Translations under genes and position numbers: made by a program | Shown here: piece by piece, positions 1 to 32,000 of the stretch | Layout: each line of letters begins with the position of its first letter | Numbering within the stretch: position 1 is the first letter of the stretch | NCBI RefSeq assembly: GCF_000346485.2 | Contig: NZ_KQ976354.1 | Location: forward strand, 5,780,824 to 5,812,823 | Direction: 5' to 3' | Source of the DNA: Scytonema hofmannii PCC 7110 | GTDB lineage: Bacteria; Cyanobacteriota; Cyanobacteriia; Cyanobacteriales; Nostocaceae | DNA: 32,000 nucleotides | The notes under the pieces: generated by a model | What the model saw: the letters and a program-made list of their open reading frames with translations, nothing else | The model's database searches: none | What the model was told of the DNA's origin: nothing

Positions 1-8890: not shown

Positions 8891-9199
8891 TTATTTTTGA
8901 GGAAAGTCAGGAGGTAAGACAATTTGTCGGATTTGGTTGAGCATATCGGCCATGCGTAGTATGTGGGCTACGTAGTCGGGTCTCCTCTCAAAATTCTGTC
9001 CCCAATTGCCAATAGTTCTGGGGCTAAGCCCTGTTGCCTCAGCTAAGGCAGCAATGCAAGCTTTTCTGTAGCCCCGTTCGTCAGGGGACATATCAATCCA
9101 TTTTCTGCAATATTCCAATGGCTCCAAGGGCAGCTTACCGAGCGCGTCGATTCTATATTGAGTTGTCTGGGGACTCGTGTCCATCACCCCATCTGTCAT
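8891..9199 (-). CDS. Small HTH-type protein, paralog of 8421..8735
   Basis: GKLPLEPLEYCRKWI...RKACIAALAEATGLSPRTIGNWGQNFERRPDYVAHILRMADMLNQ. Both paralogs end in PPDFP. Confidence 0.6.
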   Translation of the reverse strand: MTDGVMDTSPQTTQYRIDALGKLPLEPLEYCRKWIDMSPDERGYRKACIAALAEATGLSPRTIGNWGQNFERRPDYVAHILRMADMLNQIRQIVLPPDFPQK

Positions 9200-9480
9200 T
9201 TCTCCTAGCTTTAGTCACGCTTCGTGACTTTTGATAAGACGTGAATGATGAGCGTTTGTGCGATCGCATGGGGTGTTCTGCCCCCGGTGCGCTACCGCTC
9301 ATCGGGCAAGTTTCTCTGGAAGCTACGGGCGATCGCGTTCCTTAACTCCTTTTTCGCTGAAGATCGACACCGCCACTCCCTATCCTTAAGTTCGGGTAAA
9401 GAACTAGCCATTCGATTGACTTGAAACTGACTGTAAGACTAGTACAATTCGTTAGAAGTACGGAGGCAGAGGCAGAAGGC

Positions 9481-9544
9481 GCAAATGCTTTTATTGTAAG
9501 CTTTTTGTCTGTTAAGAATAGTTGCCTTATTTTTGACTCAAAGT
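9481..9544. repeat. Second copy of the dispersed GGCAGAAGG...AAGCTTTTTGT...GTTGCCTTATTT repeat
   Basis: Co-linear with 794..855. Confidence 0.5.
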
Positions 9545-9752
9545 TGGTAAAATACTCCTAGTTGGTGAAGCCACTCCACGAGAAATTAAGACTCTTCGCC
9601 ATGTATTCCACCTAAATGCCCTTTCGTGTAATGCTGCATTACTTATCAGTCGAAACTTAAGCTATAAGTTTTTACCTCAATTACGGAATTGAGAACTAAA
9701 ATCATGTGGTAGTAAGTAAAGTAAATAAGATGCCATTTTTATGAGGTAGCAC

Positions 9753-10193
9753 ATGGAACCACTAACTGCTGGGGCGATCGCTGTTGGTACTATAGTTGCC
9801 ACTAAAGTTTTAGAAAAAACAACAGAAAAGGGAACAGAAATCTTATTGGACAAAGCTGGTAAGTTCTTAGTTACCCTGAAGAAACACTCTCCCAATACTG
9901 TAGTTGCGATAGAGAAAGCACCCTCTCAACCACTCGATTACGGCAAAGCGCTACTGGAAGTAGAATCTGCGGCTAAGGCTAATCCTGAAGTGGCTGAAGC
10001 TGCACGGGAATTAGCAACAGCAGCAGAAATTAATCCACCATCAAACCTGGCTGAAATTCTAAGGCAGATAAAAGAAGCTGTGTCCAAGTCTCAAAAATCA
10101 TATCCTTCAAGTTTTATTCAAAACATCGAAAAAGCTATTAATGCGGCTCAAAACCAAACCATTGACCAAAGCGGCAGTACTTTCAATATTTGA
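9753..10193 (+). CDS. 146-aa N-terminal-domain ORF with a hydrophobic Gly/Ala-rich first helix then Ala/Glu-rich helices. It is in frame with the NB-ARC-TPR gene, separated only by TGA
   Basis: MEPLTAGAIAVGTIVATKVLEK... Stop TGA is at 10191-10193 and is directly followed by GTG at 10194 in the same frame ((10194-9753)/3 = 147). Confidence 0.6.
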   Translation: MEPLTAGAIAVGTIVATKVLEKTTEKGTEILLDKAGKFLVTLKKHSPNTVVAIEKAPSQPLDYGKALLEVESAAKANPEVAEAARELATAAEINPPSNLAEILRQIKEAVSKSQKSYPSSFIQNIEKAINAAQNQTIDQSGSTFNI

Positions 10194-12770
10194 GTGGAGT
10201 CGCCTGAATGGGAACGGGTAAAGTTAAATCCCCCAAATAATCTTCAGTTTTCAGGAACAGCCAACTTTGTAGGGCGAGCACATGAACTGACTATCTTGCA
10301 TGAAAAGTTTCAAAGAACGGGTGCTGTAGCTATTTCATCTGTTGCTGGTATGGGCGGAGTTGGTAAAACTGAACTGGCGGTTCAATATATAAAACAGCAT
10401 GAAGCCGACTATGCTGGTGGTATTTGCTGGTTATCAGCTAGAGAATCAGATGTAGCAGCGAGTATTGTGCAGTTCGCACAGCTACATATGAAATTGGAAG
10501 TCCCACAGCAGGATTTTCGTGGAAAGGTGCTGAGTCTGACTGAACAAGTAGAATGGTGCTGGCAGCATTGGCAACCACCAGAGGGAATCGCATTAATCAT
10601 ATTAGATGATGTTACTTCTGTGGGTAATTATCGGCATCTACTACCAAAAAGTAACCGTTTCCGTATATTAATGACAACACGGGTGCGAAATTTAGACCCG
10701 AATATTGACGAGATTTCCTTGGATATGCTGTCTCCACAAGAGGCGTTGCAATTATTGATAGCAATCTTTGGAAATAAGCGGGTAGAAAAGGCAATTGATG
10801 TAGCACAACAACTGTGTGAATGGTTGGGATACTTGCCCTTGGGTTTGGAATTGGTAGGAAGGTATGTGGCGAAAAAACCGCCTAACTGGACTTTAGCAAA
10901 AATGTTGCAACAGTTGAAACAGCAGTCGCTCACTAATACTGCCATAAATCAGGAGTTGCAACGAACTTTGAGTACAGCACAGCGTAGTGTGTTAGCCGCT
11001 TTTGAATTAAGCTGGCAGGAACTTTCACTTCCAACACAGCTTTTAGCTGCATTATTAAGCTTGTATGCACCAAATATCATTGCCTGGGAATGGGTGGAGT
11101 CTACAGGTGAATTGCTCAATTGGAGTTCGACTGATATCGAAACAGCAAACGAGCAACTGTATACACTTCATTTGATTCAATCAGTAGAGGATACATCTGG
11201 TGAGTATAAAATTAGACTTCATTCCTTAATTCGCGAGTTCCTGAAACTGAAGCTAGCAGCATCACAACAAGCTGATGATTTAAAACGGGGTTTTGTAGAG
11301 GCAATGGTGGCGATCGCTCAAGAAATTCCCGATTATCCAACTAAGGAGTTCATTAAGTCGGTGAAAGATGCTATCCCACATTTAGCAGAGGTAGCACAAA
11401 ATCTGAGTGATATAGTCAGTGATGAAAATTTAATTTCAGTTTTTAATGGATTGGGTAGATTTTATGAAGGACAGGGTTTATATGTGCTGGCTCAACCATG
11501 GTTAGAGCAATTTGTATCAGTAGTCCAATCCCGTTTGGGAGAGGAGCATTCGGATGTCGCTACCAGTTTCAACAACCTAGCTCATCTTTACTCAGACCAA
11601 GGAAGGTACGCAGAAGCTGAACCACTCTACATCAAAGCTTTGAAACTATGGCAACGCCTGTTGGGAGAGGAGCATCCCGATGTCGCCAGCGGTTTCAACA
11701 ACCTGGCTTCTATCTACGAATCCCAAGGAAGGTACACAGAAGCCGAACCACTCTACGTCAAAGCTTTGGAACTAAGGCAACGCCTGCTGGGAGAGGAGCA
11801 TTCCGATGTCGCCCAAAGTTTCAACAACTTGGCTTCTATCTACGAATCCCAAGGAAGGTACACAGAAGCCGAACCGCTCTACATCAAAGCTTTGGAACTA
11901 AGGCAACGCCTGCTGGGAGAGGAGCATCCTCTTGTCGCCACCAGTTTCAACAACCTAGCTAATCTCTACGCAACCCAAGGAAGGTACGCAGAAGCCGAAC
12001 GACTCTACATCAAAGCTTTGGAACTAAGGCAACGCCTGCTGGGAGAGGAGCATCCTTTTGTCGCCCAAAGTTTCAACAACCTGGCTTTACTCTACTCAGA
12101 CCTTGGAAAGTACACAGAAGCTGAACCACTCTACATCAAAGCTTTGGAACTGTTGCAACGCTTGCTGGGAGAGGAGCATCCTCTTGTCGCCAAAAGTTCC
12201 AACGACCTGGCTTTACTCTACTCAGACCTTGGAAAGTACACAGAAGCCGAATCACTCTTCACGAAAGCTTTGGAACTAAGGCAACGCCTGCTGGGAGAGA
12301 AGCATCCCGATGTCGCCCAAAGTTTCAACAACCTGGCTTATCTCTACAATTTCCAAGGAAAGTACACAGAAGCCGAATCACTCTTCACGAAAGCTTTGGA
12401 ACTCAGGCAACGCTTGCTGGGAGAGGAGCATCTAGATGTCTCCATCAGTTTCAATAACCTGGCTTCTCTCTACTCATCTCAAGGAAGGTACACGGAAGCC
12501 GAACCACTCTACATCAAAGCTTTGGAACTGTTGCAACGCTTGCTGGGAGAGGAGCATCCTCTTGTCGCTCAAAGTTTCAACAACCTGGCAGGACTATACA
12601 AATCCACTGGACGTTACACTGAAGCAGAACTGTTGCACAGTAAAGCATTGAAAATTTGTGAGCAACAGTTAGGTGTGGGTAGTTCAATAACAATAGCAGT
12701 CAGAAAAAATTATGCAGTTTTTTTGCATGAGTATGCAGAGTTTTTGAGAAACAAACTAAGTGCCAGTTGA
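10194..12770 (+). CDS. NB-ARC (STAND) NTPase with 9 TPR (TPR_12/kinesin-light-chain-like) 42-aa repeats
   Basis: P-loop GMGGVGKTELAVQY; Walker B ALIILDDV; GLPL-like motif GYLPLGLELVG; then nine units EEHPxVAxSFNNLAxLYxxQGRYTEAEPLYIKALELRQRLLG. The only start ahead of the P-loop is GTG 10194, abutting the upstream TGA. Confidence 0.85.
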   Translation: MESPEWERVKLNPPNNLQFSGTANFVGRAHELTILHEKFQRTGAVAISSVAGMGGVGKTELAVQYIKQHEADYAGGICWLSARESDVAASIVQFAQLHMKLEVPQQDFRGKVLSLTEQVEWCWQHWQPPEGIALIILDDVTSVGNYRHLLPKSNRFRILMTTRVRNLDPNIDEISLDMLSPQEALQLLIAIFGNKRVEKAIDVAQQLCEWLGYLPLGLELVGRYVAKKPPNWTLAKMLQQLKQQSLTNTAINQELQRTLSTAQRSVLAAFELSWQELSLPTQLLAALLSLYAPNIIAWEWVESTGELLNWSSTDIETANEQLYTLHLIQSVEDTSGEYKIRLHSLIREFLKLKLAASQQADDLKRGFVEAMVAIAQEIPDYPTKEFIKSVKDAIPHLAEVAQNLSDIVSDENLISVFNGLGRFYEGQGLYVLAQPWLEQFVSVVQSRLGEEHSDVATSFNNLAHLYSDQGRYAEAEPLYIKALKLWQRLLGEEHPDVASGFNNLASIYESQGRYTEAEPLYVKALELRQRLLGEEHSDVAQSFNNLASIYESQGRYTEAEPLYIKALELRQRLLGEEHPLVATSFNNLANLYATQGRYAEAERLYIKALELRQRLLGEEHPFVAQSFNNLALLYSDLGKYTEAEPLYIKALELLQRLLGEEHPLVAKSSNDLALLYSDLGKYTEAESLFTKALELRQRLLGEKHPDVAQSFNNLAYLYNFQGKYTEAESLFTKALELRQRLLGEEHLDVSISFNNLASLYSSQGRYTEAEPLYIKALELLQRLLGEEHPLVAQSFNNLAGLYKSTGRYTEAELLHSKALKICEQQLGVGSSITIAVRKNYAVFLHEYAEFLRNKLSAS
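11530..12665 (+). repeat. Nine tandem 126-bp TPR-coding repeats with high nucleotide identity
   Basis: GGAGAGGAGCATCC...AACAACCTGGCT...GAAGCCGAACCACTCTACATCAAAGCTTTGGAACTAAGGCAACGCCTGCTG recurs with 126-bp period. Confidence 0.9.
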
Positions 12771-12825
12771 GTATTCCACGAAGGAGCCAAAAGGTAGAAT
12801 AAGTGGCTCAAAGTATTAATTTCTC

Positions 12826-13059
12826 GTGAAGTGGCGTCATCAATATGGAGCATATTACCATGGAAATAATCGTGAATTGGAGCGCTCGCTACGACCACTT
12901 CAAAACCAACTTCCCGATCCCAAAAATCAAAAAGCTTACAAACAATGGTGGCTCTCAAACGGTCAAGCTTGGACTGAGCAACCTAGGAGTGTGACGATCT
13001 CTCATCGCAACATCGGTCACGATTGGCAGTTTACCGACTCTCAGAAAGATCGCTCTTAG
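12826..13059 (+). pseudogene. Possible remnant of a C-terminal module seen in cyanobacterial NACHT-family proteins
   Basis: ...KQWWLSNGQAWTEQPRSVTISHRNIGHDWQFTDSQKD resembles, from memory, a conserved ...WW..NG..WTEQLR.VMI.HRNIGHDWQFS..QK... module. The ORF has no credible N-terminus and stops early. Confidence 0.3.
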
Positions 13060-13086
13060 CCTCAACTTCCCACAAGCCTACCGCAA

Positions 13087-13929
13087 TCAAGGTCTCGTGT
13101 GTTGCTTGCACAAATGCTCCATCTCAAGAGCAATCGCATCCCACGGAGCAAAACGGCTGCGTACCAGCAACCAAACGTCCTCATCAAAGCACCTTTCATA
13201 AGAGCGCGATCGCCTGTTCCACCCGATGCGTCCAAAAAACTTAACGTCGTAGGGCTGTGGTTTCCACAGTCCTTTGTAACGGTTCCAAGTTGTTTCCAGG
13301 CAAGTTGGCTGCAGCACGCTTGAAACTTGTTCAAAGTCTTTTCTCCTGAATGCTGCAACACCCTTAAATGCATGGTTAAACAACAGCACCATATTCAATC
13401 CCAAATGCTTGGGCAAACACTGTTCTAACTCCTCTCTAGAGTGAGGCTCGCGACCGTCGGGCAAATACATCCTGTTGCACAGTTCGCTCTCAACCGCTTC
13501 ATAGGCGAGCAGCATCCTTGGAAAGTCAATCGCTCTCAGTTCTGGGGGTTGAGTCGTAGTCCCTTCTATCTGTGGCACAAAATTAAACAACCGCAAGGTA
13601 TCGCGCATAAATTCCCGACATCGGCGGATGGAACGAGGGCTGAAATAAGCTCCTTGCCAGTGCGTTTGGAGGTAGTCTGACAAATACAATACCGCGCCCG
13701 TAATCGTTAGCTCTCCGGCGGCTGAGAGTGCTACTAAATTCTCAAATTTGGCAGCGTCTATAACTAACTTACCGTCTACTTTGTCAGCCGCTGCATAATG
13801 TCTAACAATGCAGTAGGCATAGAAATTTAACATCCCTGCTAGCTGCAAAAGTTTGGGGGTTGAAAGGGCAAAAATTGCGTTTCCTACCTCGATCCGAATG
13901 TCCTGAATCTCTTGTGGTAATAACATCAT
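13087..13929 (-). CDS. Hypothetical protein (~280 aa), no family recognised
   Basis: Long uninterrupted ORF. ATG-ATG at 13929 is preferred over the listed TTG at 13959. No motif recognised by eye. Confidence 0.55.
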   Translation of the reverse strand: MMLLPQEIQDIRIEVGNAIFALSTPKLLQLAGMLNFYAYCIVRHYAAADKVDGKLVIDAAKFENLVALSAAGELTITGAVLYLSDYLQTHWQGAYFSPRSIRRCREFMRDTLRLFNFVPQIEGTTTQPPELRAIDFPRMLLAYEAVESELCNRMYLPDGREPHSREELEQCLPKHLGLNMVLLFNHAFKGVAAFRRKDFEQVSSVLQPTCLETTWNRYKGLWKPQPYDVKFFGRIGWNRRSRSYERCFDEDVWLLVRSRFAPWDAIALEMEHLCKQHTRP

Positions 13930-14248
13930 GATTGCTTGATTAAATGATGTGACCCACAAAAGACAACTTTCATATCTACTCCCACGAGTGAATAAATTTT
14001 GGTTGTTGGTTCTCTTTTTTTAAAAAATTCTTGACTGGAAATTATTTAAGAGAGAGATAGTTAAGAATTGTCTTTTGTGGATCTGTCCGGTTTGATACAG
14101 AAAAATCTCAAAAATCAAAATTGACAAACTTTTATTAAAATTGAGGAATTACGTCGTTTGTATTGACGAACAAAATCGAACCCCATGCACAGCAAGCGGA
14201 GATTTGAGCTTTTTAACGCGATCGTATGAGTTTGAAGTGAATAACTAG

Positions 14249-14288
14249 CCCCCACTGAAGCTTGAGATACTATAGCAGTGGGGGTTTT
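14249..14288 (+). terminator. Intrinsic-terminator-like hairpin on the + strand with no annotated + strand gene upstream
   Basis: 9-bp stem CCCCCACTG (14249-14257) / CAGTGGGGG (14276-14284), 18-nt loop, then TTTT. Confidence 0.4.
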
Positions 14289-14370
14289 GATTGACTGCTC
14301 TCTGTTTTCTAGGCGCTCTAAACGCTCTAGAATGCGTCGGTTTTGCTGGGAATACAGAGCGCGATTGCTC

Positions 14371-14586
14371 TTACCTAAGATTTTTTAGTTCGTAGGTGCG
14401 AGTTTGGCATGCCAACACCGAATCGCGCCAAGGTTTTAGATTGATTGCTTGCCTGATGTACAAAATTTTTCCTTCTTTGGAAATGGAAAAGTACACGACT
14501 GGTATGTCTGATAACTTACCCCTGCTTGCCAGTGGGAGTGATGGCAAGTCCAAGAGGTTGATTTGTTCGATTGCGATCGCGTTCAT
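14371..14586 (-). pseudogene. Truncated GIY-YIG nuclease N-terminal fragment
   Basis: IPVVYFSISKEGKILYIRQAINLKPW matches the GIY-(x10)-YIG-...-NL-.R pattern, with Gly to Arg in the YIG motif. The ORF ends at 71 aa. Confidence 0.4.
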
Positions 14587-14661
14587 CTGATAAACTCAAC
14601 TTGTCTTGTATTGATATTACAATACTTTTTCAATACAAGCGAATTTTCACTAAAAACAGTT

Positions 14662-14690
14662 AACCCGCCGAATCACTGGCGGGTTTTTCT
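14662..14690. terminator. Hairpin terminator, possibly bidirectional, downstream of the RHH gene
   Basis: AACCCGCC (14662-14669), loop GAATCACT, GGCGGGTT (14678-14685), then TTTCT. An A-run lies on the other side. Confidence 0.5.
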
Positions 14691-14769
14691 TGGTTAAGCA
14701 GTTTTAACAACTGAGCGTGAACTTGCCTGAGAGATTCAATTTCTTGCTTAAGCTCCAAATTTTCTTCTC

Positions 14770-15027
14770 TCAGGCTGACGTTTCCCCCACTAGTCGAGCA
14801 TTCTCAATACCTACCTTTCTTTCCACTATCTCCAATCGCTTAATCACTTCTCCCAAATCCCATTTTTTGACCTCCTCTGTCTCAGCTTTCAAGTAATCGT
14901 CAATGAATTGCTTAAGAACTGCTGTTACTGTTTTTCCTTCTCGTTCCAGTTTCTCACTGAACGCTGTTTTCGTTTCAGGGTCAATCTCAATCGATATAAA
15001 AGTTCTTTGCCTCTTAGTCTTTGTCAT
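14770..15027 (-). CDS. Ribbon-helix-helix (CopG/Arc/MetJ-like) DNA-binding protein
   Basis: N-terminal basic tail plus beta-strand RTFISIEIDPETKTAF, followed by the helices EKLEREGKTVTAVLKQFIDDYLK. Typical RHH layout. Confidence 0.6.
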   Translation of the reverse strand: MTKTKRQRTFISIEIDPETKTAFSEKLEREGKTVTAVLKQFIDDYLKAETEEVKKWDLGEVIKRLEIVERKVGIENARLVGETSA

Positions 15028-15070
15028 GCATTTTCCTCAAGTGCTATCCCCAATCTAGTCTTTGCCAAAC

Positions 15071-15122
15071 GTGTATTGCAAGGTATTGAAACTTTGTATC
15101 GTTATGTATTGACTATGTATCG
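15071..15122. promoter_or_regulatory. Five helically phased TGTATYG motifs in the divergent intergenic region (candidate RHH operator or iteron array)
   Basis: TGTATTG 15073, (G)GTATTG 15082, TGTATCG 15095, TGTATTGAC 15105, TGTATCG 15116. Spacing is ~10-13 bp. Confidence 0.4.
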
Positions 15123-15235
15123 TAATATAGGGATAATGGACATACAAAACAAAAGGCGCTGCCCCCGTCCTGGAAAAACGAAGCAACGCCTCTTGTGAAA
15201 TCCTAAATCCCAAATAAGGACTCAGTAAATTAATT

Positions 15236-16612
15236 ATGACTCACCCAATTTATAACGAACAACAACTTTCTGTTAAGTGCCTTTCCGAACTAAGAGATCT
15301 CTATACCGAACTCGGTTGCACTCGCGCTGTAGAGGACAAGAGAGCCAAGCAGTCTTGGGCTACAGCCATCCTCTGCTTTCAGGAAGAACGAGTCGCTAAA
15401 CTCGAGCTTCAACTGGAAGAAAAAACTTGTGCAACTTGCTCAAAATTCGATGCAGTTCGCGGTTGCTGCAAGTTGTTCGAGATGGCTGCCAAGCCCCACT
15501 GGGCAATGACTTCCGACTGCGTAAACGCGATTTCAACCGAGCAAATAGAGGTGGCTGAAACTCTTCCCCAACCCTCTGTACAACCAACCGAAGTGAGGGA
15601 AGTTGAGGCAGTTGAAAGCGTTCTTGAAGTCCCATCCACTGAAGTTCAAACTGAACCCGCACCCGGTTACAAATTTGCACTTGGCAATGGCTTCACCTTC
15701 TACCAAAAGCAGTGCGATGTTCCGTGTTGGATTGCTTGCAAAAACAGCTACCGTACCATCGCTTACCCAGAATTGGCTGATGCCGTTTGTGAAGCGTTGC
15801 GGCGGTTGGTGAAAGAGGGTATTGTTGGCGCTGGTGAACTTTTGCAAATCCATACCGAAGCGAAGAAAATCAAAACACAACTTACCTCAGTTTCATCTGG
15901 TGACTTGACCTTCAAACAAATTTCTTCTTTCACCTATCAAGTCTTTAACGGGTTACTGGATATTGGCTTAATTCATTTCACAAACAATAGGCGCTGGATG
16001 ACTGACCTCGTTTGCGATCGCACCGAATACAGTACGCCCTACGAAGCGGCAGCAGCACTCGCACAATCCGGATTGGGGTTAGTTGAAGAAGGCAGGAGGC
16101 AGAGGCTTGATGGCAGAAGGTTCTTAAAGGCTGCGGATTCAACTCTATCTGAATTAAGCAACGCCAAAGTCGTTGGGATATTGGATTCTTGTTCGCTTGA
16201 GCCACGGGTTTCAGGCAAAGATATCCCTTCTGCCTTCTGCCATCAAGCCTCTGCCTTGTTTAATAACGATTTGCTAGATAAACCATTTACCGAACTCACG
16301 ACCGTTGAATGGGATTCCATAAAGCAAAGGGTTTCGGCTGAAGTCTCTGAACGGATAGAAGAACTGTTGGAGTTGGTTGAGATAGAAGGAGATCCCGATG
16401 AAGACTTTGGCACTCTCTATAAGCTGTGGCACGGGATGAAATTGCTGGGCACTTTTTACCGGACTGTTTTTAGTGGTAAGTGGGTCGCCCGACCAGCGCA
16501 GACTAACGACGTTTTCCTTGACTGCAAAAGCGATGAAGATGCGAAGTACTGGATTCTTTATCACGAAGTGACTGGCTCGCTCGGCAGTGACGTAGTTATT
16601 GCTGCCAAATAA
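15236..16612 (+). CDS. Hypothetical 458-aa protein: N-terminal SAP/Rho_N-like HeH motif, Cys cluster, acidic Pro/Glu/Val linker
   Basis: LSVKCLSELRDLYTELGC resembles the L..L.V.ELR.LA..LG HeH motif. Also CATCSKFDAVRGCC and the linker PQPSVQPTEVREVEAVESVLEVPSTEVQTEPAP. No family recognised. Confidence 0.6.
   Translation: MTHPIYNEQQLSVKCLSELRDLYTELGCTRAVEDKRAKQSWATAILCFQEERVAKLELQLEEKTCATCSKFDAVRGCCKLFEMAAKPHWAMTSDCVNAISTEQIEVAETLPQPSVQPTEVREVEAVESVLEVPSTEVQTEPAPGYKFALGNGFTFYQKQCDVPCWIACKNSYRTIAYPELADAVCEALRRLVKEGIVGAGELLQIHTEAKKIKTQLTSVSSGDLTFKQISSFTYQVFNGLLDIGLIHFTNNRRWMTDLVCDRTEYSTPYEAAAALAQSGLGLVEEGRRQRLDGRRFLKAADSTLSELSNAKVVGILDSCSLEPRVSGKDIPSAFCHQASALFNNDLLDKPFTELTTVEWDSIKQRVSAEVSERIEELLELVEIEGDPDEDFGTLYKLWHGMKLLGTFYRTVFSGKWVARPAQTNDVFLDCKSDEDAKYWILYHEVTGSLGSDVVIAAK
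16098..16255. mobile_element. MITE-like element or long inverted repeat inside the 458-aa ORF, reading frame preserved
   Basis: Perfect 23-bp inverted repeat GGCAGAGGCTTGATGGCAGAAGG (16098-16120) / CCTTCTGCCATCAAGCCTCTGCC (16233-16255) with a 112-nt spacer. Confidence 0.45.
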
Positions 16613-16688
16613 ATAATTCCCACTAACACATGGGATGCGGACTATCCGCATCTCTCTCGATCCCCAAACAAATAACTTCAGGTGAACT

Positions 16689-16946
16689 ATGTTGACCCAA
16701 AATTTTGTCTCCAGTAACGACGATCCAAATACAGCCGAATCGGCATCTCAAGTCACTACCGAAATAGCTTCAAATCGAGAACCCATAAAACACATGCTCA
16801 TTGGTTCTCCCAAGACTGTCACCAGCACAATTCACGCCTTACAAGTCCTTGGCTATGCCGAAGTTGGGGCGTGGAGTCCTTTGCTACCAACGACCAACCC
16901 CGGTGAGGTGATGAGTCTTTTAATTCGTTATATTTTGGTGCAGTAG
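16689..16946 (+). CDS. Hypothetical 85-aa protein
   Basis: Good RBS (AGGTGA 4 nt before the ATG) and a terminator hairpin just downstream. The segment PIKHMLIGSPKTVTSTIHALQVLGYAEVGAWSPLLPT looks like a small conserved cyanobacterial family, but I cannot name it. Confidence 0.5.
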   Translation: MLTQNFVSSNDDPNTAESASQVTTEIASNREPIKHMLIGSPKTVTSTIHALQVLGYAEVGAWSPLLPTTNPGEVMSLLIRYILVQ

Positions 16947-16978
16947 TTTTTTTGACTGTAACACATCAGTCACTTATA

Positions 16979-17008
16979 CCCCCAAAACCATTGGGGGTTA
17001 TTTTTCTA
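16979..17008 (+). terminator. Intrinsic terminator of the 15236-16946 operon
   Basis: CCCCCAA (16979-16985), loop AACCA, TTGGGGG (16991-16997), then TTATTTTT. Confidence 0.55.
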
Positions 17009-17100
17009 CGTCCTCTTAAAGAAAAGACCGTGGTGCGATCGCGACAATTCTTCGTCCCAAACCAAGACGGGGAATCTCCTTGCAATGTCAAAACCCATCC

Positions 17101-17274
17101 TCAATCTTCCAAATACTTTTCACCAGTCTCAGACTCTTTTTTTTTCAACCAGTCTCTAATTGCCTCCTCTAAAGCCGCTGTTTGGGTGACTTCCAAACGA
17201 GCACAAGCCACTTCAAAGACAATTTTTAAATTTTTGGGTATTCTGCCGCGAACTTCTCTTGTCTCTTCTGCCAT
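17101..17274 (-). CDS. 57-aa ribbon-helix-helix (Arc/CopG-like) protein divergent from cas12k; below the ORF-track size cutoff
   Basis: My translation of the minus strand from ATG (17274-17272) to TGA (17103-17101): MAEETREVRGRIPKNLKIVFEVACARLEVTQTAALEEAIRDWLKKKESETGEKYLED. It shows a beta-strand then helix-helix pattern. It sits where V-K CASTs usually carry a cas12k regulator. Confidence 0.6.
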   Translation of the reverse strand: MAEETREVRGRIPKNLKIVFEVACARLEVTQTAALEEAIRDWLKKKESETGEKYLED

Positions 17275-17333
17275 TTAAACACGAAACCTTATTTCGGGCT
17301 TAATTGTTGCACAGTATATGAACAAAAATTAAG

Positions 17334-17378
17334 TTGCGCTAAAAAGCTCTTGCGCTATTGCGCGTTTGCGCTCATAAT
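17334..17378 (+). promoter_or_regulatory. Putative cas12k promoter overlapped by four TTGCGC repeats (candidate operator)
   Basis: TTGCGC at 17334, 17350, 17358 and 17366. TTGCGC(17350) plus a 17-nt spacer plus CATAAT (17373-17378) gives a sigma70-like -35/-10 pair ~115 nt upstream of the cas12k ATG. Confidence 0.4.
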
Positions 17379-17490
17379 AAAAGCGATAGTTAAAATCATC
17401 TGTTTGTAGAGTCTGCTTCGTCACTACAAAAAATTTTCCTACTCAGACATTTAAATTTCGTGCCCGTTCAATTGGTGCTAAATAACCCTT

Positions 17491-19428
17491 ATGAGCACAA
17501 TCACGATTCAATGCCGCCTAGTTGCAGAAGAAGCGACCCTGCGCTACTTTTGGGAACTTATGGCTGAGAAGAATACGCCACTCATTAATGAATTGTTGGA
17601 GCAGTTAGGACAACATCCAGATTTTGATACTTGGGTACAAGCAGGCAAGATGCCTGAAAAGACAGTTGAGAACTTGTGCAAGTCCCTAGAAGATCGAGAA
17701 CCTTTTGCAAATCAGCCCGGTCGTTTTCGTACTTCGGCAGTTGCTCTGGTAAAGTACATTTACAAATCCTGGTTTGCGTTACAAAAACGACGGGCGGACA
17801 GACTAGAAGGTAAAGAGCGCTGGTTAAAGATGCTCAAAAGTGATGTGGAACTGGAACGAGAAAGCAATTGTAGTTTGGATATTATTCGAGCTAAAGCTGG
17901 GGAAATTCTTGCTAAAGTTACTGAGGGGTGCGCTCCGAGCAATCAAACATCCTCTAAGAGAAAAAAGAAGAAGACTAAAAAAAGCCAAGCGACAAAAGAT
18001 CTCCCTACGCTTTTCGAGATTATATTAAAAGCTTACGAACAAGCTGAAGAAAGCCTGACACGAGCTGCCCTTGCTTATCTCCTTAAAAATGACTGTGAAG
18101 TCAGTGAAGTTGATGAAGATTCAGAGAAATTTAAAAAGCGACGGCGAAAAAAGGAAATAGAAATTGAACGTTTAAGAAATCAACTGAAAAGTCGGATACC
18201 TAAAGGTCGCGATTTAACCGGAGATAAGTGGTTGAAAACGCTAGAAGAAGCCACCCGAAATGTTCCTGAAAATGAGGATGAGGCAAAAGCTTGGCAAGCC
18301 CAACTCTTAAGAGAAGCTAGTTCTGTTCCTTTTCCTGTAGCTTATGAAACTAGTGAAGATATGACTTGGTTTACCAACGAGCAAGGTCGAATCTTTGTTT
18401 ACTTTAATGGTTCAGCCAAACATAAATTTCAAGTTTATTGCGATCGCCGTCAACTTCATTGGTTTCAACGTTTTGTAGAAGACTTTCAAATCAAGAAAAA
18501 TGGTGATAAAAAAGGTAGCGAAAAGGAGTACCCTGCTGGGTTATTGACGCTTTGTTCCACTCGTCTGAGATGGAAAGAAAGCGCGGAAAAAGGAGATCCT
18601 TGGAATGTTCATCGCCTAATTCTTTCTTGCACTATCGATACACGCTTATGGACACTTGAAGGAACGGAACAGGTGCGAGCTGAAAAGATCGCTCAGGTTG
18701 AAAAAACTATTAGCAAGCGGGAGCAAGAAGTTAATCTGAGTAAGACTCAACTTGAGCGTTTACAAGCCAAGCACAGTGAGAGGGAGAGATTGAACAATAT
18801 TTTTCCCAACCGCCCTAGCAAGCCCAGTTACCGGGGTAAATCTCATATTGCGATCGGTGTAAGCTTCAGTTTGGAAAACCCAGCCACTGTTGCCGTCGTA
18901 GATGTTGCAACCAAGAAAGTCCTTACTTACCGCAGTTTCAAACAATTACTCGGAGATAACTACAACCTTGCAAACCGGCTGCGGCAACAAAAGCAACGTC
19001 TTTCTCACGAACGTCACAAAGCTCAGAAACAAGGCGCACCAAATTCATTTGGAGACTCAGAGTTAGGGCAGTATGTAGACAGATTGCTAGCAAAATCGAT
19101 TGTCGCGATCGCAAAAACTTATCAAGCTAGTAGTATTGTCTTGCCTAAACTTCGCTATATGAGGGAAATCATACATAATGAAGTTCAAGCTAAAGCCGAA
19201 AAAAAGATTCCAGGATATAAAGAAGGTCAAAAACAATATGCCAAACAGTATCGGATAAGCGTTCATCAATGGAGTTATAATAGATTATCACAGATTCTTG
19301 AAAGCCAAGCTACAAAAGCTGGAATTTCAATTGAACGTGGATCGCAAGTAATCCAAGGTAGCTCCCAAGAACAAGCACGAGATTTAGCTTTATTTGCCTA
19401 TAACGAACGCCAACTTAGTCTGGGTTAG
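17491..19428 (+). CDS. cas12k: Cas12k (type V-K effector, nuclease-dead)
   Basis: MSTITIQCRL...NTPLINELLEQLGQHPDFDTW...RQLHWFQRFVEDFQ...HIAIGVSFSLENPATVAVVDV...SHERHKAQK...YAKQYRISVHQWSYNRL parallels ShCas12k as I remember it, along its whole length. RuvC motif I reads GVSFS, with Ser where the catalytic Asp would be. Confidence 0.95.
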   Translation: MSTITIQCRLVAEEATLRYFWELMAEKNTPLINELLEQLGQHPDFDTWVQAGKMPEKTVENLCKSLEDREPFANQPGRFRTSAVALVKYIYKSWFALQKRRADRLEGKERWLKMLKSDVELERESNCSLDIIRAKAGEILAKVTEGCAPSNQTSSKRKKKKTKKSQATKDLPTLFEIILKAYEQAEESLTRAALAYLLKNDCEVSEVDEDSEKFKKRRRKKEIEIERLRNQLKSRIPKGRDLTGDKWLKTLEEATRNVPENEDEAKAWQAQLLREASSVPFPVAYETSEDMTWFTNEQGRIFVYFNGSAKHKFQVYCDRRQLHWFQRFVEDFQIKKNGDKKGSEKEYPAGLLTLCSTRLRWKESAEKGDPWNVHRLILSCTIDTRLWTLEGTEQVRAEKIAQVEKTISKREQEVNLSKTQLERLQAKHSERERLNNIFPNRPSKPSYRGKSHIAIGVSFSLENPATVAVVDVATKKVLTYRSFKQLLGDNYNLANRLRQQKQRLSHERHKAQKQGAPNSFGDSELGQYVDRLLAKSIVAIAKTYQASSIVLPKLRYMREIIHNEVQAKAEKKIPGYKEGQKQYAKQYRISVHQWSYNRLSQILESQATKAGISIERGSQVIQGSSQEQARDLALFAYNERQLSLG

Positions 19429-19506
19429 TTATTAAAATACCGTACCTTGAAAATATCATAAGCTAATAAAGAATCAATACTTTACTACATTGTTTGACAG
19501 GCTCCC

Positions 19507-19540
19507 AAATCCCCAAATTCTTATAAGTTGTTGGGGATTT
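19507..19540 (+). terminator. Perfect 10-bp hairpin after cas12k, overlapping the putative tracrRNA -35
   Basis: AAATCCCCAA (19507-19516) / TTGGGGATTT (19531-19540) with a 14-nt loop. No strong U-tract follows, so terminator function is uncertain. Confidence 0.35.
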
Positions 19541-19565
19541 GGTCAACCTCACCTAATATGGTAGA

Positions 19566-19910
19566 GTACTAATAGCGCCGCAGTTCATGCTCTTTAAGAG
19601 TCTCTGTACTGTGGAAAATCTGGGTTAGTTTGACGGTTGGAAAACCGTTTTGCTTTCTGACCCTGGTAGCTGCCCGCTTCTCATGCTCTGACTTTTCACG
19701 TTATGTGGAAAAAGTAACGTAATTTCGTTAGTTAAGACTTACCGTAAAAAGTCAGTTCTGATGCTGCTGTCGCAAGACAGGATAGGTGCGCTCCCAGCAA
19801 AAGGAGTATGTCTTGAAAAAGACTAGCCGTTCTAGTAACGGTGCGGATTACCGCAGTGGTGGCTACTGAATCACCCCCTTCGTCGGGGGAACCCTCCCAA
19901 ATATTTTTTT
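19566..19910 (+). ncRNA. Type V-K tracrRNA (~345 nt, ends approximate)
   Basis: Blocks TAATAGCGCCGCAGTTCATGCT, GGGTTAGTTTGAC, TTGCTTTCTGACCCTGGTAGCTGC, CTGATGCTGCTGTC..GACAGGATAGGTGCGCTCCCAGCAA and GTGGCTACTGAATCACCCCC..GGGGGAACCCTCC match the ShCAST tracrRNA/sgRNA scaffold from memory. The candidate promoter is TTGGGG-17 nt-TAATAT (19531-19559). A T7 run at 19904-19910 follows the CCCCC/GGGGG hairpin. Confidence 0.8.
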
Positions 19911-20099
19911 GGCAAAGCCAAGCGGGGGCAAAAACCCTGAGGTCCTGCCAAAACACGGAAGCCCTTGTTATATCTTGATTTCAAAATCTAGGTTGTTAAT
20001 TAATTTAGTTTTTTGGTTTTAAGATAGAGCTACTTTTACGCAGCCTTGCCAAATATGCTTGTGTAACGCTCTAAATAATAAGGGTTTTAGACGGGTAGA

Positions 20100-21307
20100 G
20101 TTTCAACAACCATCCCGGCTAGGGGTGGGTTGAAAGTTGTTCCTATGGATCTAGAGTCAAACACGACTTACGCGTTTCAACAACCATCCCGGCTAGGGGT
20201 GGGTTGAAAGGTAAAAATTGAGTCTCTTGAAAGCCATCAAGCGCGTTTCAACAACCATCCCGGCTAGGGGTGGGTTGAAAGAGTGCGGGTGTAAAGATCG
20301 TGACGTGCAGAGGCGAGCGAGTTTCAACAACCATCCCGGCTAGGGGTGGGTTGAAAGTTCCACGGTGAAAATTTTTCGCTTACAACCCGCACCAGTTTCA
20401 ACAACCATCCCGGCTAGGGGTGGGTTGAAAGCAAATGGCACCGAGTCAAGCGCATGGGGAGATTTGTGTTTCAACAACCATCCCGGCTAGGGGTGGGTTG
20501 AAAGGCTAATAACTGTGCTAGAGCAAAAAATAAGTAACATGTTTCAACAACCATCCCGGCTAGGGGTGGGTTGAAAGCGAAATGAGCTTGGTAGATTTTT
20601 TAGCAAAATGGGACGTTTCAACAACCATCCCGGCTAGGGGTGGGTTGAAAGAGGCAATTGCCCTCAGCTGCACAAATTGCCCAAGGGTTTCAACAACCAT
20701 CCCGGCTAGGGGTGGGTTGAAAGATTCATTTGGATCGCAATCCCCTCAACTTCAAAAAGTTTCAACAACCATCCCGGCTAGGGGTGGGTTGAAAGAAGTC
20801 GGTTTCTTCCGCCGCCTTGCGTGGGAGTTTCAACAACCATCCCGGCTAGGGGTGGGTTGAAAGCGGAGGATGCGAGTTATCGCCTGATGCGATCGCACGT
20901 TTCAACAACTATCCCGGCTAGGGGTGGGTTGAAAGCCGATCCTTTGGAGTGGGCAGAAGATCTGAGAGTGCGAGTTTTAACAAGTATCCCGGCTAGAGGT
21001 GGGTTGAAAGAATTAACTCCTCCTAATGCGTATCTTCTGGCGTTTTTGGTTTCAACAACCATTCCGGCTAGGGGTAAGTTGAAAGGAGTGCCACTGTTGG
21101 TGGAATCCTGGTTGCGGCTGGAGTTTTAACAAGTATCCCGGCTAGAGGTGGGTTGAAAGATTGATGATGTACCGGGGTAGACCAATCCCTCCGGAATGTT
21201 TCAACAACCATCCGTACTAAAGATGGATTGAAAGATTTGGTGCAAAATAGGGTCAAGTTATTTTTCAAAAATTTCAACAATTATCTGGCTATAGAATCAG
21301 TTCAGTA
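20100..21307 (+). CRISPR. Type V-K CRISPR array: 16 repeats of 37 nt (20100-21234) plus a degenerate 17th (21271-21307); spacers 31-39 nt
   Basis: Repeat GTTTCAACAACCATCCCGGCTAGGGGTGGGTTGAAAG starts at 20100, 20174, 20245, 20321, 20395, 20468, 20541, 20615, 20687, 20759 and 20827. Variant copies start at 20899, 20974, 21049, 21123 and 21198. Degeneration toward the 3' end places the leader on the tracrRNA side. Confidence 0.97.
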
Positions 21308-21761
21308 GAAGATAGTAACAAAAAATTCACTTGTGTGAAGGCTAAAGAGAGGAGAACACGATATCAGGAGTGCGATTGAAATGCGTCCGTTAGTCACTGA
21401 ATTCTCCTGCCGAACTATCAACTAAAGAGCAAAAAGTTGCATATAGCAATCCTACCTGATTTGTGAAAAAATCTCAGTACTGTAGGGTGGGCTATGCCGC
21501 ACACATGATATTACTGGTGGACAATGCCCACTCTACCTGTATTTCAAAAATCAAATAGGAGTCCTATATACACTATATACACTTACGCAAAGCTAAACTA
21601 TTCGTATTTTTGAAGCAGATACGTCAGGAATTATTTGACTGTGAATTTCAAACAGAACTAGCAACAGTTTTCAAGGATAGTAGCGTCAGGTTGTGTCCAA
21701 TACCACTTTGGCTTAGGAAAGAGTAATCACACACAACTAAAATACAAAAGTAAGCCTAAAA

Positions 21762-21935
21762 TAGAGGTAAGTCTGGGGTGTTGACTCTGTGCCTTTTTTG
21801 GAGTGTTGTTCATGCAAAATTTGAGAATCTTGACTAGAACTGAAACTCTTGCTAAGTAACGCTTTCAACGAAAATAAAGCCATATAGTACAAATTTACTA
21901 AAAATCAACAAAATCAACACCCTAGGGTAAGTCTG
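21762..21935. mobile_element. MITE-like insertion: 9-bp terminal inverted repeats flanked by a ~13-nt direct duplication
   Basis: TAGAGGTAAGTCTG | GGGTGTTGA ...(~130 nt)... TCAACACCC | TAGGGTAAGTCTG. The inverted repeat is 21776-21784 / 21914-21922. The direct repeat is 21762-21775 / 21923-21935. Confidence 0.35.
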
Positions 21936-21968
21936 TCAATTAGTCCAGTAGCAAGACATTATGTTAGA

Positions 21969-22188
21969 CGACATTAATTTGTTAACGTTAGTTGGAACTA
22001 ATTCGACGACATTAATTCGTTAACAGCGACATTAATTTGTTAATCGACACTAAATGGAGAAACAGGACGACATTAATTTGCGAAAAGTTCCTATAATTGA
22101 ATTGATGAGACAAACTATTCTAAACGACATTAATTTGCGAAAAACGACACAAATTTGCGAATTACGACATTTAATTTGCGAATGTACA
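21969..22188. mobile_element. CAST transposon end (RE in ShCAST nomenclature; distal to tnsB) with 8 direct TnsB-binding-type repeats and terminal TGTACA
   Basis: CGACATTAATTTG(T/C)(T/G)AA-type repeats start at 21969, 22007, 22027, 22045 (degenerate), 22068, 22125, 22145 and 22165. The last one runs into ...AATTTGCGAATGTACA (22183-22188), analogous to the ShCAST end ...AATTTGTCACTGTACA as I recall it. Confidence 0.8.
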
Positions 22189-22485
22189 TTTGCGGTTCAT
22201 TTAAGTAGGTAGTCTTTGGGCGGGAAAGGAGTAGAAAACACTATAAACTACTTAAAAGAACATAATTTAAACCGCAGCAACTGATATGCTAGGGAGATTA
22301 TAGCGCTCGCTTTCCAACCCCACAAAACGAGGGATATTAGTTTTGCCAATTGTGATTTTTTCTGAGTTCTAATTTGAAAGGACAGGTTTTGCAATATTTT
22401 TAAAATCAGATTGTGGTTGCTAGCGATAAGCCGGGTACGGCTTGCGCTTCGCGAACGCACTGATTATACCTCACACAATTTTCAA

Positions 22486-23340
22486 TCAGCCATCAGCATA
22501 TGCTTTTTCCAACAAAGCTAAGGGGTCAGTCCAACGGCGAATTATCTGGGCTGGGGAGACAGTACGCCTCTGTTCGATGATTGCCAAGGTTTCTAACTGA
22601 TTGAGACACTCCTGTAATGCTTCTGTTTCTATACCAAGAATAGGCGCTAATCCCATTTTCTGCTGTAGGAGATCGTCGGTTAAAACAGAGGTTGTATCGC
22701 CAAAATCCCGTTCCCACAATTTGGCTAGAAAGTATCCAATTAGATAAGGATTGGGTAAAGTAGCATTTCTAGTAGTATATGTATCTTCGTCTAATGTAAG
22801 AAATTGGCAATACTTTAGAGGAGATTCTTCCTTGGTATTTTTATTAGGTGACAACGCATATGCTTTCAAAACAATCGTAAAGTTTTCCATGAGTCTCTTT
22901 TCAGAGTCCTGCTCAAAAATAACAGCGCTACATTGTACTAACTCATTTAGTGTGAAAGTAGGGAGTTCGGGTAAAAAACTATAAACGAAGTAAGACCAAC
23001 CACCCCAATCAGAAGGGTTGTCGGGTGGTTTTGCTAGTCCTTTGTCACCAAAGCTGAGGTAGAAGTGCATCAACCAGTCCGTGATGGTTGATTTTAGATA
23101 AGGGTCTTTTTCAAGAACAATCTTTCCTTCCGGGCTAAGGTAGTTGTCACGAACTAATCCTGCCCTCATCGCCCAACTTTTCATCGGAGCAACTTTCTTA
23201 TTTCCTAAACTTGTTCTCTCCATTAAGTTTTCTATAGTATCTTTTAAACCTTGTTCCTCAGCAGCTGTGCAAAGGATTTTAAGCAGGTCTTCTTTCTTAA
23301 GAGCAAATGTAGTGTGAAAACTAAGTTGTAACCTAGGCAT
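22486..23340 (-). CDS. DUF4007-like protein (SspB-like component of Ssp phosphorothioation systems)
   Basis: Size, the N-terminal SFHTTFAL...LGNKKVAPMKSWAMRAGLV pattern (DUF4007-like, from memory) and linkage to the cysteine desulfurase and PAPS-reductase genes. Confidence 0.5.
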   Translation of the reverse strand: MPRLQLSFHTTFALKKEDLLKILCTAAEEQGLKDTIENLMERTSLGNKKVAPMKSWAMRAGLVRDNYLSPEGKIVLEKDPYLKSTITDWLMHFYLSFGDKGLAKPPDNPSDWGGWSYFVYSFLPELPTFTLNELVQCSAVIFEQDSEKRLMENFTIVLKAYALSPNKNTKEESPLKYCQFLTLDEDTYTTRNATLPNPYLIGYFLAKLWERDFGDTTSVLTDDLLQQKMGLAPILGIETEALQECLNQLETLAIIEQRRTVSPAQIIRRWTDPLALLEKAYADG

Positions 23341-23464
23341 GAATGTTTTGTGGTAGAGAATAAAAATAGTATCTAGAGTTAATTAAGCCCTTACTTAGGA
23401 TGCCCAAAAAATTCCAAAGTGATACATCAAGACAGATTAAGTTTTTGATGTTCAACTCCAACTC

Positions 23465-23665
23465 TCATGGCTCCCGTCTCGGCGGTTTGTAGTTGTAATC
23501 TTCGTAGTAGTCAATTGTCCCAAACAACTCCAACACCTTAGACTGTTTGCGACGTTGTACATATTTGCCCAAGGCAACTTTGACCACATCACGCTCCGTT
23601 TGTTGATTGCCAAGGGCTAGGGCGTCTTGGATGAATGCTTTTTCTATTTGAATATTGATTGCCAT
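23465..23665 (-). CDS. VapB-family type II antitoxin-like protein with no adjacent toxin gene
   Basis: MAINIQIEKAFIQDALALGNQQTERDVVKVALGKYVQRRKQ..LELFGTIDYYEDYNYK follows the M..NI.ID..L..A....G..TK.E.V..AL...V.R... / G.I....DY.Y. pattern of VapB antitoxins. Confidence 0.55.
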   Translation of the reverse strand: MAINIQIEKAFIQDALALGNQQTERDVVKVALGKYVQRRKQSKVLELFGTIDYYEDYNYKPPRREP

Positions 23666-23720
23666 CCACTTACTTTTTGGGCAAACTACTATGTAATTAA
23701 GATTTTACATAAACCTTGCT

Positions 23721-24887
23721 TTAAAAACACATAGCTTGACGGATTAGATGAACGGCAGACGACAGAATTTCAGCCGCCTGTTCGATTTCTGCACTCGTTG
23801 TAAATTTGCCAATCCCAATCCTTAGCGCTCCTTCAATTAAGTTGGAGGGTAAGCCCAAGGCTTGCAGAACATGAGAAGGTGTTTCTACACCTGATGAGCA
23901 AGCAGCACCTGTAGAAATAGCTAGCTGATGCCGAACTCTGGCTATAACTGCACTATTGGGAACATCAGGTATGGAAATATGGAGATTTCCTGATAAACGA
24001 GAGGATAAATCGCCGTTGACCGCTAAATCGGGAATTTTCTTTAGCAGTAATTTTTGTAATCTATCTCTTTTGATAGCGATCGCTTGTTCATCTTCTGCCA
24101 TTTCCAACTGACGCAGGCGACAAGCTTCTCCCAAGCCAACAATACCGGGAACATTGAGAGTTCCAGAACGCAAGCCCTTCTGATGACCACCACCGAATAA
24201 TATTGGCTTTAAATGATACCCTTTACGGATAACTAAAGCACCAGACCCTTTGGGACCGTAGAGTTTGTGAGCGGAGATTGCTAGATAAGTAATTCCCCAC
24301 TCTTCAAAATTGATAGGAATTTTGCCTACAGCCTGGGAAGCATCGCATAGAAAAGGGACACCATACTTTTGAGCAATTTGCCCAACAGCTTGAATGGGGT
24401 AAACGTTCCCAATTTCGTTATTAGCTGCCATAACGCAAAGTAAAGATAGCCCTGATGCACAAACTTGCTCAAGATATTCCAAGTCAAGCCTCCCTTCGGA
24501 ATCAACTTTCAAGTAAACAATCTCAGCAAGTCCCCGTTTAGCTAAAGCGTGGCAAGTGTCTAAAACTGCTTTGTGTTCAACAGGTAGAACAGCAATTCGG
24601 TGCTTTTTGTTCGCTTGAGAAAGCAGACTGCCTTGAATAACTATATTTATGCTTTCAGTTGCACCAGAAGTAAAAATGACTTGCTTTGGCGATACGCTTA
24701 CTAGTTTACCAACGTGAGAAGCTGATTTTGAAACGGCTTGTTCTGCCTCATTCCCATATTCATGATCTATGCTGCTTGCATTACCAAATGCTGTGGTCAT
24801 GTAATGCAGTATCAATGGTGCGACTCTGAGGTCTACAGGAGTCGTCGCATGATAGTCTAAGTAGATGATGTTACCTTTTCTAGTCAC
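23721..24887 (-). CDS. Class V aminotransferase / cysteine desulfurase (SspA/DndA/IscS-like)
   Basis: IYLDYHATTP, TSGATESIN, the PLP-lysine context SAHKLYGPKG, RSGTLNVPGIVG and the active-site loop STGAACSS. Confidence 0.9.
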   Translation of the reverse strand: MTRKGNIIYLDYHATTPVDLRVAPLILHYMTTAFGNASSIDHEYGNEAEQAVSKSASHVGKLVSVSPKQVIFTSGATESINIVIQGSLLSQANKKHRIAVLPVEHKAVLDTCHALAKRGLAEIVYLKVDSEGRLDLEYLEQVCASGLSLLCVMAANNEIGNVYPIQAVGQIAQKYGVPFLCDASQAVGKIPINFEEWGITYLAISAHKLYGPKGSGALVIRKGYHLKPILFGGGHQKGLRSGTLNVPGIVGLGEACRLRQLEMAEDEQAIAIKRDRLQKLLLKKIPDLAVNGDLSSRLSGNLHISIPDVPNSAVIARVRHQLAISTGAACSSGVETPSHVLQALGLPSNLIEGALRIGIGKFTTSAEIEQAAEILSSAVHLIRQAMCF

Positions 24888-25118
24888 TGGATATTAATAT
24901 AAATTTCTCTACCGGATTTTTGGAATTCATCCATTTTTATCAGAAATTTTGACCTATATATCTATGTGCTTTCTGCTTGATTGCTTCAATAACTGCATAA
25001 CGCCCTGCACTGCTATTGATGTCTTCTTTCTAAAAGAGCTTTTAAGAAAATTCCTCTTAATTTTGTTGACCGATACTGATTGGGAAATGATTGCTAGAGC
25101 AGCAAATTCAACATCTGA

Positions 25119-27383
25119 TTAAGTGAGCCAATCATACATACGATCCCAAAGAATATCACATATACGCTCTGTTCTTTTTTCTACAAAAGCTTTATCCCAT
25201 TTACCAGATGCTCCTAACTGCACAATAGGCACAATATGATGCTTGTGGGATGTCTTTTGCAGTAATTTGATTGTATCTTCGCATAGATTTACTCCATGCT
25301 TTTCCGCTTCTTTCTTTAATTTTTTTAAAATATCAGGATCTGTTTCTGCTAAATGTCGATAGTAAATCCATTTTTCAATCCAACCTTTATTACTAGCAGA
25401 ACTGTTAATTTCTTTAGGAAGAAGAGTCAAATTTCCAATTTGTTCATAATCATCATTTTCATATAACGCTTTATCCCAAATACTATTTCTTGTTTGAGAT
25501 TTAGGCGCTACGTGCTCTATATGCTTAAAATTTTCATCATCCCATTTACTTGGTTCTAAGTACGGGGAAGAGTGTAACATCCCATTTTTCATTAACCCTA
25601 AAGCACTTGGATCTGGAATAGTATCATGTGATGTCACAAAAAGTACAAATCGACAAACTTGTTTAGCATTATCATATCTCAAATATTGAACTGCTTTTTT
25701 CTTCCAGTCATCTTTATTTCCTATTCCTTTATCATCTAGCTTCTTCCTAAAATATTTCCGCAAATTTTCCACCGTTAACTCAGCATTACCTTTTTTCCAT
25801 GACATTTTTTCGTGAAGCAAGTCTCGATATACATCATCAAGACCCGTATTTGGTAATGCTGACCTCCAAATAGTAAAAAAAGCTGCAACTGTTTTACAAG
25901 TGAAAACAAATTCTCGTTCTGAATTGGGTTCGTTGCGTAAAATAAGAGCATAGAAGCGACTCAGAATTGTATTTGCCATCTTATGTCCTGCATCCTGAAG
26001 GTAAAGTAGACAAAGAATAGCTTCCTTTCTCTCTGGTTCTGCTACATTCTGTATTTCAGTTAAAGCACTATAAAGGTTTTTCTTATTGGAGGAATAAATT
26101 AACTTACTACAGTAGTTAGCAGTATCACTCATCCGGCGGACAAATTCTTCTCTAAAGCTGATTTTGTCTTCTTTAATATATTCATCTATTAACCAATTTC
26201 TCTGGGCGCTAAACTGCTTTGATAACTTTTTTCCATCATATGCTAGTGCAAAAAGGTTGAGATATTCATTTGTTCGTTTGTTTTTACTAGAAGCACTTCG
26301 CAAGGTACTCATTAGTTTTTCTACTTGTGTGAAGTATTCTTCTGATTTTGAACCCTGAAATCCATTCCCCTTTGAGTCAACATAATTAACAACCAATGGT
26401 TTGAAGGTTTCTAGAGCTGTAAGGGGAGTCCCCGTTGCATTTAGGGACTGAAACATATCAAATGCCCGAACTTGGGACACTGGTTGGATTAAGGTGAGGC
26501 AGCATCGTTCAAGTAAGAAATAACAAAAGGCAAAAAGCTGTACAAGTGAGCAGACTTTTTCTTGTTCATCAGTCATTGGAGTGTTACGATGCTGAATTAA
26601 ATTAACTAGATCTGGTCGCTGATAACTCCATAAGTCTACTTGATTTACCTTTTCCAGTATGTCCCAAGCTGGAGGAAAGTCTTCTGTACTTAATTTATGT
26701 GCGTTTTCAATTTTATCGAGCCAGAATTTCATGGCTTTCAAATTATCCGCAACGAGCGAGTTTTTTCTCGGATCCGGATATTGATTTGGATTAAGATAAA
26801 TAGCACATATAAAGCTTGCTAGAAATGAAGAAACATCGGATTTATAGTGCTTATTATCATCTCCACTTAATGTCCATCCATCAATTGAACCTCTAATAAG
26901 AATTGGCTTACGATTAGGTTTACCACGCATAAGGTCAACAGAAAATACATCTAAGAGAGTATTTAAATAAGTATTACTTGCTTCCTGTAATTCTTCCATT
27001 TCATCTCTTTCTGGCAATTGTTTTGTAATTTCGCATATTCTTCTGTATAAACAGCAGGCAAGTAAAGTAATAGTTGATAGCCGTTGTTGTCCATCGATAA
27101 CATTATCTATACGAGTAGGAAGAGCACGAGGATCTTGTGGCTTTACATTGTTTTCAACATCATTTTCGGTCACTAGAATGATAGTTCCCATAAAGTGAAG
27201 CGTATCCGCAGAGTCAAGTAGGTCTTTAACACCCGAACAGATATCATCCATCAATTGTTCAATGTTTTCTTCATCCCAGCTATATTCTCGTTGGTATAGA
27301 GGAATATAATATCCAATTCCTGGTCTTCTAAAAAAATATGATACTGATTCACTAACCGTGCTAAACGCTCTTGATATTTCCAT
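25119..27383 (-). CDS. DUF262 + DUF1524 protein, SspE-like phosphorothioation-associated restriction component
   Basis: N-terminal YYIPLYQREYSWDEENIEQL and DGQQRLSTITLL (DUF262). C-terminal HIEHVAPKS ... GNLTLLPKEINSSASNKGW (DUF1524/His-Me finger). The 754-aa size and its position inside a PT operon fit SspE. Confidence 0.75.
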   Translation of the reverse strand: MEISRAFSTVSESVSYFFRRPGIGYYIPLYQREYSWDEENIEQLMDDICSGVKDLLDSADTLHFMGTIILVTENDVENNVKPQDPRALPTRIDNVIDGQQRLSTITLLACCLYRRICEITKQLPERDEMEELQEASNTYLNTLLDVFSVDLMRGKPNRKPILIRGSIDGWTLSGDDNKHYKSDVSSFLASFICAIYLNPNQYPDPRKNSLVADNLKAMKFWLDKIENAHKLSTEDFPPAWDILEKVNQVDLWSYQRPDLVNLIQHRNTPMTDEQEKVCSLVQLFAFCYFLLERCCLTLIQPVSQVRAFDMFQSLNATGTPLTALETFKPLVVNYVDSKGNGFQGSKSEEYFTQVEKLMSTLRSASSKNKRTNEYLNLFALAYDGKKLSKQFSAQRNWLIDEYIKEDKISFREEFVRRMSDTANYCSKLIYSSNKKNLYSALTEIQNVAEPERKEAILCLLYLQDAGHKMANTILSRFYALILRNEPNSEREFVFTCKTVAAFFTIWRSALPNTGLDDVYRDLLHEKMSWKKGNAELTVENLRKYFRKKLDDKGIGNKDDWKKKAVQYLRYDNAKQVCRFVLFVTSHDTIPDPSALGLMKNGMLHSSPYLEPSKWDDENFKHIEHVAPKSQTRNSIWDKALYENDDYEQIGNLTLLPKEINSSASNKGWIEKWIYYRHLAETDPDILKKLKKEAEKHGVNLCEDTIKLLQKTSHKHHIVPIVQLGASGKWDKAFVEKRTERICDILWDRMYDWLT

Positions 27384-27664
27384 TACACCCTCCTATTAAA
27401 GAAATGTCTAATTCATATTTAATGATGTCAATTTGTTAATTATTTATTAGATGAATAACAAGTTATTGAAAATAATAGGCTAAACAACACAAACTCAGAT
27501 TTGAGTGAGTTATCAATTCAGTTAAAAATCGATTAGACATAAAATTATTTTCCTTGAGTTTTCTTAAATTCCCCATAATTAATTCATGTGTCAAATTTTA
27601 ATTTCTAACTTTTCCTTTCTGTATTCATACGTTCTACTTGAAGTCATTTTTCTTATAATAAACC

Positions 27665-29968
27665 CTACGTTTCTTCAACCGTAATACTTAGCAAACGATT
27701 CACGATTTTCTCCGCTTTTGCGAATTCTCCTAAACTCGCATAAATATTTTGCTTGCTCTTTTCGCGTACCTCTGACTCTACAATATCTTGTCTTTGCTGA
27801 ACAGTTTTCTCAATTTCATTTGCGTCTTTACCTTCACCAGTTAACCTAGCATACAGCATTTGAATTTCTTGTTTATATTCATTTGAGTTCAGAGTTTTTT
27901 TGACAGCGGCCTCTATATAATCTGCTCGCAATTTTAAAATGCTATCTATTATATTTGGTAAAGAATTTTTATAGGCTTCTGCTAGCGAAGGAGCGCTATC
28001 TGTGTTTAATTGATTTAATACTGTCTTATAAGCATATTTTGAGTGAATTATTTCTAAAATTGCATATCGGAAGAATATCCATTGTTCTTCATTAAGTTCT
28101 GATATGCTTTGTGAAAGAAGTCCTCGAAGACTCAAGTGATTAGGATCGAATATTCTAGTTCTATCTTCATTTACAAAACCTGTTAAAGTACGATGCTCAA
28201 CATCGGAATTAGAAGAAAAATAGGTATTGAGTGCAGCAATATATAGATTAGTTATAAATTCAATAACTTGGAATCGTCTGTTGTAAGATATTCCCGGTTC
28301 TATTAACAATTCAACAATTGAATGAACAGCCATTAAAAATCCTAGCTGGAAAGCTTGGGTAGACACTGTATCAAAAATCCACTTAGCACGGATAAGCAAC
28401 TCTTTTTGATCAGATTCGCTACCTTCTATCGAAAAAAACTTGTCATAATCAATACTAAAAAGCCTTGCTGCTCTTCGACGTTTTATCTCTTCTTGCCTCA
28501 TAGTAAGAGCAGAAGCCGTTGAGAGAGCATCATCCAGTTGATTGGTGATGTAATCATTACCAGCGCTTTCCTCATTCTGTTGCCTTTCTCGTAGACGCTT
28601 GATATGCTCATCAAAAACGTTTCTTACATTACTGCCTTCAAACAATAAGCTGTAGCATTTGTGTTGAATAGGATTTCCTTTCAATGCTGGGTCTGATAAA
28701 CGAGTGCGTAAAGCTCTCATTTCATAGTTATGTACAGCGAAGGGATGGAATTTGTCAAAAAGTGGAAGTATGACGGCATCTGTTACATCTGCCAAAAGCT
28801 TAACAGCTTCTTGAACTTCATCAGGAGAGTGATATTTACCAGAACGACGAGAAAGTGAAGACCATTTTTGAAGTGTTGTTCCTATTAGAATAGAGGCTGA
28901 ACGTTCTGAGTTTTGTGTCTTTCTACCATCCGTAATATCTTGTGTCTGCTCTAAATTAAAAGCTGCAGGCATACCGAAAGATGCTGCTGCATGCATTTTA
29001 TGTAGAGCCACAGCAGATGTGTATTCAAGCTGACCTACAACAACTTCGGTTTTCCTATGTTGTGCTTCTGAGACTGCATCACCAAATGCAAAAGAATAGA
29101 TTCGGGCAATTGATGCTTCTGACTCGCCACGACCTTTAAGCTTTGACAATGTTTCTCGCATCATCCTTGCTGCCAAGTCTTCGTCATCTAATAAAAGTTC
29201 TCGTGATTTACTAACTGGCTTAGCATTTTTGTTAACAACTAAAAATATTTCTCGACATATTGTTTTTAAATCAATACCCTTATGTTTATATTTCTCGTTA
29301 TTTTCATATAAATCGGGGAAGAAAACTATGCATATTGGTAGTTCTATATTTCTGATTTGAGCTTCTTTTAATGAAAGATGATTGTAAAAAGCAGCATAAC
29401 TATTTCCTGCCCAGCTATCATTAATCTGACGGTGCAAGGCTAAAACTGCCATAGCCCGATGTTGTCCATCCACAATAATGAAAGCTGTTTGCTGTCTGTT
29501 ATATCTAATTACACCAAGAGGACTAATTTGTTCTCCAATTTTTGCTATTTCAAAATCAAATAAATCACCAAAGCTAATTGAAACTTCACTTTGATTAGGT
29601 GGATTAGGATAATAAGATTTAATGCCAGTTTTATCGGTTCTTTTAGGAACTAAAACTGCTAGAATTGGTGGAAAAAATCTAGCAAATGCACCTGAAGCTC
29701 CTAGTAAGTAAGGTATGAGGTCGTGAGCAACACGAGAGTCATCAAGATCGCGTTGTAGAAGTTCATCAAAGGTTAATTCCTCAATATTGAACACTTCACG
29801 CCAAGGAACCATCTGAGAGGCTAAAGCATTCTCCCAGCTACCTTCAGAACCAGGTTTCATCTTTGTTAATAAAAATTGAGCACGTACCTTATTATCATCA
29901 GAGCCAATAGTAAATTCACCGTAAGTTCCGTAAATTGGATCTTTCTGGACTCCAAAACTGAATGACAT
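27665..29968 (-). CDS. Large DGQHR-motif (DndB/ParB-like) protein
   Basis: AFIIVDGQHRAMAVLAL motif ~170 aa from the N-terminus, then a long helical C-terminal region. Its start lies 3 nt from the stop of the upstream 227-aa gene, suggesting translational coupling. Confidence 0.7.
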   Translation of the reverse strand: MSFSFGVQKDPIYGTYGEFTIGSDDNKVRAQFLLTKMKPGSEGSWENALASQMVPWREVFNIEELTFDELLQRDLDDSRVAHDLIPYLLGASGAFARFFPPILAVLVPKRTDKTGIKSYYPNPPNQSEVSISFGDLFDFEIAKIGEQISPLGVIRYNRQQTAFIIVDGQHRAMAVLALHRQINDSWAGNSYAAFYNHLSLKEAQIRNIELPICIVFFPDLYENNEKYKHKGIDLKTICREIFLVVNKNAKPVSKSRELLLDDEDLAARMMRETLSKLKGRGESEASIARIYSFAFGDAVSEAQHRKTEVVVGQLEYTSAVALHKMHAAASFGMPAAFNLEQTQDITDGRKTQNSERSASILIGTTLQKWSSLSRRSGKYHSPDEVQEAVKLLADVTDAVILPLFDKFHPFAVHNYEMRALRTRLSDPALKGNPIQHKCYSLLFEGSNVRNVFDEHIKRLRERQQNEESAGNDYITNQLDDALSTASALTMRQEEIKRRRAARLFSIDYDKFFSIEGSESDQKELLIRAKWIFDTVSTQAFQLGFLMAVHSIVELLIEPGISYNRRFQVIEFITNLYIAALNTYFSSNSDVEHRTLTGFVNEDRTRIFDPNHLSLRGLLSQSISELNEEQWIFFRYAILEIIHSKYAYKTVLNQLNTDSAPSLAEAYKNSLPNIIDSILKLRADYIEAAVKKTLNSNEYKQEIQMLYARLTGEGKDANEIEKTVQQRQDIVESEVREKSKQNIYASLGEFAKAEKIVNRLLSITVEET

Positions 29969-29971
29969 AAA

Positions 29972-30655
29972 TTAGCGCCTCCCGCATATTGGATCTGAGA
30001 CAAGTTGTAAAAGCTTTTCTAAAGCACGTCTAGAAGTAGTATCAAATTCGGTATCATCATTATCTTCACCAATTTCAGCCGGAAGAGAATTAGTAGGAAA
30101 TATATGTACCATTAAGTCTCTTGGAGCTATTCTTCTAACTCTTGCTTCAAGAGGAAATGAATGAGGTATATTTAGCTGCTTCATAGTGGATTTAACACTT
30201 GCATTAGGAAAGATATTCAGGTGTTTACTGATTGAGGAAGTATCATTCCACATCTCATCTAAAGATATATAGTGTTGTAAATAAGCTCTTCGATATAAAT
30301 TCTTTGCTATACCTATATAAATGGGTCTAGTAAAAAAATACAAGGCATTAGATTTAAACAAGTCAATTAGAAAATTTTCAGCGCAAGCTACAACTTCATC
30401 AAGTACTTCTGACGCTATCTGTCTTTGAGATCCATACACAAATTTCAAGGTAGATTTTGATACTAAATGTACACCATAACGCATTTCGATCTCTGTCAGC
30501 ATTTCACTTGGAGTTTCAAGAAAAGATGCAATAGTCTGACTGACAACAAGAGTATCTACCACAAGTGGTCTATAATACCAAGCGTATAAACCTGATACAG
30601 GAGGAATTCGTGCAATCTGCACTCCACCTTGGAACTGCCTTTGCTCTTTTTGCAT
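29972..30655 (-). CDS. 227-aa protein, possible GIY-YIG-like nuclease with a long insertion between the GIY and YIG strands
   Basis: SGLYAWYY near the N-terminus and RPIYIGIAKNLYRRAYLQHY ~85 aa later resemble the GIY ... YIG-x-A-x-N-L-x-x-R motifs. The functional call is weak; the ORF itself is solid. Confidence 0.45.
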   Translation of the reverse strand: MQKEQRQFQGGVQIARIPPVSGLYAWYYRPLVVDTLVVSQTIASFLETPSEMLTEIEMRYGVHLVSKSTLKFVYGSQRQIASEVLDEVVACAENFLIDLFKSNALYFFTRPIYIGIAKNLYRRAYLQHYISLDEMWNDTSSISKHLNIFPNASVKSTMKQLNIPHSFPLEARVRRIAPRDLMVHIFPTNSLPAEIGEDNDDTEFDTTSRRALEKLLQLVSDPICGRR

Positions 30656-30767
30656 CTATTCACCTAAATAATCTCGTAAAATGATTTGATTTTTTATATT
30701 TTGGTTCTTCAGTACTTGTTATGCTAAATTAACAGATACTGAAGAGCCTATATTTTTAGCGTTTAAT

Positions 30768-31565
30768 TCATAAATGACAAGCAAAGCAAGGCTGTTCATC
30801 ATCTTCCTCCTCTAGTATAGAATTTAGCGCTTCTGCTAACGATCTACCGGGAGCAAGTATTTTCTCCCTAGCCATTGCTTTCTCATGCTCAATAATAATT
30901 TCTTCTTTTCTTTCGAGAAGTTCTAATAACGTTTCTCCTTCAGTCCATGTGTAACTCCTACCGTCTTTATGTTCCTGTTCGTATTTTACAGCTTCAGCGA
31001 ATAAGTCTGGATGCTCCTCTGCCAACTTTACCCATTCATACTTCCGTTGGAAAAAGCAGAAGAAACAACCAGATCGACTGCGCCAACGATAGTAATCTGG
31101 CATCCCAATTCCGCTTTCTTCAAGCAAACGAATAATATCTGCCTTTACGAGTCCTCGTTCTTTAAAGGGAAAGATAGGTTTGATATTAGGTTTGGTGGAG
31201 ATATAACCCTCTCGATTTTCGTCAGCCCGAATGCCAATGTAACTTTTAGCCTCATCATCACCTACAAACTTTTCTAGCGGCTCTATTTTCATTTTTTTGG
31301 TACACCATCGCATTTTAGGAGAGGGCAAAAATCCACCATAAATGTCAAGCCAGTGGTCAAATCCACGCTCAGCGCTGAGGTATTCAATTTTTATTCCCAG
31401 CCTAGCTTTGATACGGTCTAGATACTCGTAGGTTTCCTCTAGTTCCTTGTGCGTGTCGCAGAAGAAATATTCCATGTCCGGAATTTCCTTGTGTAGCAAA
31501 ACAGCCAAGGCCGTGCTATCTTTGCCTCCGGATAAACCTAAAATATGTCTTTCTTTCTTACCCAT
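30768..31565 (-). CDS. PAPS-reductase / ATP-pyrophosphatase family protein (SspD/DndC-like)
   Basis: PP-loop LSGGKDSTA at the N-terminus, Cys pairs CFFCFF and CFACH near the C-terminus, operon context. Confidence 0.8.
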   Translation of the reverse strand: MGKKERHILGLSGGKDSTALAVLLHKEIPDMEYFFCDTHKELEETYEYLDRIKARLGIKIEYLSAERGFDHWLDIYGGFLPSPKMRWCTKKMKIEPLEKFVGDDEAKSYIGIRADENREGYISTKPNIKPIFPFKERGLVKADIIRLLEESGIGMPDYYRWRSRSGCFFCFFQRKYEWVKLAEEHPDLFAEAVKYEQEHKDGRSYTWTEGETLLELLERKEEIIIEHEKAMAREKILAPGRSLAEALNSILEEEDDEQPCFACHL

Positions 31566-31587
31566 ACTCTTCTTGCTTTTGCCCTGG

Positions 31588-32000
31588 TCAATGATCGCTG
31601 TTTACTTTTAATTGGTCACTATTAAGTTTATCTCTCCTTGGAGAAAGGTTATCGATTCTTGTTGAGCCTAACACACGTTCAGTCAATTTGGCTACAACAG
31701 CTTGGTGAAATTGCGGGTTGTCAAATTTATTGATAATATCCCACAATTTATCTACCACATCATCAATTTGCGCTTGGTTTTCGTGGTCAAACCAAACCAA
31801 AGAGTGAGTTTCTTGCCCGTCTGGGCGAGTTACTGTAATTTTACGTGCTTCAAATCCCTCATTGCTACGAGTTTGAGCATCTTTCTGTAATGCCTCAAGG
31901 TTTTTGAACCGTCTTGCAATGTCTGACAGCTTAATTTCAAAATTTGTTACATCTTCATCTGTCCAAGAAGTAGCGGGTTTATCAGCAATAATCATCACTA
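31588..32000 (-). CDS. C-terminal end of an upstream operon gene, truncated by the window edge (possibly the SspC-like ATPase)
   Basis: The ORF is open to the window edge, and its stop lies 22 nt before the PAPS-reductase start. The function is guessed from operon context only. Confidence 0.4.
   Translation of the reverse strand, partial: VMIIADKPATSWTDEDVTNFEIKLSDIARRFKNLEALQKDAQTRSNEGFEARKITVTRPDGQETHSLVWFDHENQAQIDDVVDKLWDIINKFDNPQFHQAVVAKLTERVLGSTRIDNLSPRRDKLNSDQLKVNSDH

Follow-up and report, generated by a model that had tools for sequence, protein, structure and literature searches.

Programmed stop-codon read-through is, to our knowledge, known almost exclusively from viruses. Described signals include the UGA of phage Qbeta coat/A1, the UAG of MuLV gag-pol with its 8-nt spacer and pseudoknot, and the UGA-C followed by a 3′ stem-loop in alphaviruses and coltiviruses. 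We know of no bacterial cellular gene for which structure-stimulated read-through has been shown.

The locus described here also touches several known systems. In 'all-in-one' NLR/STAND proteins (fungal HeLo/HELL-NB-ARC-TPR, plant CC-NLRs, bacterial Avs/bNACHT), effector domain, NTPase and sensor are carried by one polypeptide. In the Bell/BASS pairs of filamentous bacteria, a defining motif is found both on the C-terminus of the effector and on the N-terminus of the NLR; their description mentions neither stop codons nor read-through (Dyrka et al. 2020, bioRxiv 10.1101/2020.01.06.895854). The EADs of NTP-dependent conflict systems are small non-enzymatic helical modules of multicellular cyanobacteria, free or fused N-terminally to core NTPases (dynamin-like, STAND) and sensors (FGE-sulfatase/FGS). 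They are proposed to act via homotypic interaction, and recoding is not mentioned (Kaur et al. 2020, PMC7159879). A search of the literature on read-through with NB-ARC, cyanobacteria or anti-phage systems returned no description of a junction such as the one reported below.

We analysed a window of 32,000 nucleotides from Scytonema hofmannii PCC 7110, in which a small ORF (ORF1) and an NB-ARC-TPR ORF (ORF2) are separated by a single in-frame TGA. As in the viral signals, the stop would be leaky, the +4 base weak and the extension in the zero frame, with a structure 8 nt downstream and two products at a predicted fixed ratio; unlike them, it lies in chromosomal bacterial immune-type genes, its hairpin is very short (5 bp) and it forms a portable effector-sensor junction. 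The predicted read-through product of ~1005 aa has exactly the 'all-in-one' layout (effector, NB-ARC, TPR), in agreement with an earlier note on this DNA, except that here the effector domain would also come free, as the major product. A sister locus (L046) carries the Bell/BASS motif at both positions, whereas the window and ~100 related loci have neither a motif copy on the NLR nor an NLR start codon of its own; what lies between their two in-frame ORFs is a conserved UGA with an RNA hairpin. ORF1 resembles EADs in kind but matches none of their Pfam families, and its free and fused copies would come from one gene by recoding, not from two genes.

Two reading frames and one in-frame TGA

The features of the locus are the following:

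9743–9746, + strand: SD-like GAGG, 6 nt 5′ of the ORF1 ATG (sequence read directly)
9753–10190, + strand: ORF1 coding region, 146 aa, ATG start (ORF including stop, 9753–10193); proposed termination product
10191–10193, + strand: conserved in-frame TGA (opal) codon; proposed read-through site
10194–12770, + strand: ORF2, 858 codons plus stop, GTG start; linker, NB-ARC and nine TPR units
10266–10277, + strand: FVGR motif, start of the NTPase module, about codon 24 after the TGA, kept in 30 loci
10347–10370, + strand: P-loop GMGGVGKT, holding the first ATG of ORF2 (10350–10352, ORF2 codon 53)

Direct reading of the junction gives ...TTC AAT ATT TGA GTG GAG TCG..., with the TGA at 10191–10193 as sole separator of two ORFs that share one frame. 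The first methionine of ORF2 lies inside the P-loop, so that no ATG precedes this motif. Both points had been made in the earlier note and were confirmed. ORF2 is a bona fide NB-ARC-TPR protein, a STAND/NLR-like NTPase in which a P-loop NB-ARC (residues 36–266, Pfam 3e-16) is followed by a repeat sensor domain of nine TPR_12/TPR_10 units (TPR_12, 1.5e-148). An intact NB-ARC cannot be made from an ATG of ORF2. The AAA_16 profile begins at ORF2 residue 24; one in two of the homologous NB-ARC loci has its first canonical start only after this point.

By direct reading, nothing SD-like precedes the GTG at 10194, and the GAGG at 9743–9746 is likely the single ribosome entry point for the products of both ORFs. 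A consensus scan of 9200–13100 gave 3 promoter-like matches (5.3 in shuffled sequence) and 1 terminator-like match (3.5 in shuffled sequence); a weak promoter-like match (9/12) lies at 10162–10190, immediately 5′ of the TGA, and the hairpin after the TGA was not called as a terminator. A promoter or terminator between ORF1 and ORF2 was rejected on these numbers, which are lower than in shuffled sequence. No tRNA was found in the window.

Homologues of ORF1 (n = 377) are nearly all free-standing proteins of 144–146 aa, and the 184 matches in a representative library are mostly 130–160 aa long. The AF2 model is all-helical, with 7 helices and a pLDDT of 68. No match was obtained in Pfam, NCBIfam or PADLOC, a profile search of PDB sequences returned nothing at a meaningful E-value, and the best Foldseek hit of the model against the PDB had E = 0.89; ORF1 is for this reason not formally placed in the Bell, HeLo or EAD families. 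In more distant homologues no stop intervenes, and the domain is continuous with a dynamin-like GTPase or a HEAT-repeat protein. These fusions and the sister pair described below support the view, already expressed in the earlier note, that ORF1 is an effector- or adaptor-like N-domain.

At L046, the sister locus, the ORF1 homologue ends in TAA, followed by a 25-nt gap and an ATG. The N-terminus of its NLR repeats the tail motif AEKIG.V.P.G of the ORF1 homologue (9/17 identities, pairwise E = 2e-4). As judged from these alignments, the TAA-ending sister subfamily is a classic two-gene Bell/BASS-type pair, in which the NLR shares a short motif. In the window, no alignment of the ORF1 tail with the ORF2 N-terminus was found at E ≤ 100.

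The window has another stop at a domain boundary, a minus-strand TAG (3815–3817) that parts an NNH5-NACHT ORF from a WD40 ORF. The TGA had been called a second event of this sort; the TAG does exist, but differs in kind: an ATG follows it by four codons, and the TGA-hairpin element is absent.

A conserved TGA followed by an RNA element

In ~100 cyanobacterial genome and metagenome loci, a number that overstates independent events since loci are related by phylogeny and modules are exchanged, the ORF1 homologue ends in TGA and the frame stays open for hundreds of codons beyond. These loci belong to many genera, across the Nostocales and beyond, and an arrangement that recurs to this extent far exceeds chance. 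The homologue ends in TGA at 56/80 genome loci, ~43 of which stay open in frame for >200 codons, and in relatives that lack such a frame the stop is TAA or TAG and in no case TGA. Part of the counts were made by eye from alignments. The aligned genome junctions all carry TGA (50/50; TAA or TAG, 0). In the metagenome scan, where elements were picked by their 3′ half only and with no reference to the stop, all 36 full elements had a TGA exactly 19 nt upstream of the search pattern. The sole sense replacement among the homologues is TGG (Trp), in two sequences (L040, which has a later TAA, and P0268); no Cys codon (TGT/TGC) occurs at this position. When a profile spanning the junction was run against 5.8 billion proteins, one protein only crossed it.

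The +4 base is C in 40/50 and G in 10/50 genome loci, is G in the window copy, and is never T/U in ~100 loci. In bacteria, +4U is the strong signal for termination (PMC5289835); the context of the conserved TGA (C or G, never U) is weak for termination.

About six TGA loci have truncated downstream ORFs, and in L050 a second stop follows the first (TGA CTG TAG), which indicates that some copies are decaying. The clearly decaying related copies are L013, L040 and L050.

The alignments A2 and A3 show a compact element directly after the stop, whose hairpin had escaped the earlier note:

10194–10201, + strand: 8-nt spacer from stop to hairpin, GUGGAGUC in the window; family consensus CUNNAGUC
10202–10219, + strand: RNA hairpin with arms 10202–10206 (GCCUG) and 10215–10219 (CGGGU) and loop 10207–10214 (AAUGGGAA)
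10220–10232, + strand: A-rich tract AAAGUUAAA then UCCC; near-invariant columns in A2 and A3

Both alignments keep the spacer at 8 nt throughout. The helix was found unaided by RNAalifold; its 5 bp are paired in 98.8–100% of alignment cells, and 0/500 shuffles reached the observed score. Three helix pairs have changes on both sides: the main covarying pair (25–41 of the alignment) has two states (UA 30, CG 19, UG 1), and two others show compensatory CG-to-UA and GC-to-CG changes. G·U pairs are frequent, two of the five pairs in the window hairpin being of this kind. Covariation and G·U pairs are confined to the sense strand, and the G·U pairs point to a sense-strand RNA and not to a DNA site. 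The window copy folded alone is no better than its shuffles (z = 0.12). UCCC (10229–10232) might tentatively pair with the loop GGGA (10210–10213) to form an H-type pseudoknot; this second helix is paired in 86% (A2) and 96% (A3) of cells, with one compensatory case only (L002, GAGA/UCUC).

No Rfam family matches the junction. The window has a single copy of the element, and in the other loci each system likewise has one; a dispersed repeat or MITE was rejected on this ground. A mini-hairpin GAC/GUC including the stop codon was also rejected, by inspection: the partner base is C in ~20% of loci, and compensation is impossible because the stop bases are fixed.

The region downstream of the TGA bears marks of translation. 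Loop insertions of +1 (L018, L088, L103/L155, L170/L101/L126) put the loop in another frame, changing ERERAKLNP to EQGTGKVKSP; a -1 or +2 change ~25 nt further on restores the frame before the NB-ARC-TPR ORFs, which are intact. Since the insertions are corrected downstream, the region is translated; the element itself is conserved as nucleotides, independently of the encoded peptide. Before any start codon, changes in frame 0 are synonymous only (ATT CCT TAT CGC versus ATA CCC TAT CGT).

Sequence upstream of the junction is highly variable among loci. Upstream of the TGA-hairpin module lie helical N-domains of several families, or a domain resembling alpha/beta-hydrolases; downstream lie NB-ARC-TPR, NACHT-HEAT, CHASE2, FGE-sulfatase or one further domain. 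Comparison of these combinations indicates that the junction is portable between modules.

Proposed programmed UGA read-through and competing readings

The same in-frame TGA with a hairpin 8 nt on, kept in ~100 loci, points to programmed stop-codon read-through. We give a probability of roughly two in three (0.68) to ORF1 and ORF2 being one recoded gene expressed in this manner. Ribosomes would begin at the ORF1 ATG, and most would stop at the UGA (10191–10193) to release a free 146-aa helical protein, a Bell-like effector or adaptor, probably membrane-targeting and with an amyloid-like tail. A minority would decode the UGA, most likely as Trp via near-cognate tRNA-Trp, and continue in frame; the 'all-in-one' NLR so made (effector domain, linker, NB-ARC, TPR) would be the main form in which ORF2 is produced. 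Leakiness would be set by the choice of UGA, the weak +4 base and the hairpin or possible pseudoknot exactly 8 nt on. The rare fusion would then serve as sensor: binding of a trigger by the TPRs would lead to NB-ARC oligomerisation, clustering N-domains and tails, and these could then seed the free ORF1 protein, present in abundance, or recruit it for an abortive-infection-type cell death. Read-through would in this way take the place of the amyloid motif that, in the sister subfamily, is present twice and links the two genes.

The alternative that survives best, which we nevertheless consider unlikely, is termination-reinitiation: ribosomes would stop at the UGA and, perhaps held by the hairpin, restart at the adjacent codon, giving a separate 858-aa ORF2 and no fusion. 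The earlier note had presented a GTG restart and read-through as the two options. Read-through remains a real one, and in the window copy, where the GTG adjoins the stop, reinitiation is possible; an adjacent restart would also account for the coinciding frames and the compensated loop insertions. The GTG, in contrast to the TGA, is not conserved. The codon after the TGA in the 50 genome loci is CTG (18, a rare bacterial start codon), CTA (16), GTG (7) or another (9), and GTG is found in 1 of ~50 metagenome loci; less common codons include CCN, CAG, GAA and, in metagenome loci, ATC and AAG. A canonical start directly at the stop is accordingly absent from 43/50 genome and ~49/50 metagenome loci. 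In half of the genome loci the stop is followed by CTA, CTC, CTT, CCN, CAG, GAA or GTA, none of which, like ATC and AAG, is a known start. Coupling would moreover be compatible with any stop codon, yet the ~100 loci show TGA only; no SD-like sequence lies ahead of the junction, the upstream sequence being highly variable, and the TGG variants argue that a fused product is tolerated.

Slightly less probable again is a pair of independent genes, with the NLR translated from an internal or non-canonical start and the conserved 45-nt block serving mRNA processing or stability, or as a recombination junction that shuffles modules. The block does lie exactly where differing upstream and downstream modules meet, as expected of a recombination hotspot, and gene callers annotate two genes. 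In a few loci, GTG or TTG occurs 2–7 codons before FVGR. However, the first ATG/GTG/TTG falls past FVGR in 15/30 NB-ARC loci, so that in half of them an internal start would cost the NLR its FVGR or its P-loop; on an Anabaena PCC 7120-type chromosome, gene callers begin the NLR 5 aa ahead of the P-loop. Two genes would also leave without explanation the coinciding frames, the correction of loop insertions within ~25 nt, the exclusive use of TGA and the synonymous-only changes before any start codon, and the G·U pairs favour a sense-strand RNA over a DNA site.

Selenocysteine insertion, with the UGA and hairpin acting as a bacterial SECIS element, is very improbable. The layout resembles that of bacterial selenoprotein genes, with an in-frame UGA and a conserved small stem-loop within ~10 nt of it, inside coding sequence. 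Published work, by contrast, describes the lineage as one that does not decode Sec: 61 cyanobacterial genomes yielded no tRNA-Sec with its UCA anticodon (PMC6933170), and selD-bearing cyanobacteria are reported as non-Sec-decoding (PMC1273633). In addition, the sense variant is TGG and not TGT or TGC, the site is an inter-domain linker and not a redox site, and Rfam offers no matching family.

A recent nonsense mutation or a sequencing error, making the window copy a pseudogene, was considered in the earlier note and is what a lone stop at a domain boundary resembles when viewed in isolation, all the more as some related copies are decaying, but it is refuted by the identical TGA in ~100 loci of many genera and by an ORF2 intact over 858 codons with all its domains.

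Returning to programmed read-through, a bolder and improbable extension would make the UGA a conditional gate. Appreciable production of full-length sensor would require a disturbance of UGA termination, possibly by phage-encoded opal-suppressor tRNAs or stop-codon recoding, RF2 inhibition or depletion, or translation stress; stop and hairpin would together sense infection and arm free effector made in advance. A paper on the Anabaena trn operon mentions neither suppressors nor UGA.

Consequences for cyanobacterial NLR-like genes

If read-through is true, the UGA, 8-nt spacer and hairpin would amount to a recoding signal that occurs naturally, and is conserved, in cellular genes of bacteria. 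We give about even odds to this being the first RNA-structure-assisted programmed read-through signal in such genes. Anabaena/Nostoc sp. PCC 7120, a model strain, has a homologous locus (BAB74487.1 with an NB-ARC-TPR gene downstream of it) in which the proposal could be put to a direct test. Annotation would be affected for hundreds of cyanobacterial NLR-like genes that now appear with truncated N-termini or as 'hypothetical 146-aa proteins'. Bacterial NLR-type immunity would gain a new wiring, in which one gene yields much free effector and little effector-sensor fusion, and this one-gene output replaces the duplicated amyloid motif of two-gene systems.

The junction in the window and its surroundings

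A single in-frame TGA (10191-10193) divides two ORFs, as the earlier note had described and as the window sequence and ORF calls bear out:

9753-10193, forward strand: ORF1, gene of a small helical protein, 146 aa, ATG start
10194-12770, forward strand: ORF2, NB-ARC-TPR gene, 858 aa, in the same frame as ORF1

The junction reads ...TTC AAT ATT TGA GTG GAG TCG.... ORF2 carries an NB-ARC domain (residues 36-266, 3e-16) followed by nine TPR_12/TPR_10 units. Its first Met sits within the P-loop GMGGVGKT, so that no ATG lies ahead of the P-loop, again in agreement with the note. An SD-like GAGG is located 6 nt upstream of the ORF1 ATG; inspection of the window sequence revealed nothing comparable ahead of the GTG at 10194. 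A deletion variant almost identical to the window comes from Scytonema sp. NUACC21 (P0302, 86 aa; P-numbers denote homologous proteins): ORF1 residues 1-15 are joined straight to ...VKLNPPNNLQFSGTANFVGRAHEL..., with loss of the hairpin, the TGA and the bulk of ORF1, which suggests a close relationship between that strain and the source of the window.

The window, cyanobacterial and Nostocales-like, is a defence island adjoining a type V-K CRISPR-associated transposon (CAST):

17491-19428: Cas12k, 645 aa (PADLOC 5.7e-284)
20100-21085: CRISPR array of 13 repeats, after Cas12k (Rfam CRISPR-DR15)
22486-31565, reverse strand: Dnd/Ssp-like DNA-modification/restriction cluster (DUF4007, class-V aminotransferase, GmrSD with N and C domains, DndB-like, PAPS-reductase)
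6492-8363: second GmrSD_N protein
3815-5389, reverse strand: NNH5-NACHT ORF, ending in TAG (3815-3817)
2162-3805, reverse strand: WD40 ORF, in frame with the NNH5-NACHT ORF, with an ATG four codons past the TAG (TAG ACA GCC ATA ATG)

Cas12k and the array (17491-21085) make up the CAST (type V-K) end of the element. Defence genes are densely packed in the cargo, whose ORFs include two of GmrSD type together with DndB-like, PAPS-reductase, class-V aminotransferase and AAA_16 ORFs. ARAGORN found no tRNA in the whole window. The other stop at a domain boundary to which the earlier note alluded exists, as the in-frame TAG at 3815-3817, but it is of a different type: the NNH5-NACHT/WD40 boundary has neither a TGA nor a copy of the hairpin element, and resembles a split gene or a coupled pair of the ordinary kind.

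Conservation of the TGA and of an RNA element

Homologues of ORF1 (377 at E <= 1e-3 among 5.8 billion proteins) are nearly all free-standing, 144-146 aa long, and come from Nostoc, Anabaena, Brasilonema, Scytonema, Stigonema, Mastigocladus and others; among 1.8 billion representatives there were 184 matches, most of 130-160 aa. Fusions to dynamin-like GTPases or HEAT-repeat proteins, with no intervening stop, occur in a few distant homologues (<=42% identity) and indicate that the ORF1 N-domain is a promiscuous N-terminal module. Foldseek and profile searches of the PDB gave ORF1 no credible fold match. The JGI names of several 146-aa proteins (P0038, P0049, P0103, P0120, P0276 and others) are mutually unrelated ('ABC-type transporter Mla subunit MlaD', 'Flp pilus assembly CpaE family ATPase', 'SPINDLY family O-GlcNAc transferase', 'MinD-like ATPase'); some fit TPR or P-loop proteins and may have been carried over from annotation of the downstream ORF.

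TGA ends the ORF1 homologue in 56 of the 80 genome loci fetched, and in most of these the frame directly past the stop is open for hundreds of codons, while relatives without a continuing frame end in TAA (about 20) or TAG (2) and never in TGA; as the loci are related and trade modules, these counts do not represent independent events. The earlier note had asked whether orthologues conserve the TGA-GTG junction: the TGA is conserved, in genome loci and metagenome elements alike, and the adjoining GTG in a minority only. In Okeania (L034, 3424-4011; L-numbers denote homologous genome or metagenome loci) and Dapis (L035, 5001-5981), ORF1 homologues terminate at TGA-C, and the frame runs on into short ORFs of 49 and 180 codons rich in transmembrane helices. 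The hairpin block is absent at both; either a simpler kind of read-through site or chance may account for them.

Metagenome contigs were then scanned with the 3′ half of the element only (GGGAACGGRYAAAGTTAA), blind to the stop. In 36 of 36 matches also bearing the 5′ arm, a TGA lay exactly 19 nt upstream of the pattern, and a covariance model recovered 54 elements with the TGA at the same columns in each. The sole exception, L040 from a Dolichospermum MAG, has TGG (...STFNF-W-QHSSDGERTKL...). A protein profile spanning the junction, run against 5.8 billion proteins, returned a single crossing protein, P0268 (Dolichospermum), with Trp at the stop position and FVGRETEL...GMGGLGKT intact downstream. 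Near-cognate tRNA-Trp at UGA would insert Trp.

The TGA is followed by about 45 nt that are conserved at the nucleotide level, even at third codon positions (consensus TGA CTN NAG TCG YCY GAN NGG GAA CGG RCA AAG TTA AMT CCC), whereas the flanks, ORF1 tails on the 5′ side and domains on the 3′ side, diverge widely. RNAalifold, unprompted, placed in this block a 5-bp helix starting exactly 8 nt 3′ of the TGA:

10202-10206 and 10215-10219, forward strand: hairpin arms in the window (RNAalifold)

Pairing is kept in 98.8% of cells over 50 genome sequences, with changes on both sides at three of the five pairs (UA 30 / CG 19 / UG 1; CG to UA; GC to CG). None of 500 shuffles reached the observed covariation, and sliding the 3′ arm by 1-3 columns collapses the signal. 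Behind the same ORF1 tail types the main pair is found in either state, which means that it switched on more than one occasion. G·U is frequent (19/50 at one pair, 11/50 at another), which fits a sense-strand RNA rather than a DNA palindrome. A possible second helix, between GGGA in the loop and a downstream UCCC, pairs in 86-96% of cells with one compensatory case only; it tentatively suggests an H-type pseudoknot with an A-rich third loop. The helix is short, and the window copy, which has two G·U pairs, folds as a single sequence no better than shuffles (z = 0.12), so that support for the hairpin is comparative. No Rfam family matches the junction. The element occurs once per system, which rules out a dispersed repeat.

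Probable translation across the junction

The codon following the TGA in 50 aligned genome junctions is CTG (18), CTA (16), GTG (7) or, in the remaining nine, CTC, CTT, CCG, CCA, CAG, GAA or GTA. In metagenome junctions, of which about 50 were read from tool alignments, GTG is seen a single time, the others having CTA, CTG, CTC, ATC or AAG. The earlier note had offered a GTG restart or read-through; read-through is the proposal we prefer. Reinitiation at the codon adjoining the TGA is possible for the window copy, where that codon is GTG, but does not fit with CTA, CCN, CAG, GAA, ATC and AAG at other loci, with the exclusive use of TGA and with the Trp variants. Moreover, the first downstream in-frame ATG, GTG or TTG lies past FVGR (codon ~24), the motif opening the NTPase module and the point where the AAA_16 profile begins, in 15 of 30 NB-ARC loci, and past the P-loop in some; the downstream ORF is usually without a start codon of its own. 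On the Anabaena PCC 7120-type chromosome the gene of the NLR (the NB-ARC/STAND-type sensor) is called from a GTG 5 aa ahead of the P-loop, leaving a 129-nt 'intergenic' stretch that is actually open frame. In Anabaena/Nostoc sp. PCC 7120 the 146-aa protein is BAB74487.1, an NB-ARC-TPR ORF adjoins it on the 3′ side, and the junction is TTT TGA CTA CAG TCG TCT GGC AGG GAA CAG ACA. Genome and metagenome junctions have C or G right after the stop (+4), seldom A and in no case T; +4U is described as the strong termination signal in bacteria (PMC5289835).

One-base insertions in the hairpin loop (L018, L088, L103/L155, L170/L101/L126) shift the frame over the 3′ arm and the A-rich tract, giving EQGTGKVKSP in place of ERERAKLNP. 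A -1 or +2 change some 25 nt further on restores the frame in every case, and beyond it the NB-ARC-TPR ORFs are intact for 540-600 codons. In the stretch preceding any start codon, loci differ by changes that are synonymous in frame 0 (ATT CCT TAT CGC vs ATA CCC TAT CGT). Compensated indels and synonymous changes together indicate that the region is translated, exclude internal starts as the sole source, and show the nucleotide block to be selected in its own right, not as peptide. Were the two genes independent and the conserved block between them unrelated, both the compensated indels and the exclusive TGA would go unexplained, and we hold this to be improbable. Selenocysteine insertion at the UGA is likewise unlikely: the sense variant is Trp, not Cys, tRNA-Sec was found in 0 of 61 cyanobacteria (PMC6933170) and selD-bearing cyanobacteria are described as non-Sec-decoding (PMC1273633). 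A lesion or sequencing error in the window copy, which the earlier note had named as its refuting case, is itself refuted by conservation of the TGA among loci.

Decaying copies also occur: L013, L054, L055 and L062 are truncated, and L040 has a TAA later in frame. In a Brasilonema angustatum MAG (L050, 5421-5429; contig shared with L124) the junction reads TGA CTG TAG, a second in-frame stop two codons on, followed by an intact 553-codon NB-ARC-TPR frame. This second stop may have arisen very recently by nonsense mutation, may be an error of assembly, or may belong to a double read-through site.

From the comparative data we infer read-through of the UGA, together with its rate, the inserted residue and a seeding model. 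A single ribosome entry site would serve one message; termination at UGA would yield abundant 146-aa helical protein, and occasional decoding, probably as Trp, an effector-NB-ARC-TPR fusion of ~1005 aa. Use of UGA, lack of a +4U and the hairpin 8 nt downstream would all promote decoding; at that distance the helix would lie near the mRNA entry channel. The MuLV read-through signal has the same 8-nt spacing. Upon a trigger, the rare fusion would oligomerise and cluster its N-domains, and free protein would be recruited or templated for membrane attack.

A portable junction block

As a junction, the TGA-hairpin block is portable. Its upstream partners include several families of helical 'MEP(L/V)T...' N-domains with differing tails (L128, L131, L083, L127, L165) and an alpha/beta-hydrolase-like domain (FVTHSMGG; weak PGAP1/DUF676 matches) in L122 (1010-1951) and L088 (420-2681), the latter with a complete NB-ARC-TPR ORF 3′ of this domain and the junction. 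Downstream partners include NB-ARC-TPR, NB-ARC, NACHT-HEAT-NCC-H (L028), CHASE2 (L006), FGE-sulfatase (L007) and an unidentified domain (L087). Some contigs carry two systems a few kb apart (L081, 3461-6280 and 9174-9817; L159, 4781-7330 and 7708-8685; L093, elements at 6318 and 10396), indicating that the family grows by local duplication.

Stop codons and read-through are unmentioned in the papers on Bell/BASS, on EAD/conflict systems and on the Anabaena trn operon, and a full-text literature search for read-through with NB-ARC, cyanobacteria or anti-phage systems returned nothing relevant; within the literature searched, the recoding junction appears undescribed.

The TAA two-gene subfamily, exemplified by L046, matches the Bell/BASS architecture (Dyrka et al. 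2020). In L046, ORF1 ends in ...LAEKIGQVVMPGGTGKIDNMSF and the NLR has its own ATG 25 nt past the stop codon. The ORF1-tail motif is repeated at the NLR N-terminus (FAEKIGVYVAPAGQ; 9/17 identities, E = 2e-4), where it precedes the same QAPPLPTYYVNRPEY NB-ARC entry as is found after the hairpin in L003, L004 and L010. Unlike in L046, the ORF1 tail and ORF2 N-terminus of the window share nothing. The finding is real and more interesting than the earlier note proposed, and on comparative grounds would belong with programmed read-through and NLR effector coupling: if read-through occurs, the NLR would gain the effector's own domain and tail, and a duplicated motif would not be needed.

Follow-up and report, generated by a model that had tools for sequence, protein, structure and literature searches.

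The 32,000-nt stretch of the Scytonema hofmannii PCC 7110 genome analyzed here (the window) contains the greater part of a type V-K CRISPR-associated transposon (CAST), and the locus under study is the control region of that transposon, in which cas12k and a small gene, arc_1, diverge across 216 bp, exactly as given in a preliminary description of this DNA (Table 1). Matches to PF06527 and PF09299 in the genome and ORFs at G000:C1 5778017-5781263 mark tniQ together with tnsB and tnsC, the latter two immediately upstream of the window. The left transposon end is also on that side, and there the repeat TTCGCAAATTA of the right end is found again upstream of tnsB. The genome has a single copy of cas12k and a single close copy of arc_1, and no Rfam family other than CRISPR repeats was matched in the window. 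V-K CASTs usually adjoin a tRNA gene; none was found anywhere in the window, and the right end is directly followed by a phosphorothioation (Ssp/Dnd-like) gene cluster (22183-22486). The transposon cargo also carries a second small ribbon-helix-helix (RHH)-like gene of 85 aa at 14770-15027 on the minus strand, 2 kb from arc_1, with weak matches to ParG and RHH_1 (E ~0.005-0.007).

Table 1. Positions of the genes and sequence elements in the window
Feature	Position	Strand	Remarks
tniQ, 3' part	3-440	+	Window begins inside tniQ
Weak terminator-like hairpin	17026-17040	-	61 nt past the arc_1 stop codon; consensus scan, pattern match only
arc_1, RHH regulator gene	17101-17274	-	57 aa; ORF 17274->17101, ATG start
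Candidate extended -10 box of arc_1 promoter	17303-17311	-	TGC-AACAAT on the minus strand; putative function
Operator unit 1 (putative)	17334-17341	+	TTGCGCTA; 60 nt from the arc_1 ATG, as in type-A relatives
Operator unit 2 (putative), degenerate	17342-17349	+	AAAAGCTC; in phase with the other units
Operator unit 3 (putative)	17350-17357	+	TTGCGCTA; first six bases are the putative cas12k -35 box
Operator unit 4 (putative)	17358-17365	+	TTGCGCGT
Operator unit 5 (putative)	17366-17373	+	TTGCGCTC; final base also begins the -10 box
Putative cas12k -10 box	17373-17378	+	CATAAT, read from sequence; TATAAT, CATAAT or a near variant in relatives
Predicted cas12k 5' leader	17379-17490	+	About 105 nt, from the -10 position
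cas12k	17491-19428	+	NCBIfam NF038191, 942.6 bits (cut-off 150)
CRISPR array of the CAST	20100-21085		13 matches to Rfam RF01329
TnsB-binding repeats, right transposon end	22074-22182	-	TTCGCAAATTA x4

Type V-K CASTs are under development as programmable DNA insertion tools, and the way in which they are restrained within their hosts is known for one regulator type only, CvkR. In their catalogue of these systems, Ziemann et al. (2023, Nat Commun 14:924; PMC9938897) distinguished three regulator types encoded upstream of cas12k, namely CvkR, Arc_1 and Arc_2. Arc_1, carried by 22 of the 118 catalogued systems (about a fifth), was described there as a protein of 53-72 aa encoded in reverse orientation upstream of cas12k and was listed on bioinformatic grounds only; its acquisition was inferred to have occurred once, in a single Cas12k clade (PMC9938897). 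With its 57 aa, reverse orientation and 216-bp divergent spacing, the arc_1 gene in the window fits that description. The preliminary description had called the gene unlisted, which is correct for its ORF list and for GenBank, but the exact protein has been published: it agrees in all 57 residues with CAST_87 of the Arc_1 alignment (Supplementary Data 2), and also with the regulator sequence in the table row for Scytonema hofmanni PCC 7110 (Supplementary Data 1; PMC9938897). In that row the regulator is given as 'no_NCBI_ID' and Cas12k as KYC40734.1, which the Cas12k sequence of the window matches. By identity of both the Cas12k and the regulator sequences, the CAST in the window is therefore the catalogue entry for this strain.

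The earlier statement that CvkR alone had been characterized, with Arc-type genes noted bioinformatically, agrees with the published record. CvkR is the sole regulator type studied experimentally in PMC9938897, and the motif work of that study concerns CvkR alone; no Arc_1 binding motif, operator or experiment is found there, the words 'operator' and 'tandem' do not occur, and the activity of Arc_1 as a repressor of CAST genes is presumed. Arc-type CAST regulators are still called predicted in a 2025 paper and in a 2026 preprint (bioRxiv 10.64898/2026.09.24.754181), and we found no report of an Arc_1 motif or of Arc_1 experiments in the literature searched. Thus the arc_1 gene is already known, and the array of 8-bp units presented below, its probable operator, is undescribed in that literature.

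The arc_1 gene and its product

The proposal that the 57-aa ORF encodes an RHH protein was borne out by profile search. The product matches Pfam PF21432 (56B_RHH) with an E-value of 6.7e-13 and 48.8 bits, above the Pfam cut-off of 27.2, over profile positions 1-32 of 32. With a profile of 36 homologues, the closest solved relative by sequence is PDB 2KEL (E 1.6e-7, residues 13-47 aligned), the 56B protein of SIRV1; this archaeal virus protein is the founder of PF21432 and is not known to be related to Arc_1 in operator or biological role. An AlphaFold2 monomer model of Arc_1 (mean pLDDT 83) has helices at residues 14-27 and 31-56 after an extended N-terminal segment, where no strand was called; the RHH strand forms only in the dimer. 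In a Foldseek comparison of the model with the PDB, the top matches were all RHH proteins (CopA_SO, ParD, Arc and CopG), and the top seven gave TM-scores of 0.56-0.76 (query-normalised) and 0.56-0.86 (target-normalised); for this very short chain none of them reached E <= 0.001. Judged by its sequence, the 57-aa gene encodes an Arc_1-type RHH protein.

Besides the cluster to which the protein itself belongs, we found 61 clusters of homologous proteins, nearly all from Nostocales cyanobacteria and all with PF21432, in which there is hardly any variation in the N-terminal strand, REVRGR(I/V/L)P, or in either helix. That the small ORF should be conserved and translated in relatives, as the proposal presupposed, is upheld by the distribution of nucleotide differences: among 79 relatives, codon positions 1, 2 and 3 differ 647, 303 and 1842 times, respectively, and because of this third-position excess we take the arc_1 frame to be translated and under purifying selection. 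The weak hairpin past the stop codon fits a single-gene arc_1 transcript without a co-transcribed partner gene. Upstream of the gene, the candidate extended -10 box is an instance of a TGn-NAnAAT motif that is present in 79 of 81 loci, in most of them 24-32 nt before the arc_1 ATG.

The 8-bp array upstream of cas12k

Four TTGCGC repeats had been placed over the cas12k promoter in the preliminary description, and all of their coordinates are exact: the hexamer occurs on the plus strand at 17334, 17350, 17358 and 17366, with spacings of 16, 8 and 8 bases. The description as four copies of TTGCGC is incomplete, however, as the four hexamers are only part of five in-phase 8-bp units of the form TTGCGnnA that extend from 17334 to 17373, the second of them degenerate. 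At the position of this second unit, relatives with the same architecture have TTTAGCTC, TTAAGCTA or AAAAGC. TTGCGC is found 10 times in the 32-kb window (both strands), and the 12.3-Mb genome has 5027 copies; nowhere else in the whole genome are there at least three same-strand copies within 20 nt of each other, and from the genome-wide hexamer frequency, we estimate that about 2e-4 such clusters would be expected by chance per genome. The units are direct repeats and are weakly palindromic, the palindromic part being the GCGC core. For an RHH dimer, whose beta-ribbon is symmetric, direct and weakly palindromic repeats are a less common kind of site, which counts against the binding proposed below.

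The elements of the promoter first described, TTGCGC at 17350-17355 and CATAAT at 17373-17378 with a 17-nt spacer, can be read directly from the sequence as reported, but the promoter is sub-threshold by sigma-70 criteria: in a consensus scan of 17000-17600 no promoter passed, with the -35 box matching at 3/6 positions and the -10 box at 5/6. We assign the putative cas12k promoter here because of the -10 box and its conservation in relatives, where it is mostly TATAAT. The predicted leader between this box and cas12k is 34-37% identical between the two architectures defined below, which amounts to no conservation. A structured leader or riboswitch 5' of cas12k was considered and rejected, as its fold is no better than that of shuffled sequences (z -0.70) and it has no Rfam match.

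To survey relatives, we scanned one genome per species and obtained 80 loci encoding an Arc_1 relative, with cas12k within 500 bp on the other strand in 54. Conservation of TTGCGC-type arrays upstream of cas12k, a point raised in the preliminary description, was seen in every Arc_1-bearing CAST examined. All 54 loci have in-phase TTGCG-type units in a single 8-bp phase, numbering 3-5 in 53 and two in one decayed locus, and in 53 of the 54 the array ends at a cas12k-facing -10 box, mostly TATAAT; one decayed locus has no -10 box after the array. The consensus over 216 units is TTGCG(C/T/G)(T/C)A, position 8 being A in 183 of them. Two architectures can be distinguished. In type A (23 loci, including the type present in the window), unit 1 is followed by a degenerate unit 2, units 3-5 and then the -10 box, whereas type B (31 loci) has four contiguous units, the last of which overlaps TATAAT by two bases.

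The 54 array sequences are all distinct from one another. Across the 40 nt that precede the -10 box, the fraction of identical bases is 0.58 at a lag of 8 and 0.61 at a lag of 16, compared with about 0.1-0.35 for the remaining lags and for the flanking sequence. When types A and B are compared, the last 24 nt of the array are 76% identical and the block that holds the candidate arc_1 promoter is 66% identical, and identity falls to 34-39%, or about random, in the leader, the region before the cas12k ATG and the region beside the arc_1 ATG. Unit number varies by whole units, as seen in an extra unit in one relative (L057), a 16-bp duplication in another (L070) and an array of three units in a third (L045). 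Given the diverged flanks and these whole-unit changes, it is the periodic units, together with the way they meet the -10 box, that are under selection, rather than the entire region.

The array is also associated with the regulator gene. In a 401-genome sample of the same order, 69 cas12k loci had enough upstream sequence; all eight of those bearing Arc_1 have at least four in-phase units, and none of the 61 without Arc_1 reaches three. However, because Arc_1 marks one Cas12k clade (PMC9938897), this contrast comes close to a single independent event; the association is phylogenetically confounded, and conservation within the clade therefore carries more weight. Outside Nostocales, in Leptolyngbya, Stenomitos, Phormidesmis and their kin, 13 loci have distant Arc_1 homologues (65-73% identity), which lie opposite a conserved pair of small genes, orf105-orf106, instead of cas12k. 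These 13 loci keep arrays with an 8-bp period (TTACGnCA, CTGCGCTC or TTGnGCGA) directly before a -10-like box. Since distant homologues that face other genes retain such arrays, we conclude that the array travels with the RHH gene.

Neither orf105 (105 aa) nor orf106 (106 aa) has a confident Pfam family, and orf106 has a weak HTH_23 match (L074-L086). They are sometimes followed by orf218 and orf224 (218 and 224 aa) with overlapping stop and start codons (e.g. L078:860-2894, minus strand), and in three of the 13 loci (L078, L080 and L082) cas12k lies ~2.4 kb beyond the operator. The genes orf105, orf106, orf218 and orf224 could be unrecognised CAST accessory genes. We also looked for co-variation between strand residues and unit sequence, and rejected it: REVRGR(I/V/L)P stays near invariant even where the units become TTACGnCA or TTGnGCG, so no specificity code is readable from these loci.

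Proposed role of the array and comparison with known regulators

The observation of an RHH gene divergent from cas12k with repeats over the intervening promoter is confirmed, and its interpretation as a control circuit for cas12k is supported by comparative evidence. The five-unit array is very probably the binding site of Arc_1, whose Arg-rich strand would suit the G/C core of the units. In the reading that we favor, to which we assign a probability of about 0.77, Arc_1 dimers bind the tandem units cooperatively and block the cas12k promoter, so that cas12k is repressed. The dimers would sit side by side on the five 8-bp units; as the array covers the -35 box and the spacer and reaches one base into the -10 box, an occupied array should exclude RNA polymerase and so keep cas12k, the transposon's arm for RNA-guided targeting, in the off state. 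We infer the DNA binding, cooperativity and repression from the arrangement of the units, and likewise the transcription start sites and the autoregulation considered next.

Unit 1 would lie just upstream of the -35 position of the conserved candidate arc_1 promoter, so some, presumably milder, autoregulation is plausible alongside repression of cas12k. One could go further and regard the array as an Arc_1 operator that serves mainly for autoregulation of arc_1, or for activation, with control of cas12k being incidental or positive. Many RHH proteins autoregulate, the first unit abuts the candidate arc_1 promoter, and the fact that the module faces other genes in distant relatives ties it to arc_1 rather than to cas12k. 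Nevertheless, we consider this account unlikely: the stretch from the -35 to the -10 box of the cas12k-facing promoter holds three to four units, the array always ends at the -10 box on the cas12k side, which is the geometry of occlusion and not of activation, and the array stops ~25 nt short of the candidate arc_1 -10 box.

Repression of cas12k by Arc_1 at this array can be compared with control by CvkR, the MerR-type repressor of the AnCAST of Anabaena sp. PCC 7120. Both regulators are encoded by a small gene divergent from cas12k, with a site over the cas12k promoter and a repressor role, both of which are presumed for Arc_1. CvkR, however, has a winged helix-turn-helix MerR fold instead of the RHH fold of Arc_1, and no MerR or HTH family is among the Pfam matches of the arc_1 protein at E <= 1. 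Its site is one 15-nt palindrome, AnnACATnATGTnnT, as against 4-5 tandem 8-bp units here; allowing one mismatch, this palindrome has two matches in the window (5943 and 21953), which is chance level, and none in 17275-17490. While cas12k is leaderless in AnCAST, the -10 box here lies 112 nt before the cas12k ATG. The motif of CvkR recurs at the tnsB promoter; in this genome, by contrast, we found no second array in the 530 bp upstream of tnsB, only isolated single units. Arc_1, unlike CvkR, would thus apparently have no second repressor site at tnsB, which suggests that the two regulators wire the transposon differently. As for the catalogued Arc_1 (PMC9938897), the protein (CAST_87) and its position are the same as here, and the 8-bp array is the addition made in this study.

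The closest experimentally tested precedent is the Arc protein of IS605-family elements, an RHH protein that binds and represses the tnpB promoter and whose divergent promoter layout suggests autoregulation (Moon et al., bioRxiv 10.64898/2026.09.24.754181). Like Arc_1 it is encoded by a transposon, and the controlled gene encodes an RNA-guided effector of the family ancestral to cas12k, although the transposon family is a different one and the DNA-contact residues of the IS605 Arc (Asn5, Asn7 and Thr9) contrast with the Arg-rich strand REVRGRIP of Arc_1. By this parallel, small RHH repressors may have repeatedly accompanied this lineage of RNA-guided proteins.

Array binding itself has well-known models among RHH proteins. 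MetJ on tandem 8-bp met boxes and the omega repressor on 7-bp heptads bind cooperatively along an array, and their operators consist of two to five contiguous short units over a promoter, with one RHH dimer thought to occupy each unit. The tandem 8-bp units over the cas12k promoter resemble these operators at the level of a possible mechanism only: the arc_1 protein has no match to the MetJ Pfam family at E <= 1 and is not a member, and the units are direct repeats that are palindromic only in the GCGC core. A more elaborate form of the favored reading, which we put forward tentatively as a possibility and rate well below repression itself, would have Arc_1 act as a MetJ-like polymerising switch whose strength is set by the number of units (2-5 in relatives, with insertions or duplications in some); it would gate cas12k only, leaving the transposase genes outside its control, and the arc_1-operator module would predate its link to cas12k.

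For repression of cas12k by Arc_1, the conserved candidate operator makes the circuit directly testable, as it comprises 40 bp with defined units and has natural variants in unit number. A 57-aa repressor and its operator would also be a very small candidate pair for controlling cas12k.

Related repeats elsewhere and variant loci

The TTGCG core with an 8-bp period is not exclusive to the arc_1/cas12k site, because a dispersed tandem 8-mer, TTGCG(C/T)CT, shares both. In at least three copies, this repeat is found at 6-40 intergenic sites per genome in five Nostocales relatives and at a few sites in the present genome, including G000:C1:8333150 (L002:1501-1522) and G000:C1:2031360 (L003). The triple-unit pattern matches at L002 and L003 belong to this dispersed repeat and were rejected as not CAST-related. 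It differs from the CAST array in its last two positions and has no fixed relation to arc_1 or cas12k. We did not find the sequence in the literature searched; it is possible that the dispersed copies are a source of off-target binding.

These copies raise the prospect that the repeats upstream of cas12k are just a local copy of the dispersed Nostocales repeat, or a site for a host factor, and are unrelated to Arc_1. The common core and period and the further sites in this genome would fit such an origin, but four lines of evidence make it very improbable. The signature of the CAST units is different, with A at position 8 in 183/216 units where the dispersed family ends in CT. When the genomes of the five relatives were searched throughout, four of them had three CAST-type units in a row at the arc_1/cas12k site and nowhere else, and in the fifth the type-A array is below the pattern threshold. 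The array stands at a fixed distance from both the arc_1 ATG and the -10 box in 54 loci whose flanks are near random, and arrays are absent from 61/61 cas12k loci without Arc_1. A toxin-antitoxin pair in the transposon cargo, with the RHH protein as its antitoxin, is scarcely credible: several of its nearest structural matches are DNA-binding domains of RHH antitoxins (CopA_SO, ParD and TacA), but the pair is disfavored because no co-directional ORF follows arc_1 and the weak terminator-like hairpin does, the conserved partner in relatives is the divergent cas12k and not a downstream toxin gene, and the 57-aa protein is without a conserved C-terminal toxin-binding extension.

Several loci of Arc_1 relatives depart from the two common architectures. 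In a Leptolyngbyaceae MAG (L016:2780-3000), the operator region is expanded to 221 bp and contains five tandem units of the variant CAATACGG, followed by further TTGCG units and then the -10 box, a natural expansion of the array accompanied by drift of the unit. Other loci are decayed (L018, L020, L039/L040, L043 and L069). In L018, arc_1 is directly bordered by transposon-end repeats and a tRNA-like sequence. The array of L020 breaks off behind unit 1 and continues into a tracrRNA- or CRISPR-repeat-like sequence, GGTGGGTTGAAAG. Unit 1 alone is left in L039 and L040, where a 42%-identical cas12k is located ~730 bp away. In L043 and L069, cas12k is internally deleted and the array is still kept.

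Follow-up and report, generated by a model that had tools for sequence, protein, structure and literature searches.

A composite Ssp phosphorothioation locus of Scytonema hofmannii PCC 7110 carries SspE and an apparently undescribed two-gene DGQHR module in a variable cargo slot

We analyzed a 32,000-nucleotide stretch of the Scytonema hofmannii PCC 7110 genome (NZ_KQ976354.1:5780824-5812823; referred to here as the window), in which positions 22486 to 32000 carry eight minus-strand open reading frames (ORFs). Their order is the 3′ end of sspC, sspD, a gene for a 227-aa protein (p227), a gene for a 767-aa protein with a DGQHR motif, sspE, sspA, a VapB-like ORF, and a DUF4007 gene. An earlier interpretation made from the DNA alone (the sequence-only reading) had described an Ssp-type phosphorothioation locus here. 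All eight ORFs were found where it had placed them, and its family calls stand, with E values far beyond chance, apart from the GIY-YIG label of p227, the only one to fall below every curated threshold. PADLOC and Pfam matches to SspC, SspD, SspA, and SspE bear out the Ssp assignment. The region is an Ssp phosphorothioation system within a Scytonema-like cyanobacterial defense island, and the locus is composite, as had been suspected.

The sspC 3′ end, at positions 31588 to 32000 (minus strand), encodes part of the ATPase of the modification complex (PADLOC SspC, PDLC02781). The gene extends past the window, which holds only its last 136 codons; the fragment matches profile positions 1022 to 1103 of 1104 (E value, 2e-26), and its DNA shares 93.5% identity with the 3′ end of the complete sspC gene in Scytonema sp. 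NUACC26 (locus L077). sspD (30768 to 31565, minus strand) encodes a PP-loop/PAPS-reductase-family sulfur-incorporation enzyme that matches the PADLOC SspD model over its full length (positions 1 to 276 of 277; E value, 3e-113), retains the SGGKDS motif, and is 94% identical to L077 SspD. The PAPS-reductase and DUF4007 calls, on which the sequence-only reading had staked its proposal, both hold, scoring 56.5 bits (Pfam PAPS_reduct, above the cutoff) and 53.9 bits (Pfam DUF4007), respectively. The cluster-linked cysteine desulfurase gene sspA is located at positions 23721 to 24887 (minus strand), its product scoring 449 bits against PADLOC SspA, 450 bits against DndA, and 230 bits against Pfam Aminotran_5. 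At the DNA level it shares 93.5% identity with the desulfurase gene found after the ssp cluster of L077, where the position after the cargo slot described below is conserved, and 26 of 46 relatives with full flanks have a desulfurase gene no more than 10 kb away.

The notion that the modification genes are split at this locus held in part. sspA does lie apart from the others, but sspB, sspC, and sspD are contiguous and in that order in all relatives with enough flanking sequence, and ssp loci with a detached sspA are already known (PMC12914056), an arrangement typical of this lineage among the loci compared. Judging from gene order in these relatives, the cognate sspB (a DUF4007 nickase gene) is expected just past the right end of the window. 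Because sspB and most of sspC are off-window, we infer the completeness of the modification module from the relatives. SspB, SspC, SspD, and SspA would together place single-strand phosphorothioate (PT) marks on the host DNA.

Between the sspD stop codon and the sspA promoter region lies an interval (positions 24948 to 30764) at which homology to L077 breaks: it stops exactly at window position 30765 and restarts at 24947. The G+C content of the interval is 33 to 37% versus ∼41% in the flanks, and in L077 two divergent pairs, each of a small gene and a DGQHR gene, replace the 5.8 kb of this genome. Since all of the interval differs between the two genomes despite 93.5%-identical flanks, it was considered a variable cargo slot. 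The same slot contains DarTG plus toxin-antitoxin genes in locus L003, genes for a helicase, an ATPase, and a PLD protein in L082, and SspE alone in L084 and L085. In a sample of 56 sspD-centered metagenomic loci, a small-plus-DGQHR pair directly follows sspD in 12 and SspE does so in 8, and in none do SspE and a DGQHR protein occur together. The combination is uncommon, being found in few genome loci (L057, L059, and L083, and also L005, where p227 is destroyed). The coexistence in this genome of two ParB-superfamily proteins, DUF262-type SspE and the DGQHR protein, noted in the sequence-only reading, is genuine; its three candidate effector genes wedged between modification genes make up two modules, a coupled p227-DGQHR pair and SspE. 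The locus presents the sspD-sspA interval as a slot in which defense modules stack, one that may be hot-swappable and would hold two stacked effector modules here.

The first cargo module is a canonical SspE, encoded at positions 25119 to 27383 (minus strand) as a DUF262 NTPase joined to a DUF1524 HNH nickase. SspE senses PT via a Tyr-lined pocket and hydrolyzes GTP at its DGQQR motif, and it licenses its HNH nickase against phage DNA. The 754-aa protein matches PADLOC SspE over its full length (1,254 bits), as well as Pfam GmrSD_N and GmrSD_C, and its PDB matches include EcSspE (20yv; E value, 1e-102) and StSspE (6jiv; E value, 1e-89). The EcSspE residues Y63, R133, and N724, which are essential (PMC13251355), correspond in the alignment to Y30, R101 (within DGQQR), and N660. 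SspE is canonical here, with its key residues intact.

The larger protein of the second module (767 aa; positions 27665 to 29968, minus strand) contains the sequence IVDGQHRAMA at residues 165 to 174, with D167-G-Q-H-R171 invariant in 37 homologues. It matches Pfam DndB at 30.4 bits (cutoff, 29.1), as do all 37 family members, and its DGQHR domain aligns with bona fide DndB with an hhalign probability of 93.5%; the TIGR03187 score (32.3 bits) is below the cutoff of 58.85, and no PADLOC model, that of DndB included, was matched. The DndB-type ParB-like domain spans residues ∼60 to 280 and is followed by a ∼450-aa alpha-helical C-terminal region of no known family. The AlphaFold2 (AF2) model of the protein (pLDDT 81) found no PDB match by fold, nor did the protein find one by sequence, and the alignment with SspE is confined to the motif.

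Its small partner, p227 (positions 29972 to 30655, minus strand), likewise lacks a PADLOC match, and no curated match was obtained in Pfam, NCBIfam, PHROGs, or the PDB. G22, Y24, W26, P111, Y113, G115, H128, and E213 are invariant in both clades, and R123 is nearly so. The GIY-YIG superfamily pattern consists of the GIY and YIG strands with conserved Arg, His/Tyr, Glu, and Asn residues after them; p227 shows G22-x-Y24, Y113-I-G115, R123, H128, and E213. Its GIY and YIG elements lie ∼85 residues apart, compared with ∼10 canonically. Of 40 family members, 21 had Pfam GIY-YIG matches (best E value, 0.005), none of which reached the 22.6-bit cutoff. Profile comparison with hhalign, for which both template sequences were approximate, gave a probability of 43% for I-TevI and 23% for UvrC, and comparison of the A1 profile with PDB 1mk0 gave an E value of 1.2. 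The AF2 model is confident (pLDDT 89), and two Foldseek searches with it returned no neighbor in the PDB or BFVD. At this subthreshold level, the motif pattern suggests that p227 is a GIY-YIG-like candidate nuclease.

The start codon of the DGQHR gene lies 3 nt after the p227 stop codon; the two genes are translationally coupled and make up a single conserved pair. Of 84 DGQHR genes, 70 have a small ORF in front of them, 67 of these ORFs matching the p227 HMM, and the identities of the two proteins covary (rho = 0.88; n = 58). The pair is decoupled from SspD, as seen with L077, where SspD is 94% identical and the DGQHR protein only 27%. Pairs accompanied by sspC/sspD occur in about ten lineages, i.e., Cyanobacteria, Melainabacteria, Alpha- and Gammaproteobacteria, Poribacteria, Gemmatimonadetes, Latescibacteria, Desulfobacterota, Myxococcota, and Actinobacteria, with a distant clade of the pair represented by Pseudomonas, Acinetobacter, Burkholderia, and Streptomyces relatives. 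PADLOC 2.0.0 has no model for the pair, no solved relative was found, and no description was encountered in the literature searched; this two-gene module is apparently both widespread and undescribed.

Downstream of sspA lie two further ORFs. The DUF4007 gene (22486 to 23340, minus strand), which the sequence-only reading had called SspB-like, also matches PADLOC SspB (53 bits), but a partial-length alignment of its product with the cognate SspB of L077 shows only 23% identity. Much closer are the DUF4007 proteins encoded between sspE and BrxC-like/PglZ/BrxL genes in L085 and L084, with identities of 76% and 59%, respectively. The sspB assignment was consequently rejected in favor of a second DUF4007 paralogue. 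A BREX type 4-like module was taken as DUF4007 followed by BrxF-like, BrxC-like, PglZ, and BrxL genes; tblastn with the L083, L084, and L085 partners detected no BrxC, PglZ, or BrxL remnants in the window, leaving the DUF4007 gene alone, by homology the orphan lead gene of such a module. The VapB-like ORF (66 aa; 23465 to 23665, minus strand; Pfam VapB_antitoxin, 35.3 bits; cutoff, 23.4) is also an orphan: its neighbors are sspA and the DUF4007 gene, with no adjoining PIN/VapC gene, and it has no counterpart in any relative locus examined. Both could be leftovers of a neighboring BREX type 4-like module, outside the working Ssp system. The window at large is a dense defense island, with STAND NTPases, another DUF262 protein, and a CRISPR array ∼1.4 kb beyond the DUF4007 gene, where BREX partners would be.

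Overall, the region would represent the downstream two-thirds of an Ssp locus comprising a modification module, two stacked effector modules, and BREX leftovers. As a whole, this explanation (an Ssp locus with a cargo slot, the pair as a split analogue of SspE/DndI, and leftover downstream genes) has, in our estimate, a probability of about 0.55. Both characterized PT-sensing effectors, SspE and DndI, have a ParB-like NTPase joined to a nuclease (PMC11662687), and the best reading of the second cargo module, by analogy, is that p227 and the 767-aa protein divide these roles between a ParB-like NTPase sensor and a separate nuclease. In the large protein, DNA binding and the reading of PT status would fall to the DndB-type domain together with the helical C-terminal domain, and p227 would provide the nicking of unmarked invader DNA; the NTPase, PT-sensing, and nuclease activities are those we infer for the pair. 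That the pair is a new family of PT-dependent restriction effector with at least three divergent clades, a split SspE/DndI with a different ParB-like sensor and nuclease fold, is a tentative proposal to which we give slightly less than even odds. Counting against the split-analogue reading are the subthreshold GIY-YIG matches and empty Foldseek searches of p227, the Hormoscilla loci, L013, and several actinobacterial loci, in which a DGQHR gene occurs without the small partner or without sspBCD nearby, and the Laspinema locus (L005), where most of p227 has given way to sspE beside an intact DGQHR gene. In addition, DndB, the named family nearest to the large protein, is reported, as cited in PMC10853773, to be a regulator of modification and not an effector.

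The DndB relationship also underlies the main rival explanation, in which the pair is no restriction effector but serves the modification machinery in an accessory or regulatory capacity, as an Ssp counterpart of DndB that limits or tunes PT installation by transcriptional repression or NTP consumption. The DndB-type domain is the sole recognizable domain of the large protein, the pair sits directly after sspD in the modification operon with tight linkage to sspBCD, and a full SspE effector is already present in the window. In addition, L083 has a bona fide 450-aa DndB (Pfam, 102 bits) in the pair's position, adjoining sspE. Yet the pair has been swapped between clades on a near-identical sspBCD/sspA backbone and is duplicated in L077, behavior typical of effector cargo, and it shares its slot with SspE and other defense cargo. 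The large protein moreover comes coupled to a small one whose motif set resembles that of a nuclease, and it is twice as long as DndB, having an additional domain of ∼450 aa; these features also argue against a regulator, which we consider unlikely, if a serious contender.

Independence of the pair from phosphorothioation, as a separate defense system of the same island, would be in keeping with the density of that island and with the lack of sspBCD up to 10 kb away in several DGQHR loci. It is nevertheless improbable given that the pair adjoins sspD, with gaps of tens of bases, across the lineages listed above and in three divergent pair clades, and that 37 of 46 loci with full flanks have both sspC and sspD no more than 10 kb away. 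Finally, that the cargo is a decaying, nonfunctional remnant of successive insertions with SspE alone active, a scenario suggested by the two orphan ORFs and by relatives with a disrupted p227 (mostly replaced by sspE beside an intact DGQHR gene in the Laspinema locus, L005; annotated as two separate coding sequences in T. variabilis), is very improbable, as both proteins are full length (227 aa as in most relatives; 767 aa versus 754 to 830 aa), all invariant residues are present, and the 3-nt coupled junction of the relatives is retained.

The effector reading of the pair bears on a wider problem. About 84% of sspBCD clusters are "orphans" with no known restriction partner, raising the question of whether they are orphan epigenetic systems or users of unknown effectors (PMC8092258). 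In the SspD clade sampled, the three pair clades taken together outnumber SspE in the position after sspD and could therefore explain part of these orphans, making the p227-DGQHR pair a concrete, testable candidate partner. If it is an effector, defense annotation tools under-call Ssp systems, and PT sensing would have arisen on ParB-like scaffolds no fewer than two times, each with its own kind of nuclease. Should the pair prove to be a DndB-like regulator, no earlier one would have been described for Ssp modification.

SspABCD-SspE has been described in Vibrio cyclitrophicus FF75, Escherichia coli 3234/A, and Streptomyces yokosukanensis (Xiong et al. 2020; PMC9646914; PMC13251355). Such systems are characterized by PT modification of a single strand, CpsCA being one example, and by phage resistance that depends on it. 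As in that system, SspC, SspD, SspA, and SspE are recognizable here, SspE being full length with the PT-sensing Tyr, the DGQQR Arg, and the HNH Asn; unlike it, this locus has a two-gene DGQHR module between sspD and sspE, sspA after sspE, sspB off-window, and an extra DUF4007 paralogue after sspA. The latter is orthologous to the second DUF4007 of modules of the cyanobacterial sspBCDB-brxCZL islands (PMC12914056), represented by L085 and L084, although the window has a CRISPR array instead of BrxF-like, BrxC-like, PglZ, and BrxL genes. SspFGH of Vibrio anguillarum FF-93 sets a precedent for an alternative multigene restriction module paired with sspBCD; it can also occur alongside SspE on a single modification module (36 genomes), the protection by the two being additive (PMC8092258). 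No ORF in the region matched the PADLOC models of SspF (Walker A), SspG, or SspH (FtsK-like C terminus) at an E value of ≤0.01, and the pair is unrelated to SspFGH in sequence, having two genes rather than three and neither a Walker A nor an FtsK-like protein. The 767-aa protein is of the same domain family as DndB, with DGQHR invariant, but DndB is ∼360 aa long and encoded with dndCDE, none of which was found near the 767-aa gene among the window ORFs by PADLOC, whereas the 767-aa protein has a helical C-terminal domain, is linked to sspBCD, and has a small GIY-YIG-like partner. With DndI (of IscS-DndBCDE-DndI; PMC11662687) and SspE the pair shares a ParB-superfamily DGQxR NTPase domain and a candidate nuclease beside PT modification genes; in DndI and SspE, however, the domain is of the DUF262 class (DGQQR) and is fused to an HNH nuclease, while in the pair it is DndB-type (DGQHR) and the proposed activities would reside on two polypeptides, the nuclease candidate being GIY-YIG-like.

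ORF calling gave eight codirectional minus-strand ORFs between positions 22486 and 32000, in the places reported in a sequence-only reading of this DNA, and HMM searches upheld the families assigned to them. The truncated first gene (31588..32000) encodes the C-terminal end of SspC (PADLOC, E = 2e-26) and is followed by sspD (30768..31565; PADLOC, E = 3e-113; Pfam PAPS_reduct), the gene for a 227-aa protein, here called p227 (29972..30655), the gene for a 767-aa DGQHR protein (27665..29968), sspE (25119..27383; full-length PADLOC match of 1254 bits; GmrSD_N and GmrSD_C), a cysteine desulfurase gene scoring equally as sspA and dndA (23721..24887), a VapB-like ORF with a VapB_antitoxin domain (23465..23665), and a DUF4007 gene with a weak SspB match (22486..23340). 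Homologues of the window proteins are for the most part cyanobacterial, and SspD is 94% identical to its counterpart in Scytonema sp. NUACC26. SspE aligned to the solved structures of E. coli SspE (E = 1e-102) and Streptomyces SspE (E = 1e-89), and it keeps Y30, R101, and N660, the equivalents of Y63, R133, and N724 of the E. coli protein, which are reported to be essential and are ascribed to phosphorothioate (PT) sensing, GTP hydrolysis, and HNH, respectively (PMC13251355). Both SspE and the modification backbone are typical of an Ssp system; an exact-sequence search with window SspD found no record, and from the relatives, we infer that sspB and most of sspC are also present in this genome. 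Promoter and terminator scans gave no excess over the shuffled expectation.

Close homologues of the two proteins encoded downstream of sspD were numerous (>338 for the DGQHR protein and 139 for p227, often from common contigs), and all bore names of the type "DndB" or "hypothetical protein." When ORFs from 77 genome loci around DGQHR homologues were scored with the window proteins, sspB-sspC-sspD-p227-DGQHR was found to be a recurrent gene order, present in Cyanobacteria, Melainabacteria, Alphaproteobacteria, Poribacteria, Gemmatimonadetes, Latescibacteria, Desulfobacterota, and Myxococcota. This recurrence speaks against the suggestion that effector genes had split the modification genes. 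A second DGQHR clade, of only 26 to 29% identity, is also encoded 3′ of sspBCD and also after a 210- to 250-aa ORF in Pseudomonas, Pseudoalteromonas, Acinetobacter, Burkholderia, Mycolicibacterium, Streptomyces, and other genera. A small ORF preceded the DGQHR gene in 70 of 84 cases, usually with anything between 31 nt of overlap and 6 nt of spacing at the junction, and the p227 HMM matched 67 of those 70, with E values of 1e-7 to 1e-20 in the distant clade. Both sspC and sspD lay within 10 kb in 37 of the 46 loci with full flanks, and the identities of the partners to window p227 and DGQHR covaried (Spearman 0.88, n = 58). The p227 family comprised 301 clusters at 50% identity (E ≤ 1e-3; 1.84 billion representatives searched), nearly all of them stand-alone proteins of 200 to 250 aa. 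Overall, the p227 and DGQHR genes are one conserved module.

On plasmid A of Trichormus variabilis ATCC 29413 (L082 in our set of relatives' loci, 3661..20153), the sspBCD-p227-DGQHR module is carried on a conjugative plasmid and flanked, on the opposite strand, by a [quoted passage not shown] gene; the annotation divides p227 into two CDSs of 171 and 513 nt. Four Hormoscilla MAGs (L007, L008, L010, and L033) have DGQHR genes 63 to 67% identical to that of the window; these lack a p227 partner and have no sspBCD in the surrounding 10 kb, and the gene in L033 is split. These are possibly relics in symbiont genomes, or they may reflect a solo mode of the protein.

The description of p227 as GIY-YIG-like is consistent with its motif set and with subthreshold matches, but no curated match or structural neighbor was found. 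Residues G22, Y24, W26, P111, Y113, G115, H128, F167, E213, P222, and G225 are invariant in both clades, and R123 is nearly so. We take the spacings from Y113 to R123 (10 residues) and from R123 to H128 (5 residues) to correspond to those of 10 and 4 in Y17-R27-H31 of I-TevI, and the C-terminal L-E-x-x-L-N-R-I-x-x-P-x-L-G-R-N presumably resembles the Glu…Asn helix of UvrC. Pfam GIY-YIG matched 21 of 40 members below threshold (best E = 0.005), and distant-clade members reached an E value of 6e-4. In a PDB profile search, the YIG-R-H core of the A1 p227 family profile aligned to I-TevI (1mk0) at E = 1.2, and hhalign gave 43% to I-TevI and 23% to UvrC. The GIY-to-YIG distance is about 85 residues versus about 10, and a Foldseek search of the AlphaFold model (pLDDT 89) against PDB and BFVD found no match at E ≤ 0.001, thus lending no support to GIY-YIG. 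Since the search support is consistent but weak, the spacing is long, and no structural neighbor was retrieved, a GIY-YIG-like nuclease is a likely but unproven identity for p227.

The DGQHR protein contains the literal motif IVDGQHRAMA and narrowly passes the Pfam DndB threshold (30.4 versus 29.1 bits). D167-G-Q-H-R171 is invariant among 37 homologues, as are many further positions; in all 37, Pfam DndB matches the N-terminal third, and hhalign of residues 66 to 275 with bona fide DndB gave a probability of 93.5%. The remaining ~450 residues are predicted to be alpha-helical (AlphaFold model, pLDDT mostly 85 to 95) and matched no family or solved structure; the family profile returned only noise from the PDB, and Foldseek found no PDB match to the model at E ≤ 0.001, so that the structure search gave no clue to the C-terminal domain. 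Neither the p227 nor the DGQHR protein sequence had a usable match in PADLOC, NCBIfam, PHROGs, or PDB. The DGQHR protein and SspE are not close paralogues, as the DGQHR family and window SspE align by hhalign only over a 10-residue DGQxR motif. The sole DNA-level similarity of the two genes is a 20-nt direct repeat (27081..27100 and 29456..29475; 85% identical) that corresponds to the DGQQR codons of sspE and the DGQHR codons of the 767-aa gene.

By blastn, the window is 93.5% identical to the Scytonema sp. NUACC26 locus (L077) from its right end to 30765, exactly the sspD stop, and the identity, again 93.5%, returns from 24947 to 23698, i.e., sspA plus 60 nt upstream. The intervening 5.8 kb encode p227, the DGQHR protein, and SspE and have a G+C content of 33 to 37% versus ~41% in the flanks. 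In NUACC26, the same interval (6514..12358) holds two divergent small-plus-DGQHR pairs of 225 + 754 aa and 190 + 664 aa, convergent (tail to tail). Limnospira carries DarT/macro and PIN genes there, and plasmid A of T. variabilis carries genes for a DEAD helicase, an ATPase, and a PLD protein before the desulfurase gene. L084 and L085 have sspE alone, followed by BREX-like modules, whereas a Nostoc contig (L083) encodes a 170-aa protein, a bona fide DndB of 450 aa, and SspE. The sspD-sspA interval is a cargo slot, at whose boundaries no repeats or att-like sites were found.

The 190-aa protein of NUACC26 has a Pfam GIY-YIG match (E = 0.004). The 170-aa partner of the 450-aa DndB in the Nostoc contig shows a compact GIY-YIG-like motif set by eye with no Pfam match, and only its YIG core aligned with the p227 family (hhalign, 5.6% probability).

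We also sampled 56 metagenomic loci centered on sspD, each with 1.5 kb or more of downstream sequence. The gene next to sspD on that side was one of three small-plus-DGQHR pair types in 12, sspE in 8, a second DUF4007 gene in 6, a desulfurase gene in 3, and unrecognized in 27. None of the 56 combined a pair with SspE, and the stacking seen in the window is therefore uncommon; among the genome loci it recurred in L057, L059, L083, and L005. The last of these (Laspinema sp. D2d, 7459..12331) shows the overwriting of slot cargo: sspE lies directly 3′ of sspD and replaces p227 except for its last 33 codons, which precede an intact DGQHR gene. The sspC-sspD junction too accepts insertions, as one or two genes of the Uma2 family (putative restriction endonuclease-like) are found there in two close cyanobacterial relatives (L001, 7139..8405; L003, 7803..8411).

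SspBCD together with SspA or IscS installs single-strand PT marks, which SspE senses by a Tyr-containing pocket, hydrolyzing GTP at DGQQR and then nicking foreign DNA (PMC9646914; PMC13251355). SspE and another effector can work from one modification module, their protection being additive (PMC8092258), and the two characterized effectors that sense PT, SspE and DndI, each combine a ParB-like NTPase with a nuclease (PMC11662687). In the p227-DGQHR pair, these two functions would reside on separate, cotranslated polypeptides. We propose that the pair may be a split analogue of SspE/DndI, because of its putative SspE/DndI-type functions, its occupation of the same slot as SspE, and its cargo-like exchange. 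The main rival, in which the pair resembles DndB and regulates or assists modification, would suit the domain family of the DGQHR protein and the operon position of the pair, but we regard it as rather unlikely given that it accommodates less well the cargo behavior, the duplication in NUACC26, the nuclease-like character of the partner, and the additional domain of the DGQHR protein.

The DUF4007 protein, called SspB-like in the earlier reading, shares only 23% identity, along part of its sequence, with the cognate SspB of NUACC26, versus 76% and 59% with the second DUF4007 protein encoded 3′ of sspE in L085 and L084, respectively, which rules it out as the SspB of the system; it has no significant similarity to SspB of L001. 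The second DUF4007 gene of L084 heads genes for a 153-aa protein, a 1810-aa SspC/BrxC-like protein, PglZ, and BrxL, a module corresponding to the "sspBCDB-brxCZL" arrangement previously reported from cyanobacteria (PMC12914056). None of these partners is detectable within the window, and the DUF4007 gene is therefore an orphan remnant. The earlier interpretation is supported in part: the locus is composite, but neither split modification genes nor a local SspB is upheld. The VapB-like ORF has neither a PIN partner nor a counterpart in any relative fetched, and membership in a toxin-antitoxin pair is discarded.

The remainder of the window is a defense island. A CRISPR array (20100..21085, minus strand), in which a 37-nt repeat occurs at least 13 times and each copy matches Rfam CRISPR-DR15 at 58 bits, lies ~1.4 kb beyond the DUF4007 gene; ORFs 20582..20860 and 20821..21129 are artefacts because they fall inside it. 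No cas genes are recognizable within the window; two large plus-strand ORFs adjoining the array (15236..16612, 458 aa; 17491..19428, 645 aa) have no Pfam match and could be divergent cas or other defense genes. Between the array and the DUF4007 gene is a short cluster of four 'ACGACATTAATT'-type direct repeats (22005..22175; 67 to 100% identical), flanked by a segment (22191..22461) conserved in NUACC26. STAND-type NTPase genes comprise a minus-strand row encoding AAA_16, WD40, and NNH5-NACHT proteins (869..5389) and a separate NB-ARC plus TPR gene (10194..12770, plus strand). A second DUF262/GmrSD_N protein (623 aa; 6492..8363, plus strand; 101.8 bits), in which no DUF1524 domain was detected, is encoded at a position unrelated to the Ssp locus.

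With respect to known systems, the pair is not SspFGH, having no PADLOC match to that module, and it is absent from PADLOC 2.0.0. Searches of the open-access literature, which did not extend to Xiong 2020, retrieved no association of sspBCD with a DGQHR protein or GIY-YIG partner and no use of the names SspI/J/K. A comparison of Dnd neighborhoods describes URI/GIY-YIG nucleases near dnd genes and does not treat ssp neighborhoods (PMC10853773). The value of the finding lies more in the conserved pair it exposes than in this particular locus, which is best filed as a known PT system in which SspE is stacked with an uncharacterized module, a candidate effector (or regulator) that is conserved widely.

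Follow-up and report, generated by a model that had tools for sequence, protein, structure and literature searches.

The window (the whole stretch of DNA that was analysed, 32,000 nucleotides from Scytonema hofmannii PCC 7110) carries part of an Ssp operon on its minus strand, and within it two adjacent genes lie between sspD and sspE. The first encodes a small protein of 227 aa (P0002) and the second a large protein of 767 aa (P0001). The full sspC, read from the genome beyond the window, encodes 1175 aa, and sspB, which lies outside the window and was also read from the genome, encodes 307 aa. Downstream of the pair is sspE, the gene for a known nickase that senses phosphorothioation (PT) of DNA. 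No strong promoter or terminator is predicted in the interval from sspD to the pair. The genes are as follows.

31588..32000, minus strand: 3' end of sspC (PADLOC SspC)
30768..31565, minus strand: sspD (PAPS-reductase family), directly upstream of the pair (PADLOC SspD, 3e-113)
29972..30655, minus strand: nuclease gene P0002, 227 aa, first gene of the pair
29969..29971, minus strand: spacer of 3 nt from the stop of the nuclease gene to the start of the DGQHR gene
27665..29968, minus strand: DGQHR/DndB-like gene P0001, 767 aa, second gene of the pair
25119..27383, minus strand: sspE (DUF262 + DUF1524), known PT-sensing nickase (PADLOC E = 0; Pfam GmrSD_N, GmrSD_C)
23721..24887, minus strand: sspA, cysteine desulfurase (PADLOC SspA/DndA, about 1e-135)

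The preliminary description of this DNA had placed the two open reading frames 3 nt apart, and this is what we see: both are read on the minus strand, and the junction is ...GGG AGG CGC TAA ttt ATG, that is, a stop, 3 nt and a start. A Shine-Dalgarno-like GGAGG lies 9 nt 5' of the ATG of the large gene, within the last codons of the small one. The same gene order with a spacing of 0-6 nt recurs at other loci of the pair, and full-length homologues of each protein number over 100 and come from several phyla, so that these are no chance open reading frames. In current pipeline annotation the large protein appears as 'DndB' and the small one as 'hypothetical'. For the small gene an internal Met is often taken as the start, and the resulting 170-aa product is without the GIY motif. 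Our literature search found no paper on a pair made of a GIY-YIG protein and a 767-aa DGQHR protein.

The small protein

Sequence and profile comparisons support the view that P0002 is a divergent nuclease of the GIY-YIG superfamily with an insertion of about 80 aa. The elements concerned are the following.

30572..30592, minus strand: 'GLYAWYY' strand, the GIY equivalent with Y24 (residues 22-28; predicted strand E22-28)
30331..30565, minus strand: insertion of ~80 aa that separates GIY from YIG (residues ~31-108; in the AlphaFold2 model a helix, two strands and a second helix)
30272..30325, minus strand: 'PIYIGIAKNLYRRAYLQH', the YIG motif, Arg at Gly+8 and His (residues 111-128)
30017..30019, minus strand: codon of E213, the candidate catalytic Glu, invariant, in the helix after strand beta-3

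A GLY(22-24)...IYIGIAKNLYRR(112-123) pattern is present in the protein. Y24 and Y113 are 89 residues apart compared to about 10-11 in canonical GIY-YIG domains, and this distance implies an insertion of roughly 80 aa, which is found in both clades of the nuclease family. In 60 diverse homologues, with identities down to ~25%, at least 95% conservation was found for G22, Y24, W26 and Y27, for P111, Y113, I114, G115, L120, R123 and H128, and for E213. The catalytic set of the superfamily (Y24, Y113, R123 at Gly+8, H128 and E213) is thus present. The Asn that usually follows the Glu occurs in clade 2 (E-x-x-L-N-R) and is a Gln in the clade of P0002. Judging from these conserved candidate catalytic residues, the small protein is apparently an active nuclease. 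Its family comprises about 280 clusters, and in the loci examined the partner is always of the 767-type.

Comparison by hhalign with 14 GIY-YIG domains gave probabilities of 85-92% and P values of 6e-6 to 5e-7, against 0.02-0.1 for the controls. The YIG, Arg and His align with the corresponding positions of UvrC-type and other GIY-YIG domains, and the equivalent of E213 aligns with the GIY-YIG glutamate (profile comparison A4). Pfam PF01541 matches 32 of the 86 remote relatives that were retrieved with the family profile (best 2e-5); another model, GIY_YIG_2, matches 3 of them and T5orf172 matches 1. PF01541 does not match P0002 itself at E<=0.1, nor does it in the genome-wide scan. When the insertion is deleted, PF01541 becomes the sole match, a weak one (E 0.07-0.15, 13-14 bits, cut-off 22.6). 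The AlphaFold2 model (pLDDT 90.4) places beta1 at 22-28, then the insertion, beta2 at 113-117, a helix at 120-136, beta3 at 181-187 and a helix at 207-220, a predicted order that fits the GIY-YIG fold. Foldseek searches of PDB and BFVD with this confident model returned no GIY-YIG structure and no significant match. The earlier proposal of a GIY-YIG fold with an insertion of ~85 aa is therefore upheld by the profile comparisons, with the insertion at ~80 aa, and was not borne out by the fold search.

The large protein

Judged from its sequence, P0001 is DndB-like over residues ~31-448 and continues with a helical extension of ~320 aa.

29129..29791, minus strand: ParB/Srx-like DGQHR domain (residues ~60-280; Pfam match 60-277)
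27668..28621, minus strand: helical C-terminal extension specific to the family (residues ~450-767), following the part equivalent to DndB

The motifs QR (72-73), DGQHR (167-171) and FxxxN (242-246), as defined in PMC4619093, are at least 95% conserved in 60 homologues, and DGQHR is invariant. The Pfam DndB model PF14072 matches P0001 with 2.8e-7 and 30.4 bits, just reaching its cut-off of 29.1, and it matches 55 of 55 homologues. TIGR03187 scores 32.3, below its cut-off of 58.85, and TIGR03233 (cut-off 328 bits) gave no match to P0001 at 1e-5 in the search of this genome. Alignment of P0001 with DndB-like proteins by hhalign (probability 91%, P 1e-6) covers residues 31-448, and PGAP names the homologues DndB. 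The protein had been described as about twice the size of DndB with a long helical C-terminal extension, and both statements agree with our data. It has 767 aa compared to 348-446 aa in 17 cyanobacterial DndB-like proteins and to 355 positions in the TIGR03233 model, and in the AlphaFold2 model (pLDDT 80) residues 319-760 are almost all helix. The extension has no Pfam or PDB match, and Foldseek with the model gave no significant match.

Linkage and exchange of the pair

The two genes are strictly linked: in all 64 loci with at least 2.3 kb of downstream sequence, the 767-type gene directly follows the nuclease gene. The divergence of the two members from the window copies is also correlated (Spearman 0.84, n=41). 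SspC or SspD is found near the pair in about 70 of the 101 loci, the others being too short to judge with the exception of L021; in 55 loci sspD is directly upstream on the same strand, and SspB is kept in loci that carry the pair. At L021 the pair is set among housekeeping genes, beside those for an HNH endonuclease and a TIR-domain protein, and Ssp genes are absent within 10 kb. At another locus (L110), genuine PbeA and PbeC genes lie upstream of it. Among 401 cyanobacterial genomes the 767-aa family occurs in 7, each time beside a genuine sspD, which amounts to 7 of the 21 genomes with sspD and 0 of the 380 without. The tight link to phosphorothioation genes that had been proposed from this one locus, with co-occurrence in genomes with and without PT genes as the suggested check, is supported by these counts. 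In the 21 genomes, SspE (2) and SspFGH (2) are rarer beside sspD than the 767-aa family (7).

The large protein is present without the nuclease in 3 of the 7 cyanobacterial genomes, and in two of these an MNT or MNT-HEPN cassette replaces it. Persistence without the nuclease implies that the large protein has some role independent of it. On plasmid A of Trichormus variabilis the pair directly adjoins the writer genes and precedes the other restriction modules, and three other cyanobacterial loci have short DndB-like genes after sspD. Operons of sspBCD with an SspD 72-80% identical to that of the window carry either clade of the pair, and the pair is entirely absent from other sspBCD operons of cyanobacteria, which argues against an essential role in modification.

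The pair sits in an exchangeable effector slot of the Ssp operon, which in the window is the following block.

24909..30771, minus strand: AT-rich, HIP1-free exchangeable cassette (sspE and the pair), from the sspA start to the sspD stop

Nucleotide homology (~92%) to a genome of the same genus ends at 24908 and resumes at 30772. Across same-genus genomes the SspB, SspC, SspD and SspA proteins are 92-96% identical, whereas exactly the stretch from the stop of sspD to the start of sspA holds, in the same-genus genome, a ~27%-identical pair and different cargo. GC3 is 23-26% in the cassette versus 31-38% in the flanking ssp genes, no HIP1 site occurs from 24076 to 32532, and the composition is distinct for the pair together with sspE. 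Divergence of the pair goes only weakly with the divergence of SspD, at rho 0.23-0.30, whereas SspD and SspC reach 0.78. Elsewhere among the cyanobacteria this slot is occupied by SspE, by SspFGH (genuine at locus L164) or by a helicase-GHKL-PLD trio, and this trio shares the slot with the pair in at least 5 loci. The pair often coexists there with a known or likely restriction module, SspE in the case of the window. Unrelated cargo is also accepted, such as MNT-HEPN or an ATPase with a 237-aa protein.

Discussion

Our preferred explanation, to which we give an even chance, is that the pair is an effector of two subunits, an NTPase and a nuclease, that reads PT and is analogous to a split SspE. 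It would fill the variable effector slot that is held elsewhere by SspE or SspFGH and would be co-transcribed with sspBCD. The two genes would be translationally coupled, and their products may form a complex. In this complex the ParB/DndB-like DGQHR domain of the large protein may act as a DNA-bound NTP switch, with NTPase activity, that reads the PT status of the DNA, and the helical C-terminal half could serve for dimerisation or clamping. Licensed by the switch, the GIY-YIG subunit, with Y24, Y113, R123, H128 and E213, would nick or cleave DNA that is recognised as foreign, and we infer an anti-phage effect. Such a domain logic would be a split, nuclease-swapped version of that of SspE (DUF262 NTPase and HNH nickase) and of GmrS/GmrD. 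PT would either activate the pair, as with SspE, or protect against it, as with SspFGH.

The NTP motifs of the large protein speak for an effector, as they are conserved and DGQHR is the equivalent of the DGQQR motif that is essential for the GTPase activity of SspE (PMC9646914). An effector is also favoured by the linkage of the two genes to each other and to the PT writers, by the conserved candidate catalytic residues of the small protein, by the exchange of the pair in the effector slot, by its absence from other sspBCD operons, and by the precedent of GmrSD, which exists as one fused gene or as two (PMC4619093). On the other side, 3 of 7 cyanobacterial genomes have the 767-aa protein but lack the nuclease, Foldseek gave no significant match for either model, and PF01541 does not match the small protein itself. 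The analogy with the ParB-like relatives DndB, a repressor, and DpdB, a modification ATPase, neither of which is a restriction effector, also counts against it. The coexistence of the pair with other restriction modules is likewise compatible with an auxiliary or a regulatory function. No conclusion can be drawn from the lack of SspE at other loci of the pair, as sspE accompanies only about 7% of sspBCD clusters in any case (PMC8092258).

The main rival, possible but rather unlikely in our judgement, is a regulator of the DndB type. The large protein would then bind DNA in an NTP-modulated manner, with PT sites or the ssp promoter as conceivable targets. In this way it would tune the transcription or activity of SspBCD, and with it the PT level, much as DndB acts on dndBCDE. 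The nuclease would be an accessory, for example in nick processing or in the removal of stalled intermediates. DndB is an established repressor (PMC6459918), the Pfam DndB model matches above threshold, residues 31-448 align with whole DndB-like proteins, and PGAP calls the homologues DndB. A regulator is also favoured by the position of the pair next to the writer genes and ahead of the restriction modules, both in the window and on plasmid A of Trichormus variabilis, by the survival of the large protein without the nuclease in 3 genomes, and by the short DndB-like genes after sspD in three other cyanobacterial loci. However, a regulator should co-evolve with the promoter or the SspBCD proteins to which it is tied, yet a ~27%-identical pair has been swapped within ~92%-identical ssp flanks, the divergence of the pair is poorly correlated with that of SspD, and the pair shares its composition and cassette borders with sspE and not with sspBCD. 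Moreover, the known mechanism of DndB leaves no place for a strictly co-inherited nuclease whose catalytic residues are conserved, and the TIGR03233 equivalog model does not match the large protein at 1e-5 in the search of this genome.

It is very unlikely that the large protein is a DpdB-like helper that provides NTP-driven DNA remodelling or target selection for SspBCD, with the nuclease making or editing the nick for sulfur insertion. DpdB, which is ParB-like with DGQQR, is indeed an ATPase required for DpdA-catalysed modification (PMC10164549), and the pair directly follows sspD and may share its transcript, as no strong promoter or terminator is predicted between them. Against this, sspBCD operons without the pair, together with the occurrence of either clade beside a 72-80%-identical SspD, indicate that the pair is not essential for modification; SspB, called the nickase of the system in PMC12914056, is kept in loci of the pair; and proteins closely co-adapted to SspBCD by direct contact would not be expected to be swapped as a cassette. 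Equally improbable is a stand-alone abortive-infection or toxin-like nuclease without functional PT dependence in an Ssp hotspot: L021, with its HNH endonuclease and TIR-domain neighbours and no Ssp gene within 10 kb, and the unrelated cargo of the slot (MNT-HEPN; ATPase and 237-aa protein) point that way, but the 767-aa family in 7 of 21 genomes with sspD versus 0 of 380 without, and SspC/D at about 70 of 101 loci, the others except L021 being too short, form a linkage across phyla that is hard to explain by hotspot chance alone.

A PT-reading effector would have wider consequences. Tentatively, and with a little less confidence than an even chance would express, we propose that the pair is an undescribed and widespread restriction effector of this kind, in which the GIY-YIG nuclease is a protein of its own, licensed by a ParB-like NTP switch, that it is the missing partner for a sizeable share of 'orphan' SspBCD, and that its two or more deeply diverged, interchangeable clades are swapped as cassettes under phage pressure. 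No known restriction partner accompanies 2,211 of 2,678 sspBCD clusters, the share of systems without one being given as 84% (PMC8092258), and part of this orphan problem would be explained if the pair is an effector. It would then be a third architecture for PT-based immunity, with a GIY-YIG nuclease in trans to a DndB-like NTP switch. The pair also bears on whether proteins of the DndB family exceed a repressor role, a question raised in PMC10853773. The congeneric exchange, with borders defined at the base level, provides two allelic cassettes that can be compared on one shared SspBCD background.

Comparison with known systems

SspE is known from SspABCD-SspE hosts such as Vibrio cyclitrophicus FF75, E. 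coli 3234/A and Streptomyces, and PT recognition licenses its nicking (PMC9646914, PMC13251355). Like the pair, it occupies the slot directly after sspD and joins a ParB-fold D-G-Q-x-R domain to a nuclease. However, SspE is one polypeptide with DUF262 (PF03235) and a DUF1524 HNH domain, whereas the pair consists of two, DGQHR (PF14072) and GIY-YIG, and coexists with a genuine sspE in the window. Neither protein has a PADLOC SspE or Pfam DUF262/DUF1524 match, so the pair is not SspE; when P0001 is compared with the window's own SspE, a 10-residue motif alone aligns (hhalign P 0.14). The split Type IV restriction system GmrS/GmrD, which is encoded fused or as separate genes (PMC4619093), also has adjacent, co-evolving genes for a ParB-like NTPase and a nuclease. 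GmrS is a DUF262 protein, GmrD is HNH and the target is glucosyl-hmC DNA, whereas the context of the pair is PT, and the sequences show no detectable relationship to the pair other than the motif at the level of the fold.

The pair had been put forward as novel with SspFGH named as the comparison to make, and it stands apart from SspFGH: neither protein matches the PADLOC SspF, SspG or SspH models at E<=0.1, though these models detect the genuine system at L164 (1e-234, 3e-190 and 0). SspFGH of Vibrio anguillarum FF-93 is likewise an Ssp-linked restriction module in the same slot, but it has three genes and the pair two. SspF (model of 600 positions) has a Walker A motif, SspH is FtsK-like with ~1800 aa, and SspFGH is compatible with SspE in one cell (PMC8092258). 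The PbeABCD system comprises PbeA, an HKD-helicase, PbeB of 66 aa, PbeC, a CxC ABC ATPase, and PbeD, a DndE-like protein of 152 aa (PMC6459918, PMC10853773). The pair has no PADLOC Pbe match, even at L110 beside genuine PbeA and PbeC.

The small protein shares the GIY, the YIG, the Arg at Gly+8, the His in helix 1 and the Glu in the helix after strand 3 with canonical GIY-YIG domains (UvrC N-terminal domain, I-TevI, Eco29kI type) and differs from them by the ~80-aa insertion, by about 40 extra residues before strand 3 and by scores below Pfam thresholds. By description, the large protein resembles DpdB of the Dpd 7-deazaguanine system, which is ParB-like with a DGQQR motif and a helical C-terminal domain and belongs to a DNA-modification defence island. 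DpdB is a homodimeric, DNA-stimulated ATPase (PMC10164549), and it acts with DpdA on the modification side, without a nuclease partner. DndB of Salmonella enterica Cerro 87 and Streptomyces lividans shares PF14072 and the same QR, DGQHR and FxxxN motifs with the large protein and is encoded beside PT-writer genes. However, DndB is a repressor of about 355 aa without a nuclease partner and is encoded by the first gene of dndBCDE, whereas the 767-aa protein, twice that size, is encoded after sspD and a nuclease gene, is Ssp- rather than Dnd-linked, is usually paired with the nuclease and lies in a swappable cassette.

Gene organization

The two genes lie on the minus strand between sspD and sspE, the small GIY-YIG-like nuclease gene (P0002) being followed directly by the large DGQHR/DndB-like gene (P0001).

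Genes of the Ssp island and its surroundings, in minus-strand order, in the window and the genome beyond it
sspB, beyond the window: 307 aa, DUF4007 (1e-100)
sspC: 1175 aa
sspD
30655..29972, minus strand: P0002, 227 aa (ORF reading)
29968..27665, minus strand: P0001, 767 aa (ORF reading)
sspE, after P0001: PADLOC E = 0
sspA
VapB-like ORF, small, after sspA
22486-23340, beyond sspA: second DUF4007 gene, weaker match, 284 aa
37330-39510 (window-extended), opposite strand, past sspB: TIGR04096 "phosphorothioation-associated putative methyltransferase" (1.7e-272)

The preliminary description placed the two ORFs 3 nt apart, and the junction, GGG AGG CGC TAA ttt ATG, confirms this. A GGAGG sequence is found 9 nt before the P0001 ATG, within the final codons of P0002, and this, together with the stop-start spacing, makes translational coupling from P0002 to P0001 plausible. 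An AGGTG stands 6 nt ahead of the P0002 ATG; this gene starts 112 nt past the sspD stop, and an AT-rich spacer of 281 nt separates P0001 from sspE. Consensus scans revealed no strong promoter or terminator within the block, the exchangeable stretch between the sspD stop and the sspA start. A Uma2-family gene is present between sspB and the TIGR04096 methyltransferase gene, and the latter recurs near the pair in 18 of 101 pair-carrying loci. A homologue of the second, divergent SspB-like DUF4007 gene directly follows sspE in another cyanobacterial locus (L166:12811-13689), which suggests that this gene travels with sspE and not with sspBCD. The sequence-only reading placed a CAST (cas12k) transposon end at window positions 21969-22188, about 300 bp from the start of the Ssp island; the DNA homology of ~92% shared with the same-genus genome begins at 22261.

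Distribution and linkage to the PT writer

Full-length homologues of both proteins were found in Cyanobacteria, Alphaproteobacteria, Burkholderiales, Desulfobacterota, Gemmatimonadota, Poribacteria, and Bacteroidota, and the pair is also present on conjugative plasmids; a phage collection gave no match. The family splits into two clades. Members of clade 1, which contains the window's pair, are at least 34% (nuclease) and at least 46% (large protein) identical to the window copies, and for clade 2 these values are ~25% and ~27%. A gene of the 767-aa type directly follows the nuclease gene in all 64 of the 101 loci that have enough downstream sequence. In 55 of the 101, sspD immediately precedes the nuclease gene in the same orientation, and SspC or SspD is encoded within the fetched stretch in 70, the remainder being too short to judge, except L021; SspE occurs in none of the 101. 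The L021 locus (12935-15515, Poribacteria) holds the only solitary pair, with no Ssp gene within 10 kb. There, the pair is followed by HNH_2 endonuclease and TIR-domain genes, housekeeping carAB and pyrC-like genes adjoin, and a PAPS-reductase homologue of DndC size (469 aa) is encoded elsewhere in the genome.

In an even sample of the cyanobacterial phylum (401 genomes), 21 genomes carry a genuine sspD and 7 carry the 767-aa family, in all 7 cases adjoining sspD. The nuclease gene is also present in four of these seven, an MNT or MNT-HEPN cassette stands at its place in two, and one of the seven loci is decayed. A minimal nucleotidyltransferase gene was observed between sspD and a DGQHR gene of 786-787 aa, exactly at the nuclease's place, in L165 (10365-11052) and L162 (9055-9396); in L165 it is accompanied by a HEPN gene (DUF86-like, RDILAHQY). 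Either the effector was replaced at this position or a toxin-antitoxin unit inserted there. Identities of the nuclease and the large protein to the window copies are strongly correlated (rho 0.84), whereas the correlation of the pair with SspD is low (0.23-0.30) and that of SspD with SspC is 0.78; these are crude measures, and the loci are not independent.

Exchange of the sspD-sspA cassette

Comparison with two genomes of the same genus showed that the block is exchanged as a cassette. SspB, SspC, SspD, SspA, and the second DUF4007 protein of G001 and G002 are 92 to 96% identical to those of the window, except for the second DUF4007 protein of G002 (65%). DNA homology of ~92% between G001 and the window ends at 24908, 21 nt upstream of the sspA start, and returns at 30772, just past the sspD stop. 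Between these positions the window genome holds sspE and a clade-1 pair; the G001 cassette has a clade-2 pair together with a Walker-A ATPase of 538 aa and a protein of 237 aa, and the G002 cassette combines a clade-2 pair with a second pair that is shorter and oppositely oriented. That second pair is divergent (190 aa and 664 aa, L187:5713-8266) and adjoins the clade-2 pair. The G001 ATPase (GSRGTGKS) and 237-aa protein occupy the sspE position (L186:6330-8669), had no match in PADLOC, and may be an unknown defence pair. Within the window, GC3 is 23 to 26% for the nuclease gene, the 767-aa gene, and sspE and 31 to 38% for sspB, sspC, sspD, and sspA. HIP1 sites number 0 over 8.4 kb across the block (genome mean, 0.6 per kb).

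Across cyanobacteria, the slot contains SspE in two loci, SspFGH in L164 (by PADLOC) and L161 (by matching gene sizes), a helicase-GHKL ATPase-PLD trio in at least five, and short DndB-like genes in two, with a third such locus, L188, in a genome outside the sample. The pair is found there alone or combined with SspE, SspFGH, the trio, or DndB-like genes. The trio follows sspD or the pair and consists of a DEAD-box helicase of ~540 aa, a GHKL ATPase of ~620 aa with a weak MzaB-like match, and a ~310-aa protein of the PLD family. It was seen in L160:5146-9556, L171, L174, L158, L184:11376-15933 (Trichormus variabilis plasmid A), and L119:10947-14376, and has the appearance of a further undescribed restriction module linked to Ssp.

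Features of the two proteins

Sequence searches of P0002 against Pfam, NCBIfam, PADLOC, PHROGs, and the PDB gave no match. An alignment of 63 homologues showed that G22, Y24, W26, Y28, P111, Y113, G115, R123, H128, and E213 are invariant, and in the segment IYIGIAKNLYRRAYLQH the residues are spaced as in a GIY-YIG core, with YIG, an Arg at Gly+8, and then a His. In hhalign against a reference profile of 14 aligned GIY-YIG domains drawn from related genomes, the window's clade reached P 6.4e-6 and the sister clade P 5.2e-7 (controls, 0.02-0.1); in the sister-clade alignment, the YIG, Arg, and His residues, strand 3, and the equivalent of E213 each match their GIY-YIG counterparts. A family profile run against 1.84 billion representative proteins retrieved 283 relatives. 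Among 86 remote relatives, Pfam assigned 32 to GIY-YIG, 3 to GIY_YIG_2, and 1 to T5orf172; in 400 Pseudomonadota genomes none were found beyond the seed genome. When the insertion was cut out by hand, PF01541 became the sole Pfam match, below threshold.

The AlphaFold2 model of P0002 is confident (pLDDT 90.4). It contains a strand (22-28), an inserted helix-strand-strand-helix (~31-108), a strand (113-117), and a helix (120-136), followed by three short helices, a strand (181-187), and a helix (207-220), so the predicted order of elements is that of GIY-YIG plus two insertions. The suggestion of a GIY-YIG domain with a large insertion is borne out by the profile matches and motif residues, but structure comparison did not confirm the fold, because Foldseek gave no significant match in the PDB or BFVD. 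We conclude from the sequence comparisons that P0002 is probably a divergent GIY-YIG-superfamily nuclease, of its own insertion-bearing family, with intact catalytic residues. On T. variabilis ATCC 29413 plasmid A (L184:8312-8995), the nuclease gene is annotated as abutting ORFs of 56 and 170 aa. P0049, P0057, and P0059 are among the 170-aa database forms, which apparently start at an internal Met58 and lack the GIY motif; the nuclease signature is therefore hidden by annotation.

P0001 matches Pfam DndB narrowly over threshold (residues 60-277), and its TIGR03187 score is under the cutoff. The DndB equivalog TIGR03233 gave no match at 1e-5; it does detect another DndB-like gene, of 359 aa, at a different place in this genome. 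When P0001 was aligned by hhalign with 17 cyanobacterial DndB-like proteins (348-446 aa), residues 31-448 spanned DndB from end to end (probability 91%, P 1e-6). Residues ~450-767 form a family-specific extension, helical in the model, with no match anywhere searched, and the early characterization of P0001 as a giant DGQHR protein with a helical C-terminal extension holds on predicted structure and size. Across 60 diverse homologues, conserved residues concentrate in the ParB-like part (Q72, R73, D74, D76, D77, and R79; D167-R171; R239, F242, and N246; R256, D262, D264, R271, and K278), and the C-terminal half has scattered conserved residues only, with no nuclease-like motif. A HEPN Rx4-6H motif, looked for in the C-terminal half, was rejected, as R634 and H642 stand 7 residues apart and their conservation does not extend to both clades, and a dsRBD-like match (653-726, E 0.1) was dropped because the model is all helical there. 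PDB sequence and profile searches yielded nothing useful.

Comparison with known PT partners

Neither protein matches a defence family in PADLOC, NCBIfam, or PHROGs. Identity with SspF/SspG, raised as a possibility at the outset, does not hold: the PADLOC SspF, SspG, and SspH models miss the pair yet find genuine cyanobacterial SspFGH (1e-234, 3e-190, and 0). The pair (227 and 767 aa) also differs from PbeB (66 aa) and PbeD (152 aa and DndE-like), and it gave no Pbe matches even with PbeA and PbeC as neighbours. In several metagenomic loci that also carry SspC/D, these two genes, an HKD-helicase and a CxC ABC ATPase, lie a short distance upstream of clade-2 pairs (L110:2796-7208, L137:1168-5517, and L139:4075-6240). 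The DGQHR family and the window's SspE have the DGQxR motif alone in common by hhalign. PGAP names the large protein "DNA sulfur modification protein DndB" and calls its partner hypothetical, and a literature search found no published description of the pair. Mutual exclusion of SspE and the pair was dropped as evidence because SspE accompanies only ~7% of sspBCD clusters anyway (PMC8092258).

Discussion

In genomic terms the pair behaves as a single co-evolving unit, tied to the presence of the PT writer yet freely exchanged relative to it, and it shares its cassette with proven restriction modules. This unit behaviour, the cassette swap, and the kept catalytic residues and NTP motif point to a two-subunit, PT-reading NTPase-nuclease effector, and we put the chances of this reading at about even. 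The ParB-like subunit with the NTP motif would read PT, and the GIY-YIG subunit would act as the nuclease.

The main rival, which we consider rather unlikely, is that the pair regulates the Ssp writer in the manner of DndB. It would fit the homology of P0001 to DndB, the position of the pair next to the writer genes, its frequent co-occurrence with other restriction modules, and the persistence of the large protein without the nuclease. We rate two other readings lower: a DpdB-like modification helper, because several cyanobacterial SspBCD operons occur without the pair, and purely hotspot cargo independent of PT, because the pair is so strictly associated with sspD.

As a PT-reading effector, the pair would represent a split analogue, with a swapped nuclease, of SspE and of two-gene GmrS/GmrD.
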